Origin: Glycera tridactyla
Taxonomy: Eukaryota
NCBI GenBank assembly: GCA_965644265.1
Contig: OZ286463.1
Location: 51,398,001 to 51,462,000, forward strand
Length of the DNA stretch: 64,000 nucleotides
Direction of reading: 5' to 3'
Position numbers and translations under genes: made by a program. This document shows positions 1 through 64,000 of the stretch, piece after piece (positions within the stretch are counted from its first letter, which is position 1; each line of letters opens with the position of its first letter). The notes beneath the pieces were generated by a model. It worked only from the letters and a program-made list of their open reading frames with translations. It was not told the DNA's origin and ran no database searches.

Positions 1-2189
1 CTTTCCACGAAAGCAATCCTGCATTGTGACCATGCGAGTATTTCCAACCGTAAACAACCTCAAGGTCAGTTGTGACTGAAGGTGGTTTCTCTTTGGATTT
101 GCAGTCAAAGTCGTCCAAGAATGCAATTTTTTAGGATGTCATGACTTTTTCATGCGATTATTCGATGGAAGAGGCAAACAGCATCATATGCAGTGATGGG
201 TTGAATGAGCTTACTCCTCAAAATATGATTAATCTCAATGAATAAAGAAGGTGGAATAGATGCAATTTCACACCATTTTTGATCGCAATCTCGAGAAGAA
301 AAAAAGAGGCTGATGTCAGCAAATTGTCTTAAAAACATCTACATGTATATTGATTGTACTGGCATGTTTTAAAGGTGATTCATGAGGATGCTGGGACCTC
401 TGTGTCATGAATGTGATCAATTAATATGGCCAGCAGTAGCTTGTATAACCATAGAATCTAGGTCATCCACCATCTTGATACCCAGCAATTGACGGAATGA
501 CATACAAAAAACCCAGCATATAATCTTCATTAAAGACAGAACTCTTTAAAAACTCTTTGGCAAGTGCAATTACAGAAGCACCACCCACAACACCCCTTAA
601 CACTATTTCACTTCTTATTTCAGCTCATATTAGATTAAATTTTTCTGAAAAATGTTGTATTCTCAGCTTCATTTGATGAGAGATGATGGAACAGGGGAAA
701 AATCCTCTCGGCATATGCTATGTGGGAGTGAGTTAAAATTAAAGTAATAATCAGTCTTATAACAGAAAATTGAGCAATATTCTTTGTACTGTATATTGCC
801 GTATATATACCCATAGCAAAATGGATGCCCATCCCCTCCTCAAACTCTTCAAGGATACCAGCAATGACCACGGAACATGTATTACTACTGACAGAACCAA
901 AGGCTGTCATCATCAATCATCGATTTGGCGCCATTTTTGGGTGGAAGTCTCCCGAATGGTTATACCTGCTTAGTGTTTCCATCATGTTTATGGAGAAATT
1001 GTGATCAATTTTCCCTTAAATTCATTTCCAAAAAGATGCGCATGGCACTTGCCTGTACCTTTGCCCACTGTGCATATATTCAGCAATATCCTGTACGGCT
1101 ACAAGTAGACACCAGCATTTTCAAACGTGAATTTGCAGAAACAACACTGGCTTTTGTAATACTCAGCAAGATTCTGCATGGACATACGGCATGTAGAGTG
1201 TGATATGTAATAAATGAACTCTTGTATAGTGGTATACATTAGCCAGTTAGCCATGGGCTAAAATCATGCTCATATGGCTATTGAATTTGACAGGCTTTCA
1301 TCACAATGGCTGGAGGAAATTAGGCTCAAGCAAGCGGAGATTGAGATTGTATTCTCTCATATGACTTGTATGGTCTTTAGTTGGATCGACACTGGTTTGA
1401 GATGAAAATATTGGCGAGATCCAGGTCATCTTACAATGCATTTGGCAATAGCATAAGTGATCAATGGATATACCAGGATCACACAATGCCGCCATCTTGT
1501 CTGGATAGACAACAAAACCTATTGACTATGAGAAAGTCAATAGGTTTTTTTGCTTGTTTGAGATTTAATGGTGTGTATCAACCCTGAGGATAATGTATGC
1601 TGTGTGCTCTTGGTCAATGAAAGCTAGATGTTCTATCCCCTACAGGCATCACTCTCACAAAGCCTGAACACAAGATGATGGGAACCTGTAAGGTTATCAA
1701 ATGGAAGTAGCTGACAGTTCAGACACACTTCTACCTACTCAACATGAACATACTGAACCTAACGATGGCATATCTAACTATGTGACTATGTAGCTAATAC
1801 TCAAGCCTGACAGCAATGCTCTCTTGTGGGCAATGAGCAGGAACAGCATTAGGTTTGGAGAATACACAACAATGTCTTCAATTACGAACCAGTTGGGGTT
1901 GATATACCAGCAGGTGCCATATAGTTATCATGAAGTATCATACCTATCCTCAGATGAGACATGAATCTTGTTATAAACTAATGAGGTCTTCTCGTTTTTC
2001 ATAAGCGATTGTTGTTTTTGTGGTGGTGGTGGTGGCAGTAAAGATGGTGAAATATAGCCGAAGAGAATAACATATTCTCCCTTGCAATCGCATATTGCAT
2101 GTACTAGACTAGGGCTGGAGGTGGAGTCTGTTTGTCTGCATATGTGGTCTGTCAGCTTCTCAAAATGAACCAGGGAGTATCAGCACCTA

Positions 2190-2622
2190 TTGAAGCCTCT
2201 CTATGAAGGCCACCTGGCTACAAAGCTGATTCTTGATGTGACCAAGAGTCGCCTTTCTGGACAGGTTCGACTGTACAGTGGAACCTATATGAAGCAGTCA
2301 CCTCTTTTTGCAACCTCCGAACTCAAGTAAGCACATTCCAATTTCCCTCTAGAGTATTTTTCTACAATAATTTACCGGTATTTAGCAACCACCTGTCTCA
2401 AACAACCACTTTCCAGTTTCCCAAGAGTGGCTGCTCAATACAGATTAAATAGTGAAACCTGCAACAAAAGACACCGACAAGAGACCACCTCCGACACGAA
2501 ATTGCTTTTCCAGGGTGGCCTTTTTATTTGACCTAGTCAAATATACCTGTGATGAGAGACCATCTATTTTCAGAGACTGCTTTTTGGTGACATCTAGAGC
2601 AGCTACTCGTCGCGTCTCACTG
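2190..2622. mobile_element. Cluster of three abutting CAGT...ACTG MITEs/fragments (~2190-2273, 2276-2449, 2450-2622)
   Basis: CAGGTTCGACTG-TA-CAGTGGAACC junction followed by AGTGAAACCTG...TCTCACTG-TA; GACCACC subrepeats. Confidence 0.65.
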
Positions 2623-3354
2623 TACTGTATTTGTGATGGGGGTTAAAATATCACCCCAGGAGGTGTAGTAATATATCACTTGAGGCAAATTCTATGATGA
2701 AGTGGGTATCGGTGCACGGGTAAGCAAGCGGCGATATATAATTCATGAATGGATGTCACCATGGCTTGCATGATGGGCAATTGGCGGCGACAATCTGCCA
2801 TTCGGTGTCAGCTCGTATCATATTAATGTGCCAAAATAACATCAAGCACATATCGATTGGAACACTCGGCATGACTCCAAAGTGAAGTAGGACTGTCAAC
2901 CTGATGAATTCAACCAATAACCTGAACTGACGTGTAATAAACATGCTCATGATAAATGACTGTGGCCCATTTTGCCTGAATTTGAGTTCGCAAGGAATTG
3001 ATGCATCATAGGAAATGTGATAGGCCTTGCGACTAGATCTTATCCACCCATATTAAGGGAGAAACTGGCTGACATGGTGCTGTAGTTTGAAAATGAATAA
3101 ATAGATGAATAAATGAATATATAAATAAATAGATAAATCAAATATATGTATGTGTGTATATATTTCTTGATGAGGCTGAATATATTTCATCTATCTTATC
3201 TTATCTAGAGTCATATAATAGTCCAAAGGCCCTAACAAATTGTCCTTAGCATGACTTCTTCTGATCAAGAACTTCCTATATACAACAGCTTATGGCAGAT
3301 TCCACCGCAGTATTTTGCACTGTAATCGATGTGTACTTGGTATGAATTTGCTCT

Positions 3355-3850
3355 AAATACACAATTTCATCACTTCTGTTTGGCCTCACACTTAAGACAA
3401 ATCCCAGTCTATGTTTGTGTGATGGTGCAGCTTATTAGAAATGCCTCTGAATGGCTTTTACTGGTAAGTAAAAATGACAAATCATCAGATACAGTTTACT
3501 TTCAAGTCTAATATTATTGCCAGTATTTGAGAAAGCCTAAACCGTAACTTAGAAATCTATATGTATCTCAAAAGGTTCTAACTTTTCTAAAACGAGGCAG
3601 TGAAATACACAATTTTATCACTTCTGTTTGGCCTCACACTTGAGACAAATCCCAGTCTATGTTTCTGTGATGGTGCAGCTTATTAGAAATGCCTCTGAAT
3701 GGTTTTTACTGGTAAGTGAAAATGCCAAATCATCAGATACAGTTTACTTTCAAGTCTAATATTATTGCCGGTATTTGAGAAAGCCTAAACCATAACTTAG
3801 AAATCTATATGTATCTCAAAAGGCTCTAACTTTTCTAAAACGAGGCAGTA
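3355..3850. repeat. Tandem duplication, 2 x 248 bp, near identical
   Basis: AAATACACAATTT(C/T)ATCACTTCTG starts at 3355 and 3603; both units end AAAACGAGGCAGT. Confidence 0.92.
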
Positions 3851-5369
3851 AAATCCTTTTTTGCTGGCAGACCTATGGTCATGTTATGCAGATCAAGTCG
3901 GTGGTAGCCTCCTGGACAGTCCAGAGAATGACAATATTTAGGGAGGTTGTTGGGAGGCTGAGGTGATGTGATGGTTAATGTAGTAGCCCTGGCTTCATTT
4001 TGATGAAGGTTGATAGCTGCAGGTAATCATCATCTAGCTGGGTTGCTAGGTTACAGTAACCTTCACCACAAGATTATTGCTCATTGCAGTTCTATTGATA
4101 CACCCTACACACATACCATATTTTTATCCAATGTACACTTATACCAAGATTTTGTCGATCCACAAACCCAGCAACTGCTGACTGAAGGCTACTAAAACTC
4201 CATACAAACATTGTGCTCTATCTCCACTAATACTGGTCCGATTTTTATGAACTAAAAGCCAAAATGATCAGCAGAGAATGATCTTCGCTTAAATGTGTAT
4301 GTCTTGCATGAACATGAGAATCAGCAGCTCTGCGGAACAGTCACATCCCTGACATAGACGCTGCTTGCAGGTTCCAATTTTGAGCTGATCCCAGAATGAA
4401 TTCCACAGATCACCAGGGCTTGATAATGCTACCTGTGTGGCTACCACAAGTGCCACCAAAATCCATCCGTGGCTACCAAATTTCCAAAGAAAGGAGCCAG
4501 CGGGCCACTAAAATAACTGAAATTGACTCACTATGGACCGGCAACCAAAATTCAGCTTTGGCTCTGGGAATTTGTCTAAGGGCCAATCTGGCACATGATT
4601 TTGGCCAATGTCAGACCCCGATCACGAATCACGATTCTTCGGCTGATTGTCATCATATATTTCTTCATAGTGTATCTGTGAGTAGGAGCATGCATGTTCA
4701 ATAACATAGCCTTCACTGACGGCACCCCTGTGGCTTGGTTATCTTTTAATGGCTCGTATCGACCCAGATGATCATCCATATCATGTCTTCCTTGTCTATG
4801 AAAGCTAGATACTCTCTCAACTGCATGCATTACTTTCACAATCCCTGAACATAAGATGATGGTGTTGTAAGGTGGAAGGAGCTGATGGTTCAGACACACC
4901 TCAACCTATCTGACATGAACGTGGGGTAATCCGCCACACAAAATGTGGCTGTGACTGGATGCAGGGAGGTCAGTGCGATATACAGGGACAGCACATACAA
5001 GTGCCGCAAATCTCATTGAGTACTGATGAATGGTTGCTTGGACAATACGCCAGACTGGACAACATGTCTTCCAACTAAGCATGCAACCTCATGTCACACG
5101 ATAACATTGTTATGTCCATCAAACCGATATGTTTGTGAATCATTTATGGATTCTACAGCTTGAAGGAACTATGAAAGTCACCCTGAGCTATTACTGTGGA
5201 TTTCACGGACCTCAATATGATGCCATCATTTGTAAGCAGACCAAATGCAGCGAAAATCATTGGTTCACATTTTTCACACTGAAAAAAATGTCCCACTCAC
5301 ATTTTCCCAGATAAATTTGCAGCCAATATGAGTCAGAAAAAGAGTCAAATTGATGGTAAGAACACTTAC

Positions 5370-5544
5370 CCCTCCCCAGTTGAGAGTACGAGCAAGATCG
5401 TTCCCTGTGCCAAGTGGTAAGACAGCGACTGGTGGTGGTGGTACGATGCCGAGGCTATCAATGGTCGACAGGATCCAGCCCGCCGTACCATCGCCACCAC
5501 AGGCGAGGATTCGCAGATTTGGCACTTTCTTGAACAATTCTAGC
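5370..5544 (-). CDS. DGKZ: DGK type IV exon, catalytic ATP-binding core (LELF...[11 protein letters not shown]...[20 protein letters not shown])
   Basis: TTGCAG acceptor and GGG|GTAAGT donor; 175 nt, phase 2/0, matching the phase-2 end of the previous exon. Contains GGDGT and [11 protein letters not shown]. Confidence 0.97.
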
Positions 5545-6152
5545 CTGCAACCAAAGTTCATGAAATGTCACTATGCTGTTTTGAAGCAAGCCACGAGCTG
5601 GCATGTCCTTCCGTTGATCTTACACAAATTGCGTGATCTGATCCAAGCAACAACATCTCGTGACAATGCTACTTGATTGTATTTGTCACCAGCTGATGAA
5701 AGGGATCGATGGTTCCCTTAAAGCTTCCAAATAATACATTTCAACACAATTGTGAATATGAGAATCCCACATTATGAGCCTGTTTGGTATAATCATTGGA
5801 GAGTCCATAAAGTGTTTTTTCACCATATTCCAAAATGATTATTGAGGAGTCCATGCATTGTTATTCCGAAATCTGTATTCAAGCTGAAGCCTCAAACTAA
5901 TTGATCTCCCCCATATGAGAAAAGGGCATGAGCTACTTTCAATTGTTTTCTCAAATTATTCAAAGGAAACAACCTTCTTCCTTCTGAATGATAACACAAA
6001 CAGAGATCGCCTGACTACACTAATTACATAAAGCAATTATACGTTAATGCAAAGAAGATCAAAAGCAGCGAATAGTGGCCACAAATTCAGATATATCAAC
6101 CGTCTTTGACAACATCACCAAAACTGCCATGGAATGATAAATGCAAGGACAC

Positions 6153-6173
6153 TGTGAGTGCGTGTGAGTGTGA

Positions 6174-6204
<31 letters not shown>
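6153..6204. repeat. (GT)n/(GAGT)n microsatellite
   Basis: Directly visible. Confidence 0.95.
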
Positions 6205-6423
6205 CATGCAGGCATGGATGCTAACATACATAGATAATAACCACAATTGCCTAATTTTGATGGGATCCATATCGTGTAACAAACCTTTGTTGTGTGATTC
6301 ATGTTTACCAGCTTTGTTTTTGCACTTTACTAGGGAAAATATGCTCCTGTACCTCATTATGTGTGACTCCAAACAATGAAGAAAATAGAAAATCCAAAGA
6401 AAGCAAGAATTACATATACTTAC

Positions 6424-6662
6424 CCCATTCGGGGTCCTCCCTGAGAGAGATCAAACACCTGGCGAGGGTTGAGCAACCACTGGAACTTGGAGATGAGCTT
6501 GCCACCCTGGTTACCCCCTGATTTTGGGTTGATAAACACGAGCAGCGGTTTCATATGTGGTGAAGGAATTGGCTTGATGATAAATAACTTGTGGTCATCT
6601 CGACTTTTCCGCTTCTTCAACGAGGCTTTTTTCTTCTTACGTATAGATGATTTGAATGATCC
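6424..6662 (-). CDS. DGKZ: DGK type IV exon, MARCKS-like basic region and start of catalytic domain ([19 protein letters not shown]...[14 protein letters not shown]...[12 protein letters not shown])
   Basis: TTTTCAG acceptor and GG|GTAAGT donor; 239 nt, phase 0/2. [12 protein letters not shown] and LNPRQVFDL are DGK catalytic motifs. Confidence 0.97.
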
Positions 6663-7399
6663 CTGAAAACACCAATATCATTATATGATCAAAAGATCAG
6701 AAACATATCACATGATCGTGAGAAACTTCGAAGATCAAAGACACTGAAGAATGTTGATGACCTACCAGGGTAGCTTTCTATCTGTAGCAAGCCCTCTTCT
6801 GCCTGGAAAAGCCCCTATATAGTGGTAAACATTATGGGACAGTTACAATACTGACGAAAGAAAATTAAGAAATACCAATCAATCAATCTCATGGAAAAAT
6901 GGACAGGTCATTGAAGGCGTTCTTTTTTGGACCCCAGAAGATGCCTCCTTTAGATATGAAAGCTCTGGGGAACCTGTCAATCAATGGAAAAAGAAATATC
7001 TAGGACAAATGTCCATCTTGAAGTATTTGATCTTTCACTGTCTGGATGGGCATCTGGCAAAACAACAAGAAACTAAGCCGGAGGTGATAACCAAAATGAT
7101 TGCGTAAATTGACGTTATAGGCAATGAGCAATGCCTCAAAGGTCTGTATGCCCCTGGGTCAGCCACCATTCCCTTGACTTCAAGAGCAGAATCATCACAG
7201 ATAGTGCCGCCATCGGGGATGTAGACTATAATCTGATGTGCATAAAATGATCACCAGATTGCGGTCATTTCGGATGAGAGGAAACGTTCTACTTTTCCCT
7301 GATATCCCCACATACATCTCAATTCATGAGATTCATACTTATGCACTACCCTGCATTATACCCTCCGGCCTAAACACATTATGAATATCACTTTATTCA

Positions 7400-8793
7400 C
7401 AGTCTTCAAATCTAGCCACTCTCCCGGATCCCTGGTAGAGTGAATCTGATTCATGGGGAGTGAAAAGACCAAACTCACTCTTCTGATGGGAGAGCATGAA
7501 TTTTTGTGCAAATTTCATGCAATGGGAGATGATTAGCATGAAACTATTTCTCATGATACACCATTGAAATTTACAAATTAGATTTTCAAAAATCATCTGA
7601 ATTCTTGTGGATTTGAACCTGGGATCGCCATGATGGCTCCAACCATCTAGCCTGCAATCTGTACATTTCAATGGTGTATATTTCGATGGTGTATCATTCT
7701 AACAATTTTCTAGTTGATGAGAGAGTGGTGCATTCGCTGTGAAGACAGAACACCAGCAGCAACGAACCCCGTTCCCTTTGAGAGAACTTTGCATATACCC
7801 TAAATGACGTAATAATCGCCCTGGGTGTTTATTAGGATCATCGCTGAGTGAAGACAGGGGGTGGGCGATTATTAGGGATATCTGCTTACCGGGTGAAAAC
7901 GATGTTTTTCGCTGATTCCGATTGCTCTCTGAACGCCTATAAATGGTACAAATCCCACGATGAATGACTACTAGAGTGTTTGACAATCGTTTTGCTGAAA
8001 TCTCGACTTTTTCGCCATAGACATAATGGGAACATGTGGCAGGTATGACAATTCGAGTGCGCCGCCATTTTGAACCCGATCAGGTCACACGATCAGCATC
8101 ATCTCGTGACCTCGTAACTAGACACAACAATGGCATGGATCGCTACTAAGGAAGCCAACCTTTTGTTTTTATCATGGAATACACACTGATACATGCTTTT
8201 TCGGCGTTGACACATGTTTTCATTGGTGAGAACTGGATGTACACGATGAATCATTGATGTATGAATCACGAATGACATAACAATAGCTGGGGTAAGGCAC
8301 GAATTGGCTCCTCCATGAGCTGTCAACACAGTTCTCTTTGTTCCATCGCTGGGCTCATTGCTAATTGCACTTAATGATTTGATTGATTGTGGTGTCGATT
8401 TGCCTCTCTCCATGCTTGGACGGTCTTCTTGTTTGATGACGTTTGTCGATATTCGCAATCCGCAGACTGGGCGATTAAAAGAAACTTTCCCGTGACTAGG
8501 AATCATCCCAAATTCGGGGGTGGGCGTTTATTGAAGCATGGGCGATTATTACGTCATTTACGGTAGCAGTCTGTATGATTCTGAAGTGAAAACATTCACT
8601 TGACACTAAACAGTTACAATTCATGTCTTGATTTCAGATCTATCTACATCAGTTTTTCATCCTGAAGAAGCTTAGTCCATTGCCTTTTGAACCTCACACA
8701 AATTTGGGAGAGTGAATATATTTTTGGGAGAGTGATTATCCTAATCGGCTCTTTTGATGGGAGAGTGGCTGAAAAAGTTCTTAGTGAAGACCG
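7400..8793. mobile_element. Older dispersed TIR-like element hosting nested insertions; relatives at ~26073-27002, ~43793-44270, ~46240-46300
   Basis: Shared internal block AAAGACCAAACTCACTCTCCCAATGGGAG and shared ends CAGTCTTCA...AGCCACTCTCC / GGAGAGTGGCTGAAAAAGTT..TGAAGAC(C/T)G. Confidence 0.55.
7798..8563. mobile_element. 766-bp non-autonomous TIR element (Tc1/mariner-type), TA TSD
   Basis: 24-bp TIRs CC(C/G)TAAATGACGTAATAATCGCCC with 1 mismatch; TA on both sides; CpG-rich interior without a transposase ORF. Confidence 0.85.
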
Positions 8794-9535
8794 TTGTTAT
8801 GCATTTTCGTATTTAGCAAAGTGCATCACTTGCACCACAGAATGTTGTACTACAATGGAACCTGGCCTTGGGATGGGCAAAAAGGGGCTGCTTGAGACAG
8901 GGGGCTCCCTAGGAAAGGTGAATTATAACAAAATTATAATAAAACTGAGGCTGACACTCAAGCCTGATAGCAATGGTTTTTTATTAAGCGAAGTGTGGTA
9001 CTTGAATCACAACAAGATGAAGTATTCATGAATTGCAGTAGAACCTGGCGTAGGAGGGCACCCTTAGGAGATGCAAATGTGGCTGCTTTAGGGCAGGAGG
9101 CTGCTTTGGGGAAGTTTGACAGTACAGTAAAACCTGTCTATAGTGAAAAGTCACGGGCCAGATTTTTCTTTTCACTGTAGACAGGATTCCACTATATACA
9201 GGTCGATTAGAGTGGAAAAAAAGTTCGAGCCAGATTTTTCTTTTCACTGTAGACAGGATTTCACTGTGGACAGGATTACACTAGGGCAGATTTTACTGTA
9301 TGTTGCAAACCTTTCAAGAATAGCATATTTGGGTGATGTGATATCTGAGAGTAGATGAGAAAGTCAGTATTGATGGCTGTGTATTGTTTGGTGATATCCT
9401 TCGACAAATGAGAGTGCTAATGCCAAGATCCTAATTAGGATAACAGTTCAGCCTCATTATTCACATCAAGGCTGCTATCTTCTTATGATGAGAAGACAAT
9501 AAGTAACACATCATCCACATCTAAGATGATCTTGT

Positions 9536-9820
9536 TTTTGTTTTTTGTTTGTTTGAGGTTTAACAGCATGTATCAACCCTAGGGTTATGAATGCCGTGTG
9601 TTCCTGGTTAATGAAAGTTAGATGTTTTCTCCCCTGCAGACATTTCTCTCACAAACCCTGAACACGAGATGATGGGGAACCTGAAAGGTTGTCAAGTGGA
9701 AGTAGCTGACACTTCAGACCCACCTCTACCTACTCTCATAAACATGATGGACCTAATAATGGCATATCTAACTATGTAACTGGCTGGAAGCTGACACTCA
9801 AGCCTGATAGCAATACTTTT
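9536..9820 (-). mobile_element. ~280-bp SINE-like dispersed repeat; other copies ~1544-1820, ~4770-4920, ~15520-15750, ~31020-31131, ~42040-42350 (two), ~47510-47780
   Basis: Shared blocks CCCTGAACAC(A/G)AGATGATGGG, GGAAGTAGCTGACAGTTCAGAC and GCTGACACTCAAGCCTGATAGCAATGC. A (GTTT)n edge implies an (AAAC)n tail on the minus strand; the strand call is inferred. Confidence 0.7.
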
Positions 9821-12272
9821 CTTTTTGCAAAGTGCAGCACTTGAAAGAAAGGAAAAGCATTAGGTTTGAAAGATAGTTCATTAGGCAAAAACAGCCTTAC
9901 ATCAGTCCCAAATAGATTGTTCTCGGTTCCAGGATGATTCATGTTGAAATCATATTCACTTACTTTGGAACAATGTTTTTTGAAACATACATGACATTTC
10001 ACCTGGTCTGCGAGCAATCTTGGTCACATGATAGATTAATGGCTTCAAACTTCCATTCGGGCTTCAACAAGCCCCACATCAGTTCTCACATAGAGAATGT
10101 AGTACATGAAATCACACTCTGATGTCAGTTTATCCCGCTTTGACCTTTTCAACAATGACATATATCGAGATAATATATATTTTCCCACATGAATGGCATG
10201 CATGGATTGTACATGTGATATATGTCTTTTCATTTTTATTACTCGCTAATAAAGTGATATGATACGGATAATACACCCAGCATTACCTCAGCAATACCAG
10301 GCCTAATGAAAAGCCATATGATATGACCATACCAACACAAAGGAAAAGGCATGTCACTGCATAAGGTACAGCCACTGGTGTGCTTTCATTTTTGCAAATG
10401 AGCTTTTGCCATGGATACTCCAGTTGAAGCACTCTTAGATCTGTGCCTAACTGCCGGAAAACTGTGAACTTGATGATGGAGGGAATACCCACTGGCTCTC
10501 CAGTAGCTCTACACATGCAAAACTCATGGACGGTGATTAAAGCTCCGGGAGTTAACTGCGGTTTATGTATATATATTGTTATACATGTTACAAGAGTTTG
10601 GATAGAGTTGTTTGAACTGAATTGGATACAATATTGCTTGAGGATATGCTCCAGTTTTATCTTCTAGCAAAAGAATTCAACAATGACAGGTATGACTTGA
10701 CACTTTGGAAGGTTCAACAAGAATCTAACCATGTCACGTGATTCCTCCCAACTACGAGATCACGTGCCGATGCAACATTGAAGTCGCCATGAGCCAGTGA
10801 AAAAAAACAAATGGATCTCTGAAAGCTTCTTGTTTTTGAAACTGACTGTGAGTATCATGAGCCTTCTACATCTACAAGACTTGACACATTCCCTGCATGG
10901 ATTCTACATGCATGAGCGATTCCTTAGCAAAATGAGGTAATTGATTTCAGTTAGACCGAAAATTGGGTACTGAGCACCAACCAGAGATGGTCCTCCTAAT
11001 CCAGATGACCATCTTCATATTTCAACAGAATGAGATGTACTTCGGCTATGGTGAATTTCTGAATGCATAAAAGAGATAATACCTGTGTCATTTTGTCACT
11101 CTGAGTATGGCTCCGGGTCAGTAGAGAAGGGATGCCTATCATGAAGAATTATTTGAATACTTCAAGGGTCAGAAAGGACCACAGAATAATTCCTCAGTGA
11201 AGTTTTTGGGATTGCTAAAAAGTCTCTGTCCACCATGATAAGAATTATCAGACTCGATGAATCCATTTGTGAAAATTATCTTTTGCTTCATTTGCGGCGA
11301 TGTTATTCAAATGGTCGATTGAAATACTGCAGCTGATCCAAAGCAACCACAAACTGGATGGACTCAAACAAACATCAATTGTGAAAGCCTAACCAATTCC
11401 CAACACTACCGACAAGTCTGAATGGGATAAATCGAACTCAAAGCAAATCCCAGGTCTCAGGCGATTGTGTGCATGCATGCTTGCGTGATTATTTGTATGT
11501 GAAGGTGTCCCGGAGGGCGCCAAGGACAATGGAGGCGCTGTTGAGTAATTCTGTTACGGTTCATTATTCAAGCTGCCTAACATCACTCACTTTGGTTGAT
11601 CACATATCCAAGATATCAAGATTTCAAGATATCAATTATCACAGGGCATTCTTTCATCTCTGTTCAACTGTGAGTTAACATGACACCGAACATTTTTCAA
11701 TTGACAATCCCATGTTTTTTACCATTGCAATGAACAGCCCCATGGTCTGTGATTTTATTTGGGTTTTTTCACATCTGAGGCCTGAAGCACAAATTAAAGC
11801 AAACTATACCCTGATGTATTGAAAACTTCTTCATAAATCATTCCCGGGATCATGAAAGTTAGTGGCATTACCATCACTCCATTTCTAGTGTTGAGTGGCA
11901 ATGCAGGCCTGTTTTCGTGCTTTGGAATCAACACTGAGAGGGGGAAAATCCAAAACTATCAGATAATCCACTACCTGGTAGGTACAGCTGTGTGTAGTAT
12001 ACAGATTACCTGTCCTCAGAACAGATAGGTCTGGCTGTGCTTGTGATGAGCTGTAAAGATAAGCTAGTTCATATACTGAGTCTGCCTTACTTTGAATACA
12101 AAAGGGGATGCCTTACTTTGAATACAAAAGGGGATGACAGTGGCACAGACCGAAGCATTTTTGAAACAAATCTCTCTTTTTTTATGTGTTACAATCAATT
12201 GATCAATCGGAAAATTCCTGATGAATCAATTATCAAAATAGGTACTCATTCCTCACACTAATCAAGACTTAC

Positions 12273-12425
12273 CTTTTTAGGCATTTTTATAATCCATGAG
12301 GGTGGTATGATAATTCCCGCATGAATTCCTAACGTACATTGCTCCTCGATTTGTTGCATCATAAAACAGCTGATTTTGTTATGGTAGGCTGCCTTGCACC
12401 ACGAACAGCTGATTGCAATAATTTC
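12273..12425 (-). CDS. DGKZ: DGK type IV exon, second half of C1b ([20 protein letters not shown]...[14 protein letters not shown])
   Basis: TTTCCAG acceptor and AAG|GTAAGT donor; 153 nt, phase 0/0. Contains the CSWC, H and C zinc ligands and the IIPPSWI motif. Confidence 0.96.
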
Positions 12426-12686
12426 CTGGAAACAGAGAACAAAATGATACGTTTCAGCGATCATCTCATGCTACAAGTTAGCTTCTAGAATATATTTGCA
12501 TGGTGTAGAGCCTGGAAAGAGGGAGAAACAGATATAAAAAAACTAGGCCTTTATGCCAAAAAAAAGGATGCTAGATGAGGTAGTGACTGATCATTTGCTT
12601 GATTGTTAGGGCTTAAGGTCCTGTAGCCATAGTGTACCAACAGTTAGCAATGTAGAGTGCAAGCCTGGTGCAAGCATGCATGGACG

Positions 12687-12708
12687 CACACACACACACA
12701 CACACACC

Positions 12709-12743
<35 letters not shown>
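12687..12743. repeat. (CA)n microsatellite
   Basis: Directly visible. Confidence 0.95.
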
Positions 12744-12746
<3 letters not shown>

Positions 12747-12999
12747 CACAAACAAATGTTTGATTCAGCCCTTTCACAACTGGTTATTGAAGTAGAAGTG
12801 AGCTATTGCTCCATGATGAAATCAACCACGCATTACATAATGCAGGGAAGAACACCAAAACCCCACGTCAATTACGGGGAGTCTTACATAAGAATGAGGT
12901 CAAAGCCAGGAGAAGTGTGTGTTCATTCATGGTTCATTTCGGTCTAACACAATAGACAGTGGCAGAGAGCAACTGAGCCAGGTAGAAACTTCCGTGCAT

Positions 13000-14280
13000 A
13001 TCGATCGATGCAAGCTTGAGCTGGAGTGTGAAATGAGAAAATTTATTTATAGTTCCTGTGACCTTGACCTTTGACCTAGGGTCACATCCATCGGGAGGGA
13101 GTTTGTTCACCATTGGGTCATTACTCTGTGTAAGTTTGGTGCATATCCATCAATGCTACTCTGAGTTAGAATGTAAAATAAGTAGCTCAATAAGTAGCTC
13201 ATGTGACCTTGACCTTTGACCCAGGGTCACATGCATCGAGAGAGAGGTGGCCTATCATTGGGTCATTACTTTGTGTGAGTAAGGTACATATCAATCAATG
13301 CAAGCTTGAGTTGGAGTGTGAAATGAGGAAATCTATAAACAGGTCCTGTGACCTTGACATTTGACCGAGGGTCACATGCACCGAAAGGGAGGTGGCCCAC
13401 CTTTGGGTCATTACTTTGTGTTAGTTTGGTGCATATCCATCAAGGCTAGCTTGATTCAGAGTGTAAAAGAAGAAAATCAATCAATAGCTCATGTGACCTC
13501 GACCTTTGACCTAGGGTCACATGCATCGAAAGAGAGACGGCTAACCATTGGGTCATTACTTTATGTGAGTAAGTTACATATCCATCGATGCAAGCACGAG
13601 TTAAAGTGTAAAATAAGAAAATCTATGAATAGCTCCAGTGACCTTGACCTTTGACCTAGGGTCACATGCATCGAGAAGAAGGTGGCCCACCAATGGGTCA
13701 TTACTTTGTGTAAGTTTGGTGCATATCCATTGAGGATAGCTTGAGTTAGAGTGTAAAATATGAAAATCTATAAATATCTCCCGTGACCTTGACCTTTGAC
13801 CTGGGGTCACATGCATCGAAAGGGTGGTGGCCTGCCATTAGGCCATTACTTTGTGTAGGTTTCGTGCATATCCATCAAAGCTCACTTGAGTTAGAGTGTA
13901 AAATGGGAAATCTATAAATAGCTCCTGTGACCTTGACCTTTGACCTAAGGTCACACACATCAAAAGGGAGGTGGCCCAACATTGGGTCATCACTTTGTGT
14001 AAGTTTGGTGCATATCCATTGAGGCTAACTTGAGTTAGAGTGTAAGTAGAGAATCTATAAATAGCTCCTGTGACCTTGACCTTAGACCTTTGAGTACAAA
14101 AATCAAATTCTGGAATATGATTTCTACATAGATCCCAGTTATGAAGTTTTATGAAAATTGGACCAGCCAATCCAAAGTTATTGCATGAAATGTGAGCGGA
14201 CGGACGGACAGACGTACGTACGTACAAACGCCGAAGGTGAAACTATAATACCTTGCTTTTTCAAGAGCGGGGTATGAAAA
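13000..14280 (+). mobile_element. Helentron-associated (HINE/DINE-1-like) element with ~145-bp internal tandem array
   Basis: TGTGACCTTGACC anchors at 13057, 13202, 13347, 13492, 13637, 13782, 13926, 14069. (GACG/GACA/GTAC)n at ~14197-14225. 3' hairpin ATACC...GGTAT at 14248-14275. 5' end not recognised. Confidence 0.75.
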
Positions 14281-14533
14281 GTAGAGAGCATTCATATCAT
14301 TGGCATTGTCAAACCTGATGGTGAGCCAAGATCGATCATGAGCTGGCAAGAAATTTCTGGAAGTAGGAGCCATTTTCATGGAAGATAGACTCATAAAGAG
14401 CTATCCAAGTGATTCATGCAAAGCAGACCAGCTTTCACAACAACCATACAAGATTTCATGGAAATTGGAGCAGTTTATCACTTTCAATCTTCTACCCAAA
14501 TGTTAAAATTTGTTCCATTTTTTGTCATCTGTA

Positions 14534-14783
14534 NNNNNNNNNNNNNNNNNNNNNNNNNNNNNNNNNNNNNNNNNNNNNNNNNNNNNNNNNNNNNNNNNNN
14601 NNNNNNNNNNNNNNNNNNNNNNNNNNNNNNNNNNNNNNNNNNNNNNNNNNNNNNNNNNNNNNNNNNNNNNNNNNNNNNNNNNNNNNNNNNNNNNNNNNNN
14701 NNNNNNNNNNNNNNNNNNNNNNNNNNNNNNNNNNNNNNNNNNNNNNNNNNNNNNNNNNNNNNNNNNNNNNNNNNNNNNNNNNN
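14534..14783. other. Assembly gap (others: 16743-16922, 18804-18962, 31132-31281, 32096-32331)
   Basis: Runs of N. Confidence 1.
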
Positions 14784-15771
14784 TTCACACCCATGCCACT
14801 GTTAATCACTGAATTCTAAACATACACTGAAGAAGCACTTCATGACTAACAGTCGAAAACAGTGACATGTGTGTGTTGGTGCCAAACGTATGTTCATGCA
14901 TGCAAGCTTGCATATATATGCCTTGGTGTATGTGCATGGGTGAGGGTTTGTTCAAAAACAATGCACATGGATATCCAATCTCGTACTATCTTAAGAATCA
15001 AATAAAGAATGTAAGTTAAAAGGCAACCGAAAAGGATGAAAGAAGTGAGGTGAAAAATCACATGGCACCGTTGCAGGCAGTATGAATCATATACCAACCA
15101 TATCAGCTATCCGTTACCATGGCAATGCTTTGGTATACTATAAATAGCCTCTCTCTCTACACATGAATGCAAAACTGTGAAATATGAAACCATGAACTTC
15201 AAGTAAACAAGAATCAGCCCAAGCTGCACGAAAAGGTCCCTCGTGTATTTTTGTGAAGTGTGAAGGTTATACATCAGGCATGATGCTCTGAAAGTTGCTT
15301 GTGACGTCATCCCCCCCCCCCAGCTGTCCCCGCAGCTCTCTAAAAATAGCACATGAATTAAAGCGATGGAGAATATACCCATAACAGAGCTGCAATAAAT
15401 CTACATGGCCCAACTTTGGGACATGCAGTCAAATCCATAACTTGGATTCCAGCCATAAAGCTCAAAGAACCATCCAAATACATGGATTGAACAATCATGT
15501 GATTGACCAGAATGATAAGGTGCGCCATGTTTTCCAGATCCTGGACAGCTGAATGCTGTCCCTCCAAGCATCACTCTCACACACCCTGAACACAAGATAG
15601 TGGGGAATCAGAAAAGTCATCAAATGAGAGCCCGCTGACAAATCAGTCACATCTCTACCAACCCAACAATAAATAAATGAACTTATTGATGGAATATACA
15701 ACTATGAGGCTGGCAGGAATCTGACGCTTAAGCCTGGTAGCATTGGTTTCAATTTTGAACAAAATGCAGTA

Positions 15772-15946
15772 CAGTCAAGCCTGTCTACGAAGACCATGTT
15801 GAGTCGCATCAAAAAGTGGTCTTTATAGGCCAGTGATCTTTATATAGAGGTCTTATACTGTTGAGAATACTATCACGGTCTTCGCTGGTGATCTTCAAAG
15901 GCAGGTGGTCTTTATAGAGAGGTGATCTTTAGAGCAGGTTTGACTG
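15772..15946. mobile_element. 175-bp TA-flanked Tc1/mariner-type MITE
   Basis: TA-CAGTCAAGCCTG ... CAGGTTTGACTG-TA. Confidence 0.8.
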
Positions 15947-16193
15947 TACTTAAAATGAGGAAATGCCTCAGGTTCAAGGAACATATGAATAAAATGTTCA
16001 TGTATGCATCATGACCATCAAACCAGCTAAAGTGCCCTATTTGCCCATTGCCGTTAAACTTTCTAGTAAGCCTAGTCTCAGAATTTGTGAGCCTAGTACA
16101 TCCTTTGTGCACAATGACAATAAAGTGAAACCTGCAATGAGAGACCACCTCTGATAGGAGACTGCATTTTCGGGGTAGCGTATATATTTGATA

Positions 16194-16370
16194 CATTCGA
16201 ACCTGCTCTAAAGACCACCTCTATACAAAAACAATCTGTCTATAGAAGGCCACCCTGAGCTGCGACCAAGGTATTTTCAACAGTAAATTACCCATCTATA
16301 AAGACCACCTGCCTATGAATGCCACTTTTTTCATACAACTAAAGGTGGTCTTTAAAGACAAGTTTGACTG
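16194..16370. mobile_element. 177-bp TA-flanked MITE, adjoining a second MITE 5' fragment (~16122-16190)
   Basis: TA-CATTCGAACCTG ... CAAGTTTGACTG-TA; AAAGACCACC subrepeats. Confidence 0.72.
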
Positions 16371-18426
16371 TAGAGTCAAATAGCCAGAGCAGCATATGTC
16401 ATTTCAATGATGCACGACCAATCCTACCATGTTGGTACACATGAACTGTGTATGTCAACTGATGCGGGTATAAAAATAGTTATCAACAGACATGCCTGAC
16501 TCATCACCAAACAGAAATAGCCACAAATATACTATTTTTAGTATCAAATTCCCCACATGTAACTCACTCCCCCCCCCCCCCCCCGACAAGCTATCAAATA
16601 CCCATGTGATAAAGATAAAATGCATGCAGAAACTATTTCGAGCCTCATGTTTTAATGCATCGGTTGTCGAAAGTATCCATGAATAGAACAGATGAACAAG
16701 TTTCAATGTCATCATCGATAATTGCCGCGTCTGTACATGTATNNNNNNNNNNNNNNNNNNNNNNNNNNNNNNNNNNNNNNNNNNNNNNNNNNNNNNNNNN
16801 NNNNNNNNNNNNNNNNNNNNNNNNNNNNNNNNNNNNNNNNNNNNNNNNNNNNNNNNNNNNNNNNNNNNNNNNNNNNNNNNNNNNNNNNNNNNNNNNNNNN
16901 NNNNNNNNNNNNNNNNNNNNNNTGTGTGTGTACAAGTGTTGAATTTGTGGATGAGGTAGTGGGTGTGTTTCCGTGAGTATTTTGTGTGTGTCAGTCATTT
17001 ATGTGTGTGCATCTGCATTCTGGGTGTGTACATGCTTGTGGAACCTGAATGAACAAGTTCTGTGGGAATACAAAAGTACAAAAGTACAGAGATTAAGATG
17101 AAGCAATTCGGTGATAGCCTCAAAGTGAGATACTTATACACATATTGAAACCGTTTTGTCAGCCTGTTCAGTGTGGGTAATTCACATGCTTTCAAGAATA
17201 CACAAAATCGGTCATTAATGAGAAGTGAATTGCACCATGTGTCACATTTACCCATTGAAAATTCACAATGGATTATTGTCCAGAGGAATATAATATCCAC
17301 CACTGAAAACTTGGTCATAGAGGGGGGTTGGTTTTTCATGAAGGGCTCATTAGTTGGAGGTTTTACTTATACAGTGAAGGTGTCTTGGGAGACCCCTCTT
17401 TTGGGAGACCTCCTTCTTATGGGAGACCACTCTTTATCGGCTCTTCTCTATTTGACATAGTCAAATATACATCCAATGAGAGACCACCTATCTTGACAGA
17501 CCACTTTTCTTTGGCATTTGCGGCGGTCTCCCAAGACAGGTTTCAATACATTGAGAATGGGGTTCTTACACCTTCTTGCAGAACAAACTCCAGATCCACT
17601 CCGAACTCTTTCCATACCAGTGAGTGCATACTTCACATACAACTAACATGATCATAATTATCTACCATGATCCTTTGCTTCACATCCTGGTATTCAGTGA
17701 ATACCTATGGATTCCTTATGATGGATGCGCATTGCTTTCAGGCTATCTAAACCATTTTGGGCAAATCCCCTCTAAGAATATATTTCCAGCACCTGATCGA
17801 TCCTTGTTATCGTGAGGTGATTCCATACTTTTTCCGTGACATCTGGTCAAAACTTCAAAATTCTGTACTTTTTTCAAGGCCTGGAATGGAATTTTCTCAA
17901 ATTCCATACTTTTTGGCAGGTGTCCATACCTAGTATGAACCCTGAAATTCATCATGAATGGCATCAGCTGTCAATCAATCAACCAACATAGCCCTCTCTT
18001 ATACAGCATTTGACTCGGATCATACAAAGGGCTCACCCGGCTCAGTGCTATCGTTTCCCTACCCATAAAAGGCCTCCAGGTCGACTCAGTCAACATTTGA
18101 CACAAATGTCATCCTCTGTCAAGATGCCATGCCAAGATGGCATCCAGTCCTCACAGCCACTCACAACAACAGACAACAAACAGCAGGTGCAATGTCAAAC
18201 ATTGAAACATCTCCCTGGAAAGAGGACACCAGTCAGTGGCTATATTTAGCAGAATTCTCCAGGGTGCGTGAATCATGTCCAAAGTGCAATACAGAGGATG
18301 TCATACTGCAGATCCAGGTTCAAATCCACTAGAAATTGAATTATTTCTGAGAATGTAATTTGTACCTTTCAATGGTGTATTGTGAAATGTGGTTTCATTC
18401 AGAGGCGAGACTGTCTCTGAATGGGC

Positions 18427-18560
18427 AGTCCACATGGCTCAGCTTGTAAGACAGCTTGCTTCTTCAAATGCTGAAGATCCAGATTCAAATCCCCTTGATA
18501 TCAGATTTTTTTCTGAGAGTGTAATTTGTACATGATACCAATGGAGTATTGTGAAACAGA
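18427..18560 (+). mobile_element. tRNA-derived SINE-like repeat (partial tandem copy at ~18310-18390; reverse copies ~7555-7690 and ~45000-45100)
   Basis: A-box-like TGGCTCAGCTTG (18435-18446) and B-box-like GATTCAAATCC (18482-18492), followed by a shared tail CTGAGA(G/A)TGTAATTTGTAC..CAATGG(A/T)GTATTGTGAAA. Confidence 0.6.
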
Positions 18561-19032
18561 GGTGAGGGTTTCTGATTTGCACTCCAGTAAGGTCAGAATA
18601 TTACATATCTGACATAATTGGATAGTTCAGCAAGACAGAGAAATCACAGGACCATGGACTAGTTCTAATCTTTACAGCTATAAGCTATTGCAGTACTTGA
18701 ATCTTTTTACCAGATATTCAAAATGCACCAGTTCATCCTGATGACAACTGAGTTTCACTCACTAACTCTCACCATGTATTTGACCCTGCAGTATAAATAT
18801 CACNNNNNNNNNNNNNNNNNNNNNNNNNNNNNNNNNNNNNNNNNNNNNNNNNNNNNNNNNNNNNNNNNNNNNNNNNNNNNNNNNNNNNNNNNNNNNNNNN
18901 NNNNNNNNNNNNNNNNNNNNNNNNNNNNNNNNNNNNNNNNNNNNNNNNNNNNNNNNNNNNNNCCAACAGGGCCATGAAATTCACACCCAAACACAGTTAC
19001 GCTCAACACAAATACAAACATGCAAACAAACA

Positions 19033-20600
19033 AACAAGGCATCAGTGATGCAGGGTCCCCCGCCGATGTGGAACTATCACATTGAGCACCTCTGCTTCCT
19101 GGACTGCACAGAAAAAATGTGTTGACTTTCTTCAAATGGGGTCGATAATGTGCATGTCATTATGGAGTGCTCCAAGTATGCCCATGAGCAGCCCATCACT
19201 TGCCCAAGCCCAGAATAAATGTGCCAATGCACATATGAACAATGAGAGAGATCAATAAGATTGATTTGGTATGAATCAGTGCATTTGTTTTGAATACAGT
19301 GCATACCATCCTGAAGTGTTTGAAGCTCTTCAACTGTGCATATGGGTAGCCATCACTGGCCAAGCCAAAATTAATATGCTCATTTTCATATTGAGATGCT
19401 TCCGGGATGGTTGATTCAGTGTGGATTGGTGCAGCAGTCCACACTACATTGGTTCTTAAAAGTCCATACCATCAACCATTTTAAATGTCAATGGGCAGCC
19501 TATGCTGCCCATCACTCTCCCAAACCCATGATAAAGAAGTCAGTGCACAGCTACACATCAATACACTTCAGGGAAAGTTCATTTGATGTGGATCGGTGAA
19601 GGCGTTTGAGAGATGAGTTCCGTTGAGAGATGAGTCCAAATAAGAGTGCATGCCATATTGAAGTCCTTCAGATATTTCAACTGCCCATGAGCAGCCCATA
19701 GTACAAATCTGAAATAAATCTGCCAATGAACACCTACACATCAGGACGCTTCAGGAAAACTTTATTTTGTGTGAAGCGGCGGAGCGGTTGGGGAGATATG
19801 AGTTCTGCAAAGTGTGGATGAGAGTGCAGCCCATCACAAGGCCGAAGCCAGAAAAAATGGGCCAGTGCACACCTACACATCAAGACGCTTCCAGGAAACT
19901 TGATTGGATGTTGATTGGGGCAGCAGGTATAGAGATACGAGTTCCACAAAACCTTGATGGAAGTATGTACCATCCTAAAGTATTTCAGACATTTCACCTG
20001 TCCGTGGACAGCTTATAAAAGGTCAAAAACAATAATCAGCATGCCAGTGCACACTTACACATCAAGATGCTTCTAGGAGACTTAATTTGGTGTGAATCGG
20101 TGCAGCCATTGTGGAGATATGAGTTCTGCAAAATCTTGATTGGCGTGTATACCATCTTGAAGTTTGCAAACATTTCACCTGCCCGTGGGCAGCCCACTAC
20201 AGGCCCAAAACCAAAATAAACATGCCAGTGCACACCTACACATCAAGGCACTTCTAGGAAACTTGATTTAGTGTGAATCGGTGCAGTCATAGTGGAGATA
20301 TGAGTTCCGCAAAATCCTGATGACATCCTGAAGTTTTTCACATTTCACCTGCCTGCAGGCAATCACATGCCCAAATCCAGTATAAACGTGCCAGTGAACA
20401 CCTACACTTCAATACGCTTCCAGGAAACTTGATTCGGTGTGAATCGGTGTAGCGGTTCCAGAGATTCAGGTTCAGCAAAGTTGGCATGCATGGACGGACA
20501 TTGGACAGACAACGGATGGACAACGGATAGACAAAGGACGGACGGACGGATGCAGACTATTTTATAGTCCCCCTTCTGGTGTTCTGGCGGGGGACAATAA
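19033..20600 (+). mobile_element. Complete HINE-type element of a second family with ~180-bp internal repeats
   Basis: 5' AACAAG plus hairpin GCATCA-G-TGATGC. SubTIRs GTCCCCCGCC (19055-19064) / GGCGGGGGAC (20586-20595). (GGAC/GGAT)n tract at ~20490-20552. 3' hairpin GTCCCCC/GGGGGAC. Units of 139-183 bp anchored on CCAGTGCACAC. Confidence 0.8.
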
Positions 20601-21222
20601 TGTGTATTCAGCAACCACCCTCTGGACAGTGAAAAGTGGTTGCTTAAGACAGGTGGTTGTTTAATACAGGTGCCCTTTATAGCAGGTTCGACTGTACTGA
20701 CATATATGACAATATACAGAGGGACTTTATGAGGGATTTTTCCTAGACTGATGCCTCACAAATAATCCTCGCTTTCATATAAGCTTAGAAAGGAGAGGTG
20801 ACAAATGATGGTGTAAAATCTATAAATAGCTACTGGTGTGTTCAAGCTGTAATACAAATCTATAAATAGCCAGAGTTCACTTAAGGATAATCGGGGCGCG
20901 CGTGTACAGAACATGCGATGGAATGCAGTGATGAAATAGATAATGATTGTTCTCGTGGGAGAAGTGGGATCTGATGGTGATAGGCTGGATCAGCACTTTC
21001 GAACTCACTCCTGAAGAGTAAATCGAGTGCACTCACATCAACTGTCGACCATATCTCCCCCACTCGGTCTACTGGACATTTGATGTTTTTCAACCAATTA
21101 CCTCAATTCTGTCCCTCTTCAAATTGCCAATCCAACATATATATTCTTCACTTGACTGGATTCTTAGTAGCAGTACCTGAAGTTTCAAATATCTCTCATT
21201 AGTCACCAGTGATTGCAAAATA

Positions 21223-21399
21223 CAGTCGAACCTGCTCTAAAGACCACCTCTCTATAAAGACCACCTCTCTATAAAGACCGCCTGAGCTGCGACCCTGGTA
21301 GTATTTTCAACAGTAAATGACCTCTCTATGAAGACCACTTGTCCATAAAGACTGCTTTTTGATGCGACCGAAGGTGGTCTTTATAGACAGGTTCGACTG
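21223..21399. mobile_element. 177-bp TA-flanked MITE
   Basis: Perfect TA-CAGTCGAACCTG ... CAGGTTCGACTG-TA ends. Confidence 0.85.
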
Positions 21400-22296
21400 T
21401 ATATATTTTGCAGACGTGGCTCTGCTCAAATTAAAAAAAAATATATATATATATATGTAAGTGTCGAAAAAACAACTCATGTGGCTATTGTCCAACTGGC
21501 TCGAAGTTCGACCAAAGATTATTCATTTATTTATTCATATATCTATTTATCTATTCATTTATATACATATTTTTTTCACAGGGCACAGACATGCATAGCC
21601 TGGTCTTTTATATATATATTCATACATACATGTAAGTATAGTGATATACAAAAACTATTTGTATACAGGAGTGTCATGATAGTGAAGTCTCTCACATCCA
21701 AATATGACAGATGCATTTCACATGCTCAAGTCACCACTTCTCATCTGATCACATATATATATATATATTTGATGGCACAATTGGATTGTGTAGGACCTGC
21801 GATCAGCTTCAAAAAGGACTTCATGTAGTCAGAACACTTGTGAAGACTTGCTCTTATTCCTCAGTATTCATATGACAAGTCCGCCAATATTAATAGGGAT
21901 CTGTATGTATGAATTGATGAGGATCGGCATGCTGGCATTGAATAGAAAAGTTGTCATTGTCATTGATCATACTTCTAGTCATCAAGAATATCAACAATGT
22001 CTGTCAGTGAGTTTCATCCCAAATCCAATCTCAATAACAAATAGATGAAAAAAAACCACTAATCATATATGTATTCAAGGCTGGTTTCAGGTCTTCATGA
22101 AAATAGTCTGGACAGATTTTTCACATTTGACCAAATTTATGCTACCTTCCTCACCCATACATGAAGGTAACTACTCAGTTCCCTATAGACATTTGAATGC
22201 AACGGGAGTTCACCAGGTTGGAGATGCATGTATAAGTCACTGATACAACATTGTAATGTGGTAATTACATTCTCAGATACTTCTGATTTTCTTGCA

Positions 22297-22472
22297 CAGT
22301 GAAACCTGTGATGAGAGACCCCCAACGAGAGACCACCTCTTGACGGGAGATTGCTTTTCCAGGCAGTTTTTCTATTTGACATATTCAAATATAGCTCTGA
22401 CAAGAGACCACCTGTTTTGAGAGACCGCTTCCTGGTGACATCTAGGGCAGTCTCTTGTGGCCGGTTTCACTG
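22297..22472. mobile_element. 176-bp MITE (GAGAGACCACC family; relatives at 2450-2622, ~17373-17550, 33382-33535, 45287-45438, 51489-51662)
   Basis: CAGTGAAACCTG ... CCGGTTTCACTG ends; internal TTTGACATAGTCAAATATACCTC block shared among copies. Confidence 0.78.
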
Positions 22473-22945
22473 TGATGGGTTCAAAAGCAGATTGTTCAAA
22501 AGCTGGATTTCTATCATAGCACCAAACCACATAGACAAAGTTGGGTTGAGCAGTCTGTTCCACTCAGCTACCCAATCACCAATACTAACAACCAAACCAC
22601 CTCCCCAAGAGAAAATCCCAATCTGACAGAGACACCAGGAGACCGACATTGACCAACCTGTTCTACTTGGGTTCAAGCTATTTCGTGAAATCAAAATGCA
22701 AGGGGGTCGATAGGCATGAAATTATTAGTCACAGGTACACCATTGAGAAATGCAGATATCACTCTCAGTAATCCCGTTTTTTTAAGCAAGCCTGAACTAT
22801 GGGAAGAAAATCACATGATTCCTAAGAATATCTCATTGGAGATATACTCGTCAAATCAACAAAGGGATCACGAAAGATGATCTCATAAGTTAGGTTGCTT
22901 CTCATTAAGAGTATTCACAAGCACATTTCACTGTATTTGCTCATA

Positions 22946-23123
22946 CAGTCAAACCTCCTCTAAAGGCCACCTCTCTATAAAGACCACCTCCCTATAAAGA
23001 CCGCCCTGAACTGCAACTGTGGTAGTATTTTTAACAGTAAATGACCTCTCTATAAAGACCACCTCCCTATAAAGGCCACGTTTTGAAGCGACCGAAGGCA
23101 GTCTTTATAGGGAGGTTTGACTG
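22946..23123. mobile_element. 178-bp TA-flanked MITE
   Basis: TA-CAGTCAAACCTCC ... GGAGGTTTGACTG-TA. Confidence 0.85.
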
Positions 23124-23770
23124 TATTTTGATATATGAGGATGAAATCAGATAGGAAATGCATCATATATAAACATACGGTGCTGTACATTGACCAAAAT
23201 ATCTTGGAGCCAACTGGTCCCTAAGTTTTTGGTAGTAAATGCCAATTGTTGGTGGCCTGTCAATCATAACCTCTCAAAAGTTTAGGGTTCATTGCCTACT
23301 GCCTATTGGGTTGCCACAAGTAGCAACACAAGGCCCTGACATGGAGAGGAGCCAATTCCACTCAATTTTGGATAGCATTGGTCTCCACTGTTTCACATTA
23401 TCCAATCCCGGGTGGGTAATATCTACCACGAAAAGCACATGTCAAAGCAAAATAATCCCTGATTTGATGATATGATCAGAAGGCCAGCATCTTTAATTTG
23501 GTGATCTAAGAATCACTGATGTAGTGAGTCTTTGAAGGTTCAACCTCTCTTAGGCAGTTCTCCACTTCATGCTTACTTGTGAAGCGCCACCATTACAGTC
23601 AAATCTGTCTATATAGGCCACCTTATATCAGATAGAAAAGTGGCTCTTGTCGGCAGGCTGCATTTATAGAGGGTCATTTACAGTTGAAAATACTATCACT
23701 ATTGCAGCCCAGGGTGGCCTTCATAGGCAGGTGGCCTTTACAAAGAAGTGGTCTCCTGATCTTGTCTAAT

Positions 23771-23839
23771 ACTGCCCAGCATGACGTCAGATCACTGCCC
23801 AGCATGACGTCAGATCACTGCCCAGCATGACGTCAGATC
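23771..23839. repeat. Perfect 23-bp tandem repeat x3, each containing TGACGTCA
   Basis: ACTGCCCAGCATGACGTCAGATC at 23771, 23794 and 23817. Confidence 0.95.
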
Positions 23840-24979
23840 ACCTATCCAGATAGTAATATGAAAGTGAATTCATCATGTTCATGGTGGAAATGCTGATTCA
23901 GTATCATTTATTAACCCTCGCCACTATTTTGGCACTTTTGAGTGTGAGCTGGATCTGTTAATTTCATCATTGTCAACATCATAAATTTTCTGGGTGGAGT
24001 CTACCTCACATAATAGTATACCCCACTGTTCTTGTCCCTTATTTTAATTTGGAAAAAAAAAATCAGATATTATATTAGTATATGGTGGTTTCATCTCATT
24101 TAAAGGTTGTCAGATCATGTCGGGTAATTTCACCCCATATCTGATACAATATCACTGAAAATCACCTCCAGCATGAGAAGGAATTGTTGCAATAGTTACG
24201 ACTGGGATGGCAACTGAAATAGGCAACATCTTCATCTATGAGCAAATTATTTTCATTTGAGATGATTTCACATCATTTGCACTACTCTTTTACTGGCCTT
24301 GGTAACGTAATGGATTTGTGGTGCTGTGGTACCACAAATCCATCATATAACCAAGGCCACAAGAAGAGTGGTCGAAACGTCGTGAAATCATTTCAAATAT
24401 CATCCCAAAGTAAGTGAAAACACTTCAATCATGGACCATCTTGGAACCAAGAACAATATATTTGCAACCTATCACCATTTATGATGTACTTCCCCGAACA
24501 ACGACTGCACTTGATACTCACTGTCATACTGCAATATATGTAACATTTTCTTCAAATGAAATTGCAACCAATGTGTACTACCATAAGGTTGTTTTGGCAG
24601 GCTGGTGGGAAGTGAAGTCAAAAATTCAGAGGCAGTTCAAAAAATGCCAGAACTCAAAAACGGGAACAAGCAACTGAAGATGAAAAACAGCTGTGGTGTT
24701 TTGGTGAAGAAAATACACACGTGAGCAGATTTTCAAGTGGGAAATCATCTAAATTCAATCCTTTCATCCTCAAATTGTGTGCCATCCAAGTATCTGATCA
24801 GCGAATCCATAGCACATTGACGTGTGCCAAAGATTCTCCTCATAGCTGCACATGCAGCCATTTGGTTTCCATCAAATATGTGGATGATAAAAATAGACTG
24901 TGATAGAAGATCAATCAGATGATGTCTTCATCGAATTCAAGGATGAAAGAGTGCACCATGCTGAAAATGTTCCACTTAC

Positions 24980-25000
24980 TTTCAAAAAGAGTGCAAAAGT
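24980..25000 (-). CDS. Candidate alternative 21-nt microexon of the DGK gene (TFALFLK)
   Basis: TTCTGTCTCTTTCCTCAG acceptor and AAA|GTAAGT donor; 21 nt, no stop in phase 0, between two phase-0 junctions. No homology support. Confidence 0.45.
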
Positions 25001-25654
25001 CTGAGGAAAGAGACAGAATTCTTTATAACAAAGGCTGGGAATGAGGCATTTTGTATTAATCAGTATGGCTTGTTTGCAATATATTTGCTGGTTCTTCCAC
25101 CATCACAAATAGCTGTGATTTTTATAGGCCTGCAATAAGACTGGTAAATATGTCATTGACATGTATGTGTGAATACACAAGCATGTGTGTGTGTGCGTAC
25201 GCATCTGCATTTGCATATACATATTCCATCAGTGGAGCAGTGATATTCCTATAGCTATATCCCCTTGGCACATTTACTGAACAAATACGTGAGATACCAG
25301 TCCCCCAAAAAGTTAGCACACAATGTTTTTCGCACTCACTTCTGAAGAGTAAATCAAGTGCACTCAAGTTAATTGTCAACCACATCTTCCCCACTCACTT
25401 TGCTGGACAATTAATGTTTTCAACCAATTACCTCGATTCTGCCCATTTTCAAGTCGCCACTCCAACATATATATTCATCACTTGACAGAATTCTTAGTAA
25501 AATCACTTGACAGAATTCTGAAGTTTTAAATCTCTCTCATCAGTTACCAGTAATTGCATGTATTTATACATACCTTGATGTATTCTTTGAATGGATTAAA
25601 TAGCTGGATTTCTAGCATGGAAACAAGCCATGTGGCTAAAGTTGGGTTGAGCAG

Positions 25655-25659
25655 TGTGT

Positions 25660-25698
<39 letters not shown>
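25655..25698. repeat. (GT)n microsatellite
   Basis: Directly visible. Confidence 0.95.
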
Positions 25699-25704
<6 letters not shown>

Positions 25705-26081
25705 CACATACATATAAATCTTCCATTAGCGAAGCAGTGATATTCCTCAGCTATATCCTCTTGACACATTTACTGAACAAACGGAGCATAGTTCATAATA
25801 ATATACCAGTCGCGAAAAAGGTGTCACACAATGTTTTTTCATACCAAGAGTGTACTCAAGTATCTGTGTAAATTGTTGTATATCTGTTGCAATCAACAAT
25901 GAAAGATTCTCAACTCAACTCAACAGATATCATCAGGTTTTCATTCCAATGCCACAATGAGAATGTTTATGGCAAACAGATGTCTCCAGGATGTACCAAA
26001 TGAGCACACCAGAATTCCCACTTGAAATATCCCTTAAGAAGTTGGTTTAGCTGACATTACATTCTTTGAACACAGTCACCT

Positions 26082-26705
26082 CAATGAATCTTATGAAGAG
26101 GGAGCTGGATTTCAGGAGATTTATCCTCCTGAAACTTTTGGAGAGGGAGCTGGATTTCAGGAGAGTTATCCTCCTGAAACTTGTGGAGAGGGAGCTGGAT
26201 TTCAGGAGAGTTATCCTCCTGAAACTTGTGGAGAGGGAGCTGGATTTCAGGAGAGCCATCCTCCTGAAACTTGTGGAGAGGGAGCTGGATTTCAGGAGAG
26301 TTATCCTCCTGAAACTTGTGGAGAGGGAGCTGGATTTCAGGAGAGCCATCCTCCTGAATCTTGTGGAGAGGGAGCTGGATTTCAGGAGAGTCAACCTCCT
26401 GAATCTTGTGGAGAGGGAGCTGGATTTCAGGAGAGTCAACCTCCTGAATCTTGTGGAGAGGGAGCTGGATTTCAGGAGAGTCATCCTCCTGAATCTTGTG
26501 GAGAGGGAGCTGGATTTCAGGAGAGTCATCCTCCTGAATCTTATGGAGAGGGAGCTGGATTTCAGGAGAGTCAACCTCCTGAATCTTGTGGAGAGGGAGC
26601 TGGATTTCAGGAGAGCCATCCTCCTGAATCTTGTGGAGAGGGAGCTGGATTTCAGGAGAGTCATCCTCCTGAATCTTGTGGAGAGGGAGCTGGATTTCAG
26701 GAGGG
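26082..26705. repeat. 45-bp minisatellite, ~14 highly similar copies
   Basis: GGATTTCAGG recurs every 45 bp from 26107 to 26692. Confidence 0.95.
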
Positions 26706-29700
26706 TGGAAAGACCAAACTCACTCTCCCAATGGGAGATTGTGAACTTTTCATCTGATGAGAAAGTGACAGACTTATTGTTAAGACAGATCACCACAATT
26801 TTGAGTCCATCGTGAGAAATAAAAAACAATTCCCTACATGATAGCCTTTGTATCATTCAGGAGAACAAACCCAGGCAAAATATGGATAGGTGGGACTTTG
26901 ACAGTCATTCATGAGACAGATAAGAAAAACTTTTGAGTAAGTGATTCTTAAAATCTGTTCTTCTGATGGGAGAATGGCTGAAAAAGTTTTTTGTGGAGAC
27001 TGCATCACTTCCATGAACCTCGGTGCTCAGAAACAACTAAGGTCTGATGTAAAGCAGTGCGGTGCAAAGTGCTCGTGTCTGAGAAAATTTCACATAATTC
27101 ACTGATGACAGAAAGAGACAGAGACAGCACATCCATCTTCCCAAATGACCCACTTCATCATGTTTTACCCTTTAATCTTCTGATAGGTCCACAGAGTTCA
27201 ATTTCTCCATTTATTTCCAAGACACCAATCATCATCATCAGCACGGAAAGATGGTCGATGGCGAAAGTGGCCAAATGATACGTTTTCGACTGTGCCATCC
27301 AACTGCACTAGCTGACAATTATACTTCATTATCTGCCATAATTACAAGACAGATTTGATTTTTGTCCTGTTCCAAGTCGAACAACTTTTGGCACTGATGG
27401 TCATGTCTGTGCTTTTGGTGGATCATGATCATGGACCTTCCTTGGATGCTGATTGTTGGTTGACAGTTGTGGAGGTGCTTTTGGTGGTCGGTGATGACAG
27501 TATTGATGATTAGAGGTGGCAAATTTGTTGAACTGGTGTGATCACTTTCATAGATGGTGGTGGTGGTACTTTGGATGGACACTAGCTAGTGGTGATTGGC
27601 GGTACTTTCTGTGGACAGTAACAGTAGTAATTTTGTTGGTGAAACTGCTTGTGGACAATGGTGCTGGTACTTCAGGTGGCTGGTGGTGGTGCTTGTACAT
27701 TTGATGGTGGAACTTCCAATAGACTGTGACGGGGGTACTGATGGTAGACAGTGATGGTGGAACTTTTGGTGAATAGTGGTGGATGTGGTACTATGTGGTC
27801 GAAGGTATTACTTTCTGTCAATGGTGACAGTGGCAAATTAGAACAGATAAAAATCTGGAAATGGTCACATAGCTTTTTCTGTCTGCTTTCCTTTCATTTC
27901 CACCAAAAACATGATTGAATCAGCAATAACCAAATTTCAGCTAATACAAGATAAAATGAAAAATTCGGAAAGTAAAAGTGAGATTGATGGTTGTAAACAA
28001 TGGAATGCTGTTGTAAAGAGATGTCAAAAATATTCCCAATTGATTTTACATGTGCTTGATTCAGTAGGTATGAGGTGCACGAATTTGGGTGACATATGTA
28101 CAGTGGTTGTTGAGACGATTATGATGTAATGGCGGCGGTTACATTGAAATGATTCCTTGAGAAAGAGATACAATAAATGGACAAAAATAACCATGTGAGA
28201 CAGTCGAAGTAAGTATTGTAGTACAATCAAAACCTCTGATCTGAAGCGAGCATCATTCACAATTTGGGTCGGTTGTTGATTGATTGGTTCTGGTTTAACA
28301 TCACATCGACACCATCTGGGCTATACTGTGATGTCCATGCAATGGGCATGCATGGGATCTTCAATGTCTCCTCCTTCTGGGTCGCCAACAAAAGGTGAGT
28401 ATTTGACAAGTGAAGACTGAGCCCAAACTCAAACTGCACCAATTATTTAGGTTCCCACAGAAATGCCAAGATACGCGTCTCTTATCAATGATTTTTGCCC
28501 AAACAATTCATATTGTTCATATATGTGCAGTCTCAGAATTCAGCTACTCTCCCCAGATAAAGGAAAGAGAGAAAGAGAGAAAAAGCCAAACTGGTAGAAG
28601 ATTGATTCACATATTCAAACTCAAAATCCTATGTCACACAAAATGAAATGTATCATAGAACAAGACTGATAGAAAAGAGTTATGGTGGTGGTGAAGAAGA
28701 TATTCTATAGTGTCATTCCCGATCCAATTGTAGTTGCTGTTATAATATCTCCCTCTTCTTCAACTGGCACAATTTTGGGCTTCACAATATAGCACATATG
28801 GTGCTGATGTGATGTCAGATGAGAACCAACCAACAATCTCCGTTTCTGGGGAGAGGAGAGCTGTCAGTGTTTCCCATGATGTGTGCATGTGTATAAGATA
28901 ATTCGATTTGACCTGAATATCTGAATTCTCTCAGAAAATATGATCATTTTACTCTCAAACCCAAACACATTGTCTATGTCCATCATTATTGTGGACTTCA
29001 TTCTATGTATTAAACACATGGACGAACAATGAGAAAGGGCAAAACTGATAACATTCAAAGCCCATAAAGTCCTTCACCATCAGCAAGGAACAGGGGTTTT
29101 CTCGATACAAAGACTACTGAGAGGTACCAAGACATGGAGTGATTAAATTTCTTATTCTAATCAGCATTAACCCTTTACTGCTTACACAACAGTGTCGTGA
29201 CATGCATCTATGCACATGCACCAGCTTGCCATGACGTGTTTCTCAAGGCAGGCATTGAAATACATTGTGTGCATGAAAAAATCACGTCATGACGTGATTT
29301 TGACACCTCCAAACTGGAATGCATAGCAGCCAATGTGAAGCCCTGCAGCCATAATAATCCATCAATAACCACCAAAGAATTCGTATAAGGCAAACAGAAC
29401 ATGCAGAAAACGATGGTAAGTGTACTTTTTTGATTGGAATCGCCATTTCATCACAGCTCATCAGAAGAACAGATATTACATACGCAATGATCCCGGCAGC
29501 ACACACTGAATACAGGCAAGAAATATGCAGCCGATCTCCATGAAGAATATTTTTTGACTCCACAAGAGCCTAACAAACACATGTGTGAAGATGGCATGTC
29601 CATACTTTGAATATTTTCTTCACAAACGTCAGTTTAGTACAGATTTACGCACAACTTTGGAGGGGAGAGAAATTACCAAACACTGACAAATGACTGAGGA

Positions 29701-32351
29701 TATTTTCTCAACTCAAAACAGAGAAAAATACACAAGAAATATTGGCCGTCATTGAAAAATCATTCAATGAACGTGTTGCCTGTATGCTATTTGTGTAGTG
29801 TAGAAGAAAAAACTGCGAAAATACGACGAATATCCGCTGAATGGGGGCAGAATGAACAGCAGTGTCTGGATAACCACTCTCACTCACTTTGACAAGTCAA
29901 TCACAAGTTTTCATTAATGACTCTGCGTGGGATATTTGCCATCGCTTCAAGAATACCGGTCATAACTGAACAAATCATATATGTATATATTGACAAGAAG
30001 TTTCTCTACACGTATATGAAAATGGGATGACGATATTTCGAATAGTTTCTCCACAAATGGAGACAGAATTTTGGGCCGGCTTTGACAACAAGAATGCTTA
30101 CTGCGTCTCAATATGTGGATTTCCCGGGAAGGAGCACCTCATCTTCATGGCAGAAATAACCCAAGAAATAACCAAAATCCATGAAAAAACATGTGAAAGA
30201 TGTATTCCGCATGGCCTTTTTGTGTGTGTGTGGGGGGGGGGGGGGGGGTGAAGTTAAAGTGTGAAAATATGACGGATATTTGTCAAATGGAAGCCGAATG
30301 AAGAGTGAAGTCTGAATCAACTGTGTATAACCATCCAGCATCATTCTGACACGTTTGTGGAGACGGCAGGTCGATATTCGAAATAGTTTCTTCACAAACT
30401 GGGGTGCAAGTTGGTGACCGGCATTGACAACTAGAACGCTAGACTGCTTGTCAAAGACACGTGTCTTCCGCGAATGTATACATCGCCTTTGAGAGTGAAA
30501 ATACCATAGAAATATTGAACTCACTGTGAAAAAGATTACATGATTGAATTCCTGGATGCTCCGTTGTATATACTCCATGTATGAATCCTGAAAATCGGTC
30601 GAATATTCGCCAGAAACAGTCGAGATGTCAAACAAAAGTTTCATCTCTATGCTCTGCTATGCTGGCTCTGGGCTCCTTGTTGGCTCTCGTTGGCCGGGAA
30701 ATTCCTACATCCGAGGCTCTGATTCACGTGACGTCATCATTCCTTTTTTGGAACATTCACAAAGGGGAATCCCAGGCTCTCCTCTTCATGATTGTATTTT
30801 GTTTATATCGATATTCTCAGTGAAAGCCCTCCAAATGAATCATTTTCTGAAGTATGTAAAGTCATTTTTTCGCGGTATTTTTGGCTAGACGCATCATACA
30901 GCGTTTCATGCACCAGGTGACAGGCGTCAAACGGTGTTTCATGCACAACGGGTAGGCGTCAATCTGCCTTCCATTCACACACAGGTAGGCATCAAACGGC
31001 GTCATATGCAGTAAAACCCTTAGCACTAGATAATGGGAACCAGAAAGGCTGTCAAGTGAAAGTAGCCAACAGTTCAGACACATTTTTACCTATCTAACAA
31101 GAACACAATGAACCTAAAGATGGTATATCTGNNNNNNNNNNNNNNNNNNNNNNNNNNNNNNNNNNNNNNNNNNNNNNNNNNNNNNNNNNNNNNNNNNNNN
31201 NNNNNNNNNNNNNNNNNNNNNNNNNNNNNNNNNNNNNNNNNNNNNNNNNNNNNNNNNNNNNNNNNNNNNNNNNNNNNNNNNTTTTGGCAGCGTGAATCAT
31301 CCATGGCAAGCAGCGGGAAACATCTTCATTGCAGATGGAGAGACTGGCGTTTACAATGACACTAGCGTGCACACACACGTTAATAGTAGATAGCATGTGG
31401 CGAGGAGAACAACAGCGACTTTACCGGTGAATAAGTTCATTATGACTCGTCTCGGTGATGAAATGAAGTATTTCATATTCAACAGTGCATAACGCATGTA
31501 TAAATTGTGTGAATCCGTCGTATACTCGCCAGAAACAGTGAGCTATCGATATAGTGGCAACTTTCCCCAATAACGGCACTGTCTTTGGCCACCGTGTGTC
31601 GCTTTTAATAAAATATTTTTCTTCATAAACGTTCTCACACAGTCAATCATCAACAATATCCGAATTTAACAGTATTTCACGCAAAAATGAATGTTTCTCA
31701 CACATTTCGCTTATTTTTTATGCAGTTTTGATTTAATTCTGATGATTTCATACCAACCGTTTACAAATGGTAGCCTACAGGACATGTGTGTCAAATATGG
31801 TGAAATCATGGCGGATGACCCCGTACAATGGACGATTGTAATGTCTAGATTGAGTGGGAATCCCAAAGTGAAAATAGTACTGTCTCCAACGGAAAAATGT
31901 CAGCATCTAATCCCACTGAGATACTCAAATACAATGCAAATTGATCCCCACTAAAAGCATCTGGTATCCTGTCTAAAAGCACTGCCACATTAAAGTTTTA
32001 AAATGTCCATAGGGATGAGGGTAGTACAGTAAAACCTGTGATGAGAAACCCCCTGACAAAGGGCCATTCCTGGTCACATCCTGATGTGTTTTTGTNNNNN
32101 NNNNNNNNNNNNNNNNNNNNNNNNNNNNNNNNNNNNNNNNNNNNNNNNNNNNNNNNNNNNNNNNNNNNNNNNNNNNNNNNNNNNNNNNNNNNNNNNNNNN
32201 NNNNNNNNNNNNNNNNNNNNNNNNNNNNNNNNNNNNNNNNNNNNNNNNNNNNNNNNNNNNNNNNNNNNNNNNNNNNNNNNNNNNNNNNNNNNNNNNNNNN
32301 NNNNNNNNNNNNNNNNNNNNNNNNNNNNNNNATCGTTTATGACAAGCTTAC

Positions 32352-32453
32352 CTTTGCTTGGAATGAGAATCTTTGTTGAAATGATTTGCCGCATTGTTTA
32401 CACTTGCCTTCTTCCCGTCTTCGATGCACCCAATGATGCCGCATAAAGGTTTG
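32352..32453 (-). CDS. DGKZ: DGK type IV exon, first half of C1b ([34 protein letters not shown])
   Basis: TTTATGTTGCAG acceptor and AAG|GTAAGC donor; 102 nt, phase 0/0. [16 protein letters not shown] is the type IV DGK C1b signature. Confidence 0.96.
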
Positions 32454-32880
32454 CTGCAACATAAATAAAACAAAATCTCACTCAATCCTGGCATTATCCC
32501 ATAGTCAACTGAATGATATGAAGGAATATGGATTCGGCCACATTCAAACATAGACAAAGCCATCCATTTGAGAAAAAAAAGTACAGTGAGACCAGTGACC
32601 AGACCCCCTATCAGAGACAACATTTCTGGGTGGTCTCTCATTGCAGGTTTCAAACACGTGTACAAAATGCACCAATAATTTTCAACACAACATTATTATT
32701 ATCTGATACTCCTGGCTACAGTTGAATTTCTGCTATCAGAAAAATAACAGAAGTGGTGTATTCATCCAGATGACCATGTGGTATGGTGGAATAAGTGACC
32801 CAACGAGGACTACCTTATCTTATCAATAAACTGACAGTTCATCAAATAAATGCTGAAAAACCGGGGATGAGAGCTACAGT

Positions 32881-33155
32881 TGACCTACATTTGAATGTGA
32901 CAATGACCTATCTTGACCTACATTTGAATGTGACATTGGGGCCATTCGACTGGGCGGTTCCGTGAAGCACGAAAAATCAGGAAGTAAAACTTGCATTCTA
33001 CTGGAAGCGTTACTCCACGGCCGATTTTCTCCGAGCAGTAACTTCTTTACGATCGTGAAGTAACTATTTCCCGTGAAGTACCAGTCGAATGGGCCCGATG
33101 ACCTATCTTGACCTACATTTGAATGGGACATTGACCCATCTTGACCTACATTTGA
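32881..33155. repeat. 33-bp tandem repeat (~4 units) interrupted by a MITE
   Basis: TGACCTACATTTGAATGTGACA(A/T)TGACCTATCT units on both sides of 32938-33096. Confidence 0.85.
32938..33096. mobile_element. 159-bp MITE with GGG(G/C)CCATTCGACTGG TIRs (PIF/Harbinger-like termini)
   Basis: 16-bp TIRs with 1 mismatch; CpG-rich; interrupts a 33-bp tandem repeat. TSD unclear. Confidence 0.7.
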
Positions 33156-34571
33156 TTACGTAGATATGGCTGAGAATGGAGCACCTGGACATGAAATACC
33201 ACAACCCTGGGGCATCCTATATCAAAGCACAGTTGGCATTTTCCACTCTCTTCCCAGAGGCTAAACTCCTAAACTACCACAGCATATGTGCAGATTATAA
33301 TAGAAGTCCCTGCTCTATGAATACACAGCACCCTGCATAATTCAGTGGTATTAAATGGAGTAATATATGCCTGCAAGCTAACAGTGAAACCTGCAAAAAT
33401 AGCAACGCAAGACCACTTTCACAGGGCAACCTCCCTATTTGACATAGTCAAATATACCTCCACCTAGAGACCACCTCTTTTGAGAGACATCTCTTTGGTG
33501 ACATTCAGGGCGGGCTCTCGTCATAGATTTCACTGTATTCAAATAAGTCACTAGTCAGCAAGTCCAATGAATCGAGTGAAACCAGTGACGAGAGGCGTTC
33601 TCTCATGACAGGTGATAAGCAGGTTCCATGGTACATTATATAGTAGCATATACACTGGTAAATAAATTTGAAAAAAAATCACCAAAATACAAGCCGAAAA
33701 CAACTGTATACTAATGTAGTTATATAAATCAAACTCGATCCTGTCAGTCATACTGATTTAAAAATCTGCAGTTCCAGCTGAGAACAGCTCTGGGTGAAAT
33801 ATATCAAAACTGATGCCCCTGAACACGTCTACCATCACTTCTATGATTGAATGAGATGAAGCTCATTTTATAAGCATTTCTCCAGGCTGAAATACAGAGT
33901 AGATTATCTAGGGAATTCAGCAGAATGACATAAAGAAATTCAATCATCGGAACAGTGAAGTGGATGTTATTGGCATACCAATGGTTGTCTCAAACCCTCA
34001 TCAAAAATCAGCCATGTGTTTCATGCTGCATTTTGTGTGTTGTCTCCAACCCTCATTGAATATCTTGTGCGAGATCCATGTTTTAGCTGATGCACATGAT
34101 CATGAAGTTTCTTCTAGTGTGTTTCATGGCGCATGCATTTAAGGAGTGATCCTATCATGCCATAAGGTGTAGGAAAAGATCCCTTGCAGGAATGGCCCTA
34201 TTCCCTTCTGTCAATTATATCTCATGAAATATTACTTGGTCTATAGACAATAGACAATAGACAATAGACAAACTTTTATTTAAGTTCAGGCAGACATTGG
34301 GTCATTATAACAATGATGCTTCCCCCCGTCCCTGAAAAAGATAGAATAGAGCAACTGTAATTACCACATGGTACATGAATAGAAAATGTTGTTGTTTCTC
34401 GGCTCGTCGAAAACTTAGTATGATGAATACTTTCTATGAAATAACAAACTACTTGTTCATAGCAACAGCTGGTATACATTTCATGGAGAAAGTCCCTATC
34501 TTATTGGAGAAATCATAGACCAGACCCATCCTAAAGTGCCCGGTCCTGCTCAAGACTAAAACATGGCAGAA

Positions 34572-37500
34572 TTAGTAGTTTTGATTTTTGCATTCGTTTT
34601 GCCACTTTATGAAAGCGGTCTTGAAAGCTCCTTTTCTATTTGCTGGTATTTGTCTTATTTCAGAGGGCAATCTATTCCATAAATGGGGGCCAGCGAAGGA
34701 GAAGGCTTTTTGGCCTTTTTGAGTGCGGGAATTTGGAAGTTCAAGGTATAATTGGGTTGAGCCTCTGGTGCCCATGCCATGTTCGCTTGAGAAAGACAAC
34801 AGGTCATAGAGATACTGTGGAGATATATTGTGCACATTTTTATACATTGCAACGCCAAGATGAAGTTCTCTTCTATCTCTTAATAAAGGCAAGTTCAATT
34901 CATGATGTGTTTCAGCGGATGGGGTAAATCTACTCCGGCACAAAATAGTTCTGCACGCCTTGTTCTGAAGGACTTGAAGATGAGAAGCATCCTGTTCCGA
35001 GATACAGCAGTATACAGTATCGCAGTAGTCGAAAACTGGTACAATAAGGGACTTGTACAATTGCAAGCTGGTATCTGCAGACATATATTTTCTACTCTTT
35101 GCCAAGGCATATAGTCGCTTTGCAGCTTTCTTTGATATGTATTCGCAGTGATCATGGAAGGACATGTGTTTGTCTAGGATAATGCCCAGGTATTTAAAAA
35201 TTTGAACCGGATCAATGGGCTTGTTATGGACTTGTAGAGACAATTCTGTAGAAGAGAATCGCGACTGGCGATTCGCAAAAAGTAGTGACTTCGTTTTCTC
35301 GACATTGAGGAAGAGTTTATTAGTCACTAACCACTTGGAGATTCTATTCAGATCATCTTGGAGAGTATTTTCAATCACAGTTGGGTCTGGTCCACTAAAA
35401 TAGAGTGCTGTGTCATCCGCATAAAGAGACACGTTGCAGTCATTCAGAACAAGTCGGAGATCATTGATATACAACAAGAAAAACAGCGGGCCCAAGATCG
35501 ATCCTTGAGGAACACCACATCGAACCAATCTCTCACTTGATTCATGGCCATTGATACAAGAGATTTGGGGCCTGTCAGTGAGAAAATTCTTGAACCAAGT
35601 GAGCTCAAGACCCCTGATTCCATACCACGATAGCTTTGTGAGAAGGCGTTCATGATGGACCGTATCGAATGCCTTTCGAAAATCTAAAAACAGCATACCA
35701 GTCATATCCCCCTTGTCGAGCGATCTTAGGATATGGTTTGTGATGTGCAACAAGGCAGTTTCTGTCGAATATCCTTTACGAAAGCCAGATTGATTCCTAC
35801 ACAGATAGTCATGCTGGTCAAGAAATGCTTGTAATTGATCAAAAACAATGCGTTCAGCCATTTTGCTGATGAAAGGAGTGAGTGATATAGGCCTGTAGTT
35901 GGCTGGGTCACTCCTGTTCCCACTCTTGAAGATTGGTTTAACTTGTGCACGTTTCCAGGGTTTAGGAAAAATGCCAGTCTGAAGACTTGTGTTTAAGAGA
36001 CATAGAATATATGGCGATACAATATCAATGGCATCATGTAATAGCCTGGCATATATGCCCTTCATGCCTGTTGATTTTGAAGAGGAAACCTTTGATATGA
36101 GAGTTTCAACATCTGCTAAGGTGACTTCGCTGAAGATAAAATTATCACCTTCATGAATTATTATTGGATCATCAATGGCTTCACCTGTGATACCTTCGGC
36201 TAGGGATTCAGCAACCTCGATTATGTATTTATTATATATTTCGCAGATTGCAGAAGGGTTGTTTTCATTGCGTAGCTCCTGGATATGAGTTGCCTTGGAG
36301 CTGGTACCTACAAGTTTATTCAGAAATTTCCAAAGTTTCCGAGAGTTGAACTTGTTTTCTGACACTTTTTCCATGAAGTACTCTTTTTTAAAGGTTTCTC
36401 TAGCATTGTTTCTCCTGTTCCTGGCTCTATTGGCTACAATAATGTCATCAGGGAGATTCGATGATTTTGCTTTGGCAATAGCATCTTTTGTTTCATGAAT
36501 CATGGAAATATAGTCATCATTCATCCAGGGAACATTTTCCTCACGGATATTCATGATCTTGTAGGGAGCTGCCTTGTCTGATTCAACAATTAGGATATGG
36601 AAAAAAGTCTCGGAGAAAGAGGCAAGGTCAACGCCCTCAAGGACCAAGTCTTCGAGAGATTCAGATAGATTTGTTCTAAAACTGTCTTTGGAGTATGAGG
36701 AGAAATCTCTCGCGAAAATTGACTTCTTCTGAAGTGACTTTCTGATGCCCTTTCTTGCTACTACCACCATGTCATGGTCACTGATTCCAAGGGTGCATAC
36801 TCCAGAGTTCACATAAAGCTCTTTGTTGCTAACACAGATGACGTCGATCAAAGTCGCCCCATTCAGCGATATCCTGGTGGGCAGGGTGATTAGTTGGGCA
36901 AATGATTGCATCATTAACATCCTACTAAAATTTGTTTTAGCTGGTGAGGTAGCTAAGAGGTTGATGTTCCAATCTCCCAGGATGAGAACGTCCTTCCTGC
37001 TGTATTCATCCAAGAGATTCAGTAAGTTAGAGATGGATGTCACTGCTAGTTGGTGATCAGTATCAGGGGGTCGATAGCAATTGAAGATAAAGGTTGGCCT
37101 AGTATTTGGCAGTGAAAGCCTAAGGCCTTGACATTCCAAATGCCCCTGGTTCAATGAGAGCATCGGGTTTTGAATAACATTGAGTTTCTGGTTAAAAATA
37201 GTTACTAGGCCACCACCCCTGGCTCTAGTGTCAAAATTTCTATCTTGACGTAGTATCAAGTAACCAGGGAAATCAAGAGACCCCTCAGCAACTCTCTCAT
37301 GGAGCCATGTTTCACTGATGAGTAATAGGTCTAATTTGGTCATTGTCAGAATTCTCTTGATGTCATCAATTTTTGAAGGTAGGCTACATATATTCAGATG
37401 GGCTATCGTGATTCCCTTCATGTTACATACATCGGACTCAGTTAGATAGCTACAAGGGCCGGGATTCAATTCGATGTCGCCAGATAGGGATAACAACCGG

Positions 37501-37616
37501 GTACATAAGTAACGATTTGTGGTAACACTCACAGGCAAGAACCTCATTAACATATCACAAGTCATGAGAAATTGGACCCATAAAAAATCATGGTAAAAAT
37601 CATAGAGACAGCTCAA
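34572..37616 (-). CDS. LINE ORF: 2A-like peptide + apurinic endonuclease + reverse transcriptase
   Basis: APE motifs: HLNICSL, SETWL, CYRPP, LGDWNI, TLIDVI, SDH. RT motifs: YRPISL, QSGFR, LDFRKAFD, GVPQGSILGP, YADDT, KYLG. The track start is TTG; the first in-frame ATG is at 37565. No internal stops. Confidence 0.95.
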   Translation of the reverse strand: MSCLYDFYHDFLWVQFLMTCDMLMRFLPVSVTTNRYLCTRLLSLSGDIELNPGPCSYLTESDVCNMKGITIAHLNICSLPSKIDDIKRILTMTKLDLLLISETWLHERVAEGSLDFPGYLILRQDRNFDTRARGGGLVTIFNQKLNVIQNPMLSLNQGHLECQGLRLSLPNTRPTFIFNCYRPPDTDHQLAVTSISNLLNLLDEYSRKDVLILGDWNINLLATSPAKTNFSRMLMMQSFAQLITLPTRISLNGATLIDVICVSNKELYVNSGVCTLGISDHDMVVVARKGIRKSLQKKSIFARDFSSYSKDSFRTNLSESLEDLVLEGVDLASFSETFFHILIVESDKAAPYKIMNIREENVPWMNDDYISMIHETKDAIAKAKSSNLPDDIIVANRARNRRNNARETFKKEYFMEKVSENKFNSRKLWKFLNKLVGTSSKATHIQELRNENNPSAICEIYNKYIIEVAESLAEGITGEAIDDPIIIHEGDNFIFSEVTLADVETLISKVSSSKSTGMKGIYARLLHDAIDIVSPYILCLLNTSLQTGIFPKPWKRAQVKPIFKSGNRSDPANYRPISLTPFISKMAERIVFDQLQAFLDQHDYLCRNQSGFRKGYSTETALLHITNHILRSLDKGDMTGMLFLDFRKAFDTVHHERLLTKLSWYGIRGLELTWFKNFLTDRPQISCINGHESSERLVRCGVPQGSILGPLFFLLYINDLRLVLNDCNVSLYADDTALYFSGPDPTVIENTLQDDLNRISKWLVTNKLFLNVEKTKSLLFANRQSRFSSTELSLQVHNKPIDPVQIFKYLGIILDKHMSFHDHCEYISKKAAKRLYALAKSRKYMSADTSLQLYKSLIVPVFDYCDTVYCCISEQDASHLQVLQNKACRTILCRSRFTPSAETHHELNLPLLRDRRELHLGVAMYKNVHNISPQYLYDLLSFSSEHGMGTRGSTQLYLELPNSRTQKGQKAFSFAGPHLWNRLPSEIRQIPANRKGAFKTAFIKWQNECKNQNY
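37455..37499 (-). other. 2A-like (StopGo) peptide RLLSLSGDIELNPG|P
   Basis: Exact match to the D(V/I)ExNPGP consensus, preceded by G and a leucine-rich stretch, directly N-terminal to the APE domain. Confidence 0.88.
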
Positions 37617-38829
37617 TGGTTGTAGTTATACCTTGCTTTGTTTCAGAAATAAATTCATCAAGTCATAAGAAATCACGGAGGTAGGTTTTCATTACATCAG
37701 TAAAGCATAGAAAGAAATCTGGACTCTGGACTCAAGTTCCCGCCACTGCCAAGGTTGAGGAGAAGAGACCATGTACAGAATCCTTTCTTACATCAGGTTA
37801 TTAGGAAATTTCCATCCAAAAAACACAGGAGAGACATTGTCCAGGAGGCATATTTTGGTCTGGGAAATTTTTGTAAAGAAATTCTCAGAGCATGATGATC
37901 TGGAGAGGCTTTGACCAACAACATAGAAAGACAATATGGCGGGAAACCTTTAATTGGTTATGTTAAATTATGAAATTTCTAGGGATCTGTTTAAAATATC
38001 TAGGGATCAATTTGACGTGGGGCGGCAATAACCCCTTGGAAGTGGGGGACCGAGTTTATTTGAATTGGGGAAGATCCCGGATGTGGCCTGAAATACTTTT
38101 TCTCACTCCAAGTATAATCCTAATCCAGATATCATATTTGAGAATTATCCCATGTATTCTGATCATAATCTAGCCAGAGTTGGGAAAATATACATCAATC
38201 AATCTATCAATGCGATGATTCAGTAGAACAGGGAAAGAAATCACACCTCTTAACAATGATAATTACCAAGATAATTACCACCCAATTTCAACAGGAAACC
38301 CCACAATTCCACCATTAATTACTGAGGCAAAAGGGTTAATTTCCAAATGAGATACAAACTCATGAGAGCATGAAGGACTTGATGGGCTAATGTATACATG
38401 ATGAATTCTAGCACACAGATTGTTTGGTAATGCAATATATGCCAGAGCAGCTACCTGATTCTCTATTGCTCCAATCGATAGCTAAAACAAACAGTTTGAT
38501 GTTCTCAGATTTAAGTCAAGGAGAGATCAAACATTTCAAGTTTTAGCAGCTTTTGGCCATCAGGGCAGTATGACAAACTTCCAAGCTTGGCTGGGATTCC
38601 TCTAGGATGGAAATCCTTTGAGCGAATGATTTTAGCAGGATGGAAATCATTTTTAGCAATCCAGAAAGCACTATACAGCATTCTATTGAATCAGTTCAGC
38701 AAAATGGGAAAACTGTCACATCCTCATGTCAAATCAATTTCTACTGCAGTCTACACTGAAACAAATCAAATAAGATAAACATTCACCTACAATAAATCAC
38801 CACCACCTTTGCGCCATCAGCAATGAATA

Positions 38830-39851
38830 CAGTGAAACCTGTGACGAGCGACCACCCTATAAAGCACGAAAAAGTGGTCGTTCAAGACAGGTGGTCGCTG
38901 GTCGCAGGTTCGATCAGCTGGGCCGGTCGCGAAAATATGGATACATAGGAAATACTCCCAATATCGCCCACCAACCTTTCGCTGAATTGACATCGATATT
39001 CGCTGGATATCTCACAAAATTCACACAAATGGCATGAAAGAGACGTGAAACATTCCAATGTTGACGAATACCGACACCTTCATGAGGAAATATTGCCATT
39101 ATTCGCCAGAAACGGTGAAATTCGTGAGCTTTCGGCCGCATCAAACTAACTGCGTAAAACCATCGTTTCTTCGAGGGAACACCTCATTAAGCATAATTTA
39201 TGCGGGTATCCCCGGTTGCCAACAACATCAATAATAACTAATCTACAATCGAAACGTTGAATCCGCAAAGAAATATCATCATAGAACGAAAGTTTATCAT
39301 AAACTGTGCTGAAAAACGTCTTTATCAATAAGAAATATGTGTTTCTGAAGCCGATGGAGATGATTTTGGATCCCGCCATTTTTTTTTCATTCTCCTTATG
39401 GGCCCGTGAGTTTCGTCACGTGTTCGGTGATACTGCTGCTTGCTACGCAATAAACAATGGATAAATCGTTATGTAGACATGTTATCGCAGCAAAACCGAC
39501 TTATCAGTTGTTTCTTTGTGAAGGTTAGTCTATCATACAGGCGCGAACGACCGGACAATAGCTCTTTGTCTTCCTGCAGCGAAGCGTGAAGTTGTGAAGT
39601 CGTGAGTTCTTCGTTCATTCATACACGGTGACCTGATTATCGCCCATAGCAGCGCTGTTTACGATGCTGATTTGCCTCGAGTGGTCGTTCGTCGCAGGTA
39701 ATCTGTACTATTTGGGCCGGTCGCTGGTCGCGTTAGACAGGTGGTCACTCGTCAGAGGTGATTTTTGAAGTATTTGGTTTTTTGGCGGGAAAAATGATCT
39801 TTCAAGACAGGTGGTCGCTTGTCAGGGGGTCGCTCGTCGCAGGTTTTACCG
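38830..39851. mobile_element. 1022-bp non-autonomous Tc1/mariner(pogo)-type element, TA TSD
   Basis: TIRs CAGTGAAACCTGTGACGAGCGACC versus CGGTAAAACCTGCGACGAGCGACC; TA flanks; subterminal ACAGGTGGTCGC repeats; CpG-rich. Confidence 0.85.
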
Positions 39852-40129
39852 TATTATCTTAGTAAATCATTCCAGCAGATCAAATTCAACTTCAGCAATT
39901 GACTTTACTAATTAGCTAAAACTAAAACGCTAATCTGTAGAGGGAACCCTGCTTGCTGCACTGTTCATCTCAAATCCTTTTTTTAAAGAAGAAAAAACAT
40001 TTTCTCAAAGACTAATAACACTCCCACCTGAACTAGAATCTAGTTGAGTGGGCGTGCATATGACACGATGAAAAGCAATAACTATATTGAAGAGAACACA
40101 ATGAAGCCAGGAATAGCTTGACTTCTTAC

Positions 40130-40186
40130 CTCTCGATAGTTCCTTGGCCCCGCTTCCCTGAAGGTTGGTTTGCATTTGAAATTAAT
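40130..40186 (-). CDS. DGKZ: Diacylglycerol kinase type IV (DGKZ/DGKI/rdgA family), internal exon, C1a-C1b linker (INFKCKPTFREAGPRNYRE)
   Basis: TTTTTGCAG acceptor and GAG|GTAAGA donor; 57 nt, phase 0/0. Translation matches the recalled DGKZ segment INFRCKPSFRESGSRNVRE. Invertebrates usually have one co-ortholog of DGKZ/DGKI. Confidence 0.93.
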
Positions 40187-40779
40187 CTGCAAAAACAAGA
40201 CACAAGATAAGGTTAGAACAAATAGTCATTATTTCATGGAATAAAAACTGTCAGGAGGGAACATCCACAATTCAGGGAAAGCTTCTGTAAAAAACAGAGA
40301 AAACCCTTTATTGCTATATCTCACTCAGAGAGCCAAAGAGATCCAACATCACCCATGCACTGGCTAACCCTAAATTTGAAGCGAAAACTTTGGAATTTGA
40401 GCCCTAAAGTTGCTGAAAATGAAAATGAACAGTAGAAAGAACATGACACCAGAGATTCATCTAGAGCCTACAAAAATTCTCTGAATGTGAAAAATTATCT
40501 GTTAGATTATTGTGCATCTTTCATAGGAGGCAGGGAATAGGACTATTTCTGGACCTCAGGCAGTATGACCCTGCTTTCATTTACAGGAGGCTTTCATGCT
40601 GTAGTAGGCCTGTAAAATCTATAATGAAAGATGGTAGGAAATTTTGAGATGCACTATAGCTACAGCTATATCAAAACAATAAATGACTACTGATACAATA
40701 ACCAGTACATTTTTTGACAAGCACAATGACTTTTCGACAATAACTCCGGATGCAATGATCGGTGCATTTTTTTAAAACA

Positions 40780-40862
40780 AATGTGGGTGCATTATGCGAT
40801 CCTGAAATGGATCCCTGTGGTACCCCAAGATTTATGTGACCAAGCTTTGATATTTCACTCAC
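40780..40862 (-). pseudogene. Short decayed LINE RT fragment
   Basis: Translates SEISKLGHINLGVPQGSISG, resembling the RT motif GVPQGSILG; similarity is lost on both sides. Confidence 0.45.
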
Positions 40863-43800
40863 AATATTTGGTAGGATAAATTCTCCATCCAGACATTCAA
40901 ACTACCAATCACAGTGAAATTTCTTGCGCTCTTTCACTGTGAGAAAAATACTGTGACCTCTTGAACTCATTGCTGGATATTGCATGTGCTCTCGTCACAT
41001 TTCATGAGAGATTTAGGACAGGAGCACAGTCCGGGTTTCACCGCATCATCAGTAAATGACTGAGCATCATGGGCTGTCAGCCTGCTGATGCATAGAAAAG
41101 CGAGTGGGAGACATCAAATGCCGAGAGGTATTTATGTGCAATTATAGTGAAAGTGATGCCGTGAGCGGAAATGTGGAAAGTAGATATAAAACAAACCAGC
41201 CTGAAATGGAGATTAATTGATGGATCTGAAATAAAAGATAGCCACAAATTGAAGTAGAGGTAGCTCAATTACACATGCAATTTGCATTTAAATCCTTCAG
41301 CTCCATGTCGGCAGAAAGCTAAATTGAATCAAGTCATTTCGGTGTTGTTTTCCTAAAAACATCTGTTTATTGTGTGTGATCGTATGAATCAAAAGAACTG
41401 ACATTCCATTACATGAGACCCATCTTAACAATATGCCCTATCAACAAAAAACAACTGAATATCCTTGTATAACACCCACGCCAAGCCTGAGGTAATTTTC
41501 CCTCTGTCTTCAAAGTCAACCAATCCCTGCATGCATTAGATCTTTCAGCCAAAAGTTTTGAACTTCTGACACTGCACATAAGAGTTTTGAAGTACATGTA
41601 CTTTATCATCATCTCGAAACAAAACTTTTGGGAACATCAAATTCCAACTTTCCAATCGCAGCAAAAATGTATCAATGGTAAAAACCTGTATCAAGCAATC
41701 AATGCCAGGAAGGTTGATTGCTTGTAATTATCGGGTTGGTTGTTTGACTGTGTTCGCTAACAGAGATCGATTGAGCACCGTCAAAACCTTGGAAATTCTG
41801 ATCTTTCCAGTGGCTTTGTTGAAGCTATCCCAAGTGACAGGTCTAATCCTGGTAGGCCGCAATGACTGAACCATCTACATATGATGAAATTTGAAACCCT
41901 TTTCACTTGCATGTACAATTAAACTGCCTCTATACATATGACACTCTAATCAGACTGCAGTAGCTTTTCTTTCTGTAAATCATCTCTTAACAACGTTTGG
42001 TTGTGACAGGGGATGGTCTTTGGAGACAGGTTCAACTGTATGTATGTGTAATATATGTATGCCTTGTGTTTCTGGTCAATGGAAGCTGGGTGTTCTACCA
42101 GGCATCACTCAGTCATCACTCACACTAACCCTGAACACAATATGATGGGAACAAGTGAGCTTGTAGAGTGGATATAGCTGATCGATTGATTGCTTTATTG
42201 ACATCTAATAGCACGTATCAACCCACAGGATTATATATGTCATGTGTTCAAGGTCGATGAAAGTAGGTCCCCTGCAGTCATCACTTACACAGACCCTGAG
42301 CACAAGATGATGGGATACCTGAAAGGAAGTAGCTGACTGTTCAGACCAATCTCTATAAACCTCAACTAGGCCTGACTGTCTAACTGGTGTGAAGCTGAAA
42401 CTGTATATAAGTAGATATATAATCTAGAGGTCACAACTATTCAAGGGTATGCAGTCAACCCAATATGGAGATGGTAACCATAGACTACTACAAAGAATAT
42501 AGATCTTTAACAAAGGGTGGGGTCTAAAATTAGATTTAGACCAGTGTCAAGTAGACCTTAACTTGGTCCGACATGCAAGGGGATATTCACAACAAGATTA
42601 CACGATGTATTCTGTAGGCAATGGAAATTATGCTAACAAGCTGATGCCTCAATATACAGATCAGTCATTGACAAAGCACCAGTCAATTCATTCTTAAGAC
42701 TGGTTAGTAGTACAGTTTGTTTGTTGGTTGATTGAATGACTGTATGATTGGGTGATATCTAAATGCCTGTATCAACCTATATTACGAGAAATATGAGTTT
42801 TTTATGCATCCATCACCCTCACACTTGTTTGGTTGACTGGTTGGAATTTAACAGCATGAATCAATCTTTGCTTGGGGAATGACTCCTGCTTGCTTCACTC
42901 TCACACACCCGGGGCACGAGGTGATTTGACTGGTAAGATTGTCAGATATAGACATTACCATCCATTCAGTAAGGTACCGGTTGGTTGGTAGAGGCAACCT
43001 CGTGAAAAGTAAGATGTAAAAGTAACTGTAGTGACTTGAAGTCTGGTATCCTTGGCAAGTTCACTTGACTTTACAACCAGTTTCTTAGCAGGTCTGCTCA
43101 AGCTTGAGCCTTTCTCATCTCCCCGGGTGAATGTACAACCACAGACACAGAGTTAACTGCATGGGTAAGCACTCCTCAATCACCATCACTGCCTATTGCA
43201 AATTACCCATTCACACCTGGGTGAAGTGAAGTGGTGGAGTAAAGAGGTTCTACTCAGTTACCTTCACACAGAAGTGCCACCTTAGTGAGTAGCGCAGATC
43301 TGTAATGGTGCAGGTCCAGTAGGGATTGGTGAACCTTGTCCATTTTTGTCACCCATCCGAGGAGGCGCCCTGCCCTGTTCACTGTTGTAAACAGTACTGC
43401 TCAGTTGAGAACCTGGGTGTCTGCACCATCACCTGCCACATTGTAACTATTTCACTAGAGTTCACACTGTATGAATTGACTGTAGTCATCTCCATCAAGC
43501 ATGACCATGCTCTCTCATGCAGTTTTGCTTTCCCTCGATCTCATGTCTAGGTTATATCCGACATTGATTCCATCCAATAACCAATGCCTCACACAAAAAT
43601 TCAATTATCACAGTCATTGAAGCCAATATGCCAATCACCTCTAGCGACTGGTTGTCAGCAAAACTGGGTCAAGGGAAGGCAATGGAACTCATATCACGTG
43701 ATTCCATCGATGACAACATGGTCACAACTGAAGCTCACAAAATCACAAGTTTGTTACATGTAATCTTGCAACATCTTATCAGCACTATGACAGTCTTGAG

Positions 43801-45286
43801 CCACCCTCCTGAATCCCGGGGAGAATGAATTCAGATTCGAGAGAATGAAAAGACCAAACTCACTCTCCCAATGGGGAAGTGTGAATTTCTGAGTTGATCA
43901 GAAAGTGATAAATTTATCGTCAATACAGATCACAGCAGTTTTAACTCCACCAACAAAAACCCTATTGCCAATGAGATGACTTTGCATATACATTTACCTG
44001 CATGAGTTTAATTCTGAAGAACAATTCTCAACAAAAATAGGTTGGTGGTACTTGGGTAGTGATTCACTTCACCGACAAGTTGGAATATATATCTTGATAA
44101 ATAGAACACTCACATAAATGTCTTGCTCTCAAGATAGCCAGATTGAAGCTTGTCTCCTTTTTTGAACTTTTGGAACAAATTCTGGAGAGTGAATTTATTT
44201 TCAGGAGAGTGATTTTTCCAGTCTGCTGTCCTGATTGGAGAGAGACTGACAAAGTTTTTTTCGTGAAGAATGCTATGACCATGAATACACTGTTAAAGAT
44301 TCACAAACGGCCCCTCGATGAGCGGACTCGGTCTAAACTTGCCACATTTCATGGAGAGACAGCCAGGTCACCCAGCAAAGAAATATAAGACACCAATTTA
44401 AAGCTGTTTCTATGGTAACAGACATGGTTACTGATTTATCAGAAATATCACCTAAGCTGGTATCATGGATCTGCTAGTCAACCCTCCTCAGACAAAATTC
44501 CATCTCAACATTGCACAATGTAGTTTTGTCTTTCATGTGAAATCACCTAGAATCTAATCCCGATCGGCATTATGGTTTCAATCACCCCATAATTCATCTA
44601 CAGTATCATCAACAGTTTTATTGAAATGACCTTTTTCCATTTACATCAGATCAAGAACACTCACAGTCAGATCACTTGGACACGTGAAAGAGTTAGGTGC
44701 AGTCACTCAGAGTCTCAAGTTGACTGTATTGTTCACAACTGTGAGCAGGTCTGCTGCTTGGATGGGTGACCAAAATGAACAAAGATCACCATCCAAAACC
44801 AGATCTACACGATCGATTGTACAAATGTATCAGATTTGCACTAAGGATGTAGCTCTGCGTGGAGGTAAGTTGGTGAAACCTCTGTACTCCACCACTCCAT
44901 TCCAACACAATGTACATGGGTACTTGTCTTACCACCATCTCACATCTACAAAAATTGAACAAACAACTTTGACTAGCATCAGAAGGAAATTATATTTAGC
45001 AATACACCATCAGAATTAACAAATTACATTCTCAAGAAATCATCAGATTTCTTGTTGTGGATTTGAATGTACATTTCTAGCATCACACCATCTGTGCTTA
45101 GCCTGTGTTGGAGCATGCAGTCCTATGTGCTGCACTATCCAAACTGCTTGAATAAAGCAGGTGACAAGAGCCAGACAAGAGCACACCCCACTCCCATATA
45201 GACCCATTGTGACTACATGTATTTATTCATTGGCCAAATGAGGTTTCACTTCACTAAACACAAACAGTGTGAATTTCAGAATGATA

Positions 45287-45438
45287 CAGTGAAACCTGTC
45301 TTGGGAGACCCCTCTGTTGGGAGACCACCCTCTAATGAGAGACCACTCATAGTCAAATATACCTCCAATGAGAGACCACCTGTCTTGAGAGACCGCTTTT
45401 TTGGCGTTTGGGGCGGTCTCCCAAGACAGGTTTTACTG
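45287..45438. mobile_element. 152-bp MITE
   Basis: CAGTGAAACCTGTCTTGGGAGACC ... GGTCTCCCAAGACAGGTTTTACTG; near-identical family member at ~17373-17550. Confidence 0.8.
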
Positions 45439-46389
45439 CACTATGCTTCAAAATACACTGTTGAAAGGGAAAAATTACATTTTCAGAAATCTTCCAATTT
45501 CTTTGTGATTCAAACAAGGCATCTTCAGCATGGCACCAACTACCAAGCCTGTTAAGGAGCAACCTGTCTTGCATGCTGAGCAAAGTTGACTACTACAAAA
45601 AAAAAGCTGCCACATACCCCAGCCAGGAGCACACTCCCCTCCCCCTATCCTCTCACGCTGTTTGAAATATTCATAAGTCATTGCCATCTATTTGCTAAAT
45701 TGGTGAACGAGCTATTTGAAATATTCAAGAGCCATTACCCTCTATTTCCTCAATCGGTGAACAAGCTATCTGAAATATCACACGTAATGTTGACTGCTAC
45801 AAAAAAAGCTGCCACATACCCCAGCCACTCCCCACATAGACACACAGAGACCCAGTTGACTATCAGGTCATACTCACGTTTTTGAAATTCTCTCACAATG
45901 GGAGATGTGTTTTGGAAAAGGAATGTTATTCGGGTCAAGTGTACATTGCAGGATTCAGACTGCTGCTCTCGGGGATATCACCTGAGTGGTCAGTCTGCCA
46001 CTAATGCCAAGGTTTTTGTGAGATGGGCGCTGCCACTTAACTGGATTCTGGCCGATAATGGATGTTGCTGCTCACATAGCGTGTACCCATGTACTTTGAG
46101 AATACCATGCTGAAGATTGTGCTGCAGGTTTTTCATAGACATGATTCTACAGTCAAACCTGTCCCAAGTATGCGCCCTACCACACAAGAAAATGTCTTCT
46201 GCAACCAGTCTTCGTATTAGGCTACTTCCCAAAATCTCAGGAGAATGAAAATGCCAAACTAACTCTCCCAATGAGAGAGTGAATGTTTGGTTGACTTTCA
46301 CTGCATATTCTTTCATCATGCTGATAATATATTTTCAAATGAAGAGGTGACAGTTTTACCGGGTCATCTTGCCTATTCTCAAACTGTTG

Positions 46390-46670
46390 AATGCAGATTG
46401 CCATCTATTTCCTCAATCGATGAACAAGCTATCTGAAATATACACAAGCCATTGCCATCTTTCCATCAATTAGTGAACAAGCTATCTGAAACATTCACAA
46501 GCCATTACCATATTTATAGTTTTCCTCTGTTTGGTGAACAAGCTATCTGAAATAGTCACAAGTCATTACCATCTTTTTCCTTTGTTTGGTGAACAAGCAA
46601 TCTACAATATCCACACAAACTATCTGAACTATTCACAAGCAACTGCCATCTTTTTCCTCAATTACTGAAC
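46390..46670. repeat. Degenerate ~50-55-bp minisatellite (related units at ~45660-45785)
   Basis: Recurrent GCCATT(G/A)CCATCT...GTGAACAAGCTATCTGAAA. Confidence 0.75.
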
Positions 46671-48339
46671 ATACACTTGACAGGGGTGAGGATTTCCAAT
46701 GTATGTGTTGATTAGAATCAGCCAATAATAATGAAGCGGACCTTCACAGAGACATGAGCAATGTCAGATACACACAGTCAGCCATTTCAGGTCATTTAGT
46801 ATTCTATTCTTGTCCACAATCTTCAGCCAATTTATTTCCCCCCCCCCCCAGCATGACTGCGACCCAATCTGCTTCATCTATTGGGATCCATAACATAGAT
46901 ATATATTCCTTCTCCTCATTTTTCTTCTCAACAATGACAATATACATTATGAATATGAATCTGTGCCTTCACCTTCTATGACTTGCAGTCTCATCTGTTT
47001 TCTTTTTCACTGGTATCAGCTTTGAAAGTGGATACTATAAATCACTGAGATTTGTCAGCATATACACCTCTCCATGTCAACCACATGGATGATTTGATTC
47101 ACAATATTCAATGCTATCCTTTGATAGATTTCATATCCCAATCCATATACTATGGGACCTGTGCAGTTAACCAGAATTTCCAGAAGGGAATTCTATCATC
47201 AGTGCTCACTGGTGATTCACTAAAATTAAGGTCCATGTTGAAATCATGTTCATTAACTTTGGATATTTCTCAAATAAGTCAATATGATTTCAATATTAAT
47301 TATCTTGGGACCAAGAATACTCTTTTTGCAACAGTAGTGCCCATGATATAGAACACAAATGCATGCCTACTTCAGAAGAGCTAAAATTTCCCGCCTGTTG
47401 AGATAGCACAGGGATTTTATTGAGCCATTGGTGAATGGCAGATTTTGAATTCTACCATTCACTATGCTGGTGAATGGCTGTTAAAGAACAGAGCTCAGAG
47501 AAGGTTTGATAGATTTAATGATGTTTAATCGCATGTATCAAACCAGAAGATTATATATGCTATATGTTCCTGGTCAATGAAAAGCCAGATGTTCTGCTCC
47601 CTGCAGGCATCACTTACACAAACCCTAAACACGAGATGATGGGAAACCTGAAAAGTTGGAAGTAGCTGACAGTTCAGACACAACTCTACCAACTCAACAT
47701 GAACAGACTGAATCTAATGATGACATACCCAATTATGTAAATGGCCGGAGGCTGACACTCAAGCCTGATAGCAATGCTTTCTTTTTGCACAGCCCTTGAA
47801 ACATTCGCAGAGAAGGTGAGGGTTGAGCCGATATCGGAATTCAAATCTGGCATTGCTGACATCTTCATGACCAAATCGCATGTCAAACTTCCATTAGTAG
47901 CAATGCCGTGTTTTGATAATAATTCCTCACCTCAGCACAATTAGGAGCTGAATATTCCACCATCAACTATCTTACATCTGACGATTTCTAATATTTCTCA
48001 CCTGCATGTCTTCAATTATCAATCTTTTTCATGATCAAAAGAACTGTGAGAGGCATGCACTGCTGGCTGTCTTCATTCTTTTTTTGTTCATGGAATCCAT
48101 GACAGGAATATTGTAAACTGATCAAAGCAATAACCATGGAGAAAATATTTCATAATTCCTAGAATGATGGCTTGAATGCATTCATGGAGGGATTGCCCTT
48201 AATTAACTGGGTGCACCATGTGGGCTATATTGGGATGCGTATGCAATGGGTATAGGTGGTGTAATTCAACAATTCTCTTTCTGGGTCCACACAGGTGGGA
48301 TTCTATGAAATTCACATACACTCAAGGTTTCATTTCCCA

Positions 48340-48404
48340 GTTGTCTGTCTGTCTGTTATTCTGCCTGCCTGCCTGCCTATCAGTCAGTCGGTCGGTCGTT
48401 CGGT

Positions 48405-48438
<34 letters not shown>

Positions 48439-48534
48439 TCAGTCAGTCAGCCAGGTAGTGTCAGTCAGTGGGTCAGTCGGTCAGGTCAGTCAGCCAGCCA
48501 GTCAGTCAGGTACTGTCAGTCAGCCAGCCAGTCA

Positions 48535-48571
<37 letters not shown>

Positions 48572-48640
48572 TCAGCCATCCTTTCAATCAGTCAGCCAGC
48601 CAACTAGCCAGCCAGCCAGCCAGTCATCCATTCAGTCAGC
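48340..48640. repeat. Compound (CAGC/CAGT)n tetranucleotide microsatellite
   Basis: Directly visible; explains the SQPA-repeat pseudo-ORFs. Confidence 0.93.
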
Positions 48641-49915
48641 ATTCAATTAGGATCAGCTCTCTCATGACTGACTTTCTCACACCTGACAAACAGAAACCTG
48701 ACAATCGCAGCTGACCTACATTGATACGCCTTCAACTTGCAGGAATCTCTGCACTGCCTCGGCCACAATTGTGTTTCTTGGATGCCACCAATTTCTCAGA
48801 AAAGCAAAGCAATCAGATGAGGAGAACTCGACCTTGTGACAAGTGCAAATGATCATTAGAGCTCTGACGGTGACCTCTGTCAACCCCTGTTACCTCAATC
48901 TCTAATCTCCGCATCACAGGATAATTTCAATGTCAAGTAAAAAGCTCCATTCACACTTTCATGGTTGAGGGTGCGGTTCTTTTAGCAACTTGAGGAATGC
49001 TTGAAATGTGATAATTACATTTAACCCAGTAATTGCTTGTGATCTGTATACTGGGATTCTACCTATGACATTATGTACACTCAAAAGGGGTGAATGCTCG
49101 TGGGGTTGCTCGTGAAAGGTCTCACTGTATCAAATTCCACTGCCTGACAACAAACAAAATATGATTCTTTTCATTGCAAGAGATGGTATAATAATGGAGA
49201 ATAGTTGGTTAGGGCCTATGAATGTTCGGAATATGTGATTTTTCTGGATGAATCAAACACGAAAAGAAATATTTGGTGGTTCCTAACCCCAAGCGAGCCA
49301 CTTATACCAGGACTCCATGTTGCTACCTGTTGCTGCCCTAAAATTTCGATAGGTTCTAATTGGCAATGTATAGACTGGCTACCAAAGTTTTGTAGTTTGT
49401 ACTTGTTACTAAAAATGTCAACTTAGGAGCTAGCCAGCTCCCAAATATTTTGGCCTACTTAGAGCCCTGAATACTAGTGAGGCTACGACCGCACCAAAAG
49501 GCTAAATCCATTTCCTTCTTGACATATATTTCACTCATCTTTCTGATAATGGTATTTTCGTGTTTAATCTCATTTCCTTCCAATTAAATGGCTCCTATAA
49601 TGAAACTATATTATACCCGGGGGACTCAATTATGCATGTTAAATATACATAGAGGACATGAGTAACAACTGGTAAATTTTGACTAATCACATGTATCACA
49701 ATAATCCTGTTGCACATTCTGGCACTCTGTAAGGACCCTCAGGGATTAAACAGCATGTCATATTCATGAAATCACACAATTAAATCAACACAGAAATTTC
49801 AGACACCAAATATTGCATACAAGTGTACATCGGACACTCATCATATTGAAATGACCAACGATATTGGTTCAGCGAGAAGTGACTATGCTGGACACTTACA
49901 AATGCACCATTCCTC

Positions 49916-50527
49916 CAGTGTGTAAAATTAACTCGTTTCATTCACTGGCCGGCCGGGCCAGTGAATTGGTGAGATCCACTGGCCCGGACCTCATTTTCAC
50001 TGGCCCAGGTGGCGAAACGAAATCCCGTACATGTTCACGCAGCACGAGATGTGGAACGAGATCTGTCTTGATTTCTAGCATGATCGCCATTTGCATCAAT
50101 TTATCCGGCCAAAATATATATTAAATAACCGATATCAATGTGAAATACGTGCGCAGCGTGAAAGATTAATGTCTTTACTGCTCGAAATATCGTATGAAAC
50201 TCACCGATGGCCATTATTTTGATGTATTTATGTCGATTCTTCTGATGATAGTTTCTCCATCGAGAAACGCTTTCATGCAGACGAAATCTCGTCTAAACGT
50301 GACTGGTGGCGAGAAATAAACATCCAAGATGGATGCCGTGGTTTTCCCCAGAAATCATTGACATTTTCGTCGTTTCTCACACGTTTGTTCGATAAAATGA
50401 AGGTTTCCGGGTATTTATCGCGTTTTTTTTCACCGGCCCGGCGGAACGATGATTCAGGAACGTTCACCGACCCGCTCGAAGATTCACCGGCCTCGGGCCG
50501 CTGGGCCGGTGTTAATTTTACACGCTG
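49916..50527. mobile_element. 612-bp TIR element with CAG ends and 6-bp TSD (hAT-like)
   Basis: 17-bp TIRs CAG(T/C)GTGTAAAATTAAC; TTCCTC at 49910-49915 and 50528-50533; GC-rich subterminal CCGGCC/GGGCC repeats. Confidence 0.82.
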
Positions 50528-51488
50528 TTCCTCATGTTGACACAGACACCGACCTTCTTGATTTTCTCACTAGTGACTTAACATAGCCACTCAACCAAAA
50601 CTAAGATTTTTGTTTGCCTCTAAATATCTGCAAACCTGGTTTGGCAATAATAAGCCTATGTGAAATAGTCCAAAACAGCAATTGCCAACTTCAAAAGGGC
50701 CAAACATGGCAGGATGTTGGCAAATGCTGTTTCGTCACAATCAGAGCTGTGATGGTGGGTAATGTGACACTCCTTGAAATGATTACATCATTTCAATAGC
50801 CCTTCTGTCGAGTAGGTCAAAACCAAAATGGCAGCTTCCATGACCTGATTGTGGTGCAGCAGCTTGTAGCTGCCGGAAGGCATACTTTCAGAAAAATACA
50901 TTTTCTCCCCATGTAAATCTCCCTAATCTGTGGGAGATATTCACTACAATGGTGCAAAATGTTGAAAATGATAGGAATCAGGAATTAGGATGTCACACAG
51001 ATTTTGAAAGTCAAAGTGATGTCAAATTGATATAGTCAATAAAGTTCACACAAAATGAGAAAATATTTGGGACAGTTTTCAAATATGGTGCAACATCAAA
51101 TGTATCAAAGCAATACAAACATTGAAAACAAGAGAGCAAATGTGGAATGTATGTTAGTAGAAGCATCAAACTGATTTCAAACAGGGGAGAGTATCAGAAA
51201 GATTGAGAGGAGATATGCATTTCAGATTGACAAGTGTAACAGAGATCTAATGAGTTGAGTTAAGAGGCAGAGTAATAACACTAACAAACCTTCACAAAGC
51301 CAATCAGAATCAATTCATAGAAGTAATTATATATGATCATAGCCAACTGAAAATCTTCTACAGATGAACGCTTTCCTGATACACTGTCAAACTGGCCACA
51401 AGGCTGAGGAAACATGGGACTCAACTTGGCCCAACCTTAATTATCCACAAAATCCATAAATCTGTCCTATCTATCTTCTTATTCAATA

Positions 51489-51662
51489 CAGTAAAACCTG
51501 CAATGAGAGACCACCAATGAGACCACCTCCAAGGGGGAACCGCTCTTGCAGGGCAGCTTTTCTAATTGACATTGTCAGATATACCTCCGAAGAGAGACCA
51601 CCTGTCTTCAGAGACCACTTTTTGGTGACATTTGGGGCAGTCTTTTGTCACAGGTTTCACTG
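51489..51662. mobile_element. 174-bp TA-flanked MITE
   Basis: TA-CAGTAAAACCTG ... CAGGTTTCACTG-TA. Confidence 0.82.
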
Positions 51663-54315
51663 TACCAGCGCAAATGACAAATATATCTGACCTACAAAAT
51701 ATACATGTATATTATTCATGCAAAATTTCTTGAGCATCTGCCCACAATAATTCAAATCACTGGAGTAAAGATATCAGTAGGTTTTATTATAGTGATAGTT
51801 GTAGAGCAACAGTGACATGAAACACTGAGTGTCCCATGCAAATCTCCTATCAACGGTCATGTTTGGAGTGCTCATCATTTGCCCAGTATCTCCCAGGAGT
51901 CGTTATACCTCCGATAACAAACTAACATGGGATTCCTTACTCACCCTGATTGATAGGTTTTTCTAATTGAACATCTCATAAAGGGCATTTCCTTGCAACT
52001 CTTTTATTGTCTTTCATTTCCACAAATTGACTGCAAACTATCACCTTGCGTACAACCATCATGTTTGTCCCAGACTCTACCTCAAGTACTTCCATAAAAA
52101 ACCAAGTCACCCTTTACTCAGTATCTGGAAAAGCTCAATGTTTAAATTGGAGATGTCAATCAAGACTAGTGTTGGCAATCAGTTACTTTTTCAGAATCGA
52201 TGTAATCAGCTGGCCCGACTGATCAGTTATCTATTATAATCAGTTTGTGACATAGGTTTTCTCCCCTGCCACCACCACCAATTGTGTTTTTACTTCAGAA
52301 TGACATAGGCGAGGATGTACAGAAAGAGGCCTTGGAGGAAATTAGGTATATTTTTCGTGAAGGAAAGCTGGCAGCTTTTCGTCATCAAATCCATCACTTC
52401 CTTATCGCATAAGGCTTTATTTGCCATTGAAATATATATGCGCCAAGCATGTTTCTCTGTTCTGATTAAGGATGTAGCAGGGAGTTTTTCTGGTTTCCTG
52501 ACTGGCACCTATGGCATAAAACTAGTAGGTCACTTGCCCACCTTCCTAGATACCTCTATCACTGTCCTTCAAACAAATACTGCATTATTTTCTTGCCCAA
52601 ACATGTGCGAACACCAGATGGGAATTTTTTTCCAACATTGACCCTGGTGTGGGTTGGTGGCTGTGTGCTTGAGTAGATGATCGGGTGAATGATGGTTTCC
52701 TGATGATAACTCAAAAAGTTTGAGTTGCTTTGAGGTGAAATTTTGTGGTTAGGATTGCCTGAGGTCTGGCAAGAAACTTATGAATTTTGAGATGGTTATG
52801 TTGAATTTTTTCCATATTTCAGCTATTTTTCATTATTTTTGGTGAAATTCAACAAAATGTTCAATATTGGCTAGCGAAAAAACGAATTTGGTGACATGTA
52901 ATTATTTTTCACTGATTTTAATTGTCCAAAGATGAACTACAAAATGAATGAAGAAAATTGAATCCAGCAAATATTCCTGTATGGTATGTGGGGTGATTTG
53001 TGATCTTTCAGTGATTTTTTAATTGGTTTCCATGGATTATTTATCAAGAAAAACATTTTGTCCATGTGAGTTCCCCAATACATGTTGAATTAGGATACAA
53101 GACAAAATAAATAAGAGGTTTGATTCATCTGAATATAGTGTTCATGTGATATTTCTTGATGAAACTATATCCTGTTATTTTTTGCATTTTCTCAATATTT
53201 CGACAATTATATAGATAGCTACAGCTGAAAAGCGAGCCTGGTGACCCCAACTTTTTTTCAGGAAATCTGATCTATACCTCACAAGAAATAATCATATGAA
53301 ATTTCAAGGATGTGGCAATTTTAAAAAAAACTGCCTCATTCAACCTTAAATCGTTTACATTCCTGCAATCAATTATCTAGTTTGCAAACAAGATCGATCG
53401 ATAATCGTGACACCACTAATCAAGATGAAGCTTGATTTTCAAATATACGATTTCATTTTCTGAAACTATCCTGAAATAATCCGATGAATATCTGTTCTGA
53501 AACATACAGTAAGTTTTCAGCACTTTCTGAATTTGAATATTTCACCCAAATTTTCAAAATTCCGAGAAATTTTCGAAAATTTTCGAAAAAATTGACATTA
53601 CTATAGAATGGACTTCACACTGTGTCAAAGTGCTCAATCCTGTTGGCAAAATCTGCTAAAAAAAATCACGAATATATTTCAAGGACATTTGTTGACAACC
53701 TGCCTGATTTCAAACAAGTTTGGACAAGTGGTATTGTTGAACTACAAAAGATGCTTTGAAGCCAAAAATCAAATCCCATTTGATCATATAAGCTGCCTCT
53801 CAAATATGTCAAAGTTGGTCTGGCAAACACCTCTTCTCAACAGCCATAACAATCACTACCATACTGTCATGTAAATTCGTCAAAAATGGACGACCAACAA
53901 TAATGCGCCAACAACAAAAAAATATTCTTATTTGAGATACCGGGTACTTCGCAGTGATAGACCACTGTTATTCTCCGATGTTATTCTCCAGTGAATTAAA
54001 ATTCAAAATTGAGTGATGAACCGGAGCATTTGCATCTAGAAACAGATCCAGGGTTTCCTCTCTAGAATAGCATTTTAGCAATAGCTGATCAGTGAAGTCA
54101 CATGCTAAAGAAAAAATTTAATTCGCTAAAACAATTCGTTGAAGTAATTTTCATTTCTGGTGGCACAAAAGTGGTAGTGGTGGTTCATTGTGATGAACAT
54201 TTCCCTAATTTCATTCGTTTTGTTGATGAAAATGTGAAAAAAATGTATTTGACAAAAGAATGCCATTTATGTTTCACTCTGGTAAACTGATTCAATGAAA
54301 TGCAATCCGATTTCT

Positions 54316-55615
54316 AACAAGGCCACAGAGGGGCAAGATAACCCCACACATGGGAGCACAGTGGGCAACCCATATTGCATACGGGAGCACAGTGGATAGC
54401 CCATATCAGGGAAGGTCATTGAGATGTTTGGTCGGCTGTGTAATTAGTCACTGGATGACTGTGTAGAATGTGAAAATCTAACAGTAGCACCTGTAACCTT
54501 CACGTTGACCTATGACTTAGGGTCACATGCATTGTAAGGGAGATGTTGTAACATTACTTGATCATCCCAGATCAGTTTGATCTATATCCAACAATGCTAG
54601 CCTGAGTTATTGTGTGAGATGCGGAAATTTGAAAAAAGCTCCTGTGACCTTGACCTTTGACCCAGGGTGACATGCATCGAATGGGAGATATCTCACTATT
54701 GGGCCATTACTTTGTGGAACTTTGGTGCATATCGATCAGTGCAAGCTTGAGCTGGAGTATAAAATGAGTAAATCTATGAATAGCTACTGTGACCTTGAAC
54801 CTTGACCTAGGGTCACATGCATCGAAAGGGAGGTGGTCCAAGATTGCATCAAGAGAGAGGTGGCCTAATATGAGGCATTACTTTGTCAAAGATTGGTGCA
54901 TATCCATCTAAGCTAGCTTGGGTCAGAGTGTAAAATGAGAAAATCTATAAATAGCTCCTGTGACCTTGACCTTCAACCTCGGGTCACATGCATCAAAAGG
55001 CCCACCATTGGGTCATTACTTTGTGTGAGCAAGTTACATATCCATCAATGCTGGATAGAGTTATAGTGTAAAATAAGAAAATCTATAAATAGCTCCTGTG
55101 ACTTTGACCTTTGACCTGGGGTCACAAGCATCGAAAGAGAGGTTGCCTACCATTAGGTCATAACTTTGTGTGAGTTTGGTGCATATCCATAAAGGTTAGC
55201 TTGTTATAGAGTGTAAAATAGGAAAATCCATGAATAGCTCATGTGACCTTGACCTCCAACCTACAGTCACATGCATCTATAGGTAGGTGGCCCACCATTT
55301 AGGACTAATTGGGTTTTTACTTTGTGTGAGTTTCGTGCATATCCATGAAGGCTGGCTTTAGTTGGAGTGTAAAATAGGAAAATCTATAAATAGCTCCTGT
55401 GACCTTAACCTTTGACCTGGGGTCACATGCATCGAAAGGGAGGTGGCCCACCATTGGTTCATTACTTTCTGTAAGTTTGGTGCATATCCATCAAGGCTAG
55501 CTCGAGTTAGTGCGTAAAATGAGAAAATCTATAATTAGCTCCTGTGACCTAGGCTCACCTGCATTGAAAAGGAAGTTGGCTCACCATTGGATTATTACTT
55601 TGTGTGAGTTTGGTT
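54316..55615 (+). mobile_element. Second copy of the same ~145-bp-array HINE family, 3'-truncated
   Basis: Same repeat unit (anchors 54643, 54788, 54959, 55097, 55242, 55398, 55543). Begins AACAAG-GCC..GGC-AAGATAACCCCAC; no microsatellite or hairpin end. Confidence 0.72.
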
Positions 55616-57095
55616 CCAATCAAACCCTATATCCTAGGAGACTGCTCTGCATACACCTGTGTATATGTATGATTCTTGAGACAAAACATTGGTGAAACAA
55701 GGTAGTGGTCATGGTGCCAGTGCTGCAAACCGATTATAATTGATAATCGATTTGTTGGGCCAACCGATTATCCATTCTCAAAATGCAACCGATTGCCAAC
55801 ACTACTTCCAAGAGGGAACCCAGAGATCCTAACAAATGTCATATGATATGATGTATTGAGAAGTAATCTCCAGCCTGTGTGCACGCTATGCTTTTAGTGC
55901 CATGTGCATACAAAGCTATCTGTCTTGTAACAATGTATGTCTGTTCAATGTAAAATATATGAATGTGAATCTGGATCTGTACCTGAATCAGGGATTAATG
56001 ATGAACTGTACAATATGATCACTTGCTGACTGAATGTTGTCGAATCCAGCTTTTCAGAGAGTAGAAGTCATCATTTATTTCATAAATACAGGCAACTCTT
56101 CTGAAAGATACTTACAGTTGTCTAAATCAGCATACATCATTCCAATGTCACTAATGGGAAAGTGCTTTGTTGATGAAACCACTCAAAATTGTCAAGTGCT
56201 TCAATACCCCTGCCAAATACAAGATTTTGTGACCTAAAGTCAAGAAAACACACAAAAGTTTGACGACTAAAATTTTCATGGCTTCACTAAATGCAGGAAT
56301 TACATTGATGAAGTGGCAAATATCAGTTTCTTCATGGTTGTTTTTACTTCATAATACAATGATTCTCATTTAGTACTGAGATTGAGTTTTCAAGTCCACT
56401 CAACAGAATGGAAGCGAAATATGATGAAGGAACTTTCAAGAATAAAGAATACTCAAAAAGAAATTTAGCTAAGCTAGCCGTGACAGTTCAGGCCACATCA
56501 TGACAAACCTGAACTTGCACAAAATCAGGTACAATGGAGCAAAAGAAAGTGCCCAAAATCTTTAATAGTATTGAAGATAAATGTGAAAAAGCAAGAAATG
56601 GTTAAAAGGTTAAGAATGACTTGATGCTTCGATGGATAATTCTTCTCTCATAATGATTGGATAGCTGAATTTATCATGATGATAAATACATGCTTCTGGA
56701 ATATGGATACATTATATGATGGGAATTCTGTTTGAGGTAGCCCCTCATCCAGGGCCCCTTCAGAAGGACTTCTCTGTACATTTCATGAATTCCAATCACT
56801 GACACCATAGCTAAACAGCAAAACTCAACTCTGACCACAAGACTATGGACAGGTTCAAAGGCTCATAACTCTGGATGTGTGGATCACTCAGCAGAACAAT
56901 TGTGTCTTGCGTATCGGCACTTCATGGTGATGACAAATTTCATGTTTTGATCCAATAGCTTAAGAAATGTGGAAGTAGTTAGCTCCACAATCTTTTGGTG
57001 GACAGACAAGCCAACAGCAAACTCACTGACAGAGTGACCCTTCAAACTACATCTGTAGGGGCATATAAAAATGTGAATCTTGCAATGTGATGCTA

Positions 57096-57273
57096 CAGTC
57101 AAACTTGTCCTAAGCATGAAGTCGCAGGACATGAAAAATGTGTGTGCTTAGAGCAAGTTCATGCTTAGTACAGGTCAAATATAGTGAAAAATACTCTGAT
57201 GGGATGGACAGAATCCTGTTGCTTAGGACAAAATCTTGCTTAGTACAAGTCTTGCTTAGGACAAGTTCAACTG
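57096..57273. mobile_element. 178-bp TA-flanked MITE of a distinct (GCTTAG-subrepeat) family
   Basis: TA-CAGTCAAACTTGTCCTAAG ... CTTAGGACAAGTTCAACTG-TA. Confidence 0.82.
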
Positions 57274-59214
57274 TAGCTTCCAAATTTATAATTTCAAATT
57301 GTCCAGCTAGGGTATAAAATTTGGTTTGTTGAGGCTACAGCGCTCATCCTTCAACAATGCCATCTACAGTCTGACCTTCTATCTGAAAACTTCAAACAGG
57401 GAGATCACTGATGAAGACAAAATTTGCTTACTTTGGAATGATTGATGAAATGATTTTGACAACATTTCAACTCCGCCTAGGAATCGTGATCATGTGATGT
57501 TACATGTGATCAACAATCTTTCCAAAGTAAGCAGATTTCGTAATCTTCATGAATCGGCTTGGAACCAAGAACAATGCCATCTCTACAGGAAGATCATATA
57601 GAAAATATGATATAGAAAAATTCTAATAGGTACATTTTCTGATCATATGACGTCATATGCAAAATTGGGAGGAGTTTGCAGTTCATGAAAATCATAGCCT
57701 TTGTTCAACTCACACATGAATTACATCATTTGAATTGAGCCCAATATATTCAGAAACACAGATGTATAGTTCACCGTTATTATCTGTAAACAGGACAATG
57801 GTACAAAATGTTTTCCATACTCAAACTTCTATTCCACTCATCAGTGTTGTCCCTTGAGTGAAATCATTCATGGCAGATTAGGCTAAGAATTTCTTTGCAT
57901 CTATGTCCAGAGAGTGAATACTCAAACCTAAACAACGATTGGTTTGTTGCAGGTAAATGAAAACAATTTTGAGTTTCAAAGATTGTTTGAGGACTGATCA
58001 CATTGTTGCTTGAAACGGGCATTCCATACTCTCTATACAATTGATATTCCCATTTTCTGTCCCTTGGTTTGGGTCTCTAATGGAGACCGCTCCATGTTTG
58101 AGGATGTTTATGGGTTCAAAACCTACTGCCAAACAAGTGGAAACCAGAGATTTGTCATGGATGCGACTAAAAATACCCACAGCATTGCTTTGTGATTAAG
58201 AATGTATGCAATATGGCCAAGTGTAATTGACACAAACTTCGTTAATTTCCTTCCCTCAAACTTGTAATAGCCACCTGCTTTAAAATTGAAATCGATTTCA
58301 TCACCCTGACTTGAGGTACCAACTCAACCGGAACCCTTCAGGGGGATATGTCCGTGAATTCCAAGAAAGTCAATCACTGACACCTTAGCTAAACATCTGC
58401 CAACTCAACTAAACTAATCTATGACCATGTAGATGTTGCCAAGTTGAAGGGCTCATAGGAATGTGTGGATCGATTGGCATGAAATTGGGTCTTGCATGTC
58501 TACTCTTCATGAGGATGACATATTTCAAGTTTTAATTCGATATCTCAAGGGAAGAGAAGCAGTTTGCTCCACAAACATTTTGTGGATAGACCTACCAATG
58601 GCTGACCGACTGACCGACCAACCAACCAATGGACCAACCGACTGACCAACCAACCATCTAACCAACCGACCAACTAAATGACAGAGTGACTCCAATATAC
58701 CCCCAACTTCATTTGGGATTTTGGTGGCTGTATAAATATGTCTCTTGAGACATGGGCATCATTGCAGCTGATATATCTGTACTAATTTTGTAGCATTGCC
58801 CTATACTATTTGTTGGTAACACACTTGATACTATTTGTTGGTAACATACGTGAGTGCAAAGCTCTTCACAAAAGTAGCCAAGACCATATATGGAGAGATT
58901 AATACCTGTATGTGACAAATGGCTCCAAAACCTACCCTCTGACTACCATATTTCAAACGCAAGTGGCCAATTGGCCCCAAAATTTTGAAAAAGTTGTAAT
59001 TGAAACGGGAACTGACAATATATTGACTTGCTTCCAATATCTGGCAATGGCTCTGGAACAAATCAATTTAGGGGCCAGCTGGCTCCTACATCTTTTGACC
59101 AATGAAGGTGGACAACAATTTGTCTCCACAGCAGGAAAGCCTCTCACACATTCAGACCGTATCTTTATTTAGTGATCACTCCAATCTGCATGCCATCAAT
59201 TCCCATGAATAAAG

Positions 59215-59530
59215 TGAGATCTGCAACAAGACCCCTGATGAGACCACCTCTGATGGAAGACCACTTTCTCAACCCAGCTTGTCTATCCAAAACCTCTATA
59301 TGAAGATCTCTTTATGAAAACCACATCAAAAAGTGCCTTTATAGGCAGGTGGTCTGTATAGAGAGGTCATTCACTGTGGAAACACTACCAAGGTTACCAC
59401 TTAAGGTGTGGTCTTTATAGAGGTGGTCTTTAGAGCAGCTTTAACTGTAGTCGAATAGAGACCACCTCTTTTGAGCGACAAATATTTGGGTGACATTCAG
59501 GGTGGCCTCTTGTTGCAGATTTCACCATAC
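59215..59530. mobile_element. Nested decayed MITEs (AAAGACCACC family inside GAGAGACCACC family)
   Basis: An outer-family start and end (GAGACCACC ... GCAGATTTCACC) enclose an inner copy ending GCAGCTTTAACTG-TA near 59448. Confidence 0.55.
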
Positions 59531-59561
59531 TACATATGATGCAACACCAGATGACAACATG

Positions 59562-60170
59562 CTCATACAAGTTACACTAGAACTGAAATACGATTGATTA
59601 GTTATCAATTAGGTATCATGATTCCATGGAGCAATACTTGGTTTGATGTAGATCAACTTCTTTTGTTGTAATGCCTTAAACATCTACAAAAATTACATTT
59701 CAAGACCCTTGATACCTCAGGTGCAAATCTATTCAGCTGAACATTGAGAATAGGAATGGGGGAAATCATCAGAGGGGGTGCATCAGAAAGAGAGTATATA
59801 TATGATTAAAAAAAACGCCCCTTCCCACACTCTTGGATGATCTGCCATCTACATTTATACGTACAGCACTCATACAAGTTACACTAGAACTGAAATAAGA
59901 TTCATGAATTAGTTATCATGATTCCATGGAGCAATACTTGGTTTGATGTAGATCAACTTCTTTTGTTGTAATGCCTTAAATATCTACAAAAATTACATTT
60001 CAAGACCCTTGATACCTCAGGTACAAATCTATTCAGCTGAACATTGAGAATAGGAAGAGGGGGAAATCATCAGAGGGGGTGCATCAGAAAGAGAGTATAT
60101 ATATGATAAAAAAAACACCCCTTCCCACACTCTTGGATGATCTGCCATCTACATTTATACGTACAGCACT
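59562..60170. repeat. Tandem duplication, 2 x ~300 bp, near identical
   Basis: CTCATACAAGTTACACTAGAACTG starts at 59562 and 59869; both units end TACGTACAGCACT. Confidence 0.92.
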
Positions 60171-62299
60171 GTACGGAATCTGATTTCTACCATGTATTTT
60201 CCTCTACATCTGGTGAGCAGAATATTTGAATATAGGCTGGATGAGATGAGAAAATACTCATTCAAAGCTCCATATGTTGCTGCCTACCGGAATATATGAT
60301 ATTCTGGACAATCAGAATGCACTAAAAACAAACAAATCCTGTCTTGACGATGCAAATCATCAAGGAACCGAGATCATTATGCACACATGTGAGAGAGCAG
60401 ACACCATATGCCAAATTCCTAGCTATAAATTACGGGAAAATAAAAAGGAGATACAAGGGTTTTCCACCCATATATCAATCCTGATCAGATATCAGATATT
60501 TGCCCGCTTACATGTTTACCATCTCAGCCAAAATTATGTTCTTCTCCCTTCTTTTCTGAAATACTGACCCTCACATGGTCATGCTCAAACGCCAGGCATT
60601 TTTTGCACTGGGACTCACATTAGCCTTGGATCTCACTGATTGTTTCCTCCTCATTGGATCTGGGTATTCATTTTGTTTCCACACTGATGATTGGCTACAA
60701 CTTGTTGTAAAGTCTGTTGAGTCCAAATGTGATGGGTACGCCTTAGTATTGCAGATCTGCATTGGATTGTAATGAAACTCACTGACAGGCTTTGTTGATA
60801 ACTCCAGTGACTAGAAATGGGATCAAGATGTAGTTCACTTGTATAAATCACCCCAGCATGCCTAATATGTTGTTTCTTTCTAGTTCCATGGCGAATACTG
60901 TGGCCGTATCTCCATTGATTCACATACAACAGTTTGCAGATCATGACAGCAGATTCGCCTAATAAATACAATGAAATGAGGGCTCATTCACATCTTCACT
61001 AAGAGGGTGCTGTTTACATATCCCTTGCAAGATAGCTGTGCAGGAACTGTGATAAGTAGAGAGACTTCAGTTCAATATTTTTGTTGCAGCTGAAAGACAT
61101 GCTTTTTTAATTATGTTTGGCACATCTAACAGCAGAAGTATGAGAATGAAAAAAAAACTGCAACTCAGGTGATCAAGATTTGGCCGACATCCCTTCCCTA
61201 TTGATTTATCAGGGCATATTGGTGGATAACAACTGATTTCTGCCTTGATCTCTACCAATCAGTTTACACCAGTAACAAGAGATGGGGATATCCCGTGATT
61301 TTCTATAAACTGAGTACGATTTCAGTGTAAAAACCCACAAAAATATGAACTACAATCTGTTAGAAGTAATGATAATATAAATTCAACATGGATCCCAATG
61401 ACTGCATGCAAGGAGAACTCAAAATCAAACAAAATATTAGGTTAGAGTCTTTGGAAGAAGGGTCAAGGCCACTAGTGGAGTGCATTTCAGGATTGCGCCA
61501 TTTGCTTTCAATTTGACTGCACTTGTTTGTAAAAGCAAACATATAACAAATTTCACTCATATCTAAACCACAATTACATCAAACATCCAAAACATTTCAT
61601 CCATCAATCGATCAAAAATTCAAATTCATGAATTATTGACTGATTTGAGAGCCAAAACAAGCCAATTCCAACATGATTTTGCTTTGAATTTGATCTTCAG
61701 AAATAGGGTCGGGGATCATACATGATACGCCCGGGCAATATAATATGATGATACCATTCTTTGTGGAATTGAATACAAGCCAAAATGGCCATGAAAATAT
61801 AAAGCAAACAAGTGCAAGTGAAATTTTGCAAATGGGCCAGAGTTCTGTGAACACGCTTATGAATTTGAATAACTTACAGTGCTTTTCTGTAGGGGGTTGG
61901 AACAAAAATATCACATGTGATCAGGCAATGGAAGATCTTGTTGTATGAGAAGAACGCATTTGAAGTTGCAGCAGTATTTCAAATCAAATTTCAGAATAAG
62001 GAAAGCTGACAGCTTCAAAATGCAGAAATGAACGCAGATCTAAGATACAGCAAAAACCTAAAGCAATGGCAAATTCAGAAAAAATAAAAATAAAATATAT
62101 CATTATCAATGTTGTAATTATCGTCAATCATCATTATCATCACTGTCAGGTGTCACTCTCATCATCATTTTTGTTGTCATTGACATCATCGTTGTCGTTG
62201 TCATCATCATCTTTGTCTACGTTGTCATCTTCATCATTTCTCATATGGATATACAAATGAGTAACTAAAGGCAAGCAAATGCTGCTGGTCTGGATATTT

Positions 62300-62872
62300 G
62301 AGATTGCAAAAAGAAAACACTCTCATCTTGACCGATCAAGTCAGAACCACATCATACGGTTATAATGCCAAGCCATTGTAAGCTTTATCACATGCCATGA
62401 GCAAGTATCTATTGTTTGAGTGCCTACATCCAGCCATGTGATACAATGAGCAGTATCCAGAAGTTTGCACAGTATCCCCTACTTCTATATTCTTGCCTCA
62501 ATCGTCAAGTCCTATATCCCAGTATTGGGTCTACAGCATGGGAAGCAAGTTCATGTATATTATAACCTTTGGCTGCATAGACAACAAGCTGGCAACCAGA
62601 ACATTACAACCACCAGTGGATCATATTTCTTTTCTTAACAAGACATGATTTTGTCTTTAAAATCATCTTTCTATCGAGAAATAGCATGTGATAAATACAC
62701 CCACAGATTCATTGGGAAGTATTCTTCTTATTTGATTCCGCGGCTCGAACTTGAAAGGTACTGTCATCTGTCTCCTACAATCTTCCAGAATTGAATGAAC
62801 CAAATGATACAATACTTTCTTATGCAGTTTGCACAATAACCAGCTCAAGGTCCTCTGTATCATGCCAAACAT
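62300..62872 (-). pseudogene. Possible highly decayed LINE ORF2 C-terminal remnant
   Basis: FGMIQRTL..LYHLVHSILEDC resembles the LGFIRRNL..YKSLVRPILEYC region. A downstream KAYNGL resembles YKIxNGL. Frameshifted; judged by eye. Confidence 0.3.
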
Positions 62873-63409
62873 CGAAACTCAAAATGAGCAATCACAATAA
62901 ATGACAACAGAAAGAGGTACTTCTTCTGAGATTATCAAATATAAAAAGGCTTTCCCAGTGGTCTTTCCCAAAAATGAGGACGTTCCTCAGAGGACCTGCG
63001 CCCTAACCATGGGCCAAACCACCAACACAGGTCTTTCCCATTGGAGGGTCCCTCATCACATATTGTACTGAATAGGTATGGTAGGACTCGATCAGCGAGG
63101 CTCGGTCTCAGCTGTTGGGTGATAGCAACTAATGGAGTTTGGCTCTTTTATTCTGCATTAGAGAGAAGAGGCCCACACAGATAACCTTCACCTTCCAACC
63201 GCTCATGATTGAACTTGTGGCAAAGGAGAATCACCTCCGATGAAATCATTCACCTCAGAACATATGATGCTTCCTGGAAAAGAATGACATCCGCCGTGAA
63301 CTGATTCAAATATACCTCCAGACTGGAGCTATTAAGTTCATACTGTTCCTCAAGAATGTCTGGAAAGCAACATGGGTTGGGGGGAGGTTTTGGCAAAGCG
63401 GAGGTACTG

Positions 63410-63810
63410 GGGGAGAAGGAGGAAGAGGAGGAGGAGGAGGAGGAGGAGGAGGAGGAGGAGGAGGAGGAGGAGGAGGAGAAGCAATGGGAGGAGGAGGAGG
63501 GAAGGAGAAGGAGCAGGAGGAGCAGGAGGAGGAGAACAATCCAGTAGGAGAGAAGGGGGCATCAGAGGAGGGGGGAGGAGGAGGAGGAGGAGGAGGAGGA
63601 GGAGGAGGAAGACAAGAAGAACAATCCAGTGGGAGAGGAGGGGGCATTAGAGGAGGAAGGGGAGGAGGAGGAAGAGGAAGAGGAGAACAAAGCAGTGGCA
63701 AAAGGAGGAAGTGCGAGAGGAGCTGATAGAGATGCAGGAGGGAGAGGGAGGAGGACGAGGGAGTGGAAGAGGGGGGAAGCGGAGGAGGGGGAGCAGGAGA
63801 AGGATAACAA
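63410..63810. repeat. Purine-rich (GAG)n low-complexity tract
   Basis: Long GAG run at ~63419-63480 and continued G/A-only sequence with a duplicated GAACAATCCAGT block. Confidence 0.92.
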
Positions 63811-64000
63811 TGGTAGTTTCGAGACAATGCATTTTTGATGGTAGAGATGATGTGGGTGTTCCCTTGTTTCATTTGCTGTCATGATAACAAGTCAAATTGT
63901 GGGTGTCTAGCTGTTCCAAGTAGAGATGAGTGTCATAGTTATTTCTCAAGATAAAATGTCATCCGATCTGGCATGACGTCTTGTGAAAGACAAGCCATCC

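Follow-up and report, generated by a model that had tools for sequence, protein, structure and literature searches.

The window, by which we mean the whole 64-kb stretch of DNA that was analysed, carries on its minus strand a LINE that is inserted in the sense orientation within an intron, 7.7 kb long, of a gene for diacylglycerol kinase. The features of the element and of its host gene are as follows.

At least 3.84 kb, minus strand: whole element, a single-ORF LINE with APE endonuclease and reverse transcriptase (RT)
37566..38081, minus strand: non-coding 5′ part of the element, 516 nt or more as judged from aligned contigs (X2 record 12, X3 record 22)
34572..37565, minus strand: single long ORF (ORF2-type), 997 aa, comprising 2A-like leader, APE endonuclease, RT and C-terminal region
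37455..37514, minus strand: 2A/StopGo-like 20-mer, RYLCTRLLSLSGDIELNPG/P, with the predicted skip between Gly36 (37460-37458) and Pro37 (37457-37455)
36774..37397, minus strand: APE-type endonuclease domain (Pfam PF03372)
35178..35906, minus strand: RT domain with YADD (Pfam PF00078, E 4e-35)
34272..34571, minus strand: 3′ UTR, with a predicted hairpin (34336-34285) followed by AATAAA (34280-34275) at its distal end
34243..34271, minus strand: tandem-repeat tail (TGTCTAT)x4, 4.1 copies
40130..40186, minus strand: 57-nt host exon on the 5′ side of the element, bounded by AG..GT, with frame continuity
32352..32453, minus strand: 102-nt host exon on the 3′ side of the element, bounded by AG..GT, with a C1-domain-like His/Cys pattern
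6423-6677 and 5277-5567, minus strand: DAGK_cat exons, farther downstream

The 57-nt host exon gave no Pfam match by itself, and it was assigned partly by what we take to be a likeness to DGK zeta/iota. The intronic position of the element had not been mentioned in the original prediction for this DNA.

The open frame of the element extends from stop to stop over positions 34572-37625 of the minus strand (1017 aa; 997 aa when counted from the ATG at 37565) and passes the Pfam cut-offs for both Exo_endo_phos (E 1.2e-6) and RVT_1, which bears out the predicted uninterrupted APE and RT ORF. The order of an APE endonuclease (PF03372/PF14529) and then an RT (PF00078) in one ORF is that of a LINE. 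Comparison with relatives showed the catalytic-type positions to be intact (10 of 10): N58, E85, Y164, D198, N200, D241, D263 and H264 of the endonuclease are each the near-invariant residue of the relatives, and D717 and D718 of the RT are invariant in 150 of 150. The ORF has the consensus residue at 79 of the 83 columns that are conserved in at least 85% of relatives. The top PDB sequence matches of the RT were L1 ORF2p chains; the ORF protein itself was absent from the protein collection searched.

The 3′ end has the poly(A) signal and the (TGTCTAT)x4 tail that had been predicted and, with no LTRs found by self-comparison, is typical of a LINE. L001, a relative with 58% protein identity, has the same order of hairpin and AATAAA, followed by a related TGTCAT repeat. 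The predicted hairpin was not more stable than shuffled sequences in the window (z -0.99), as compared with z -2.18 in L001, and folding of the last 161 nt gave z 0.80. Four of 10 predicted hairpin pairs were changed on both sides, in a poorly aligned part and between two sequences only. The junctions showed no target-site duplication: comparison of the 3′ flank with 37500-39500 gave no match of 9 nt or longer, only 6-8-mers at chance level and away from the junctions. The segment 33500-40500 had no Rfam match.

The 2A-like sequence RLLSLSGDIELNPGP corresponds to ORF residues 23-37 and includes the single NPGP that occurs in the six frames of the 64-kb window; the chance expectation of D[VI]ExNPGP is 1.4e-6 in an ORF of the same composition. 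The canonical LLxLxGDIELNPGP ends 20 residues ahead of the first conserved Asn of the endonuclease, and the leader measures 36 aa from ATG 37565 through the Gly, so that both the adjoining position and the leader length of about 36 aa were correctly predicted. Three in-frame ATGs (37565, 37553 and 37547) would give leaders of 36, 32 or 30 aa. Besides the class A core D(V/I)ExNPG/P, the peptide has leucines at -13, -12 and -10, which correspond to L6, L7 and L9 of F2A (numbering per PMC12846837); active eukaryotic 2A peptides are enriched in leucine at -13 to -10. Its four leucines at -19 to -10 are in the range linked to lowered protein, not to clean skipping. The register LLxLxGD(V/I)ExNPGP is shared with the viral class A 2A peptides of FMDV (F2A) and human rotavirus C, and the nine-residue core GDIELNPGP is identical to that of the latter, for which a cleavage of ~82% is listed. 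Unlike the viral peptides, the element's motif has no upstream protein to separate, and the efficiency-setting residues -19 to -14 differ. The same or a close peptide may be among the 4,218 of a 2026 screen or the 2,200 of a 2025 survey.

The leader contains neither a domain nor a hydrophobic segment; its highest 15-residue hydropathy value is 1.0, whereas among 13 clusters of relatives with a 2A nine exceed 2. A 2A-like motif was present in only 9 of the 64 relatives having at least 35 residues ahead of the endonuclease and on the sense strand of none of 80 loci of relatives, most of which lack the N-terminus. The closest relatives (P0052, P0094 and L001) are also without an N-terminus and so give no sign that the lineage nearest the element has conserved the motif. 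Searches with the leader only returned no candidate, those with the endonuclease region gave a best identity of 31-39%, and a metagenome scan with the ORF protein alone confirmed 0 of 24 stretches. From the motif core and register, both of which are right, we infer that the leader may be released and a Pro-initiated APE-RT produced, as originally proposed.

Other copies of the element were seen in other samples, in contigs of sequencing runs X1-X3 and X9. Contigs of X1-X3 match the ORF at ~99% and are gap-free in every ORF piece listed, including X3 record 21 (36843-37545), which crosses the 2A-like motif in frame. Among the 22 ORF differences shown, a set that leaves aside those within 37195-38081, 15 are synonymous, 6 are nonsynonymous and 1 shifts the stop by one codon. 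The expected synonymous share is 0.22-0.28 (P <=5e-5, or P = 5e-4 if three further X1 differences are all counted as nonsynonymous), and the nonsynonymous to synonymous ratio is ~0.11-0.16. The ORF is thus under purifying selection. The region upstream of the ORF is more divergent and gapped (13 differences and 4 gaps in 621, and 10 and 3 in 289), as non-coding DNA is. The synonymous excess, together with these upstream indels, indicates an element family that has replicated under selection. Overlapping contigs of unlike identity occur within single runs (X1 records 1 and 2, 9 differences in 1076 vs 19 in 128; X9 records 26 and 27, 2 in 203 vs 22 in 167) and point to a multi-copy family; no second copy lies in the 64-kb window. 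The Pfam matches, the near-identical contigs, the intact catalytic positions and the synonymous bias support what had been predicted, an APE-RT LINE that is young and intact and whose 2A-like motif belongs to a known type.

The 5′ end had been placed at 37945, 380 nt from the ATG and 320 nt from the open frame, which proved to be too short. X2 record 12 aligns to 37459-38081 with four gaps and X3 record 22 to 37765-38054 with three, the two runs coming from one study; these contigs bridge 37945 and put the length upstream of ATG 37565 at 516 nt or more. This region has 15 ATGs ahead of 37565, short repeated motifs at 38070-37972 and what we take to be promoter-like words (a GC box, a CCAAT and two inverted TTCCCGCCA). 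There is no ORF1-sized frame between 38400 and 37625, each of the three sense frames having several stops, and four open frames of at least 75 aa within 38515-39415 had no Pfam match. From the stops and the indels between copies, no ORF1 lies directly upstream of the ORF; the predicted lack of ORF1 holds for these 516 nt and not for what lies beyond 38081, where X2 record 12 continues for 730 letters that do not align to 32400-40400.

Two other accounts of the upstream region were set aside. A private indel that shortened a long hydrophobic leader was rejected on inspection, given the several stops in each upstream sense frame and the several gaps between copies. The second, that X2 record 12 is spliced from the host exon 40186-40130, found no support among the joints and pieces listed, a list that leaves out 48 joints. 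Contig cover is absent at 33735-34001 and 38274-38540 in all four runs, and contig depth falls toward the 5′ end of the element; neither was taken as evidence.

By-eye comparison suggests that the RT looks Crack-like (L2 lineage, CR1 group). DTVHH and TKLSW occur once each in the RTclass1 reference file, both in Crack-7_BF, and, within the portion of the labelled RTclass1 set that was compared, motif and by-eye comparison favoured this entry, the RT having neither LLDLSAAFD nor RLDYCN, words of the L2 entries compared there. A tree that included only unnamed relatives was not resolved at its deep nodes, and the best full-length database relatives are ~35% identical. Crack is reportedly not one well-supported clade, and ORF1 was not detected in vertebrate Crack elements (PMC13343379). 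The element has its AATAAA and short-repeat tail in common with Crack-7_BF and Crack-1_SP. With ZfL2-2/UnaL2 it shares one EN-RT ORF, a 3′ stem-loop (predicted in the element) followed by short repeats, and repeats in the 5′ UTR, at a size of at least 3.84 kb vs ~4.2 kb. ZfL2-2, a single-ORF L2 element proper, retrotransposes, and the available parts of its description do not mention 2A (PMC4176376).

A 2A-like motif at the ORF N-terminus has been described in ~50 LINEs of the Rex1, L2, Crack, CR1 and Ingi clades, most of them without ORF1 (Odon et al. 2013, PMC3708506), and this was the only paper returned by a full-text literature search for the Crack clade and 2A-like sequences. The element has in common with these LINEs a GD(V/I)ExNPGP near the ORF2 N-terminus, just before the APE domain, no adjoining ORF1 and an animal host, but its leader of 30-36 aa is shorter than theirs (~40-80 aa).

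We consider it moderately probable that the element is a young copy of an autonomous, ORF1-less CR1-group (L2 lineage, Crack-like) non-LTR retrotransposon, lying in the sense orientation in the kinase intron. Ribosomes would start at ATG 37565, 37553 or 37547 and make a leader consisting of little besides the 2A; at NPG/P some would skip the peptide bond and continue, giving a Pro-initiated EN-RT of 961 aa, and the remaining ribosomes would read through or drop off. By analogy with ZfL2-2/UnaL2, the ORF protein would bind the hairpin at the 3′ end of the RNA that encodes it, the endonuclease would nick the target and the RT would prime on the repeat tail. Since the leader has no domain or hydrophobic segment, the 2A would most likely be a throttle on EN-RT output and a means of trimming the N-terminus of the endonuclease, not a separator of two useful proteins. 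The fuller proposal, a currently replicating Crack-lineage LINE that lacks ORF1 and keeps a canonical, working 2A without upstream cargo, we regard as tentative and rather doubtful.

The part of this proposal that concerns skipping competes with the possibility, unlikely but to be taken seriously, that the motif is a relic without skipping activity or does no more than stall ribosomes, and that EN-RT either arises by initiation at ATG 37421 or stays fused to the leader. This ATG lies downstream of the motif and has an A at -3; a start there would give an EN-RT of 949 aa that lacks the 2A, whereas the context of ATG 37565 is weak; the 36-aa leader has no cargo. Many LINE 2A-like motifs are weak or inactive, the core motif alone being insufficient, and several CR1 elements are inactive despite a largely conserved motif (PMC3708506); the 2026 screen found reduced protein from 59% of ORF2p-associated peptides. 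The Crack-clade 2As that were tested were also very weak or inactive, but the key Glu was replaced in all of them (PMC3708506), whereas the element keeps this residue with the rest of G, D, I, E, N, P, G and P, as well as the leucine register, and the motif is crossed without a gap in X3 record 21.

Truncation of the copy at ~38081, an alternative that the original prediction itself had raised and that the 730 further letters keep alive, seems to us fairly improbable; the full element would then have, ahead of the 516-nt spacer and an ORF2 with 2A, either an ORF1 or a 5′ UTR that is longer and contains repeats. Truncation is common among LINE copies, and the 730 letters would have room for a 240-aa ORF1 or more 5′ UTR, but all of them belong to a single contig, where they could represent sequence flanking a different insertion. 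The short repeats and putative promoter-like words are concentrated immediately within the 38081 boundary, as would be normal for the vicinity of a 5′ end. A sense frame of 221-305 aa lies upstream in five of nine loci with a placeable endonuclease start, all distant relatives and none of the five with a 2A-like motif; in three of these (L021, L023 and L024), however, it is much nearer to ORF2 than 516 nt. Both arrangements have precedents: 2A-bearing elements retaining ORF1 (CR1-26_BF, CR1-53_BF and CR1-1_LG; PMC3708506) and ORF1-less elements with repeat-bearing 5′ UTRs (PMC13343379, PMC4176376). A domesticated, single-copy LINE-derived gene kept in the kinase intron for a host function is highly improbable. 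The low nonsynonymous to synonymous ratio, the intact frame and the single copy in the window are compatible with it, but selection over rounds of retrotransposition produces the same ratio, the AATAAA and repeat tail is intact and, with the 3′ hairpin, is common to the 58% relative, and single runs contain the overlapping contigs of unlike identity, one contig departing from the window at 38081.

The layout of a single ORF with an N-terminal 2A is already published, and the present finding adds a family to it, not a concept. For the 2A of LINEs, Odon et al. 2013 (PMC3708506) proposed that it throttles or that it releases an ORF1-like function, and the 2026 screen proposed a reduction of output; a short, intact and young element that has a canonical motif and no cargo could separate these roles. 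If the cargo-less 2A does work, LINEs would have retained the motif to throttle output or trim the N-terminus, not to stand in for a separate ORF1, and the element would provide a compact, intact system for direct measurement of the effect of 2A on retrotransposition. Its sense-strand position in an intron of the kinase gene, together with its poly(A) signal, could also allow the insertion to affect the host transcript.

The element is real, young and well preserved. Its minus strand carries a single open frame (37625-34572; 997 amino acids counted from the ATG at 37565). The original prediction of an intact APE and RT ORF with a 2A-like motif, a poly(A) signal and a TGTCTAT tail was borne out by this frame, by the motif described below and by the following features.

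37397-36774, minus strand: APE-type endonuclease (Pfam, above cut-off)
35906-35178, minus strand: RT (Pfam, above cut-off)
34280-34275, minus strand: poly(A) signal AATAAA
34271-34243, minus strand: tail, 4.1 copies of TGTCTAT

By sequence, the best solved-structure relatives of the ORF are L1 ORF2p chains. When compared with its 150 best relatives from a search over 1.84 billion proteins, the ORF agrees with the consensus in 79 of the 83 columns that are strongly conserved, and its four departures (I for F, F for Y, F for L and M for L) are all conservative. Eight endonuclease and two RT positions, putative catalytic sites as in the APE and RT families, are intact by the same comparison.

Part of this stretch of DNA was present in 9 of the 19 sequencing runs listed, and contigs of four runs (X1, X2, X3 and X9; three studies; RNA or DNA not recorded) were aligned to 32400-40400. 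The pieces listed for X1-X3 span the greater part of the ORF, gap-free and with an identity of about 99%. Among the 40 differences listed (a further 416 lie beyond the listing), the ORF holds 22, namely 15 synonymous, 6 nonsynonymous and one shifting the stop by one codon. With an expected synonymous share of 0.22-0.28, the excess of synonymous changes among the listed differences has a P value of 5e-5 or less. For X1, records 1, 3 and 4 show 25 differences within the ORF, these 22 included, and the excess holds at P 5e-4 if the other three are all taken as nonsynonymous. Because a dead insertion inherited from a common ancestor would accumulate changes neutrally, the window copy and these contigs should stem from self-copying lineages, and the window copy can have decayed for a short time only. 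Overlapping contigs of 99% and 85-87% identity coexist within single runs, as expected of a family of old and young members. A domesticated gene derived from the LINE would yield the same synonymous/nonsynonymous ratio, but it fits poorly, being at odds with the intact tail and the mixed contigs.

The 5′ end, originally placed at 37945, has to be moved: two contigs from one study bridge this position and extend to 38054 and 38081, so that at least 516 nt lie upstream of the ATG at 37565. Stops interrupt each of the three sense frames of this region, which contains 15 ATGs and shows 2.7-4.5% divergence with three to four gaps between copies, whereas the ORF shows under 2% and no gaps. It thus behaves as non-coding, which argues that ORF1 does not adjoin ORF2 in the element's family. 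Position 37945 could still be the true boundary if the bridging contigs derive from the window's own locus; the excess of synonymous changes, and the point at 38081 where one contig leaves the window sequence, speak against that origin. Self-comparison revealed no terminal repeats around the element and no target-site duplication. Short repeated motifs and putative promoter-like words cluster at 38070-37937. The 5′ region also contains a perfect 9-nt inverted pair, TTCCCGCCA, at 37737-37745 and 37937-37945 (191 nt apart), presumably resembling E2F/YY1-type sites.

The predicted lack of an ORF1 therefore stands for the 516 nt adjoining the ORF, but one contig, X2 record 12, runs 730 nt further 5′ of 38081 without alignment to 32400-40400. 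These letters may be the flank of another insertion, a longer repeat-bearing UTR, or ORF1. It is unlikely, though worth weighing, that the window copy is truncated from a full element bearing ORF1; besides what the 730 letters may include, an upstream frame of 221-305 amino acids is found in five of the nine distant relatives in which the start of the endonuclease could be located.

Residues 23-37 of the ORF, RLLSLSGDIELNPGP, contain the sole NPGP across the six frames of the window; from the ORF's composition, chance would give a D(V/I)ExNPGP 1.4e-6 times. Of the relatives whose endonuclease is preceded by 35 residues or more, a 2A-like motif is present in 9 of 64 and a canonical one in 3 of 65. 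Leaders of 2A-bearing relatives, grouped into 13 clusters, span 44-782 amino acids, and a strongly hydrophobic segment occurs in nine of the clusters; the element's leader is 36 amino acids long and has none. In one relative, P0003 (1405 amino acids), a single frame joins the endonuclease to a GDSL/SGNH esterase domain (residues 54-213), a domain typical of ORF1 in CR1/L2 elements, and a 2A-like GDISLNPGP (residues 763-783) lies between the two.

The leucines at -13, -12 and -10 correspond to L6, L7 and L9 of the FMDV peptide F2A (PMC12846837), the leucine pattern agrees with that of active eukaryotic 2A peptides (bioRxiv 10.64898/2026.06.17.732966), and the core is identical to that of human rotavirus C, listed at about 82% (PMC8623073). 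Clean skipping is opposed by three points: the core alone is insufficient and many LINE 2A-like motifs are weak or inactive (PMC3708506); four leucines place the peptide in the range that the bioRxiv study links to reduced output; and the ATG at 37421, in a better context than that at 37565, would open a 949-amino-acid endonuclease-RT protein (EN-RT) without 2A. The best reading of the sequence is that the motif would act as a StopGo of partial efficiency, restricting EN-RT and releasing its N-terminus.

For clade placement, two RT words of the ORF, DTVHH and TKLSW, have one occurrence apiece in the compared portion of the RTclass1 file (Odon et al.), both in Crack-7_BF (words split by line breaks may be missed); the L2 entries compared have different words at these places. 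A tree built from 149 relatives without clade labels, P0047 being left out, joined the ORF to two RT fragments, P0052 and P0094, with support 1.0, and did not resolve the branches below that. As far as this goes, the element appears Crack-like, of the L2 lineage. A 2026 survey (PMC13343379) describes Crack as not one well-supported clade, and vertebrate Crack elements without detected ORF1.

Odon et al. 2013 (PMC3708506) report about 50 APE-type elements with 2A in Rex1, L2, L2A, Crack, CR1 and Ingi, from invertebrates and Xenopus, with 2A some 40-80 amino acids into ORF2 and mostly no ORF1. The window element has the same layout and is a further example of it, with modest differences: its leader has no cargo, and it keeps the canonical Glu that is substituted in all Crack members there. 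This was the one paper found by a literature search on 2A-like sequences in the Crack clade; the peptide tables of a 2025 survey (PMC12338488) and of the bioRxiv screen may hold similar cases.

At the 3′ end, a relative's locus, L001 (58% identity to the ORF over residues 533-989), has a hairpin, TGAACT, AATAAA and a TGTCAT repeat in the same order as the window. Against shuffles, the predicted hairpin reaches significance in L001 (z -2.18), whereas that of the window does not (z -0.99). A stem-loop of this kind is required by ZfL2-2, a single-ORF L2 able to retrotranspose (PMC4176376; see also PMC1636434). Three X1 contigs agree with the AATAAA-TGTCTAT tail (34243-34282) and then carry other sequence upstream, so the tail is perhaps common to other elements (SINEs or sister LINEs).

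The element lies within a host gene, with these exons.

40186-40130, minus strand: host exon 5′ of the element, AG and GT borders
32453-32352, minus strand: host exon 3′ of the element, AG and GT borders
6423-6677 and 5277-5567, minus strand: DAGK_cat exons (Pfam)

The Pfam scan covered 119 of the 135 listed open frames of at least 75 amino acids, namely those outside the element and the window's low-complexity end. Neither small exon, searched alone, matched Pfam; by likeness, both are assigned tentatively to a zeta/iota-like diacylglycerol kinase. Since they connect in frame across the element and the DAGK_cat exons are on the same strand, the element lies in sense orientation within a 7,676-nt intron and makes up half of it. 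The diacylglycerol kinase gene spans 40186-5277 on the minus strand, covering 35 kb or more of the window, with one further exon from 12425 besides the two small exons and the DAGK_cat pair (about 6550 and about 5500), and the element's AATAAA is a sense-strand intronic poly(A) signal within it.

A short inverted-repeat (MITE-like) family is scattered through the introns and has numerous contig matches in each of the four aligned runs.

33422-33541, 38824-38909, 39790-39855, 2451-2625, 17369-17543, 22296-22473, 45284-45441, 51488-51665 and 59435-59525: MITE-like copies

A 45-nt tandem repeat at 26085-26703 (13.8 copies, 96% matches) is free of stops in four reading frames for 212-269 codons, without a credible Pfam match for these frames, and is probably a minisatellite. 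A 145-nt satellite-like unit forms two arrays, 12994-14089 and 54461-55614, which are about 78% alike and 41 kb apart.
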